64,000 bases of DNA, taken from contig NC_092671.1 in assembly GCF_964355755.1 (NCBI RefSeq), positions 14,694,001-14,758,000 on the forward strand, given 5' to 3'. Source of the stretch: Antedon mediterranea. Its lineage: Eukaryota; Animalia; Echinodermata. A program made the position numbers and the translations under genes. Position 1 is the first letter of the stretch. Every line of letters begins with the position of its first letter. Shown in pieces: positions 1 through 64,000 of this stretch. Below the pieces are notes generated by a model. That model ran no database searches. It saw only the letters and a list, made by a program, of their open reading frames with translations, and was not told the DNA's origin.

Positions 1-3000
1 CGAACACGAGCTTGATTGTAAATTACATCATTAATGCATGTTACAACCAATTAAAGATTAAAATGTATGTATATTTTTACAAAATATTTTATATGTTAAA
101 CTACGGCCTACGTGTCAACAGCATGGCATTTCTTTAATTTAGTCTTGCCAACGTGGTGAGTCTCCTGACGTTATTTTAGGCCTAACAAGGTGTGCTTAGA
201 GACACAGCCTTATTCAATACTGTACATTTATTTTGAATAATGCAAACTCAGTGCTTTACAATTAATTTATAGCGAATAAATTGATATAAAAAACAAATTG
301 ACTGTGTGTTGTTTTGTTCGATAACTGCGAGTGGAAAATAAATACAGAACTAAACTTTCGTTTTTTTACGTACGGATATTGTAACTTTTGGTACTTTATG
401 CATATTGCAATATGGGCGTCTGAAGCGCTTGAGGCGACCGTCATGAGTGATTGTTAATTAAACCGCCTGTCACTACAACTAGTTATGAATACTAATGGGT
501 TTGATATTAAATGACTTCAATATCAATGCACATCATGATGAAAAGACGTCCTCATGGAGAAGTAGTTAATTAATATTAGAATATACAATAATGAATATTA
601 ACTATACAATAATGAAATATAGGTAATGACGTCAGTCGAGCCAGTTCACAAGGGTCAAGCCAACCTCATGATTTATGAAATAAATATAAGTGAAATAATC
701 ATAATGTTTTTATTTAAATACAATCGTTTATTTTTGTGCACTGTTTTCAAAACTGGTTTATTGTTGCACCAATATTTTACTGTATTCCTAATTCCTATTA
801 ATATCACTTGCTAGGACCTTGCTTTTTTATAGTCGGCCGGATACCAATGTGTATAAATAAATGTGAATGTTTCTTGTTACATCAACCGGTACTGTCGCCG
901 ATGAGGCGAACAACATGCATGTATACATGAGTGATGGTGTTTTACAAGATAGTGATATGATGTATACGTGTTTTTTACAACATTCCGATTGTGAACACTC
1001 CACGGCAGACTGATATTTCAATTCAGGGTATGTCATGCGTTTACCAAGCAAAGTATGCTGACCTTAATAAGGATAGCCTAAAATACAAATGAAGTATAAT
1101 TACATATTAATGATATAGGCTAATGTGTTTGGTAAAAAACCATTACCAAAAGAGGTGGGTGGCTATTATAAAGTATGCTATTTGAATGTTAAGGCAAGGG
1201 ATTTAACTTATCACTCCAATAATTAATTAATTAGGCAAATCACTTTTACCCTTACAAAAATGCTACAAAATGTTGTTTTTCATAAGCATTAAAATCAAAA
1301 TAGTAACAAAAAAGACATACCGTAATCGAAGCGTTCAAAATGTTTATTTCAATATAGATAAGTGTGTATACAATCCATTCCAATAATGTGTCTTCATTGT
1401 CGGTATTATAAAGACGAACCTTGATTGGATTGGATTGGATTAAGTTAATGTTAACATCAATACCGTTAATGTCTAATATCCCTGTCACGTTTCCAATTAA
1501 TTTAATCTTGATATTGAACTAAGGTATAGGGTTTACATCAAAGTTTAAAAACAGAAAGAAAAACAAATGTTGTATAAAATATTCTATACAAACTACTCTA
1601 TTTGATGAACAATACCTTTTAAGAATGTTTTGCAGGTATTATTATTAACATAAACATAATGTACCGTAATAGGTCTAACTATACTGATGTATGAAACAAT
1701 CAATATGATGATCTAAAAAAAAAGATGATTATCATCACAATAACGGTGTGATGATTCTGTTTAACATCCAAGAGTGAATGACAATGATGAGAAATGGTGA
1801 CGAGGTTTATGAAGATGTTGACGATTAATTGTAATGATGATGATAATAATGATGATATTGATTGATTATTCAGATAAACGTTACGTCATGAAAATCATAG
1901 AGTATGTTTACGTGTGTACGTTTGTTAATGTTCTTGTCTTTGACGTGACGTCATCGTTATCGATCAGAGAATTGCCATAGGGAGATATAATTCCAATAAT
2001 ATGGAAACATCGATCAATCTTATCCCACGCTAATACAAGTAGTTTACATGATATGTTTGTAAAAATAATTGTTGTCAGTTGAAAATTCGATTGCCTCGTT
2101 TTAACCAGTTATATAAAGATAAAAGACATTGGACGAATTTTGGATACAAACACGTAAATGAAGTAAGTCAAAAAGCCCTCGTCAATCATATTTGAACCAC
2201 AATAAATGGTTGAAAGGGGTATACAATATTTTTTAAAGTTACATTTTTGTTTTTTCATGAATTATTCAATGGTCCCCACGACCCTATCAATAAGTATATC
2301 TACTTTTTCAACTACGTCTCGATTAAATATTCAGTATTGGTAACGCGGTCATTTTTACAGGAAAAATCCAACCATAGTAAAATATTATGTGACTAGGATG
2401 CCGCAAGTGTGTACGAAGACCACTACCAATACTATAGATTATATAGATTATATACATTTATTATTATGCACTGCCTTGCACACACACAAACGATACTCTC
2501 ATCAGACTCAAGACTTTTCGGCTGTGTTAATAATAATGGCCTCTAAAAATCTATATTATTTACATTACATAGTCGTTTTATACAGCGATACAAATAATAT
2601 TATTATTGCAAAAATTAAAATTTTGATTAATATAAACAATTACTATTATTTTAGTTTCATTCTATATTTGGACTAAGACAAGCTTACATGACGTCATGCA
2701 TAGGCCTAAAGGCTAATACCAACTGGATATCATACATTGTAATATCGTCAATGCTCATTTAAAAATAAAATAAGTGATAATTTGGTGAACTGGTGGCAAA
2801 AATGGATGGGACTCTAAGGACATTTGGAGTATTTGGAATGATCAGGATCTAATATAGATATGTCTCTTTTTAAATGCTCATGGGTTTCATTCTATATATA
2901 TATATCCGTTAATTAAAGACGCAAATATTTCATTTCAAAATGGTTCTTCGAAAATCGTGGTGTTTATATTAATTCTACACACCGTGTGTGATGTGATATA

Positions 3001-5468
3001 GATTCCTAGAAGTTTTTATACGAACTTTCAGGAAAATAATGTTTGTTTCATTTACAGCGAAACTAAATATTTGACGCACTTTTGTTAAGATCTATAAGTA
3101 AACAATACATCGTGATTTATATTGTATTATAATTAATAATATCAAACACGCTTTGTTTAACAAGTAGCTGTTTCAACAAATCAATAGTGTCTGCAGATTC
3201 GTTTAATTTGTGTTTTATTCCGACGCCTTTAAAAGTATTCATTCTGTTCTTAGCGAGAAGTCTATAACTTATCCGACAATGGTTAAGAAAAATCTGTCAA
3301 AGGTGAAAAGGCAAAATAATGACGTCACATTTAATTAATATGCGATATATATTAATTGTATAAAACTCTCTTATTGTTATTACAATCCAAATGAGAACTC
3401 TGACGTCATGCATTTATATTAATTATCTAGAAACACCAATATGCATTTCAAAATAACAAAACGGAGAGCATCAACATCAACAAATTTGTCAACCAAACGT
3501 TTGGATTTAATGCATCTATGACATTTAGGCGATATACCGTACTTATCGCACGACACGCCAATTTTAGTCAGAAGTTACGCGTTAATAAGTGATATGTGTG
3601 GAGAAGGGCGGCTTTAAAAGGAATTAACCGTTTAACAGTAAACCAAATAATTGTGGGCCTACTGTCAATAATCAGTTGATATTCGGATAGACTATTTAGT
3701 TGGTTGTTTTTTTCAAAATTCCCAACTTATTATATTTAAATTTTTCATAATAGGCCTAATAACACTAATCGTTTAGTGACTTAACTTGACATCACATTAG
3801 CTATAATATGACGAAGGCCGCTTACCAACTTGTGCGATTTTCAAATGGGTCATCCTCAGAAATTTTAAGAAAAGTCAACTTTTCTTATAAACCTAAAATC
3901 CTGGAAAGATCTAAATTTAGACGATGCCAAGTCATTTCATTTAAAATGTAGGCTAAGCCAGGAAAACCATCTGCGTTAGTAAGATTAGGTCAGCCCAGGG
4001 AATTACGTTACCAATTATAGACCAATTGGATCATGGAGGTATAAACATTATCGGATTAACTAAAGACGCTTTGTTAAAAATGAACTTTATTATATCAAAT
4101 TATTATTAACCTTGTTTATTATAAGGTTATTTATGAGCTGTATGGATTTTGTAACTATTCACGTGAGGTTCCTCCTTCTGTACAGGTACCGGATTATATG
4201 ATTAATACTACAAAATCGAATAGGAATCGCAATCGAATAAATACCCTACCAACTTGACTTATCCAGTGCAGAGGGTGCCTGACTGAAAATGAGGGCTGGT
4301 GACTACTTTTTCCGTCACAAAATTAGTATACTAAACGTTCTAATAATCTTTACGGACGGTAAGATATAGATGCCGCGTCATTCTTTTCTCTGCATCAACA
4401 AGAACTGATAATAAAGCAAGAGATGCCTGCTTATGTTCAGTACTATAATCGATGGAGTACCATTCATTCTACTCTAACAGATTAGTTTACATCTTCATAT
4501 TCACATTTAAAAAAAATCACAATGGGTTATTAGAATTGATTTTTGTTATCATTAAACGACGGTTCACATTTTAAAATAGGCCAAATTTCGATCGTTGTGC
4601 AGTAAATGGAACATCAACGTTTCTATCAGTGACTAAGTGGATAGGAACACAGTTTAGAAATGATGAATGTTTCTAATTTATTGAAACTCAATTAATTTAC
4701 ACCAAACCAACCCAAATACATATTATACACATAGGCCCTACACATACATTCAACTGTAAAAACAAAATGAATTGAAAAAAATGTATAAACTAACGGGTTG
4801 TCACTCTTCTTTCACTTTGTATAAATACGCGCGCGGACTACCAAAACGGTTAAAGAATGAAAATATTGAGGCAGATTAAGATATAAAAGTGAAGAACAAA
4901 CAAAAAAAGGACAGGTATAAGAATATTAGGCTCGAACATATTGTCAATAGTAACGGTAAAACAAGCATACGATATGTCCAAATATACATAAACAGTACTG
5001 TAATCCATAATTGTTTTTATAATTATGCCTATACTAATTGATAAGGGAATTACCCTCATTCGACATCTGGATATTTCAATCGTCTTTCATTGTGTTTCAT
5101 ACAAATATTATAACATTTTCATAGAAATATATACCAGCAAATAATAATATCATATTACTGTATAAACAAGATAAATAATGCATTTTATTGATTAAGTGGA
5201 AAAGTCATTTTAACTTGGAAGTTACTGTATATATATAACGTTTCCTTCCAGACTTAGGAACAATTAATTCCAACCTGGCTGGTATTTACTCTGTTTTTGT
5301 AGAGGGGGTTCCCCAGGTTTATAGCTGCAGTATAGGCCCACCTGTTGACATTCATAAACAAATAAGCGCTGAAATGTATTCTGTATAACATAAATTATGT
5401 TATCATGATTGATATTCGTTACTCAATATAGTCATAACCTACCATGAAACTATAATTAATAACGACAG

Positions 5469-5525
5469 TATTGTTTTTGCAGCAAAAGTACAATGTCACA
5501 TTGTACTTTTGCTGCAAAAACAATA
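5469..5525. repeat. Perfect 28-bp inverted repeat with 1-nt spacer
   Basis: TATTGTTTTTGCAGCAAAAGTACAATGT-C-ACATTGTACTTTTGCTGCAAAAACAATA; the arms are exact reverse complements. Confidence 0.95.
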
Positions 5526-5819
5526 TGTCTTACATCCCTTTTACCATCCCTGGCAGCATTTTATATTGACAATAACTGGAATAGCGTATTGTTGGCTTGC
5601 ATTAACTAACATCAATATCTGTTCTTCTCAGAAATTCATAACTGACTGCAAATAAACCGTTAGACGATACACTTGTATAATATTAATTACTACAGGGCTT
5701 CACCACAGACAAAAACCGTAGCATAATGCATTATTAATTTTTTTCCAGGATGTTTGATTAATTTCTGATCCAATATTCAGAGACAATATTAAAAGTCAAT
5801 AAAAACAGTACATACAAAT

Positions 5820-6015
5820 GGGCTTCTCGGATAACGAATATAAAACCGTATAGTGTACACATCTACACAGTAGCTCATGAAACTTTCGAGACGAGTATGG
5901 GGTTACTCCAGTGTAACACATGTACAAAGCCACTGTCACTCACAGCCACTGATCGTAACTGGGCGGCTCAGGGAGACCAGTCTTTGAGGTCAACCAGTAA
6001 TAAATAATAAATAAA
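5820..6015 (+). mobile_element. Degraded 3' fragment of the SINE family seen at 17662
   Basis: Shares blocks with 17765-17880 (cttctc-ggataa-gac, agtgtacacatcta, ctttcg..gagta.gggg.tac.ccagtgta) and ends in a (TAAA)n-like tail. Confidence 0.5.
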
Positions 6016-8615
6016 TTCGAAAAAATAGTGGTCGGTTGCGTTGAAAGATCTTTGCATGGATGGTGTGTTCAAATTCATGGAGAAAATCATATTTCTCCAT
6101 TCTCAAATGCAGATGAGAGAAGTGATCAGAAGATTGTACTCTTTTGGCCTATGTGATGACACGATGATCTTCTTTATGGTCCATGATGAAACTGCGGAAT
6201 GATATAATGATAATAAAATAACTATTGACTTAACAAAGGAAAGGTAAAAAGGGAGGGAATAACGTTGGCGTTATTGCATCTCTCTTGGTACACAGAAATA
6301 TAAATGATTATTATTATTTGGAAAGTTCTCGTGTTACTGATATTTGTATAGATTGTTTTTGTGTCGTGAATGAAAATGATTGTTTGATATAGAATCGATA
6401 AAGATTATCTGTAGGCATTGAACTTCAGTATTTAAAAATAAGGTCAGTTATAATAATACTATCGTTATATTATTACAATGCCAATTATGCAGCACAGTTT
6501 ATCAGAACGGATATCAATTAATGAATACTGTTTAAAAACTAAAATGAGTCTGTAATACAAAAATGTAGGTCTAAACGTAATCAAATTGTTGAGCATGATA
6601 TTGGCTACGATACGAACGATTATTAGAACAAACGCATAATTAAAACACTAATAATAATAGCCTATACGGTAATGGTAGGCCTACTTGTTTGGTTTTATGT
6701 AAACAAAATATATATATTTTTATTTCTTTTCTTTGATATAATGATCAGAGATATAAATTTATTTATTCAAGGGGGACAATAGCAAATACGTATAGGCCTT
6801 CACTAACATAGTAGAAAATGTAGCCTATAATTCATATATTCTTTTAAAAGATGAACTATTGCCTTCAAAAATATTAATAAATATCGATATAACTTGTTTA
6901 TTGATATAAAGTGTTTATCTCTATGTATTTATCATACGTGCATACTACAAATGGTTGATTTAGTGCCTGGTTTATTAGAACGGTAAACAAAACTAATCAT
7001 GCTTTACCAAAAGCTAGACACGTAGACCTACAAAGCGACTAAAGGTGATCAAACATCGAAATAGTATACTAATGCAGATCACAAGTGTCTAATCATATCC
7101 AATTATTAAAAGAATAAGATGATGTCCGAAATGTTAATTATCGTTATAGTCATTATTTTCTAATTTATCATAAGGAGGTGCATAATAAGAAAAAAAAACA
7201 TCGTATAGGGGACACATTCCCATTGAAAATAATAAGGAATTAAGTGTCCCACATCAAGTTGGGGCTGGGCAGGAAATATCATCAGTAAAGGGGATAAAGA
7301 CCGAATTGAAAATGTGCTGTGTAGAGTGGGGAACGTAATTGGTTCGTCTGTGCAAACGCTTGACTCTTTCTACAGCGAACGTCTTACCGATGTGTTCCAT
7401 GCTATATTGAAAGACACCAATCATCATCTCATAACGACATTATCGGCTCCGTTATCGTTAGAAGTGGTAGGATGACATTAGGCCTATAACAAAGATTTAT
7501 TTAGATAGTTCTTTTTTTCCCCTTATATTTATTTTAGGCAAGCCAAGATAATTTATGAGCACTGTAATTTCCATTTATATTGGACAATAAATGAATCTGT
7601 AAATGCATCTGTAAGTTTAATTAGATTATTCGCAAACTTATCATTTATTGAATAATTTGTGTACGAAATACTACAATAGACTCAATACTCGATCGATAAA
7701 CATATGTTATTTCCTAGACCTGTTTATATCAATTGTACGTGACTTTTAGTCAGAATGGTTTACAAAACACAAGAACAACATTCCACGAATGGCCTACCTA
7801 CGCTAAAGCTCAATTTGTTTTCAATTTAATTGACGTACAGGTAAAATTAAAAAATCAACTTTGTTATTTTAATGGATTTTACGTACGATTGCCAAATATT
7901 AAAATCGATATTAATGTAGTCAATTGTTTTATTATCTGTCTGTGTCTTTCCAAAATATCGATTTGTTTATTCTTAGAGGAATATAAGCATTTTCCTCGCA
8001 TACATAAGAGTTAGAAATTAAACCGGTTCTTTTTATTAGTGTAGGAAATCACAATTAAAATGTATGGTTTTTATTATGTTACCCACTGTCATTTTGTGTA
8101 GAGTGGTATAGGTGTTATTAATTGGCAAAGTTTTAAGTCCGCTTTGAAATTTATCAAGCCAAGTCTCTTTTTAGAAATTAACTGTTATACTAGAACCTCT
8201 TGTTTGGACACTCCTAGATTAATAGGGAGTTTTCAGTGCGAATCAGGAAAGTACAGACAGTTTGAGACCGTAAGAATACCTCGGGAAAACATAAACATAT
8301 CTTTTCAAAATTTTTATTTGAACTTAAACTAGACTACATCAAATTAATCGCTTCTGTACTGTAGTACATTGCTCCTGTGTTTGAAGGCCAGTGAGTTATT
8401 TTTACAAATGATTTACAAAAGAAATACATTAATAAATTTAGGTTTAAAAACATATCCTGCCTATAATGAATGTGAATTGCACAACGGTAGATATACTCTC
8501 AATAGAGTATGACAAAAGAGAAATTGCTACAACATTTATCGTTAAGGCGACTTATATCATGACGTTGTTTGACCTTGACAAAAATTAACATGATGGAGAT
8601 GATTTTGAAAGAAAA

Positions 8616-9155
8616 AGAAAAGACAGATGATGCTTATTGTGAAAAGATGATAATGACGATGACGCTGATAGTGACGAGTAAGAAAAGACAGATGATGCTT
8701 ATTGTGAAAAGATGATAACGACGATGACGCTGATAGTGACGAGTAAGAAAATACAGATGATGCTTATTGTGAAAAGATGATAATGAAGCTGATAGTGACG
8801 AGTAAGAAAAGACAGATGATGCTTATTGTGAAAAGATGATAATGACGATGACGCTGATAGTGACGAGTAAGAAAAGACAGATGATGCTTATTGTGAAAAG
8901 ATGATAATGACGATGACGCTGATAGTGACGAGTAAGAAAACACAGATGATGCTTATAATTGTTAAAATGATGACGATGATAGTGACGAGTAAGAAAAGGC
9001 ATATGATGCTTATAATTTTGAAAAGGATGACGATGATAGTGACGAGAAAGAAGACAGATGATGCTTTGTGAAACTGATAATCATGACGATGATAATGACG
9101 AGAAAGAAAAGACAGATGATTCTTATAATTGTGAAAAGAATAATGATGACGATGA
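8616..9155. repeat. ~57-63 bp minisatellite, ~9 copies
   Basis: Unit GTAAGAAAAGACAGATGATGCTTATTGTGAAAAGATGATAATGACGATGACGCTGATAGTGACGA, degenerating towards the 3' end; accounts for ORFs 8888-9181 and 9010-9192. Confidence 0.9.
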
Positions 9156-9740
9156 TATACGTTGTTAAATTGTACAAACAAACATGGACCATAACTCTTT
9201 AACTTATTTCATGTAATTAGTTTATCCTATGATAAACATTTTATATATTATATGCTAAAAAATATCGCTAAAATCATTATTTAGTAGGCTAACTTAATAT
9301 TTCTAAATTGTATAATGTGATAAACGTTTCACTGAAAAGATATGAAAAAAAAGTATATCAATAATGTGATTACAAATGTATTAGGATTTATTTCCAATTT
9401 TGAATACTGTTTCCATTTTGGTCTAATTAATTCGGCTCAATATGACCAGTTTTGACTTGTACAGTATTAATTATGAATAACGATAATGTTGTAAAACGTT
9501 TGTTATAATTGCATTTTACTAGATTATGTTATGATGAAACAAAATCGTTGAAAAATCGATAAACTCATTATTTGTAATCAGATATTATAAAAGGAAACGA
9601 AGTTAAAAAACAACGGAAAAATCTTGGCAATACGAGCAGTTCTCAATCTCACAAATTCACCAATGTTTGAAGCAAAAAATAAATAATACAATTAGTAATA
9701 TTCTTTATTATAGTTCGTTTTGTTGCATAATATTTCACTA

Positions 9741-9920
9741 CCAAAAATGGCAGTGATATGACCAAATATGGTAGTGATATGACCAAAAATTGTAGTGATA
9801 TGACCAAATATGGTATGTAGTACTATGACCAAAAATGGTAGTGATATGACCAAAAATGGTAGTGATATGACCAAATATTGTAGTGATATGACATCATCAT
9901 GTCCATGGGCACATCACATT
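9741..9920. repeat. 21-bp tandem repeat (CCAAATATGGTAGTGATATGA, ~7 copies) derived from the MITE at 10684
   Basis: The same 21-mer and the trailing CATCATCATGTCCAT..GGGCACATCACATTT also occur inside the element at 10684-10851. Confidence 0.85.
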
Positions 9921-10683
9921 TAATATATATATATATATTGAAGCAAATAAATAAATAAATAATACAATTTGTAATATTCTGTATTATAGTTTTTTTTATA
10001 GCATATTTCCTAAATTTTAAACTCGTTTTTAAATTAGCGCTTTGAATGTTAATGTTTAAAGTCCGTTTGAATTTGTATGAGTTTTTGTGTGCAATTTATT
10101 GATTTCAGAATCCCAATGAGTAAACTTTGAAACTTTTTGGGCTAATTCTTGCTATCATACTTTTGCTATAAGTATTTTTGTCTTTTAATCTGTATCGTTT
10201 GTTTATGTATGTGTAACTGATAGCTAAATAAAGTCAAATCAAAGCAAAATACAAAAAAAAACAAATTATCGGGTATAATATTCAGGGAAGTTCGAGTAAT
10301 ATCTTATTTTTATCGGATACATTTTCAAACTGTTTAATACAATTTTACCCTAAATAATCAACCAATGGCGTATGGAGGTTAAACATGTGTTTATTGCATA
10401 TCATACGTAATAACAAATAAGTAATTAAACAAACAATGAAAATAAAAAATTATAATTATTTACATTATTATATTATTAATACATGAAATTATATAAATTT
10501 ATTTCAATAATTTTAATATCTACAAAAGAAGATTGAAGCAGATGCATGAATCACAATGTATATTGCAGTACGATAAATTATAATTTGTTTTGATTCAGCT
10601 GATACACCAGGAAAGAGTGAAATTATTAATTTTAATGTCACACTTCTCTGGTTATCATACTAGATTTTGCAATGCTATCCTTC

Positions 10684-10851
10684 AAGCTCTATCTACAATA
10701 TCAAACTAGTTTGACAAAAAAAAGTGTGATGTGCCCAAATATGGTAGTGATATGACCAAATATGGTAGTGATATGACATCATCATGTCCATATATGGGCA
10801 CATCACATTTTTTTTGTCACAAAGTTTGATAGTGTAGATAAGACAGAGCTT
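10684..10851. mobile_element. Small MITE, Harbinger/PIF-like; partial inverted copy at ~15706-15770
   Basis: Imperfect TIRs AAGCTCTATCTACAATATCAAACT..TGACAAAAAAAAGTGTGATGTGCCCA / TGGGCACATCACATTTTTTTTTGTCACAAAGTTTGATAGTGTAGA..CAGAGCTT. The family call rests on the TCTACAC-like terminal motif only. Confidence 0.6.
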
Positions 10852-12210
10852 TATATTGTTTTAAGGTCTCAAGTGGAATTAGCTTTTGACCGTTTTTGGC
10901 ATTCTTTGTAATCAAAGATCACAAATGACCCATTTCAATAGCGCGTAAAATATCAAAATTTGAAATTTTAAAAAAACTAAAAAAATCTGAGCCAGGAAAA
11001 ATTCTATAGGTGGGTAAATAAAATATTAAATAACTAAATCATTTTAATAATCTTTGAATTAATTCTAATTTTCTAATCAATGTTTAAGTTAAATATGCTT
11101 AAAATAAGTAAAATCCAGACCAATTATAATATGTTATATCTTCTGTGTTCTAGAACTGTTTAATTATGTGTTAAATCTTACACGATTATAAGAACATCAC
11201 ATGTGATAATAACATTCATAAAACTGAAATATGTAATCGGTTAATGATTGGAATCAATCTTTTGTGAAATACTTGATCTTATTATTCAACAATTTAAGTG
11301 TTCATCACTTAATATGATAATAAATAATAATAAATACTACCTTTTTGTGTATAATACAAATGTATTATTTATTTAAATCGCAGCATTACACTGTTTTAAA
11401 CCATAAATCAATAAAGTGTACAAATAGGCTATTCAATTTCAAACATTTATGCCTAAGAACATTTGTATCGCAGTAGGGGTGATTTAAAAAAAAGCTATAC
11501 TGTAATATTTCTTTAAAATGCACCAACAAATTACTGTATCTGCAGAAAAAATGTGGATTCGTTAAATTATTTATTGGGGGTGTGTGAGTCACTTTTCTTA
11601 TTTTGTTGTTAAAAAAGCAATTAATTGATCTGAATTTCCCTCTTTGAAGAATAATAATGAAAAAAAACACACTGTTGTTTATTCACATATATGTGTGGGT
11701 GCTTAAGATTTATTGTACTATTTACATTAAAGTAGACTTTGCATAAAATGACTGATACAGGCAATTTAACTTCACTACCTCAAACAATAGCTTCTTTATG
11801 CTGTTGAAACAGAATCATCATACTCATCATATTTCATTCTGCATCCCTAGGCAAAATTATTTACCGACTGTAAAATGCTGGCAAGCGGTATTTTTCAGAG
11901 ATGATGGCAAACAATGCTAAATTTTTTAATGGGTTAGCTGGTTGTTTCAGCTTCATGTCTGTATGAGATAAATTACCTTCCGCAATTGAAGATACCTTTA
12001 TGTTTCATTTTGACATCAAACAATGTTGTTCCTATAAGTTCAGCTCTTCTTAAGGAAGGCGGATTCATAAAACACAACATGTTTTTGCTCACTTCAATAA
12101 CAGAACAGTTTTTACTGGTTCATTTAAAAAGCAGGAACTAATCCAGTTTCCTTAATGGTGCTGAAACACAATGCATAAAAAAAGAGTTATATTTTACCCA
12201 TTCATATCAA

Positions 12211-12530
12211 AGATATATTGTCCCCCTATATTTTTTGTTAATTCTTCTTGTTGAATATGCCTTCTTAATGTCACATAATAATTATCCACTTTTATGAACA
12301 GAAAATTGGATTTGAAAACAATTATTTATCTAAAAAAAACTGTAATTTAAAGCAAAAAAGCCAATGGGATTTTGGTTAAATTTGACCATTTATTTTGTCA
12401 TTTTATATGAGAAAACATGGTAATTTTTTTTTCATGGAAGGGATTAACTTTATGAAAACTACAAAATAACCTATTCAAAGTCTGAATTAATTAATCTTAA
12501 TTGTTCATGGTTTGGGGGTACAATGCATCT
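12211..12530. mobile_element. Kolobok-like MITE (copy 1)
   Basis: TIR AGATATATTGTCCCC / GGGGTACAATGCATCT, flanks TCAA/TTAA; internally similar to 15196-15534. Confidence 0.7.
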
Positions 12531-12796
12531 TTAATGCTTTAAGTGATTCTTTAAATAATGTAAGAGTAAAACATAATAAAGTATTCATAGCAGGAAGCAT
12601 TAAGTTTATAATGTTATCAAGACACTCTCCTACACATTGTTAATGCTTTTAAAACCATGTAATGTAAGAAGTTCAATGATAAATGCTATAAACATCAGGA
12701 AGTGCAATAACATCATAATGTAGCAGTTACCGTAAATTGACTCTTATTGAAAGTTTGCAACTTTACCATCTGGTATAGCATCGTATCAATAATAGA

Positions 12797-13961
12797 CTAG
12801 ATTTGAACTCGTCACTTTGACGAGTTAGTTATCCGCACGACAAACGCCACGTGCACGTCATACGTTGGAATTATAGCACACAGAAAAAGATTATAGCATT
12901 ATGAACTGAACTGAACAATATGATATGTTCAATTTGTTAGTGCTGAATTCTGTCAATTTTGTGTCATATAGTATATACAGTGCAAACGGTATAATCTGTA
13001 TACATATTACATACAGTGTAGAATAGGTGAAATTACGGGAGCCGCCATTTATTCCTATTTTTACCATGGCGACGGCATCAAAATGAAACACTAAAATAGT
13101 AATTTCGGAAGGATATTGTCTCAGCAACAACATATTAACGTGTAGAAGAAATTTGGATACGTAAAATATTGATGCGCGCTCTTTTAAACGTGATGAACTA
13201 TGATGCAAAATATGAAATACGACTTTTTTTATTCATCTGGCCATATGATGACGTCACAACATCCGATTGGCAAAATGTTTACATGAATTCGTATCTATAA
13301 TCCAATAGCTTCCAGAAAACGTTTTAATCATGATTATCACTTTTTATTCTGACGAGCTATAACAGATTGAAATTTACTGTAAAAATGAAAATAATTGACC
13401 CATTTTATTTACATTTTTAGACATGGTGACGTCATAAAAATTGAAATATTTTTAACTCATGCGAAAGATAGTTGATTGACCTAGAAAATATCAAAATCTG
13501 GGTTAAAATGGAAAACGGATAAGTGGAGATGCGCTCTATTAAATGTGATGCACTATAACGAAAGATACAAAAATCCTATATTTTATATTCGCATGGCCAT
13601 ACGATGACGTCACAATGTCCGGTTAGCCATATTGATGCATGATACGATATCTACAACTCATCATCTTCTTTTTCAAAGTTTCAATTTAAAATGTTATTTG
13701 GTTTTTGACCTATGTTAAATATGAGAAAATCGTTAAATCGCGCGTAAATCATGTTGCGCAAATCTAACGTCATTCACAATAGGAGGTGCACTATTTCACG
13801 TAAATGCCCACATGTAGACAAAGTTATAAAATGTTATGTTAGCACGTTTTAGAGATACGCGACACACAAAATTGACACAAAGAAAGAATAATAAAAAAAA
13901 AAAAAAAAAAAAGATGATTTCATACAATTACAAGGAGTTATCCGCTGAATGCGGATAACTA
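12797..13961 (-). mobile_element. Solo non-autonomous Helentron-like element (HINE/DINE-1-like), same family as the 53871-63573 array
   Basis: On the minus strand: 5' GTTATCCGC-attca-GCGGATAAC head hairpin, then a poly-T tract and body, then 3' subTIR GCGGATAAC, stem-loop AACTCGTCA-aag-TGACGAGTT and terminal CTAG. Confidence 0.8.
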
Positions 13962-14874
13962 ATAAATCTTTCTGTGAAAGGTTTTTTTAAATAATACAGA
14001 TGTTATACAATGAATCATTCAAGATTTACCAAAAAAAATGTACAGTGAGTCTGTTAAAAGCATCCATTTAACATATTTACACGATTGGATGTCTCAAAAT
14101 AAGTAGATTTTTAAAATTATTTACAGAGTAGCTAAATTACAGATTATACAACAATTAAGAGAATGTGAAAGTAATGTGTACCTAATAAGTTATCATTAAT
14201 AGTAAAAAATGAAGGGTGTAAAATATAGGGCTTTAGGTTAAAATTAATCTAGCACCTTTATTCACATATGACACTAGGTAGGTTTTCAAACATTGTTCAT
14301 TCATCAAAATAAATAGTTATAGCTTTCAAAAGAACCATTTTATTAAAGATGAGAGGGAGGGGAAGATTTAAATACATTTAAATTGTTGAAAATTGTGAAT
14401 TAGAAATTTTCTATTGTAGTTTTTCTAAGTTTAAACGTACGATACATAAAGATGGTTAGATAATTTTAAGTAATCTAATGTTTTTACTATGATTTTAATT
14501 GTTATATATATATAGGAAAAAATAAAAATGTCTTGTCTGAATCAAAATGTCTCCTAAGATCAAACTTGGGTAAACCTTTACAGTGTAAATGCCTGAGACA
14601 TGAAGTCATTAGTGAAGTGCTATTTACATTTACATTCAATTTGCGTGATTAATGTTAACATATCATGAGTTAAGAGAAACAATAGATATTAGTTTAGTTC
14701 ATTGAACTGTAGGTTGTCTCCCACTATGTACACATCCTTTAAATGAATGCGGTCTAATCTTTGTAAACTAGACTAGATAGACATTTATTGATGTCTTCGT
14801 TTTCATTTCCTAATATTAATTTTGATCAATTGAAAACTGCTTAAATGACATACACAGAAACTCACCCAGTAAGA

Positions 14875-17800
14875 TTATGTCGTTGTCGTTGGAGGCGCTG
14901 TTTCAGCAGCAATATCATCTGACAATACTTCATCTAGAATCTCGATACTACTACTGTTAGAATCCCGTAGATTAGTATCTGGGATGACTTCTATTATCTC
15001 TTTGATGGCATGTGGAAGACTCTCACAGGCACTCAATTGCAGGTAAATGCCCTCAGCCTTCTTGAGAGTGTCATCCAGATCAATCTTTGTTGATAGTCCA
15101 TTGATGTGCTATAGAAAAACATAAAACAATTGGATGGTAAAATTGACCTTTGTGCTCATATGAAGTACTCATTCTATTTGAATGGTAAATGTTAAAGATA
15201 TATTGTCCCCCTAAAAAAATATTTTTTTTAAATTTTTTTGTTGAATATGTTATTTTAATGTCACATAATAGTTATTCACTCTCACAAAAAATTGGGTCTG
15301 AAAAAAATTTATTTACCTGAGAAAAATGTAATTTAAAGCAAAAAATTGTCAAATTGTCTGGAAGACAATGAATTTTTGGGTAACTGTTTATTTGTCTTTT
15401 TATAGGTGAAATAATTTTTTCCCCCGTTTTTTTTCTTATGGAAGTGAACAACTTCATTAAAACTGCAAAATGGCCTATTAAAAGTCCGATTTTTAAAATC
15501 TTTATTTTTCATGATTTTGGGGGACAATAAATCTTTAAGTAATGTTAATTAAGCTTGCTTTTACACCAATTACATTAATTTCAAAGCAAAACCAGTTTTT
15601 TTCTGGGGTTACAGCAACACAAAGACACTTTTTTGTATTGTCGTATATTGTAAATATTATTAAATCCAAAGGCAAATTACTGGAAAAAAATGATATATAT
15701 AATAATATCACTACCATATTTGGGCACACTTTTTTGTCAAATTAGTTTGATAATGTAGACAGAGCTTGAAAGAATTCTAATGAAGACTTTGAAGTAAAAA
15801 GATGTTTACCTAGAATAAGGAGTTATTATTAGCTACCAGGATATCATTTCAAGATACAGTAGTCTAATTTATATCATAGCGGAATCGAATTATGCAGAAA
15901 ATGTGCCAAGAGCATTCTGTTTAAACAGCAACTTAATATTTCATTAACTAAAGTAAACAAGCAAAAAATAAATGCTAGGTAACAAGCTGAGGAGATAGTA
16001 CTTAAGTTACCACTAATGAATATTGTTTTTCATTTTATACGACCTCATAAAACAGCATTTAATGTTTGTGCAAGATCAATATTAGATGCCCTGTGTTTTC
16101 CTTCTATTAATAATAACAGATACCCTGGTTGTGTATTATCAATACAGTAATAAATAGAAAGCCACTCCGAGAGTGCATACCTCCGCCTACTGTAAAATTC
16201 TATTTCTCCGGTTAAAAAAAAAAAATATATATATTTGTGTGTGTCTTAATGCTGTTTGTGATTTAGGCTAATTTCACTACAAGCATGTGTATGCGAGTTT
16301 GGTGTAATGGTTATGTAACAAGCCTTTCAATTAACAATAGCTTCAGTTGACTAACAATAGAACAGCAACACGAAAATCAAACGAGTGAATTTGAAAAGAA
16401 AATAGGTTTTTTAAACTACTCGCATCAAAATATGTGCACATTAAATCAAATTATGTTTTAAAATTACAAATCACAAATTATAACTCTTGCCTCTTGTACA
16501 AAAATGAAGTTTTTTGGACAAGTAATTCTCGAGAAAATGCAATTTCAGTATACTTGTTACTTTAAGACTGCTCGCCGGCTTTTGAAAAATTCTGTCCTAT
16601 CTTTTAACACTAGCAGGTCTGAAAAGTATACTAAAAAGTGGTCCAGAATTGGGACAATGGTCCCAAAATTTAATGGAATGGTCCTTGACCACATATCTAT
16701 CTGTATATTCATTTTGGTAAAGATCTTGTAATTACTTTTTGAGTAATGCTGCTAACCAACAAACAAACAAACAAACACACGCTACCGATTACATATACCT
16801 CCTTGGCGGAGGTAAAATATAGCAATATCTAACCATGGAGGTATGAAATTAGAATTTGATACCTCTGATCTAACAGTATTAATTTGAACTAAAAAACCAT
16901 ATCAATAAATACTCTATATAATATACATAAAATATATCCAATGGCAATTACTGTAAAAATGAAAATGCTGTGGTATCTGTGGCTGGCTTTCAAATAAAAT
17001 AAGCAAAAACGGTAAAACAAACCACCAGAAAGAAGTGCAGAGCTTTTAAAAAACATTAAAGCAATTATGCAGATGGTCTTGGTCCATTAGGCACATTTTA
17101 AATGTGTAGTGATAGTACCTTAAGGATTTCATTAAATCCATAGTCGTCTTGAATCATTAAGTCTTTTTCAGTGTCTAAGATGGATAAGCACATAAGTAGG
17201 TGAAAGTTCTTGCAAGGTAAACCAGTCCACATTAGCTAAATCAAAACATAAAAATACATACTGTCAATTACATTACATTGGTTGGGAAACGTTTTTCACT
17301 ATCATTTTATTTTATTGGTTACTGTTTATATATGTCCAAATGTCTATATCATTGATAAAACTGCTGTTGTTTATGTTGTTTCAATTCTCTCTGAGAGTGA
17401 AAGGAGATTACATTTTGTTTTATATACTCTAGCTACTCTTTTACTGAATGAGCTTTTTTCAAGGTTATACTGTAACTACATAAAACATGTTATTCCACCA
17501 AGGATTACCGATATGAGGAAAGAAAGGGGGTGTAGAAAATCTAAATATATCTCTATGGGTTAATTAATTCATGTTCCAAGGTTTTATTACTTTACAAAGC
17601 AGAAATAGAATTATCCCACACTTTTGTTGGATGATAGAAACATTTTTTTTTTATTTAGTCAAGTCAAGTGGCCGAGTAGTTAAGACAGGGGTGTGACAAA
17701 CCATAGCTATACAATCGGCACAGGTTCAAGGCACTCCTCGACAATTGTTCTGTTGGTAGAACAAGTCTTCTCCGATAAGGACTTCAAATTGGAGGTCCAG

Positions 17801-20800
17801 TGTACACATCTAGCTCGTGTGCACTTTAAAGAACCCAGTAAGTCTTTCGGAAGAGTAGGGGATTACCCCAGTGTATTGGTCTATTCAGCCCCTGTCATTG
17901 TGGACAAACAGGCGCCATTTAGGGGAGTAAAAAGTTGTCCGCACCTTCAAGTCAAATTGTTCTCCCCATTAACATTTACAAATTTAATAGTAAAATAAAT
18001 GTTGATATGCTAATCAATCAAGAATAATTTTCTACTAGATGGAAAATTCAAAATTAAACAAAATAGAAATAAAATCAATATTCAATTTATTCTTATTAGA
18101 AAAAGAGATCAAATCATTTTAACAAAGAAAGGTAATACCTCCCAGTATAAACTGATATCTTCAAATGTGAACTCTCGTTTAAAACGTATAAGCAACCAAC
18201 GGAAACAAAAATACATATTACTGCATTCCTTCTTCTCTAAAAAAAACAAAAACAAAGAAACAGTGTTATTGCCTACTAGTGCAGATAATGTATGACATAT
18301 TTCTTTCAGATATAGTTGGATGAGAGATGGATAAATGTTAGGTATTAACAACATATTATTAAGCAATACAAAATATTAAGGACATACCTAAGTAAACAAA
18401 CAATTCTGGATCTAGGAATTGCAACAGTGTATTTAATTGTGTCAGTTGTTTCTTCATACCAGCTTGATCCAAATCAAAGTTACTCATCTAAACACAAAAA
18501 GATATAGATATTTAAACAAAATGTATTACAGTACTTTCTGAATACTAATAATCTAAAAATAATAACTTGTAACAAGTTGTAACCAGGTTTGCATATTGTG
18601 AAGAAAATATTTGTGGAAAAAAAAATTGATGAGAAGCCTGTTTTTTTTGTTCCGAGATGTCCAGCATGTATTGCCCTGGTATTAAACTAATCAATCATAG
18701 TAATATAGCACAACTATGCTTTCTCCTGCGATTTCCCAGTTTGAGTATGCATGTATATGAAAATGTGTAATAAATCGGGAGATCAAACCTTATTACAAAT
18801 TGATACAAGTTGTAACAATTTTTGCAGATGTGAAAAGGGTAAAAGTAGTAGTTCTGATAAAAATTACCATGACTCAAAAAGGAATATTTTGCACCATCAG
18901 AACCTTCTATATGATGCAGTGTAATGATAGATTATACTTATTGTAGTAGTATTATAGTCCATGCTATGTCATGTTAGTTGGATACAGTGCTTTTAATATC
19001 GAAATTTTATGGAAAATTGAATTAATACATGGTGGTGGTAACCCATTAATTAATGTATGGTGCTGGTAACCCATTAATTAATGCATGGTGGTGATGGTAT
19101 TATACAAATTCGAATGTAACAAGTTGCCCACCATTCCTGGTTGGTCCATAAATCCTGAGAAACACCAGAATGCATCAACCTCATCATCCATTATTTCAAG
19201 AATTGGTGACAACATATCACTCATACCTTGAACATATCCTGCAAAAAGAAAAGCATTAAACAGTGCCAACTAATTTAGTATTGGTTTCATTATAGAATAT
19301 GTTCAATTACTGATTGTTGTAGAATGCATGTGGCCAAGTGAATAAGACTTGAAGCATGTAAACTATATGCTTGATTGAATATGCACACATTTCAGTCTAG
19401 GTTCTTGATATGACAAATTCATAAACACTACAAATGCTTTATGTAATTAGTAACAAAAACTTGACCTGTGTTTATTTTTTTTTATCAAAGTTATACTTTG
19501 AACTTTTATGTCAATACCTAGATCAAAGTTGTACTGGGAGTAAGTCATTAGAATGTCGTATAACATCTCTAGATGAGGATTGTTGTCTCCTTTGTAGTAA
19601 GGATGCAGTCTATCTGTACGTAAAACGTCTTTATCTGCAAACAAAATACAATCATTTTATAGACTAAACCAAAATTGTTTTGATTATTTATGTTTTAGAA
19701 TTTTCCAAGGAAACTTCAAAAGGGTGGAGATTAGAGTATTATTTTAAACTAATTTACCAATAACATTCCTCCTTTCTCGTAAAATTCCGAAACGCTTTTC
19801 TTGATCTTCTGATATAGTCTTCCACTGTGCTTTCATACAAAAATACTCATCTCTGAAAAATAAAAATAATAGTAATACTGAATTAATGTAACATACAGTT
19901 AGGTTATCATGTGTTTTCTTAAAGTTTTCTCTCAGGTTGTTTCTCGTAGGTTGTTTATTAACTATTCAAACTGGTTCTTGTAAAACAAAATGACGACTTC
20001 AAATGAATGACTGGCATAAAATAAAAATAACTTTTTAATTCACAAACATATTTTGATTAAAATAATCATCATCTAAACAACTAAAAGAAAGAAACAAGCA
20101 TTGTACACTATATTTACTATGGTGTCATACAATACATACTCTTTCTTTTTTCTTAAAGCTTTCTTTTCTTTGGTTGTTAAATTCCAATCAAAATATCCCA
20201 ATAAGAATTTCCAAGCTTCTTTTCTTACTGAAGCACACAAACCCTGAAAGAAAAAGTACATTAAAAAAAATATGTAGTATAATATATGGCAATGGTTATA
20301 ATTTACTTTTTGAATGTACCAAAATAATGATGATTTGGGAAATGGGTGAAAATGTTTTTTTAGCTTGAAATATAGGAAAAAAATACAAGGACACGTAAGT
20401 AGTAGTTTTTAGTTACTTACACCTCTAAATATTCTTTCTTTCAGGGCATCGACATCTGTTATCCTACCGTTTGAATCCACATGACCAGCCCACTCATTTG
20501 GGGTCACTATGCCCTCTCTCTTCACATCAGGTCTTGGACCAAGCTTTCTCTATAAACAAAGACATTAGTTTATTTAGTTTATTTGGTTATTAGTTCACTG
20601 AAATGCATGAAGAAACATTATCCAGTCGAAAAGATTTATAAAACCAAATTGATCACATTTTTAATACAGGACAATTAGTTACCTCTGCTATCATTTCATA
20701 TGTTGTGTGGTTTGCTAAGGATGGTTCAATAGTCAGTCCTATCATATCTGGCATAAGCTCAGCATAATCATCAAATGGTCGTGTTTTCTGAGCAGGCTGG

Positions 20801-23448
20801 CTGCTAAGGGTGTCTCGGACAAAATTTGTCACTTTGGAGAAACCACCCATTATCGTGGAAGAATCTTTAAAAAAGTTCTGTAAATAAATAAGATTATGTA
20901 CCATTAGGAATACTTTAAAATTTATATTTTTCTGGTGAATTGGCCATAAGTGTTATTCTAACGTAGTATGTGCTGTAATTCATCACTCAGGCATTCAAAT
21001 TAACACATAGCACCAACAATTAGACACTAAACACCAATCTCACAAGCCTACCTGTACATAATTTGCTGAATGTTCACTCAACATTTGTAGTTCATCAATG
21101 GACCTGGTTAAAGCTGCTGAATTGTGAGGCAACACAGTAAATAATCGTATGTCAGTTGGACATCTATAAAAGCAACAAATGGTACCAATTAGACAGTATG
21201 TAGTATATCAACATTAATCATTTGTATATTTTGGAGTTGGCTTATACTAGAGTACAGTATTGTTTATGGCTGCTAACAAATTAAGAAGAGATTATTTAGA
21301 GAGTTACAGTAGGTTCAGTTAGGTTGGTTACCAAGGTAGGTAGGTTTAATAGGCTGATTATCCGACTCAAGATCCTGTATCTTTCAGGGATCCTGCCTTC
21401 TTCCCTTTTCCCCCAGACTCATTGTTATTTGTATATTTCTTATTTATTCAATTATTGTTATTTTGAATTGAATTTGAAGGGTTACGTAGCTGCAATAACC
21501 GCGTAAATTTCAATAAAGAATTTGGTATAAAAATAAAACAATCACTAAAAAACAATGTATGTACCTTGTTAATGTCACATATTTCTCTATCTTTTTCAAC
21601 ATCTCTGAGCTACCACCGTCATGAAAATGTAAAGCAGGCATTGCAACATTATCCTTTAGTGTAAACAGTAAATAAGCCCAGCCAAGTTCAGGTTTAGATC
21701 GTCGTATACTCTTCACATCATGCAGATCAAAAGTCATTGCATGAACATTCTTCTTACGGGCCTGGTGGACCGAGACATTTTCTGTAGAATAAAAAGCTTC
21801 ATGTTGATTTTGATAGTGACTGCCTTATTTTTCCTTAAAGAATTATAAAGAGTTTTAACTTCAAGTGGCTAAACATATAAAAATATAGCTGAATCAGTGG
21901 GGCTAGTCATTCATGATCACATTGCTCATTTCAAAACAAACGTATTTCAAAACAAAGTTTACAAACCACTAAGTTAGTGTCATATCAAGAAGAGAGTGCT
22001 TAATTTCCCTGCATCCATTTTCAAGTATCGCGATCATTACCATTTTTGTTTCCTCCAACCAGTTAACATATCGGCTATTGAAATATACTGGATATGCAGA
22101 AATGCCACAGTGAACTAAAAAGCATTGACATATTTACCTCAAAGAGTAAACACCTACTCTACCTGTTTCGTTCTTTTTGTAGCCAACTGTATTAACTACA
22201 GTCCAATCAGTTTCAGGGTGATCCTCTTCAAAGTCACATTCTGATAAAGGATGCCAATCAACAAATGCACCTTCAATCTATTGCAATTAGAAATCAACCA
22301 TATTTTATAATAGTTTCTATATAGAGTTAAACTTTAAATACATCCTTGCATATATTTCACCGTTACATACTGTATGTTCATACATTATTTGCATTCACCA
22401 TCCATGGCAGCATATATAATATATATTTCAATTACACATTGCACAATTGCCGTCTTTTGTCTTTTCACCCTTTTTATGGCCCTCATTCCATTCTAATACT
22501 TCTAGTCATTCTCCAGAATCAGGTCATTTAATTTAGATATTATCATCATTATCATCAATGTCATATTCATTCTTGTTTGAAGGTTTGCATGGCGAAATCA
22601 AATGTTGATATAAAGTTTGCGATACACCACATATATTAGTTCTAAAAAGAATTGTTGAGTTGACTCAACAGTTCTTTTCAGAACCAAGATACGTGATGTA
22701 CCACAAACTTTAGCTCCACAGTTCTTTTCAGTAACTAATATACGTGGTATACCGCAAACATTATATCAACATTCATCCTTCTTCATCAAGTTGTTGAATT
22801 ATGCTTACTCTTGATATAAGTTGAACTTTTCCTCCTAATAAAACATCATCCTTTTCAGCACCTTGTGTAGTGTGGATAAATACACTTCCTCGTTCAAAAA
22901 CAATCTGTCGTTGCATAAATTACATACAAAATTAAAATTATAAATAAAATTTAAAAATATATACAAATTATTGCGGTTCGGTTGTGTTGTGATAAAAGTT
23001 GTTCATAATAAGGTGCAGCATGACATTCCTACTAACTAGTACAGTAGTAGGTTCCTGTATATACTTAGCCTGCATTTGAGTGAGGCTAGCCGCACCAACG
23101 AGAGGCGAGATCTAGCCTACCTGCTAGCCATTTTAAAAACATTATTTGGCCTACTAGCCTAGTCTAGAAGGCCTAGCTAGCTAGCCTAACTAGGCTAGTT
23201 AGCTAGCCAGACCTTACTAATAGTCCTACCTAGGCCGGATCTCCCCTACCCTGCTAGGCCTAGGGCTAGGCCTAGTAGGGCTAGGCTAGTCATAGTTTAC
23301 TCGACAATCAAAATTGCAATAATACTTATCAAAATCATATTTAATATAACAAATGAATTACCACACTTACCTTATTTAAATCTAATTTAGGATGAGATCG
23401 TGGACTTGAATTAGAAGGTACTTTTTTACTTGAATTTTTCTTCGACAT
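14875..23448 (-). CDS. TBC1D15: TBC1 domain family member 15/17 (Rab GTPase-activating protein), 15 coding exons, ~637 aa
   Basis: Exons (minus): 23448-23371, 22904-22809, 22277-22163, 21781-21565, 21163-21052, 20877-20683, 20549-20421, 20243-20140, 19852-19758, 19634-19518, 19238-19132, 18487-18388, 18236-18139, 17235-17119, 15108-14875. All GT-AG, phases consistent, total 1914 nt. TBC motifs: RKEAWKFLLG, IDKDVLRTDR (Arg finger), GYVQGMSD (Gln finger), YFCFRWLLIRFKREF. N-terminal PALHFHDGGS and GGFSKVTNF are typical of TBC1D15/17. Confidence 0.93.
15196..15534. mobile_element. Kolobok-like MITE (copy 2)
   Basis: TTAA|AGATATATTGTCCCCC ... GGGGGACAATAAATCT|TTAA; TTAA target duplication with AG..CT termini. 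Confidence 0.8.
16154..16815 (-). mobile_element. Second Helentron-associated (HINE-like) non-autonomous family
   Basis: The minus strand begins TTACCTCCGCCAAGGAGGTA followed by (GTTT)n. It ends GGCGGAGGTA-tGCACTCtcgGAGTG-gctttCTA, i.e. subTIR plus 3' stem-loop, in T-rich flanks. Confidence 0.7.
17662..17960 (+). mobile_element. tRNA-derived SINE
   Basis: Pol III A-box TGGCCGAGTAGTTAAG (17669) and B-box GGTTCAAGGC (17723), no cloverleaf; body contains GCACTTTAAAGAACCC; related fragment at 5820. Confidence 0.7.
22603..22772. repeat. Palindromic dispersed repeat, same family as 35986-36989 (Penelope-like end)
   Basis: TGTTGATATAAAGTTTGCGATACACCAC..TTAGTTCTAAAAAGAATTGTTGAGT / ACTCAACAGTTCTTTTCAGAAC..GTACC.CAAAC; the right arm is duplicated. 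Confidence 0.7.
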
Positions 23449-23990
23449 TTTGTCAAAAATCGACACGGCTGTTTTTCCAATCCAGAAATCCGTGTGTTGT
23501 TGTTGTTTTCATAGACTGTACCATTCTAAAAGAGGGTGATGACTTATCACGTTGTATGCTGTTGAGTCACAGTCGATCACGCGGCATCATATCATCATTA
23601 ACATTAATTGGATTGATATTTCATAATTTTCTGACGGTAAAATGTATATTCTAGATGAGTTGGTGTAAAGGGATCTTGGAAAGTAAATGAAGTAAAATTA
23701 AATTAAGACAAAAATACATTTTCTCACCCACCCCCCTCCCCCTACCCCATCGCAGCCCAGCCCACACTTTTTATAATTTACTAAAAATTAAAGGGAGCCC
23801 TCATATGACTCATGACGTCACGAAATCGTAGATGTCAGCCATGTTCTGCTGATGAAAAAGAGAGTTTTGGTTTCACACAATAGTAACAATATTTCTATTT
23901 TTATTGAGGTTAATTCTGTGGGAATTCTTGTAGACTGACTTAAGTCAGTAGGACTGTTTTTATCCTTTTATCCAGTGAACAGTTAGTGCC
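23449..23990. promoter_or_regulatory. Probable bidirectional promoter shared by TBC1D15 and RAB21
   Basis: Only 542 nt separate the divergent ATGs. Contains a C-rich Sp/KLF-like tract (23728-23765) and abutting TGACTCA (23806) and TGACGTCA (23813) motifs. Confidence 0.7.
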
Positions 23991-30508
<6,518 letters not shown>

Positions 30509-33500
30509 AAATAGGACATTTATATATATGACATAAGCCAGATGTGACTCGTTTTAGCATGTTATTGGTGGGTGAAATAGGACACATATGCACCTAGTTT
30601 CAATACTCATCCAGTAAAACAATAGACCTACTTCAGAGTAAGGATAAACTACTGTTAAATATAATTAGGTCTTCACAGAATGTCAATCTATTAAAGTTAA
30701 TAAGTCATTTTTGCCACTTGATTATAGCTAAGACAAATATTTTTTTTGTTGAACAAACTGTTAAATAACTTAAAGATACATAGAGTATGAATTGTACTGT
30801 AGCTGTATTGATAATGGATAATTTTATTTATTAAGTGAAATTCCACACAACATGTTTGTAACAGTTTGATGATTCAACTAATATTTACCCAGATTTGTTA
30901 TTCAGTAATTTTGAATAATTATCTTATTAACTGATATATTGACTATGATGTAATACAAATTATTAATTAAAAAGTCGATAATTAGGATTTTCATTCAACA
31001 ATATGATAGGTTACATGTACATAACAAAGTCAGTTCACTACCAGTGTTAAGTTCAATAAGGTGTGATTTGCATTCAGAGCTACAAATTAAAAGCATTTAA
31101 TATTAAGGAACTATTCCCTCTTGCACGAAAAAGATATAATGCTACTCCAATACACTATTAATGAAATTGTGGAACTCAGTTATTAAAATTTATTAATAAA
31201 TTTATGATGGGAAATAACTACTTGAATTGCATCCGAAACATCGCAATTAAGTGATTTGTTTTCTCAGTACAGTTTACACCTTAAGATTTATATGCTTTTA
31301 GCACACTATAAAATAGTTTCATATCTCCCACGAGTTAACTAGTATGATACTCTATATAAATAATAAGAGTTATTTATTATTTATTCAGTCTGTTTAATAA
31401 GACTTTTGGTGGAAAACATGTTATATGTAAAATTCTTTTGAAAGATTATGGTGCTTGAAAAATTAAGGTGTAATTTGTTTTGGCCATGGATTGTATCATC
31501 ATCCTACTCCTTCCTCTTGTCCCTGTTTCTTTTAAAAACATAAATTAATCCTGGATTTTCGCTGGGACATTCACCATGTAAATTAACTGACAGTATCGTG
31601 CATAAGCCTTTGGTCGCCACAAACACCTTGTATACATCCTCAATTCTCTGCTAGAAAATTTTGTAATTTTTTAAATTTTCTTCTGTAAGTTATGGATACA
31701 TTTGAAATGAAAAGCTAGGTTGTACAACCTCTGCAGTATAATCTGTAAATGATTCATTTTTGTAATTTAGCATTGAATGATGTTATTAACCACATGACTT
31801 CAAAAGTGGAACATGATCTAACATATTTGTTGAGGGTGGGGAATTTTCTGGTTGATGCTGAGTTGAAGAAATTACTTCCTGGTTTAAAATATTTTTAGTT
31901 GCAATTGATTATGATTACAATAATATTGTTGATTTCATTTGGGGTGCCAGTTCATTTGGATGATATTGATTGATTTTTGAAAACTAATATTAACAGCAAT
32001 TGTTTCAAGTGATTCTGATAGATGAGTAATAGTGGCTTTGAATAAATTAATTTAAATATAGTTTTCATTATATAGGGTGGTTACTGTATAAGCATTCAAA
32101 TTAAAGTATATACTATTGATTCCTGTTGTTTATAAGTTGCTATCTAGAATTTACCAAGATCAATTCGTGGTTGTAACACCTATAAACTCTTGGTTTGAAT
32201 AATGTTGTGAATGTTTTGAATTATACACTGTGTAAATCATTCAGGCTAATGTATATCATAAAGAAAATATAAATGATCACTTTATAAACTGCATGTTAAT
32301 GAAATGATGGCCACCTAACATACCCCTCAGTGGCAGATCCAAGAATTTCAATAGGTGAGACTCGCTGTGTAAATAAAGGGCTGAAGTTAACATATGTCCT
32401 ATCTTTTGCATTGACCTTTTTTTAAATCTAGAGGAGCAGCCACCCTCCCTCCTATGTAGATGCCTATGCACCACTGATAATAGTGTGTTGGTAAGTTAAT
32501 GGCCATCATTTGTGTGAATAATCTCTCTTTCTACACAACTCTATTATGCATACTTTTAGAAACTTTATTATCATCATTATTATTATCAATTATTAATTAA
32601 GTGTATGTTGCAATATGCTAATGATAGATTACTAGTTGGAATGTTTATGTTAGTTTTTATAATTTGTAATTGTATATTTTTATTAAGATTTATGTTGTTC
32701 CTTCTAAATTCTATACCGTACCATCAAAAAATACCAAAGTATTTATCTAAAAAAAAAAGAATTAAATGGGTCAAGATTAATAAGGCTGTTGTTAGTTGAT
32801 TGAGCCTCTTTGTATTTTTACGTTGGCCTTCTTGGGATAACATGTATGCGTTTGATTACTGAATTATAAAAAAAGAAATAATTTTTTTAAGGAATATATA
32901 TTTGTTTAGTAGACATATTGTAAAAAAGTGGCCAAGTGAGTAAATATGTACTGTTTGAGCCATGCATTAAAAATGTGTATGTGGGAGTTTATATTGACTT
33001 GTATTAAAATGATAAGGGAGGTAACCAATATCATAAGGAGAATGAGTAGTGGGTATTGCTCCCTAATACTGTGCTCTGCAGTGTGTACTACTGGAGGTAA
33101 TCTTTGTTAATTTAGGCCACAGGGCTCCAGTGTGGTCACCTGCCAAATTCAGAAACTCTTGACACATCAACTACTGTAGTAAACATAATAATCTTTAAGC
33201 ATAGTAAGTTGAATGTTATATAAGTAAAATTGCTTAGATTATTTTTATATAGGTATAATAATACATAGTATCTGAAATTCTTTATATACTCATTTATAGC
33301 ATCTTGCAAAAACAAATTATTAGTTTAATTCTGTATTACTAAAACCTTACTATTACAGTAAATTGTGTGTCCTGAATACTAGCATACACAATTACTGTGA
33401 AGCCCATTAGTATACTATTATTGTATTTTTTGTATGCAAATTTAATTCATACATGCCCCTGAAACAAAAATCACTGCATGTCTGTATCTCATGTAAAATT

Positions 33501-34257
33501 TAAGTTTGTTATATTTTAAGCAAGTATTTAATCAGGAAATATACCACTCATATCTATGAAATGAGGGAAAGGTTAATATAAACTATATATTTGCAATGTT
33601 TTGGTGTGATTATTAAAATTATACACAAATTGTATATAAGATAAGGTTATAAAGATCAACAGCTTACTATTTCTAGCATTTCACTAAATAAATTGCTTTT
33701 GGCTGTGATCAATACATTTGAAGTTGCTTGTGTTTTTCAGCTGCATTAGTACAGACATCACATTTAGAGAAATGTACAGTATTGTGTGTGTAGTGCAGTC
33801 ATGGCTTTAGTGTGGGGAAGGTTACGCACACAATTTGGATTTATCTGTCTCAACAGGATGTCACTCCATCAGAGGTTTTTAAAAAACATAATTACAGTAT
33901 AGTCATTTTCTGCCTTATTCATAATAGGTTACACTAATACAAATGATGTCATGGTAGGTTACACCAATACAGTAAAAATAATAAAAGAATATATTTTTTT
34001 ATGTTGGTACACTCTCAATCTATAATGACATAATTCGTTTCACAACTGTCCATTCGACTTTTTTGAGTTTTATTGAAAATTTGATACATGTTTTATATGG
34101 CAGTAATTTGATTATAAAAATTATCCACCACAAATGTTTAATTGTCTTCCTTCCAATCAAATAAAATATTGCCATCTATATTACTTTGTGTGTGATAAAG
34201 GATAATTATCATGTATAAACCTATCTTCTGAATGTGCCGTTGGGCTATTAAGACGTT

Positions 34258-37200
34258 CTACTTGCTATCATCATCACTATCTGAACTGCTACTACTAGAA
34301 TCTTCGGAGCTCTCACTATTACTAGACAATTCAGAAGTCTCAATGGCATCTCCAGAACTACTAGAATCTTCGGAGCTCTCACTATTACTGGACAATTCAG
34401 AAGTTTCAGTAACAACTCCAGAGCTACTAACATCTTCAGATCTCTCACTATTATTATTACTGGACAATTCAGAAGTCTCAGTAACAACTCCAGAGCTACT
34501 AGAAACTAAACACTCTCCAACATTGTTCAGGTGTTTTGCCACACCACTGAGTTCTGGTGTTAGCTCAATGTTGGAGTGAAGTAACTTCAGAACAGTGTGT
34601 TTATAAGTGTCTATTGCTTCTTCAGTTTCACCTGAATTCATGAGAGTTTCAACTGCTGTTCCGAATTCCTTAACACCATCAGTATTCAATAATTCTTCTT
34701 CTTCTGCTTCTGAAACTTCATGCAACGAATCACCCTAAATGATAAAATTAAATCTTTTTATATTCTTACATAACAGTGACATTTGGTATAAATGTGAATG
34801 TGCAATTGATTATAAAAAGTCTCTGCGTTTCGATTTGGTTGAGGTGATTTGAAACTTGGGTGGTTTTGTGAAACCAATCACCTTAGACTGCCACTTTATA
34901 ATCGCCTTGCCTGGAATTACTACAGAAGACAGTAAAAAAAAAACATCGAAACATTTCTAACTTGTTTTCCTTTTGGAAACATATGGTGTAACTCATTCCA
35001 TAGTGTTTACTGGTGTTTAACATGCAAACTTTTAAAAAAAGAAGAAAAACTATTTTTTCATTTTAAAGCAAATTCTATACCTGTCTTTTGTTTCTAGCCA
35101 GCACCTTTAGCATGTTTGTCTTTGATGGCTGTAGATCCCACATATAATGCTCCATATCATCAGGTGTGATATCATTCTCCCATGGTTCAGTCACCTATCA
35201 AATTAATGTTTTAAAAAGTAATACCGAAATACAATGAAAACATACCTACAGTTGGTGGAGAAGGGCATGTTAGATACATGAGATAATGGGCTTTTTAACA
35301 ATGAAACTTATTAACTAGCTGTAGAATTTTGTCTCGAACCAATGGCTTCTGAATACATTTAAACCACTGAGCTAGTGATTGTTTAGTACAGTATAATATC
35401 TTAGATTCTACTTACCCAAGACTCATGAAATAATACTGTAAGTAAATACAATGCATAGTCATAATTCTGTTTCCTCAGAGGGCATCTGAAATAGAATGAA
35501 AACATTTAATTACTATATGATTATGGCATCTTAACAATCTTTGACACATGTATTGGCTGATCCACTTAGTATAGCACATGTTTAATCTGTAATTACCTAT
35601 CTGTAGTAATTTTAACTGTGTTGGTTGCTTGATCATATCTTTCACCAACTAGCTGAATAAATTTCCACCGAGCATGTTCATCCAAAGGTATTGAGTCTAG
35701 ATTTACCTAAAAATATTTAAAACAAAGTACAGTTAGAACTGTAGCTTTTAAACCTAACGTAGGAACATCATGTAAATTTGTGATATTCATATATTATTGT
35801 TTACTGCTACATGAACTGGTTACCATGATAACCATACCCTGGGTGTTGTATGCCCGGCGTACACTCGTAAATTGTATTACCACCGCTGAAACTCTAGATC
35901 AGGCAGTGAAATGAAGCAGACATATTGAAGTTTAGTCTTGAGTCTTACAGCATGTTTTACATTCATTGATAACTGTTATTAAGTATGTTGATATAAAGTT
36001 TGCGGTACACCATGTACCGTATATTTCGGTGTATAAGTCGCACCTGTGTATAAGACGCACCCCCAACTGAGAGTAAAATATCGGTATTTTTTATATCGTC
36101 GATGTATAAGACGCACCTTATATTTCATCAAAAAAATGTTTTTTTAAATTGTAATCAATATTATTGTAATAATATATTTTGTTATATCTACAACGGCGTC
36201 CTTTATTTAGGTTTTTTCTTACCTAAGCTCGGCCGCGCCCAGCCTCAACAAGTTCTTTCTAACTTGTTATTCATGAGTTTCGCCGCAACATCGAGTGCAT
36301 GACCGTGTGTGTAACACGCACGTGTGTGGGCTAGCCTCGCTCGATCATTTCGAGAGGGCGCACGTTTTCACCGACAATCGTATTCGATTAGTATCTTTGT
36401 ATCCGAGAAGTGTGTACGCTAGGTCCATGCTATAATCACCTGGAGAATATACTAGTCGAATACCGTACACCATGTGCCACCAAAAGAAGGGCTTGCGCTT
36501 GGGGTACGGCGATCGTGCGTATAACTACTGTATAAATAAATACTATTCCAATCGTACGACGTAAACGTTTACAAATGAAATTTTATCGGAGCGCCATAAT
36601 GAACAAATCTTTTCATCATATTTAGTATAACATCATGCTAAAATGACTTGAAAACTAGGCCTAAGCAGAAGCAGGTTGCCGTTACGTTAGTTAGTTACTG
36701 TAGCTAGGCCTAGCCTACTCAGGCCTAGCAAACGAGGTGACGATAGCCTAGGCCTATGTATAATCTGTGTGGTGAGGCATTTATGTTCGGTGTATAAGAC
36801 GCACCCTTAATTTAGAGGTCAAATTTGCGTGTCAAAAGTGCGACTTATACACCGAAATATACGGTATATTAGTTCTGAAAAGAACCTCTCTCCTAAAGAC
36901 GATCGAAGCATATTGATCGAAACGTCGAGAAACTCAACAGTTCTTTTCAGAACTAATATACGTGGTGTACCGCAAACTTTATATCAACAATTGATTTCGC
37001 CATGCAAACCTTCAAACAATATATTATTAAATACTAATACCAAAGTACTACTACAAAATTCATTGTGCGCATGAAGGGACATTGGAACGTGGTAGATTAT
37101 ATGTCCGACCAGTGACACAATATGCTTAGGTTGTACATGTGGTTGCAAATCATCTTGAAGTACCTTAATTGAAACAATCCTGGCATCAGGATGTCTTAGT

Positions 37201-39725
37201 GAAGGTCCTGAGTGAACGTAGTCCGACAACTCAACTTCCAATGGAAACATCCTCTGACATAGTTCACTATCTTCTTTTAACTTCTCTGGCCACTGAGTAC
37301 ACAATTCTGTATAATAAATTTAAATTGATTTATTCAATATGCTCGTAAAAACTAATACGACAAAACAGAAAATGAGGATAACCCTGTAATTGTTAATAAT
37401 ACAATTAAGGTAGAACTCATACATAGAAACATCTGTATTTTTTGGGGTCCTAAATGGGTCCTCTTAATAGAGACACGTAGTAAACAAACCTGTTAAAATG
37501 AACTGAAAGTAAAACTGAAAAGTATGTTAATTTGTTTTGATTATCATATCAATCAACCAACCAATATTTATAAAAAAAAACACAAATAAATCATAGTTAT
37601 TTAAATCAATTAATTAATTTGAGATTACCTTTCAATGCCGCGCATTGCTTCTTGATCGCCGGAGGGGTAAGATGTAGAAAATTTGGAATCTAATATAAAA
37701 ATCAAAAGTTGACTGTACAATAAAGATCACATATAAAATCTACATAGAAAATAACAATGCATGAAAGAGGGACTGGAAATAAATAGAAAAAATGTGCTTA
37801 ATAAATTTGTTTACCTTTATTAGTTCAGCATTGCCATATTTGTGAGGTGGTATACCCCGTTTTACAGGATACCCCATTCTCAGTGGAAGAGGAACGGCTG
37901 ACCACTTGAAAGAGGCTGCAGTAGGGTACACATTTGACCAATCTTGGTCCTCTTGCATCCTTGACTCTCGAGGATCTGGCAACTTAAAATAATAGATTGA
38001 AAAATGAATCTTGCAGTTGATTGGATGTTTACTGCATGGTAACTTTTTATTTTATTGAATTGTTTTTAATATTCTGCTACCACATATTATTAACATAATT
38101 TATTACTTCAGATAAATAACTAAACACAAACTGCTGTCATTATACAGATTACAGTGATTTTAAGAGATTTAAACTTGAGAATATAAAGATCATATTAGAT
38201 ACTTACAGGACTTTTTCTACGCAGTCTCATATTTAATGCCCTCATGGCCTTGCCTCTTTGAGAATGATGCGAGGATCCTACATATAAGTTATAAAAGAAA
38301 CAATATTTTCTACAGGAAAAAATCAAATGTCATTTCATTGAATACAGTGTATTTACAAACAAACAACATTTCAAATATATATAGGCCATTTTATTCTAGG
38401 CATAAAAATCCCTCTATTATTTATAGCCTAGCCTATATAGATAGCCCATACAGGAGACCTAGCCTCCATAAATATCATGCATGTGTTATGCGCGATTTGA
38501 ACGATTTGCGCAATTTGAAATTGCGCAAAAAAAATCCTTGCGCAATTTGAATTGAAACATGTGTTTCAAATTGCGCAAGCAACGTATTAAATTGCGCAAG
38601 TAATCTGCAAATTGCGCAAGGTTTTTCGACAGATTGTGAAATCATGCACACCCATATTTTTATAGTAATTTCTAAGAATGATTCAAAATTAAAGATAAAT
38701 ATCGCATTTCCTTATTTTAGTAGTGCAAATATTGTTATAAGTTAGCATACCGTCGAAGAACGGACGAAGGAAAACGAAGCGGTGGTGTTCCACCAGACGG
38801 GCGCGGCGCGGGCGGCCGGCTATACTACTCTAGCCTAGCTAGGGTCTGGACTACTGATACTGACTAGGTTACATGGCCTAGCTTAAACTAATATTAAAAA
38901 CTTAAAAAGTGAGTATTAAACATTATCTTCATTGAAATGGTCTTATTTATATAATAAAATACTAAATTTTAAACTCCTCTGCCTAGGCCTAGCCTAGCCA
39001 TGTATGGGAAAATTTACAGTTCGTTTTCAAATTGCGCAAAGGTGTCATATTGCGCAAGAACTATCTTGCGCAATTTACAAATTGTGCAGCGCAATTTAAA
39101 ATTGCGCAAAGATTTTCTTGCGCAATTTGAAATTGCGCAAGTTGATTGCGCAATTTGAAATTGCGCAAGAATTCTTTGCGCAATTTCAAATTGCGCAAGG
39201 ATTTTTTTGCGCAATTTCAAATTGCGCAAATCGTTCAAATCGCGCATAACACATGCAGCCCTCACTCAGGCTCTACTACTAAACTATCTATTCTAGTAGG
39301 CCTACTATATAATAATTGCATTTTTTAAAAAAATATTACTGTGCCAAGAAAGTGATGTTTAGATCAGGACATAGATTTTTTAGAAAAATTTAAAGTTAAG
39401 CTTCTATCTAAGTAGTTATTGAAAAGGCTAAACCTAGGCCTACATAATTCATTTGCATGCGGCTGTCGGTTTTGAATCAACCTCCTCTGGCTGGGCCCAC
39501 ACACAATTTCAATGAATAGGCTAGCTCACCCATGCAGGGGAGCCTACAGAATAAAGTTTACTTACGATCAATTTCAGATTGCACATCAGGTAAAGAAGTT
39601 GAAACAAGCGAACCATAATGACATTGCCTTATCTGCTGATGGAAATTTAAAGAGCTTTTTCTACTACAAACATCTAATAAACCAGGATTTAATGACAGTT
39701 TGTAGAAGCAACGTGAAGCCGACAT
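34258..39725 (-). CDS. MRPS35: Mitochondrial small ribosomal subunit protein mS35, 9 exons, ~457 aa
   Basis: Exons (minus): 39725-39566, 38277-38207, 37982-37815, 37689-37629, 37306-37164, 35706-35597, 35485-35416, 35194-35081, 34734-34258 (1374 nt). Diagnostic blocks: [80 protein letters not shown]. The N-terminus resembles a mitochondrial presequence. Confidence 0.93.
35986..36989. mobile_element. Palindromic Penelope-like remnant with a decayed minimal hammerhead core, interrupted by a MITE
   Basis: Arms TGTTGATATAAAGTTTGCGGTACACCA[MITE]TATATTAGTTCTGAAAAGAAC / GTTCTTTTCAGAACTAATATACGTGGTGTACCGCAAACTTTATATCAACA. The loop carries TCTC-CTAAAGA-CGATC-N10-GATC-GAAAC-GTC-GAGA. Confidence 0.6.
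36017..36864. mobile_element. Tc1/mariner-superfamily (Tc2/pogo-like) MITE, 848 bp
   Basis: TA|CCGTATATTTCGGTGTATAAGTCGCAC ... GTGCGACTTATACACCGAAATATACGG|TA; perfect 27-bp TIR, TA duplication, subterminal GTATAAGACGCACC repeats, no transposase. Confidence 0.9.
38478..39257. mobile_element. Foldback-type MITE with long TIRs built of TTGCGCAA palindromes (MRPS35 intron 1)
   Basis: TGCATGTGTTATGCGCGATTTGAACGATTTGCGCAATTTGAAATTGCGCAAAAAAAATCCTTGCGCAATTTGA and its near-perfect reverse complement ending at 39257. No clear TSD. Confidence 0.8.
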
Positions 39726-40577
39726 TATTATTAATGCATATGGAAGTGCGCCCTCTCTAAAAATACAACTGAAAAAACTTTGATATAAAATCTGGCAAAG
39801 TGTAAAGAGTAGTTATATAAATAAAAGCTATATTTTATCTTTATCTTTATCACAATAAAGCTATTTCTTGTGTCCCTGTAGTTACGACAGGCTCAGATTA
39901 ATAGCCTAGGTAGGCCTATATTTTATTCAAATTTAAACAATAAAAAATCCAAATCTAAAAACCGTTACAGAAAACTTCTCTCTAGAATTTGATTATCTTT
40001 TATTAGTCTGCTTATATTACTTTCGCACGTCATCATAATGTTTCTTTATTTCAAAATGTGGTGTATGTAATTTTTTTTTATTTTTCATAATATTTCCTCT
40101 GTATTACACATAAAATTGTAATCGCAAATAAATAAATAATTGCTGTAATTAGAATATCGAATTGTTTGTGTCCTAATAAATATCGCAGACATTTTCAGTG
40201 AAAGATGTACATATTGTTTATTATTCTCCTTAATTTGTTTACAATAAATGCTGTGGGTCTTTTAATTGAATAATTCAGAACAATACAATTCACGATTCAT
40301 CAAATTAAAAAGCAAAAGTATTTAGATTACTTATCAGACCTGTTGCAGATTCCATTATATACCCGTCGATCCTGAGAACATAGCAAACAAGTCTAGCGCC
40401 CTCTATTTTTTAAAAGATTCATAATTTTTATCATTGACATTCATTGAGAGCCCCAGCCTGCGGCATTTTATCGCTATAGATATCCCAACATGCTTCATCC
40501 GCAATGCAGACTTTTAACACGTCATCGAGTTGCACCAGGGTTTAGAATACGCGCTAAGAAAAGTTTTGCTAAATAAA

Positions 40578-40694
40578 CCAATCAACAACTTACAACAACA
40601 CAGCAACAGAAGTTCCAGCCAATCAGAGTAAAGATAAGCCCAATCCCAATATTAAGCTGTTGTTGACGAAGAAGAACTTAGTGTTGCCATTTTG
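40578..40694 (+). promoter_or_regulatory. CCAAT-box cluster plus YY1-like motif; candidate promoter divergent from MRPS35
   Basis: CCAAT at 40578, 40619, 40640 and 40646; GCCATTTTG at 40686; followed by donor AG|GTAGGT at 40742. Confidence 0.5.
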
Positions 40695-41600
40695 TAAAGT
40701 GCACTGCGGAGAGAAGACAGCTAAAAAAGAGACGATAGTAGGTAGGTGTTGCTGAGGCAACTTGAAGCTAATATATCATACCAAATTGTCATAGTTCATA
40801 AAATTCGTAAAATAAATGTATAAAAAGAAAATATTGAGGATATCTGAAATTGAACTTTCTTTTGAATTGTTGTTAATATTGCTAATATGTATCTTCTAGG
40901 CCTAGACCTCTCTCCTATTACAATTATTGATTGACTCATCTATAACTACACACAGGCCCCACTACTGTTTTGTACTATTATTCTTTCTTTAAAAGCTGTA
41001 AGCTGTATAAAGACCAATATTTTAATAGTTTGATGTTTCTTTGCAGGTTTGACTTCAAATTTAAATAATGTTTTTTACTACAAATTTGGTAGTTTTCGTC
41101 TGCCTACTTGAGTATCTTGATGTTGTGCTCTTCATGTGAAAGTTGATGTCCAGAAAAGGCATCCAAAACATAGTAAGATCTAACAAATAAAACCAATTCA
41201 AACTAACATATATATATATAATTGCAAAATGTATATAATTTATATCTATATGTTAGTTTATGGTTTATTATTTTACAGGTATACTAACATATTAGAGTAA
41301 GTTTATTTTTTATTTTTATAGGTCGATGAACCAGAATTTCACCCCTTCACATCATCCACACACAAATACTATATAATATATTATATAATCTATATAATAT
41401 AAAATATGTATTTGTATGTATCCTTATGTTGTATCATGCATTGATATAGGTTTTGAATATGCCATGTTTACCTAATAATTTATTTATACTTCAAGTTGTC
41501 TTATATAATTTTTATATATATATATATTTATGCATTGTTCAATATCATTAAATAAGTAATTCTGAGTATGTATATACCTGTTTATATAACATATATTATA

Positions 41601-41760
41601 CAAATAATGAATGTTTATGAGTGCAATGGTACAAATAATGGCACGAGGTGAATGATGAAAGGTTATATCAACGAGGCAAAGCCGAGTTGATATAACCTTT
41701 CATCATTCACCAAGTGCCATTATTTGTACCATTACACGAATACAAAACATTCATTATTTG
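41601..41760. repeat. Long hairpin (~70-bp arms, perfect 26-bp inner stem), probably a palindromic non-autonomous element
   Basis: GGTGAATGATGAAAGGTTATATCAAC-GAGGCAAAGCCGA-GTTGATATAACCTTTCATCATTCACC, extended by outer paired blocks. Confidence 0.85.
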
Positions 41761-42579
41761 TTTTATATAACATCTAGACATTTTTTTTTCGTACACAAAA
41801 ATGTTTCAAAAAGTACTATTTAACGATCGTTGAATAGTGCGTACTATTGCACGCCATGTGACCCACATTCGTCCAATCAAATGACAGGAATTTATATAGG
41901 TGTTATATAAAGTATAATAATATACACATTATGTTATATATAACATTTTATATAATCTAATAAACTTTTTGCACAATAGGATAAATTTTGTTTTAGTTAC
42001 TAACACACACAAGAAGCCAAAAGAGAGAATATTCTTTGATTTTACTGATTATTATGCATGTTCTGATTTCATATACAAACAATATTTTGAATTATTATAA
42101 CTACATGTTGGTTTCACTGTTAAAGATGCTTTGTGGACACTAGCTTCACTCTATCTAGAGCAAACATCAATTGCAACCCACTTAGTGGAACATGCTTATA
42201 ATATTTTAACAGAAGATGAATTATTATTTAAATAATATTTATATTATGTTATTTGATTTTTACTAACTCTTTAGATAATGCATGATACAACACCCAGAGT
42301 GCAATCCCCTATTCCTTGCACACTGGTTTATTTCTAGCCCTATTTTTGTTTAAAGAAAACGGAAGCACAAAGGTAAGTTACTAACGCAGCAAGACATCGC
42401 TTCGAGCACCCAAGCTTCAAAACAAGTAAGATTTAGCTGCTAGGCTTGTTACTTAAGGTTTTGCCATGATGTTTAATGGTATCTTGTGGTATCAATTTGT
42501 AGTCTCTTGTTACTATCGTCCATGTCCTTTCATGTTCATGGTTTGCTCTAGTTGTTTTTTCGCAAGTTCGCTATCATTT

Positions 42580-43900
42580 TTTGGTAATTCACAGTTCATG
42601 TGAGCAGTATAGGTTGACAACCTACACTGCTAATGTGAACTGTGTTGTCTATATTATAATGCGCGGTTGTTTACTCGGATTATAAATAAATTTCAATATA
42701 AAAAATAGTCTTTGTGTCATTTTTCTTTCATATCATAACATAATTGGTAATTTTTCTCTATTTTTTGAATAAAATTTCAACAAAATGTTTCTGTGTCTTA
42801 TTTTTGTATTATAGAAAACATTCACAATACATTTAGGGAAAACAAATTTTCAATAAAGGTTGAAGATATTGTCTGTGTCTATTTATTTCGTTTCTTTGCA
42901 AGTACTCTATCATCTTCTGGTAATTCACAGTTCATGTAAACAATATAGGTTGACAACCTACACTGCTAATGTGAATTGTGTTGTCTATATAATGCGTGGT
43001 TGTTTACTCCGTAAACAACCACCACAAAATAAATAAATCGACATTTTTAAAATAGTCTTTATAGTCAACACTGCTCATGTGAACTGTGTTGTCTATATAC
43101 ATTAATGCATGGTTTGTTTACTGTGATCATAAATAAAAACAATTTTTAAAATAGACTTTTTCTCATTTTTTGTTCATATTATAATAACATGCCCTTTTTT
43201 TTCTAGTTTTCAAATAAAATGTCTTCAACACAAAATGTTTCTGTGTTTTATTTTGTATCTACTGAAAACATTCTCAATACATTTAGGAAAAAAGAAAAAA
43301 GGATCATTAAATTAAAATTTTAAAAATAGTCTTTGTCTCATTTTTTTCTTATCATTATAACATGCCCCTTTTTTCTCTAGTTTTCAAATAAAATTTTTAC
43401 ACAAAATGTTTCTGTGTCTTAATTTTGTCTCTTGGGAAAACTTTCACAATACATTTAGGAAAAAAGAATCATAAGTAAATTAACATTTAAAAAAATAGTC
43501 TTTGTCTCATTTTTTTTCATATCATTATAACATGCCATCTTTTTCTCTAGTTTAATAAAATGTCTTCAACACAAAATGTTTCTGTGTCTTATTATTGTCA
43601 CATACATTAAGGCAAAAAAGAAAAAAGTCATTTAAAATAAATATTGTCTATGTGTCTATTTATTTCATTATTTAAACAAAAAATCATAATCTTTTTACTA
43701 TCGTTTGTGTACTTTCATGTTCATGATTTTCAACAATATTAGTTAATTCACTGTTCATGTGAGCAGATAGATTGTATATATAATTCTGATTGAACATTTG
43801 TACATTCCAAGTTTAATTTGATCATAAATAAATTTAATAAAGTGTCCTTTTGTTTCACAACACATACCAATTTTCAAATAAATTTTCAACAAATAAAAAG
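42580..43900. repeat. Degenerate AT-rich tandem duplications (~170-180-bp unit, ~4-5 copies) with interspersed hairpin units
   Basis: AAAATAGTCTTTGTCTCATTTTT..ATAACATGCC..CAAAATGTTTCTGTGTCTTA..CACAATACATTTAGG recurs at ~42702, 43148, 43323 and 43492. Confidence 0.75.
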
Positions 43901-45108
43901 TTTCTGTATGTTTTTTTGCATTCACAATACAATTAATAAAATGGTGTCATAGGTCATAGGTCATAGGTCATTTTAAATAAATGTTGAATAAATGTTTTTG
44001 TGTCTATGTGTGGTATAGTTCCCTTTTTTTATAAAGTTATTCAAAGCAGGACATAATTGTGGTTGTTGTTAAATAAAATGGAACTAATTCATGTTTTGCT
44101 GTCTTATTTCGGTAGTAAATAATATAATAGAACAAACAAATTATTAATTCTTTTATTTCAACAATATTTATTGAAGCTGATTGTTGTCGGCAATGACTGC
44201 AAGCTTATTCCTATTCTACTAGATTGGGTCAATTTTGAATGATAATAAATTGAATAAATAAAATGTCTTTGTGTCAATTTATTTCTTGGTTTCAAAATTC
44301 ATTCACAATATCATTGAATTTACATCTTGTTCATAATAGAAAATTCCTGAATAGTTTGTTTCAAAAGAAAATAGAAAAAATATGGTTTTGTGTGTTTATT
44401 TTTAAGTAGAGTGAAATATTTCATTTAAATGGTATTAGCTTTTTTATGATTGATTTTTAATTTTCCCAATAAATTGTAAACAAAAACCAACATTTCTGGG
44501 TCGTGTATTTTATTTAATTTCATTGAAATACATTGTCTATGTGTCGCTAATATACAGATAATGCTCCTTGCGTAATAAGGTGATCTTTTTTTGTAAAATA
44601 ATTCTGTAAATACAGTTTTATTGTTACTAATTACTGTAAAAAAAATTGGAATACTAATATGGTTTGTGTGTCGTTTCATTTATTTTATTATAAATCGAGT
44701 CAAAACAATCATTAAATGGTTTGAAATTGTATTGTTTTATTTTTTTAAATAGTTTTGCATTTAAGTGGTCTTGGTTTTTGTAATTCATTTTTAACTTGAA
44801 AATTGTTGTGAAGTGTGTTGTTTATTTCCTTAAACTGTTTGATTACAAATAAAGTGTTCACAAATAAAATGTCTGTCTTTTTGTAATTAAAAACAATTTT
44901 ATAATATGTGAAAATTGTTAAATTTTAGTTGAAAATTCATTCATTGTGTAATGTTGTATTAACTTAAGTAAATGTAAATGAATAGCTGTAAACTGTTTTC
45001 TACATCAATAAATGATTATAGAGGACAGCGCTGACTATTAGATTTAAGTAGTTTAGGGTTTAAGTAAGTTAAAATATTACTCATACAAATTTAACTGTAA
45101 TTTTAATA

Positions 45109-48100
45109 ATTTGCTGTAATCATTTCAGAGCACATCTGGATGTACAGATACAAGACTGTCTGAACCAATTACAGGTAAAAAACACCATACAGTATGTACC
45201 TATGATTAATTTTAGTTTTTATATTTCTTTTCAGAGCTCACCTATGGATGTACAGATACAAGACTGTTGGAACCAATTACAGGTAAAAAACACCATACAG
45301 TATGCCTATGATTAATTTTTGTTTTTATCTTTCCTTTCAGAACACACTTATGAATGTACAGATACAAGACTGTTGGAACCAATTACAGGTAAAAAACACC
45401 ATACAGTATGCCTATGATTAATGTGTGTTTTTATATTTCTTTTCAGAGCACACTTATGGATGTACAGATACAAGACTGTTGGAACCAATTACAGGTAAAA
45501 AACACCATACAGTATGCCTATGATTAATGTGTGTTTTTATATTTCTTTTCAGAGCACACCTATGGATGTACAGATACAAGACTGTTGGAACCAATTGCAG
45601 GTAAAAAACACCATACAGTATGCCTATGATTAATGTGTGTTTTTATATTTCTTTTCAGAGCACACCTATGGATGTACAGATGTTGGAACCAATTACAGGT
45701 AAAAAACACCATACAGTATGCCTATGATTAATCAATAGGGTTGGTGAAATTCAGTCCAAAATATGCAGAATTTTTCCAAAATACGTCAAGTTGAGGGCGC
45801 TATACTAATCCAAAATACGCGAGTCTTTCCAAAATACGTCGACTTGGGGGCGCTATTCATTTTCCAAAATACGTGAATTGTCCAAAATACGTCAAGTTGA
45901 GGGCGCTAGTCATTTTCCAAAATACGCAATTTGTCCAAAATACGTCAATTTGGAACCGCTTGTAATTTTCCAAAATACGTCAACTTGAGAGCGCTATTCA
46001 TTTTCCAAAATACGCAATTTAAATAACTCCTTTACTTCTTCTAACCAATTAATTATTGATATTATTTTAATCACAATACCATATGCTTTTTATTATTATA
46101 TATTATATGAAATAATTATTATGTTAGATTTCAGATTAGGTAACTTATTAGACCATAAGTACTGTACATTAAATTGAAAGCGATGTTGGTCTGTCGAGCT
46201 CGGGAAAAATATCGATTTTGTAGATCACCAAATATATAACACATACCTATGACTATACTTAAATACTATATACGTACATGCTGGTTTTGTAGCCGGTTTA
46301 TGCCGCATTTAAACTAGCTACGTCTGGCAATGCAATCGTACATCGTTCAGACATTATTAACGTATATTATAGGCACTGTCTATTGACTGATGTTGGCACA
46401 TATTTGTTGTTTTTCAGTAATAAATGATTACATTGAAAAATAATAATTGGCTACTCTATGACATTTTATTTACAAAAAATTCTGCCTTCTAATACTTTCA
46501 TTTATAACTAAAATGTACTTGTTTGTTTTATTCCAAGAAACTTTTTTTGAATACATTAAACTGTAATTTTACCTTACACTCTCAATATGATACATTTGGA
46601 AAGGCTCTCGTATTTTGGAAAAAAAGTTTGCCGCCCTCAAGTTGACGTATTTTGGAAAATTACTAGCCGTCCCAAATTGCAAATTGACGTATTTTGGACA
46701 AATCGCGTATTTTGGAAATAAATAGCGCCCTCAATTTGACGTATTTTGGACAATTCATGTATTTGGGATGATTTATAGCGCCCTCAACTTGACGTATTTT
46801 GGACAATTCACGTATTTTGGAAAATGAATAGGGCCCTCAAGTCGACGTATTTTGGAAAGACTCGCGTATTTTGGATTAGTATAGCGCCCTCAACTTGACG
46901 TATTTTGGAAAAAATTCTGCGTATTTTGGACTGATGTTCACCAACCCGACAATGATTAATGTGTGTTTTTATATTTCTTTTCAGAGCTCACCTATGGATG
47001 TACAGATACAAGACTGTTGGAACCAATCACTGGTAAAAAACACCATACAGTATGTACCTATGATTAATGTGTGTTTTTATCTTTCTTTTCAGAGCTCACC
47101 TATGGATGTACAGATACAAGACTGTTGGAACCAATCACAGGTAAAAAACACCATACAGTATGCCTATGATTAATGTGTGTTTTTATATTTCTTTTCACAG
47201 AACACCTATGGATGTACAGATACAAGACTGTTGGAACCAATCACAGGTAAAAAACACCATACAGTATGCCTATGATTAATGTGTGTTTTTATATTTCTTT
47301 TCACAGAACACCTATGGATGTACAGATACAAGACTGTTGGAACCAATTACAGGTAAAAAACACCATACAGTATGCCTATGATTAATGTGTGTTTTTATCT
47401 TTCTTTTCAGAGCACACCTATGGATGTACAGATACAAGACTGTTGGAACCGATCACAGGTAAAAACACCATACAGTATGCCTATGATTAATGTGTGTTTT
47501 TATATTTCTTTTCAGAGCACACCTATGGATGTACAGATACAAGACTGTTGGAACCGATCACAGGTAAAAAACACCATACAGTATGCCTATGATTAATGTG
47601 TGTTTTTATATTTCTTTTCAGAGCACACCTATGGATGTACAGATACAAGACTGTTGGAACCGATCACAGGTAAAAAACACCATACAGTATGCCTATGATT
47701 AATGTGTGTTTTTATATTTCTTTTCAGAGCACACCTATGGATGTACAGATACAAGACTGTTGGAACCGATCACAGGTAAAAAACACCATACAGTATGCCT
47801 ATGATTAATGTGTGTTTTTATATTTCTTTTCAGAGCACACCTATGGATGTACAGATACAAGACTGTTGGAACCGATCACAGGTAAAAACACCATACAGTA
47901 TGCCTATGATTAATGTGTGTTTTTATATTTCTTTTCAGAGCACACCTATGGATGTACAGATACAAGACTGTTGGAACCAATTACAGGTAAAAAAAAACAC
48001 CATACAGTATGCCTATGATTAATGTGTGTTTTTATATTTCTTTTCACAGAACACCTATGGATGTACAGATACAAGACTGTTGGAACCAATCACAGGTAAA

Positions 48101-50530
48101 AAACACCATACAGTATGCCTATGATTAATGTGTGTTTTTATATTTCTTTTCACAGAACACCTATGGATGTACAGATACAAGACTGTTGGAACCAATTACA
48201 GGTAAAAAACACCATACAGTATGCCTATGATTAATGTGTGTTTTTATCTTTCTTTTCAGAGCACACCTATGGATGTACAGATACAAGACTGTTGGAACCG
48301 ATCACAGGTAAAAACACCATACAGTATGCCTATGATTAATGTGTGTTTTTATATTTCTTTTCAGAGCACACCTATGGATGTACAGATACAAGACTGTTGG
48401 AACCGATCACAGGTAAAAAACACCATACAGTATGCCTATGATTAATGTGTGTTTTTATATTTCTTTTCAGAGCACACCTATGGATGTACAGATACAAGAC
48501 TGTTGGAACCGATCACAGGTAAAAAACACCATACAGTATGCCTATGATTAATGTGTGTTTTTATATTTCTTTTCAGAGCACACCTATGGATGTACAGATA
48601 CAAGACTGTTGGAACCGATCACAGGTAAAAAACACCATACAGTATGCCTATGATTAATGTGTGTTTTTATATTTCTTTTCAGAGCACACCTATGGATGTA
48701 CAGATACAAGACTGTTGGAACCGATCACAGGTAAAAACACCATACAGTATGCCTATGATTAATGTGTGTTTTTATATTTCTTTTCAGAGCACACCTATGG
48801 ATGTACAGATACAAGACTGTTGGAACCGATTACAGGTAAAAACACCATACAGTATGTACCTATGATTAATGTGTGTTTTTATATTTCTTTTCAGAGCACA
48901 CCTATGGATGTACAGATACAAGACTGTTGGAACCAATTACAGGTAAAAAACACCATACAGTATGCCTATGATTAATGTGTGTTTTTATCTTTCTTTTCAG
49001 AGCACACCTATGGATGTACAGATACAAGACTGTTGGAACCGATCACAGGTAAAAACACCATACAGTATGCCTATGATTAATGTGTGTTTTTATATTTCTT
49101 TTCAGAGCACACCTATGGATGTACAGATACAAGACTGTTGGAACCGATCACAGGTAAAAAACACCATACAGTATGCCTATGATTAATGTGTGTTTTTATA
49201 TTTCTTTTCAGAGCACACCTATGGATGTACAGATACAAGATTGTTGGAACCAATTACAGGTAAAAAACACCATACAGTATGCCTATGATTAATGTGTGTT
49301 TTTATATTTCTTTTCAGAGCACACCTATGGATGTACAGATACAAGACTGTTGGAACCGATCACAGGTAAAAAACACCATACAGTATGCCTATGATTAATG
49401 TGTGTTTTTATATTTCTTTTCAGAGCACACCTATGGATGTACAGATACAAGACTGTTGGAACCAATCACAGGTAAAAAACACCATACAGTATGCCTATGA
49501 TTAATGTGTGTTTTTATATTTCTTTTCAGAGCACACCTATGGATGTACAGATACAAGACTGTTGGAACCGATCACAGGTAAAAAACACCATACAGTATGC
49601 CTATGATTAATGTGTGTTTTTATATTTCTTTTCAGAGCACACCTATGGATGTACAGATACAAGACTGTTGGAACCGATCACAGGTAAAAAACACCATACA
49701 GTATGCCTATGATTAATGTGTGTTTTTATATTTCTTTTCAGAGCACACCTATGGATGTACAGATACAAGACTGTTGGAACCAATCACAGGTAAAAAACAC
49801 CATACAGTATGCCTATGATTAATGTGTGTTTTTATATTTCTTTTCAGAGCACACCTATGGATGTACAGATACAAGACTGTTGGAACCGATCACAGGTAAA
49901 AAACACCATACAGTATGCCTATGATTAATGTGTGTTTTTATATTTCTTTTCAGAGCACACCTATGGATGTACAGATACAAGACTGTTGGAACCGATCACA
50001 GGTAAAAACACCATACAGTATGCCTATGATTAATGTGTGTTTTTATATTTCTTTTCAGAGCACACCTGTGGATGTACAGATACAAGACTGTTGGAACCGA
50101 TCACAGGTAAAAAACACCATACAGTATGCCTATGATTAATGTGTGTTTTTATATTTCTTTTCACAGAACACCTATGGATGTACAGATACAAGACTGTTGG
50201 AACCGATCACAGGTAAAAACACCATACAGTATGCCTATGATTAATGTGTGTTTTTATCTTTCTTTTCAGAGCACACCTATGGATGTACAGATACAAGACT
50301 GTTGGAACCGATCACAGGTAAAAAACACCATACAGTATGCCTATGATTAATGTGTGTTTTTATCTTTCTTTTCAGAGCACACCTATGGATGTACAGATAC
50401 AAGACTGTTGGAACCGATCACAGGTAAAAACACCATACAGTATGTAGCTGTGGTTAATTCTTTTTATCTTTCTTTTTAGAACACACCTATATAGAGATAA
50501 TAGACTTTTGGAACCAATCACATGTAAAAA
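45109..50530 (+). repeat. 106-bp tandem array, ~40 units (6 before and ~34 after the inserted transposon); unit = 48-nt exon-like + 58-nt intron-like
   Basis: Consensus ttttatatttcttttcag|AGCACACCTATGGATGTACAGATACAAGACTGTTGGAACCGATCACAG|gtaaaaaacaccatacagtatgcctatgattaatgtgtgt; the first and last units are diverged. Confidence 0.95.
45733..46951. mobile_element. Non-autonomous MULE/foldback-like DNA transposon with 9-bp TSD
   Basis: ATGATTAAT is duplicated at 45724-45732 and 46952-46960 (single in all other array units). Long TIRs start GGGTTGGTGAA..CAGTCCAAAATA, with subterminal CCAAAATACGTCAAGTTGAGGGCGCTA repeats. The outermost 4-5 nt mismatch. Confidence 0.88.
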
Positions 50531-51317
50531 CACAAATTATGTACCTATGAGTAAGACTAACCATATTATCACATGTACCATTAACTATTTATGACCATTA
50601 CTCTGTTCAGTTGTTGCTAATAAAGAATACCATAATGGTGGGATACTGTGAACAAATTAAAGCTAGCTACGTACTGGTACATTAAACATATTCGAATCTC
50701 ATATCTGTAATAATAATATTTATGAATGTAAATGACAAGAATAGATACAGTATTAAGAATAATACTACCAGGTACCATGTTGTTATTGTATATTTGCAAG
50801 ATCGATCGATTTTGCTAGTGGAGAAACATCCAAGAATTGCCAAAGGTAGAGTTTGTCAGTTGCAAAGAAATTGGTCTAAAAAACACATTTTTCGTACAAA
50901 TTTGCCATTCTAATATAGACTATTATGGATAAAGGAGAACTAGTATAAGACTTATGGTTTAGGAGGAGATAGAGGAACAAATTTTGGCTTAATGCTATTG
51001 TAATATAGATTAACCAAAATGATACCAAGGTAATTCATAAAATAGTATTGTATTGTATATTTCTAGTATTTACTGACATATTTAGAATATTTACCTACAG
51101 TAGCCATACTACTAATTGTCGCCGATACTTGAAAAGAAAACAATTATGTATTTCAATTATTTAAATATTCATTAGGTTATCTAGGTAATGAATGAATGAA
51201 TTTGATAACTTATATATAGTTAGCATTCCTCAACAAAAGAGCATATAAAGGTTATTTTTACATTATTTATTGTTAACTTTTTTTAAAACTCTTTAAAAAG
51301 TTCAAATATCTAAATTA

Positions 51318-51354
51318 TAGAGGGCGGTGTTTGTTCCAACCACCTCTCACGTGA
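51318..51354 (+). promoter_or_regulatory. GC-box-like TAGAGGGCGGTG plus palindromic TCACGTGA (CLEAR/MiT-TFE E-box) upstream of TPC2
   Basis: TCACGTGA at 51347-51354, ~120 nt upstream of ATG 51472. Confidence 0.55.
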
Positions 51355-51471
51355 TTAAATAAAAACATGAGTTTTGTGGTGAAGCAGCAGCGAAGTCTAA
51401 AGACGGTACAAACATTTTATTAGAACATTTAAAATAGCAGTGATGATTTACAATACTTTTATTTAGTTAAA

Positions 51472-54400
51472 ATGGCTACAGAAGAAATGCCGGAATCGGC
51501 CTACAGCATTCTGACGAACAGCATGTATTCATCAACAGAGATTGAGCATGAGCTTTTGTCCGGTAGAGATGACAGAAGTGATCTCTGCAGTAAGTTCCTT
51601 CCTGTCGTGTCTCTTGCTTGTCTGGTTGCGGTAGTAGGGCCTAGCCTTCTTAAGCCTAGCTTCATATGAAGTCTAGGCCTAAGGGCGCATTTATTTAATT
51701 ATATAGTATTTATTAAACCACAGTCTATCATAAAAATGATTTGCTGTTGTGATAATCTTTTGTTTGATAAATATAAAGGGAGCTTTTTAAAATTGTATTT
51801 ACTGATGAATAGAATAGGGCCTAGCTAGCCTAGGCCTAGCCTATATCTATCTAGGCTAGGCCTAGCCTACTACTACTAGTACGGTCGAAGCGGCCGCCAA
51901 CCAAAGCGGCCGCTAGTTCAATAACGGTAATTTGTATGGAACGCCGTGTGCGCTTTGACTGTCGTTGTTTTGTAATTTTTGATTGTCATTGTTTCGATCG
52001 ACAGGTTTTCTTTTTCTCGGACGTAAATAACATTTAACAACCTACATTATTAATATTATGTAATTTATTCTCTTTTTTTACAGATTGAATGTGATACATT
52101 ACGTTCTTTTAAACGAAATGGCGAATCGATGATTACTTACTTTAACTGTTTAATAAAGTCAATAAAATACATTGTGGTGTTTGTATTGTATATTAATATA
52201 ATATATAATAAGCCAATTATTAAGAATAATATATATATTTTTTCAATAAAGTATATCAAAATATATATATTTGTTATTGTATATTGAAAGTGTCTGTACG
52301 GTACGGTAATTAATTACGCAAATTTCTGCTAATAACTCGACTGGCGGCCGGCCAGGAATAGTGCTGTAGAAGGTCGTGTTTTCGTCTTCACGTTGCTTTA
52401 TTGAAAACACAAACAATGTATTACAATGGAATAACACTTAAATATATAAAATAACACACCCTATTACTAATCAATAAAAACAAGATTCGATAGTACAGTG
52501 TAAACGAGATATAAAAATTCGGCAATACCGTACGTAAATTATTATTGCAATACTGTATAAAGATTCGATGTAAATGAGATATAAAGATTCGGCAATACCG
52601 TACGTAAATTATTAATGCAATACTGTATGAAGATTTGATAGTATGTAAATGAGATATAAAGATTCGGCAATACTGTTACGTAAATTATTAATGCAATACT
52701 GTATAAAGATTCGATAGGAGAGTGCTCAAGAAACGTCGGGTCAGTTCAACGTTATTTTTCCCTTCACTGCCAATGTATTTAAAAAAAAAAAGAGATATAA
52801 ATAAACAAATAAATAGTACGTAAATGAGACATAAAGGTTCAATAGTATGTAGATTATGATGCAAACGTAAATTATTAATGATTCGATAGTATATGTAAAT
52901 ATATTTAGTTAGTTAATATTAAAATACAAATAAAATATACATTGATTTATCGGCAGGCAAAATTAGAAATATAAAGATTCGATAGTACATGATTTGGCTT
53001 ATATTTATTGGTTTGACCATACATACAGCTGTAACTCAACTCGCCATAGGCCATGGCGTTGACAACGACAATCAAAGATTAAAGCGCACATGGCGTTCCA
53101 TACAAATGACGATATTAAACTGGCGGCCGCTTCGACCATACTCCGTACTGTAGTAGGGTCTAGGTCTAGCTAGGAGGGATTTTGAAATTAGAATGATGGA
53201 TAGGAAAGCTAGGGCCTATGCCTCGCCTAGCTTTCTTCCGTCATATTTGTTTTCATCTCCGTTCTCTATTATAATTTTAAGTTATTAATATTTTATATAT
53301 ACCATTGTGCATTATTTAAAGATGTATTGTCCCTTGAAACACAAAAAATGAAAAAAAAAATATTCTAAATTTAAATTGGCCATATCAAAGTAATATTAAA
53401 GTTATTCACTTTAAGTTGAAAATTCGAGCCAAAAACAACAGTTTACGTAATTAACAGGTAAATTAATTAGATTACATTTCGTCTGAGAAATCGTCGCAAG
53501 CGAAAGTAAACAAAGATTTCAAACCATGAGTATGCATAATATGCATGATGCTAATTAGGATTGTTTACAACTCATCACCGTTGAGAAGGTGTTTTCACAC
53601 AGATCGCGAGGAAGTTTATGATTATGCATACAGAGTAGCCAAACAAGCGCATTGCATTATGGGATATGTTTTGATTGAAAACTTTGACTGAAAGTCAAAG
53701 TTATTTTTTGAACAAAAAAACATCTGTATTTCGGTAAAATTATTTTTTTTTTGACTAATTTTTGGTGAAAGTTAATAACTATTATGATACTTCAAAATGA
53801 CCCACTTTTTTTCGAAATTAAAAAAAAAAATTTTTTGTGGAATTAGTCAAAGGGACAATACATCTTTAATTGGTTATCCGCACTTGGCGGATAACCCCTT
53901 GTTATTGTCAGGATCTTTTTTTTTTTCTTTTTTTTTTTTTGGTTATCCGCACTTGGCGGATAACCTCTTGTTATTGTCAGGATCTTTTTTTTTTTTTTTT
54001 TTTTTTTTTTCGATATTCTTCTTTCTTTCCATGAATTTTGTTGCAAGCATATCTCTAATTCTGGCTAACAAATGACTGTATAACTTTGTCATAAGATTGC
54101 CCTGTAGCTGTAGATGTGCAAGAAACTTTTTTTTATGAATTTCGAGTCGCGCAGCGTAAGTTACGCGCGATTTTATGAATTTCAATGATTGATCATAGAT
54201 TAAAAACTAAAATTCATTTTGTATTGAAACTTGGTGAACATTTAAGTCATATAATGCGCAAACTTTCTATGGATTAAAAATGGCATGTTTTACAAAAAGT
54301 TACGCGCGCACGCGCGTTTAAAATTTCAAAATGCGAAAAATCAATATCTAATCAACTTTCTACGCGTTTCATGTCATTTTGAGCATTTAAAAAATTCCCA

Positions 54401-57400
54401 CGCGTGCGCAATTTTTTTACGCGCACGTGCGCACGTAGCGCAAAAACATCATTTTTTTGCTTGATTTTTGTTTTTCCTGTCTTTTTTAGAAAATTTACCA
54501 ACTTTCAAACAATTTCGACTTAAAATCACATCATACGAGCATGTAGAATTAAACAATTTACGCGCATTTTTGATGAAAAAGTTCAAAAATTAGTCAAAAT
54601 TATGCCTTTTTTTAAACAGTCATAAATTCTAAACTACGTGGTGAACTTTTTTATAATTACATATTCTGGTAGTAGATGAGTTGCAGATATCAAATCATGC
54701 ATCAATATGGCTAACCGGACATTGTGACGTCATCATATGGCTACTCGAATATAAAATATAGGATTTTTGTCTCTTTCCTCGTAGCTCGTCACACTTAATA
54801 TAGCGCATCTCCACTTATTTGTATTCCATTTCCCCCCATTTTTTTTTTTTTGTCTAGGTCTATCAATTATCTTTCGCACGATTCACCATTTTAAAAATTG
54901 TGATGACGTCATCATGTTCAAAAGCGTCAATAACTTTGGTCACTTATTTTCACCTATTCTGCACTGTATGTAGTACGTATACAGTATATAGTGTATACCG
55001 TATATACTCAGACGTGACGAAAAATAAAGAGCTTGCTGAAATTGTTTCAATTACTTAATCGTTTTTCTGCGCGCAATATTTTAACGTATGACGTGCACGT
55101 GGCCTTTGCGCTGCGGATAACCTAACTCGTCCGTAGTGACGAGTTCAAATCTAGTTAGTTATCCGCACTATGGCGGATAACTCCTTGTAACTGTCCTGTT
55201 TCATCATCTTTTTTTTTTTTTTTTTGGTTATCCGCAACGAAGTTGCAGGATAACCTCTTGTGATTGTACGAAATCATCAACATCAACTTTTTATTTCTCT
55301 TCTTTCTTTCTGTATGATTTTTGTGGAACGCTTTTCTCTAAAACTTGCAAACATAAAATTTTGTAACTTTTTCAACATATCGTCATGCACATGAAGATGT
55401 GCAGCGAAGCTTTTCATGATGTTTACAATTGCGCAACGTGACGTACGCGCGATTTAACGATTTTGTCGTATTTAACATAGCTCGACAACCAAATAACATT
55501 TCAACTTGAAACTTTGCAAAAGTTTAATTTATATCATGCGCTAACTTTCTGTTGAAAAAAAATTGCGTGTTTTACACAAAGTTACGCGCGCACGCGCATT
55601 TAAAATTTCAAAATGCGCAAAATTAATTTATAATCAACTTTCTACGCGTTTCATGTCGTTTTAAGCATGTCAAAAATTCCCACGCGTGCGCACATTTTTA
55701 CGTGTGCGGTGCGCACGTAGCATTCAAAATGTATTTTTTTCGCGTGATTTATAATTTTCCAGCCTTTTCTAGTAATTTTACCAAATTTTAAACAATTTCG
55801 ACTTAAAGATACGTCATACGAGCACGTCGAATTGGACAATTTTCGCGCGTTTTTTATGAAAAGGTTAAAAAATTCGTTTAAAATATGCCTTTTTTTAAAC
55901 AGTCGTAATTTCTAAACTAGACGGTCAACTTTTTGTGGATGACATATTCTGGAAGTAGATGAGTTATAGATATCGGATCAGGTATTAATATGGCTAACCG
56001 GATATTGTGACGTTATCGTATGGCCACGCGAATATAAAATTTACGATTTTTGTATCTTTCGTCATAGCTCATCACATTGAATAGAGCGCATCTCCACTTA
56101 TCCGTTTTCCATTTTCACCCCGATTTTGATATTGTCTAGGTCAATCAACTATCTTTCGAATGAGTTAAAAATATTTTAATTTTTTTGACGTCATCATGCC
56201 TAAAAATTTAAATCATGTGTGGCATTAATTTCATCTTTACTGTAAATTTTAATCTGTTATAGCTCGTAAGAATAAAATGTGATAATCACGATTAAAACTT
56301 TTTCTGGAAGCTATTGGATTGTAGATACGAAATTATGTTAAAATGTTGCCAATCGGATATGCGAAAGATAGTTGATTGACGTAGACAATATTACAATTTC
56401 GGGGGAAATGGAATACGTATAAGCGACATGCGCTTTGTTGAATGTGATGAGCAATAGCGAAACAGTAAAAAATCCAATATTTTACATTCGTGTGGCCATA
56501 CGATGACGTCATAACATCCGAGTGGTAAAGATTCTGCATGAATTCATATCTACAACATATCTGCTTACATATTAAATTAAAAAAATTGGGGGTAACGGTT
56601 GATCCTGAGGAGCTATAATAGATTAAAAATAGGCTTAATTTTGGCATTATGTTGTCACTTTTGCAACTAAAACGCGCGCAAATGGTGTAAATCAACGTGT
56701 TCGTATGACGTCATTTTAATTTGAAATGATGTCAATCTTTTTTAAAATAACTAGGAAAGACTGTCAAATCATAATTCAAGAGAAAAACACATGATTTTCG
56801 TGCTCCGTGCGCACCTTACGCGTAATTTTTTTCGCACGCGTGGGAATTTTTGACATGCTTAATGTTAATGTTGCACCACTTGCGCGGCGGATAACCAAAC
56901 TCGTCAAAGTGACGAGTTACATGTCTAGTTTTTTTTCTGTATTATTGGTTATCCGCAACGAAGTTGCAGGATAACCTCTTGTGATTGTACGAAATCATCA
57001 TCATCATCATCATCAACTTTTTATTCTTCTTCTTTCTTTCTGTATGATTTTTGTGTAACGCTTTTCTCTAAAACTCGCAAACATAACATTTCGGTAACTA
57101 TGTTAACATTTTGACATTTATGTAACGTCGTCAAGCGAAGCTTTTCGTGATGTTTACAATTGCGCAACGTGACGTACGCGCGATTTAACGATTTTCTCGT
57201 ATCTAACATATGTCGAAAACCAAATAACATTTTAAAGTGAAACTTTGCAAAAGTTTAATTTATATCATGCGCTAACTTTCTGTTGAAAAAAAATTGCGTG
57301 TTTTACACAAAGTTACGCGCGCACGCGTATTTAAAATTTCAAAATGCGCAAAATTAATTTATAATCAACTTTCTACGCGTTTTATGTCGTTTTAAGCATG

Positions 57401-60400
57401 TCAAAAATTCCCACGCGTGCGCACATTTTTACGTGTGCGGTGCGCACGTAGCATTGAAAACGTATTTTTTTCGCGTGATTTATGTTTTTCCAGCCTTTTC
57501 TAGCAATTTTACCAAATTTTAAACAATTTCGACTTAAAGATACGTCATACGAGCACGTCGAATTGGACAATTTGCGCGCGTTTTTTATGAAAAGGTTAAA
57601 AAATTCGTTTAAAATATGCCTTTTTTTAAACAGTCGTAATTTCTAAACTAGACGGTCAACTTGTTGTGGATGACATATTCTGGAAGTAGATGAGTTGTAG
57701 ATATCGGATCAGGTATTAATATGGCTAACCGGACATTGTGACGTCATCGTATGGCCACGCGAATATAAAATTTAGGATTTTTGTATCTTTCGTCATAACT
57801 CATCACATTGAATAGAGCGCATCTCCACCTATTCGTTTTCCATTTTCACCCTGATTTTGATATTGTCTAGGTCAATCAACTATCTTTCGCATGAGTTAAA
57901 AATATTTTAATTTTTTTGACGTCATCATGCCTAAAAATTTAAATCACGTGTGGCATCAATTTCATCTTTACAGTAAATTTTAATCTGTTATAGCTCGTAA
58001 GAATAAAATGTGATAATCACGATTAAAACTTTTTCTGGAAGCTATTGGATTGTAGATACGAAATTATGTAAAAATGTTGCCAATCGGATGTTGTGACGTC
58101 ATCATATGGCCAGTTAATGAAAAAGGTCGTATTTTCATCTTTTGCGTCATAATTCATTACATTTAAAAGAGCGCGCATCAATATTTCACGTATTCAAATT
58201 TCTTCTACACGCTAATACGTTGTTGCTGAGATAATTTCCTTTCGGAATTGCTACCTTCGCGTTTTATTTTAAAACCGTCAACATGTTAAAAATTGCAATA
58301 AATAGCAGGTCCCGTAATTTCACCTATTCTACACTGTATGTCACTGTATGTGATATGGATACAGAATATACTGTGTATACTATATATGAATTTAAATAAT
58401 AAAATTCAGCAATAACAACATATCATATTCTTCAGTTCAGATCATAATGCCAACGTGAACACTTCCTTTTGTCCTCAACCTATCCCCTTAATGTTAATGT
58501 TGCACCACTTGCGCGGCGGATAACCAAACTCGTCAAAGTGACGAGTTACATGTCTAGTTCTTCTTTCTTTCTGTCATTTTTGTGCAGAGCGTATCTCTAA
58601 AACGTGTAAAGTTAACATTTTATAACTTTGTCAACATATGGGCAATCACGTGAAGTTGTGCTTTCCTATAATTGAATGACGTCAGAGTTGCGCAACATGA
58701 CTTACGCGCGTTTTTATGAATTTCGCGTATTTAACATAGATCGAAAACCATATAACAATTTAAATTGAAACTTAGCAAAAGTCTAATTTATATCGTGCGC
58801 TAACTTTTTGTGCACTAAAAATGGCATGTTTTACACAAAGTTACGCGCGCACGCGCGTTTAAAATTTTCCATTGCGAAAAATCAATTTCTAATCAACTTT
58901 ATACGCGTTTCATGTCATTTTGAGCATGTCAAAAATTCCCACACGTGCGCAAATTTTTACGCGCGTGGTGCACACGTAGCGTTAAAAACGTCATTTTTTC
59001 GAGTGATTTATGTTTTTCCAGCCTTTTCTAGTAATTTTACCAACTTTTAAATAATTTCGACTTCTAATTACGTCATACGAGCACGTAGAATATGATAATT
59101 TGCGAGCTTTTTTGATGAAAAACTTCAAAAATTCGTCAAAAGTAAGCCTTTTTTTAAACAATCGTAGTTTCTAAACTAAACGGTAAAAATTATTTTTATT
59201 ACATATTCTGGAAGTTGATGAGTTGTAGATATCAGATCATGCATTAATATGGCTAACCGGACATTGTGACGTCATCGTATGGCCACGCGAATATGAAATT
59301 TAGGATTTTTGTATCTTTCGTCATAACTCCTCACATTTAATAGAGGGCATCTCCACTTATCCGTTTTCCATTTTCACCCCGATTTTGATATTGTCTAGGT
59401 CAATCAACTATATTTAGCATGAGTTAAAAATATTTTAATTTTTATGACGTCATCATGCCTAAAAATTTAAATTACGTGTGGCATTAATTTCATCTTTACA
59501 GTAAATTTCAATCTGTTATAGCTCGTAAGAATAAAATGTGATAATCACGATTAAAACGTTTTCTTGAAGCTATTGGATTGTAGATACAAAATCATGTAAA
59601 AATTTTGCCAATCGGATGTGGTTACGTCATCATATGGCCAGTTAAATAAAAAAAGTCGTATTTTCATTTTTTGCGTCATAGTTCATTACATTTAAAAGAG
59701 CGCGCATTAATATTTTACGTATTCAAATTTCTTCTACACGTTAATATGTTGTTGCTGAGATAATTTCCTTCCAAAATTTCTACCTTCGCGTTTCATTTTA
59801 AAACCATCAACATGTTAAAAATTGCAATAAATAGCGGGTCCCGTAATTTCCCCTATTCTACACTGTATGTGATATGTATACATATTACACTGTGTATACT
59901 ATATATGAATCAAAATAATAGAATTCAGCAATAACAACATATCATAGTCTTCAGTTCAGGTCATAATGCCATAATCTTTTTCCGTGTGCAATATTCCAAC
60001 GTATGGCGTGGACGTGGCGTTTGTCGTGCGGATAACTAACTCGTCAAAGTGACGAGTTTCATGTCTAGTTGGTTATCCGCACTTGGCGGATAACCTCTTG
60101 TTATTGTCAGGATCTTTTTTTTTCTCTTTCTCTTTTTTCTTCTATTTTCTTCTTTCTTTCCACGATTTTTGTTCGCAGCGTATCTCTAATTCTGGCCAAC
60201 ATATGATTGTATAACTTTGTCAAAAGATAGCCCTGTAGCTGTAGATGTGCAAGAAACTTTTTTTTTCGAATTTCGAGTTGCGCAGCGTAAGTTACGCGCA
60301 ATTTTATGAATTTCAATGATTGATCATAGAATAAAAACTAAAAGTCATTTTGTATTGAAACTTGGTGAAAATTTAAGTCATAACATGCTCAAACTTTCTA

Positions 60401-63400
60401 TGGATTAAAAATGGCATGTTTGACAGAAAGTTACGCGCGCACGCGCGTTTAAAATTTCAAAATGCGAAAATTCAATTTCTAATCAACTTTCTACGCGTTT
60501 CATGTCATTTTGAGCATTTCAAAAATTCCCACGCGTTCGCAATTTTTTTACGCGCGCGTGCGCACGTAGCGCAAAAACGTCTTTTTTTTGCTTGATTTTT
60601 GTTATTTCAGCCTTTTCTAGTAAATTTATCAATTTTCAATCAATTTCGACTTAAAATCACGTCATACGAGCACGTAGAATTGAACAATTTAGGCACGTTT
60701 TTGAAGAAAAACTTCAAAAATTCGTCAAAATTAGACATTTTTTTAAACAGTCATAAATTCTAAACTACGTGGTGAACTTTTTTAAAATTACATATTCTGG
60801 AATTTGATGAGTTGTAGATATAGAATCATGCATTGATATTGCTAACCGGACATTGCGACGTCATCGTATGGCCACCCAAATATAAAAATAGGATTTTGTT
60901 CTCTTTCGTCATAGCTCGTCAAATTTAATAGAGCGCATCTCTACTTATTCGTATTCCATTTCACTCAATTTTTTTATATTGTCTAGGTCAATCAATTATC
61001 TTTCGCATGAGTTAAAAATATTTAAATTGTTATGACGTCATCATGTCCAAAAGCGTCAATAACTTATTTTCACCTATTCTGCACTGTCTTTAGTACGTAT
61101 ACAATATATAGTGTATACCGTATATACTCAGACGTGACGTAAAATAGAGAGCGCACTAACATTTTTTCAATGGCATAATCGTTTTTCTGCGCGCAATATT
61201 CGAACGTATGACGTGCACGTGGCTTTTGGGCTGCGGATAACCTAACTCGTCCGTAGTGACGAGTTCAAATCTAGTATTTATTTCTTTCTTTACACACTTC
61301 TCTCCCATTTTTTGTTGGCAGCGTATCTCTAATTCTGGCCAACATATGAAAGTATAACTTTGTCAAAAAATAACCCTGTAGCTGTAGATGTGCAAGAAAC
61401 TTTTTTTTTTTTATTTCGAGTTGCGCAGCGTAAGTTACGCGAAATTTTATGAATTTCAATGATTGATCATAGAATAAAAACTATATGTCATTTTGTATTG
61501 AAACTTGGTGAAAATTTAAGTCATATCATGCGCTAACTTTCTATGGAGAGAAAATGACATGTTTTACTGAAAGTTACGCGCGCACGCGCGTTTAAAATTT
61601 CAAAATGCGAAAAATCAATTTCTAATCAACTTTCTACGCGTTTCATGTAATTTTGAGCATTTCAAAAATTCCCACGCGTGCGCACTTATCTTACGCGCGC
61701 GTGCGCACGTAGCGCAAAAACATCGTTTTTTTGCTTGATTTTTGTTTTTTCACCCTTTCCTAGTAAATTTATCAATTTTCAATCAATTTCGACTTAAAAT
61801 CACGTCACACGAGCACGTATAATTGGATAATTTGCGCGTGTTTTTGATGAAAAACTTCAAAAAATCGTCAAAATTAGACCTTTTTTTAAACAGTCATAAA
61901 CTCTAAACTACGTGGTGAACTTTTTTAAAATTACATATTCTGGAAGTAAATGAGTGGTATTTCTCGAAACATGCATTGATATGGCTAACCGGACATTGTG
62001 ACGTCATCGTATGGCCACCCATATATAAAATATAGGATTTTTTTCTCTTTCGTCATAGTTCGTCAAATTTAATAGAGCGCATCTCCACTTATCCGTATTC
62101 CATTTCACTCAATTTTTTTATTTTGTCTAGGTCAATTAATTATCTTTCGCATGATTCACCATTTTTTTAAATTGTGATGACGTCATCATGTTCAAAGGCG
62201 TCAATAACTTTGGTCACTTATTTTCACCTATTCTGCACTGTATGTAGTACGTATACAGTATATAGTGTATACCGTATATACTCAGACGTGACGAAAAAGA
62301 GAGAACACACTGAAATTGTTTCAATGCCTTAATCGTTTTTCTGCACGCAATATTCTAACGTATGACGTGCACGTGGCTTTTGCGCTGCGGATAACCTAAC
62401 TCGTCCGTAGTGACGAGTTCAAATCTAGTTTCTATATTCTTCTTTCTTTCCACGAATTTTGTTGCACGCATATCTCTAATTCTGGCTAACAAATGATTGT
62501 ATAACTTTGTCATAAGATTGACCTATATCTGTAGATGTGCAAGAAACTTTGTTTTTTGATTTTCGAGTTGCGCAGCGTAAGTTACGCGCAATTTTATGAA
62601 TTTCAATGATTGATCATAGATTAAAAACCAAAAGTCATTTTCTATTGACACTTGGTGAAAATTTAAGTTATATCATGCGCAAACTTTCTATGGATTAAAA
62701 ATGGAATGTTTTACATAAAGTTACGCGCGCACGCGCGTTCAAAATTTCAAAATGCGCAAAATTCATTTCTAATCAACTTTCTACGCGTTTCATGTCATTT
62801 TGAGCATTTCAAAAATTCCCACGCGTGCGCAATATTTTTACGTGCGCGTGCGCACGTAAGGCAAAAACATGTTTTTTTTGCTTGATTTTTGTTTTTTCAG
62901 CCTTTTCTAGTAAATTTACCAATTTTCAATCAATTTCGACTTGAAATCACGTCATACGAGCACGTAGAATTGAACAATTTGCGCGCGTTTTTGATTAAAA
63001 AGTTCACAAATTCGTGAAAATTATGCCTTTTTTAAAACAGTCATAGATTGTAAACTACGTGGTGAACTTTTTTAAAATTACATATTCTGAAAGGTGATGA
63101 GTTGTAGATATCGAATCATGTATCGATATGGCTAACCGGACATTGTGACGTCATCGTATGGCCACTCGAATATAAAATATAGGATTTTTGTCACTTTCTC
63201 ATAGCTCATCACATTTAATAGAGCGCATCTCCACTTATCCGTATTCCATTTCCCCCCATTTTGTTATATTGTCTAGGCCAATCAATTATCTTTCGCACAA
63301 TCTACCATTTTTTAAATTGTGATGACGTCATCATGTCCAAAAGCGTCAATAACTTGGGTCCCTTATTTTCACCTATTCTGCACTGTATGTAGTACGTATA

Positions 63401-64000
63401 CAGAATACAGTGTATACCGTATATACTTTGACGTGACGCAAAATAGAGAGCGCACTAACATTTTTTCAATGGCATAATCGTTTTTCTGCGCGCAATATTC
63501 CAACGTATGACGTGCACGTGGCGTTTGCGCTGCGGATAACCTAACTCGTCCGTAGTGACGAGTTCAAATCTAGTTTATTATTATTATTTGAATTTAATAT
63601 TTTTTTTAATGTGATTTTACAAGATTTAATAATTTTGTTTTAACGTTCTGCTATTTTTAGTAGGCAATTTCATCATTTTATATTAATATTATTTCCTATT
63701 TCAACTTTTAACTGTACTTGTTACAATCTGTGGTTTTATTGAATTCCATTTTTGTCATTTTAACTGTCTTTTTATTAAGAAAATATAAAGAAACAAAAAT
63801 TGAATTGATTATTTATTTTGATATTGTCAAACAAACATTGCACATATTAAACCTCAATTCCTGTCAACAAATTCTAAGAAAAGGAACCTTCCTAAATAAT
63901 GTACTATAATAACAATATTTTTTTCGACTACGTTAATATGAATTTTAAATTCACAGATCCTGAGTCACTTTTACAAGCTGTTGTTTTTGTTGAAGATGCT
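51472..64000 (+). CDS. TPCN2: Two-pore channel 2 (TPC2), 5' part only: exon 1 51472-51589, exon 2 from 63957 beyond the window
   Basis: aaaATGG start and phase-1 donor GCA|GTAAGT. Joining to acceptor ttcacag|63957 gives MATEEMPESAYSILTNSMYSSTEIEHELLSGRDDRSDLC-N-PESLLQAVVFVEDA, which matches the TPC2 N-terminal QAVVF(I/V)EDA motif. Only 44 nt of exon 2 are visible. Confidence 0.75.
51882..53138. mobile_element. Non-autonomous TIR element with TA flanks and an internal ~70-80-bp tandem repeat
   Basis: TA|CGGTCGAAGCGGCCGCCA..ATTTGTATGGAACGCCGTGTGCGCTTT vs AAAGCGCACATGGCGTTCCATACAAAT..TGGCGGCCGCTTCGACCA|TA; internal repeats at 52480-52720. Confidence 0.7.
53320..53865. mobile_element. Kolobok-like MITE (longer subfamily)
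   Basis: TTAA|AGATGTATTGTCCCTT ... AAGGGACAATACATCT|TTAA; perfect 16-bp TIR. Confidence 0.85.
53871..63573 (+). mobile_element. Cluster of 7 co-oriented, partly nested Helentron-like (HINE) elements of 1.15-1.7 kb
   Basis: Heads GTTATCCGC..G(C/A)GGATAAC at 53871, 53940, 55156, 55225, 56946 and 60070. Tails (GCGGATAAC + AACTCGTC..GACGAGTT hairpin + CTAG) end at 55154, 56928, 58557, 60068, 61274, 62428 and 63573. No Rep/Helicase ORF. Confidence 0.85.

What the first reader, a model, noticed from the sequence alone, without database searches (positions are those of the whole stretch)
45109..50530. A satellite whose monomer is a complete splicing cassette (~40 x 48-nt exon + 58-nt intron)
Seen: almost every 106-bp unit has a pyrimidine tract ending TTTTCAG, a 48-nt block (multiple of 3) ending CAG, a GTAAAA donor and a TTAAT branch-like motif ~25 nt before the next AG. 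Concatenated consensus exons are stop-free in all three frames, whereas unspliced ORFs terminate. Length polymorphism is mostly in the intronic A-run. Inference: this is an amplified exon-intron unit able to give a variable-length repeat mRNA or protein. The donor-to-branch distance is only ~32 nt, so adjacent exons may be sterically unable to join. That would force skipping and combinatorial isoforms.
Basis: partly seen in the sequence, partly recalled or inferred. Interest (0 to 1): 0.85.

Follow-up and report, generated by a model that had tools for sequence, protein, structure and literature searches.

The report
Feather-star minisatellite shaped like exon-intron
A feather-star genome carries 40 near-identical 106-base repeats that each look like a tiny exon plus a tiny intron; it is likely a copied-out piece of a non-coding transcript whose internal introns would be too short to splice, a tolerated repeat of a kind known from lancelets and humans rather than a source of new proteins.

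Summary
32 of 40 units read AG|48 nt|GT. Acceptor and donor score like real local sites, and only 3 of 1,099 background 106-mers match both, so an exon-intron origin is likely; but 40 copies are one event. Against a repeat protein or isoform generator: the intron-like part is 56-61 nt versus 111 nt or more in all 28 mapped neighbouring introns; donor-to-branch distance is about 32 nt; 8 units break frame; 26 of 32 blocks give one peptide; no homolog was found; the proposed upstream exon is closed in all frames; and a sister variant seen in sequencing contigs keeps both signals around a 41-nt block. Splicing could not be tested: no run on record as RNA. Best reading: a 'mirage'-like splice-signal minisatellite in a probable divergent non-coding transcript, mostly skipped or retained. 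The scan noted similar repeats in other genomes. Ordinary kind; modest interest.

The parts
45129..45732 (+). First block of the array, units 1-6 (unit 1 block 46 nt, unit 6 block 40 nt; most diverged units)
45733..46951 (.). 1,219-bp non-autonomous element with about 240-bp terminal inverted repeats made of 53-bp subrepeats, inserted in the intron-like part of unit 6; 9-bp target duplication at 45724-45732 and 46952-46960 that duplicates the TTAAT motif. Mutator-like by TSD length (recalled rule, not tested)
46952..50530 (+). Second block, units 7-40; mean pairwise identity 98.1% among the 22 units of exactly 106 nt; an 8-unit higher-order duplication (units 9-16 versus 17-24: 843 of 845 aligned bases identical)
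47516..47563 (+). Representative exon-like block, 48 nt, GC 46%, preceded by a pyrimidine tract ending CAG, ends CAG
47564..47621 (+). Representative intron-like part, 58 nt, GC 28%: GTAAAA donor, TTAAT at 30-34, pyrimidine tract, CAG
50480..50624 (+). Unit 40: strong acceptor (9.3 bits), weak donor (3.3), AATAAA at 50619; could be a terminal exon (inferred; AATAAA lies in 31% of 200-nt stretches)
40742..42378 (+).
   Evidence: prediction only
34258..39725 (-). MRPS35 coding region (9 exons), neighbour; identifies the organism

Best explanation
This is a 40-copy, 106-bp minisatellite that likely arose by copying a small exon plus its intron from a probably non-coding transcript, and whose internal 58-nt introns would be too short to splice, so the copies would mostly be skipped or retained rather than joined into a repeat protein. 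Shown: unit anatomy, copy number, homogeneity with diverged ends, an 8-unit block duplication, a transposon insertion, a sister variant with the same signals. Inferred: amplification by unequal crossing-over; a host transcript running away from the MRPS35 promoter (from strong + strand splice sites at 40.7-42.4 kb); splicing from an early donor straight to a late acceptor such as unit 40, or retention of the array; no selected function for the individual copies.
For: Exon-intron look beyond chance for one monomer; 0 of 6 other window repeats of period 65 or more carry both sites at this level. Internal introns 56-61 nt against 111-2,434 nt in 28 of 28 mapped introns of MRPS35, TBC1D15 and RAB21; donor-to-branch about 32 nt against about 50 nt needed in human extracts, assembly abolished at 35 nt (PMC6692369 passages). 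Frame not protected: 8 of 40 units off a multiple of three, and the only long open path through all 40 blocks hops between the three frames. A sister variant spans acceptor, 41-nt block and donor in one 169-nt contig and appears in loose ends of X1, X2 and X4. No protein relative. Concerted-evolution signature: 98% identity inside, diverged ends, block duplication, as described for lancelet mirages (PMC3087553 passages). Upstream + strand cluster: 2 acceptors of 13 bits or more in 1.8 kb against 0 in 20.5 kb of antisense background.
Against: 6 of 10 variant sites are synonymous in one frame (P = 0.055 for that frame, 0.084 for best of three), and unit 1's 46-nt length would lead a phase-0 entry into that same frame (a 117-codon path from an ATG in 41048-41172 exists on paper, but through a 3.3-bit donor). 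All three frames open is itself uncommon (2-5%). Both signals survive in the sister while its intron middle differs, which could mean they are used. Humans do splice a few introns of 37-65 nt (PMC4463651 abstract), 28 local introns are a small sample, and the steric limit is a human figure. The host transcript is predicted, not observed.
Confidence: 0.6

Rival explanations
1. Ordinary untranscribed minisatellite whose splice-like motifs are coincidence or a dead relic; nothing is spliced because nothing is transcribed.
For: 40 copies are one event; at lenient thresholds 114 of 1,099 background 106-mers carry a compatible acceptor and donor; a genome holds many minisatellites and this one was chosen for its look. 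No host gene is known; no Rfam family at gathering score; the monomer folds no better than shuffles.
Against: At the array's own scores only 3 of 1,099 pass, one a real exon; GC contrast matches real exons and introns; strong upstream + strand sites; sister keeps both signals.
Confidence: 0.2
2. One reading: a spliced repeat RNA in which adjacent blocks cannot join, so the spliceosome takes every second or later block (donor-to-branch 138 nt or more) and makes a ladder of RNAs differing by 48 nt, with a role as a variable-length RNA or peptide.
For: Both sites score like real ones; skip-one distance 138 nt clears the steric limit; most blocks are a multiple of three and open in all frames.
Against: Blocks are near-identical, so products differ only in length; no start or signal-bearing exon leads in; known repeats of splice signals leave the extra sites silent (PMC3087553, PMC3902484 passages; PMC1557585 abstract); the insertion adds an acceptor and AATAAA (46418, 46419) after unit 6.
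Confidence: 0.12
3. A true repeat-protein gene in which every 58-nt intron is removed, as in Schistosoma SmPoMuc or Tetrahymena 90-bp-exon genes, giving (EHTYGCTDTRLLEPIT)n from phase-1 exons.
For: Synonymous lean in that frame (6 of 10; P about 0.06-0.08); that frame is open across the 32 regular blocks; earlier, unreviewed notes report other one-repeat-per-exon arrays in this genome.
Against: Units 6, 9, 10, 17, 18, 37 break the frame: a phase-0 start stops at codon 109 and the long open path reads that frame in only 3 of 40 units; 41-nt sister; introns half the shortest local intron; no homolog: phmmer gave 5 hits, 4 that look like CRISPR-array translations (my reading) and 1 unrelated repeat.
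Confidence: 0.08

Closest known systems
Amphioxus 'mirage' minisatellites (Adh3, TnC, globins BflGb6/BflGb9, PGBD5); PMC3087553 and PMC3902484, passages read; the original Adh3 paper not seen
   Same: Tandem copies (10-160 bp there, 106 bp here) carrying AG/GT signals; homogenised middle, diverged ends; invertebrate deuterostome.
   Different: Mirages sit at a boundary of a known gene and were shown not to disturb its mRNA; here the unit holds a full acceptor-block-donor set, copy number is 40 rather than 3-6 (BflGb6), and neither host gene nor mRNA is known.
Human F7 IVS7 37-bp VNTR; PMC1557585, abstract read
   Same: Repeated identical donor sites that are intact in sequence; only the first is used.
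   Different: Donor only, in a protein-coding gene, with experimental proof of silence.
Schistosoma mansoni SmPoMuc exon-2 repeats; PMC2576457, passages read
   Same: Exon plus intron amplified in tandem, more than 94% identical, up to about 20 copies, variable repeat number in transcripts.
   Different: 1-kb units with ordinary introns, proven cDNAs and a 15-exon protein gene; here 58-nt introns, no host ORF.
Tetrahymena 90-bp-exon LRR arrays; PMC6564038, passages read
   Same: Clonal exon-intron units of fixed length and phase expanded by unequal crossing-over.
   Different: Known domain, strict frame, diversified exons, introns at or above that genome's normal size.

Membership tests
Mirage / splice-boundary minisatellite | Head-to-tail repeat of minisatellite size with concerted evolution and diverged ends | tested here: met
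Mirage / splice-boundary minisatellite | Unit contains splice signals resembling real sites | tested here: met
Mirage / splice-boundary minisatellite | Lies at an exon-intron boundary of an identified host gene | tested here: inconclusive
   Strong upstream + strand sites, but no ORF, homolog or transcript identifies a host
Mirage / splice-boundary minisatellite | Extra sites are not used in the mature RNA | tested here: inconclusive
   no run on record as RNA, contigs only
Mirage / splice-boundary minisatellite | Copy number varies between alleles or cells | not testable with these tools
   No second haplotype or genome held
Repeat-exon protein gene (SmPoMuc, Tetrahymena LRR type) | Exon length keeps frame in all units | tested here: not met
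   32 of 40; 41-nt sister
Repeat-exon protein gene (SmPoMuc, Tetrahymena LRR type) | In-frame coding entry exon and coherent ORF | tested here: not met
   upstream exon closed; only path uses a 3.3-bit donor and stops at the unit 7/8 joint
Repeat-exon protein gene (SmPoMuc, Tetrahymena LRR type) | Introns within the organism's normal size range | tested here: not met
   56-61 nt versus 111 nt or more in 28 of 28 local introns; genome-wide minimum not measured
Repeat-exon protein gene (SmPoMuc, Tetrahymena LRR type) | Spliced cDNAs with repeated exons | tested here: inconclusive
Tandem structured small-RNA genes (snoRNA, SL RNA, miRNA) | Rfam match or stable fold of the unit | tested here: not met

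The most novel reading that the evidence does not exclude
A divergent transcript from the MRPS35 promoter runs through 40 complete mini-cassettes whose introns sit below the steric limit, so the spliceosome is forced to take non-adjacent blocks and yields a 48-nt ladder of RNAs (or, alternatively, crinoids splice 58-nt introns with a 32-nt donor-to-branch span); a family of such arrays with different block lengths (48, 41) exists in the genome. It would be a natural ruler for splice-site choice among identical competing exons.
Probability: 0.12. Interest if true: 0.7.

Novelty: new member of a known kind. Interest (0 to 1): 0.27.

Why it matters
If the best reading holds it matters little: one more splice-signal minisatellite, here with a full cassette per unit and a transposon inside, useful as an example of how exon arrays are born and decay in a genome where other exon arrays appear to be functional. 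If junction reads between blocks turn up, it becomes a clean natural test of the minimal donor-to-branch distance outside vertebrates and of how a spliceosome chooses among 40 near-identical exons.

Tried and rejected
No whole genome is held, so dispersal of the monomer could not be mapped. Sequencing runs: no RNA holder listed; 5 rows, 2 studies, X1 only guessed to be RNA at share 0.19. Laid on 42255-45730 (3 of the 5 runs): no joint skipping 57-61 nt in any run; X1 (9 records laid, 8 pieces shown) has no cover on 42275-42372, on 42719-45154 or on the array's own intron-like part, and its four array-matching records run across the donor unspliced and are of the sister type; since X1 may be DNA, contigs drop rare forms and short junction contigs may be missed, this says nothing firm about splicing. 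Only units 1-6 were laid; the upstream sites at 40.7-41.3 kb and the array's 3' end were not covered by any lay. Protein searches: frame-0 stretch 46985-47170 against longer proteins, 0 of 22 candidates; 33-residue unspliced stretch holding the frame-2 block, 5 hits, none related; Pfam, nothing at cut-off for 3 proteins; the spliced peptide and frame 1 were not searched. Metagenome scans with a 32-nt and a 20-nt core: 0 and 0. Rfam: 0 at gathering for the window, 3 sub-threshold miRNA hits outside the array. Folding z-scores 0.35, 0.49, -0.59, -1.01. No other monomer copy in the window. One search used RAB21 boundaries that were off by one and is superseded; its numbers are not used. A possible 'unit 0' (45022-45063, donor 45064 at 6.8 bits, 65-nt intron) is closed in all frames and has a weak acceptor: left open. 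Paper searches for crinoid intron sizes or crinoid repeat RNAs gave nothing useful (listings only); one search returned 0; PMC2812944 passages concern other repeat types. Xenopus FIM-B.1 repeat exons are recalled only; one search did not list the primary paper. No supplements were read.
Full report
Setting. An exon at 37815-37979 is 100% identical to MRPS35 of the feather star Antedon mediterranea and a second stretch to its TBC1D15. Both proteins map exactly onto the minus strand with GT..AG introns, and RAB21 (name from my reading of the translation) reads as a 224-codon stop-free chain on the plus strand. The array lies 5.4 kb upstream of the MRPS35 start codon, in sequence with no identified protein gene. 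No whole genome was available.

The observation. TRF gives two 106-bp blocks, 45123-45732 and 46952-50530, 40 units in all. Between them is a 1,219-bp element with long inverted ends and a 9-bp target duplication, inserted in the intron-like part of unit 6. 32 of 40 units read AG|48 nt|GT. Unit 1 gives 46 nt, unit 6 40 nt, five units have the acceptor shifted by 2 nt (46 nt; the shifted site scores 11.3 bits, so it would be usable), and unit 40 gives 44 nt with a weak donor. Interior units are 98.1% identical (22 units of exactly 106 nt compared), units 9-16 and 17-24 form a block duplication, and the ends are most diverged: the pattern of unequal crossing-over (established knowledge).

Is the splice-like anatomy more than chance? 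I trained donor and acceptor matrices on the 28 introns mapped in the window. The array's donor beats 15 of 28 and its acceptor 19 of 28 real sites; 3 of 1,099 background 106-mers carry both in a compatible layout, one of them a real exon; none of the 3 has a length divisible by three. At the 25th percentile of real sites, 114 of 1,099 pass, 42 with a multiple of three and 1 with all frames open. GC is 46% in the block and 28% in the spacer, against 38.7% in 20 real internal exons and 26.8% in real introns under 200 nt. None of 6 other repeats in the window has both sites at this level. So one ancestral exon-intron unit is the likely origin. The test is small, concerns a single monomer, and does not correct for the monomer having been picked for its appearance.

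Is there a host transcript? The plus strand at 40.7-42.5 kb holds 2 acceptors of 13 bits or more (0 in 20.5 kb of antisense background) and 2 donors of 9.5 or more (4 in 20.5 kb), which suggests a spliced transcript diverging from the MRPS35 promoter. Unit 40, with a good acceptor, a decayed donor and AATAAA 139 nt on, could be its last exon, but AATAAA occurs in 31% of 200-nt stretches. All of this is prediction.

Would the units be spliced? Their introns are 56-61 nt; the 28 local introns are 111-2,434 nt. The putative branch A is about 32 nt from the donor; human spliceosomes need about 50 nt and fail at 35 (PMC6692369, passages), although some human introns of 37-65 nt are spliced (PMC4463651, abstract). 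RNA evidence could not settle it (see Tried and rejected).

Is it a protein or an isoform generator? For: 6 of 10 variant sites are synonymous in one frame (P 0.055; 0.084 for best of three), and three open frames are uncommon (2-5%). Against: with all 40 blocks joined, the phase-0 path stops at codon 109, and the one long open path changes frame five times and uses the favoured frame in 3 of 40 units. 26 of 32 regular blocks encode the same peptide in that frame, so any skipping changes length, not content; this contrasts with the hypervariable one-repeat exons that earlier unreviewed notes report in this genome. No homolog was found.

A sister variant. Laying three runs on 42255-45730 showed contigs that match the last 28-40 nt of the block and the first 10 nt of the spacer but continue differently. 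One 169-nt contig in X1 spans a pyrimidine tract ending CAG, a 41-nt block and the donor; loose ends with the same upstream or downstream letters occur in X2, and a related acceptor in X2 and X4. So a related repeat exists as DNA outside this window (paralog or other allele, not resolved). It keeps both signals while the spacer differs, which fits an exon-intron origin and possibly use of the sites, but 41 is not a multiple of three, which undercuts the frame argument. X2 and X4 cover 43-45 kb evenly like DNA runs and show much higher summed depth on the array, in line with many copies; the A5 variant is present in X4, so it is not only an assembly slip.

Known systems. Lancelet 'mirages' are minisatellites of exon-intron boundaries, many copies with AG/GT signals, that do not disturb the mRNA (PMC3087553, PMC3902484; passages); the human F7 IVS7 repeat keeps its extra donors silent (PMC1557585; abstract). 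At the other pole, SmPoMuc and Tetrahymena arrays are amplified exon-intron units that are spliced and translated (PMC2576457, PMC6564038; passages). This array works most like the first group; formal membership is inconclusive because host gene and mRNA are unknown, and it fails three tested features of the second. Earlier notes of this scan describe five similar repeats in other genomes; none matches this sequence. I did not find a paper on this repeat, which is a limited search.

Verdict. Observation confirmed with corrections; interpretation partly supported. Best reading (0.6): splice-signal minisatellite from an exon-intron unit of a probably non-coding transcript, internal introns unused. 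Inert repeat 0.2; forced-skipping ladder 0.12; fully spliced repeat protein 0.08. New member of a known kind; interest 0.27.

Noticed in passing
window 45733-46951: Inverted-repeat element with 9-bp target duplication inside the array; carries an acceptor (46418, 8.4 bits) with AATAAA right behind it, which could end a + strand transcript after unit 6.
   Followed up: partly
window 42255-45191: In run X4 a contig on 42255-42346 has depth 45.7 and one on 43647-45191 has 22.8: the stretch before the array may be present on one haplotype only. The A5 variant has depth 247.9, about 11 times 22.8, against 10 A5 units in the window. The tool warns that depth is no copy number.
   Followed up: no
   Followed up: partly
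window 42700-45000: Degenerate AT-rich repeats of about 170 bp (TRF 43141-43599) with related copies elsewhere in the DNA runs.
   Followed up: no
window 41616-41742: Near-perfect hairpin (62-nt arms, 3-nt loop) with three sub-threshold Rfam miRNA hits; probably a small palindromic element.
   Followed up: partly
window 38478-39257: Element with perfect 56-nt terminal inverted repeats and 15/31-bp subrepeats in MRPS35 intron 1.
   Followed up: no
window 53800-63600 and 12800-13950: Cluster of several diverged copies of a roughly 1.2-kb dispersed repeat, one inverted, with another copy near 13 kb (read by eye; inverted arms).
   Followed up: no
window 34291-34504: 66-bp coding repeat giving MRPS35 a Ser/Glu-rich C-terminal tail; the Antedon protein is 457 aa against 398 aa in Anneissia.
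   Followed up: partly
window 14870-30510: TBC1D15 (minus) and RAB21 (plus) lie head to head, as I recall they do in humans.
   Followed up: partly
window 8615-9153: Purine-rich 65-bp minisatellite, about 8 copies, no splice-like layout.
   Followed up: partly
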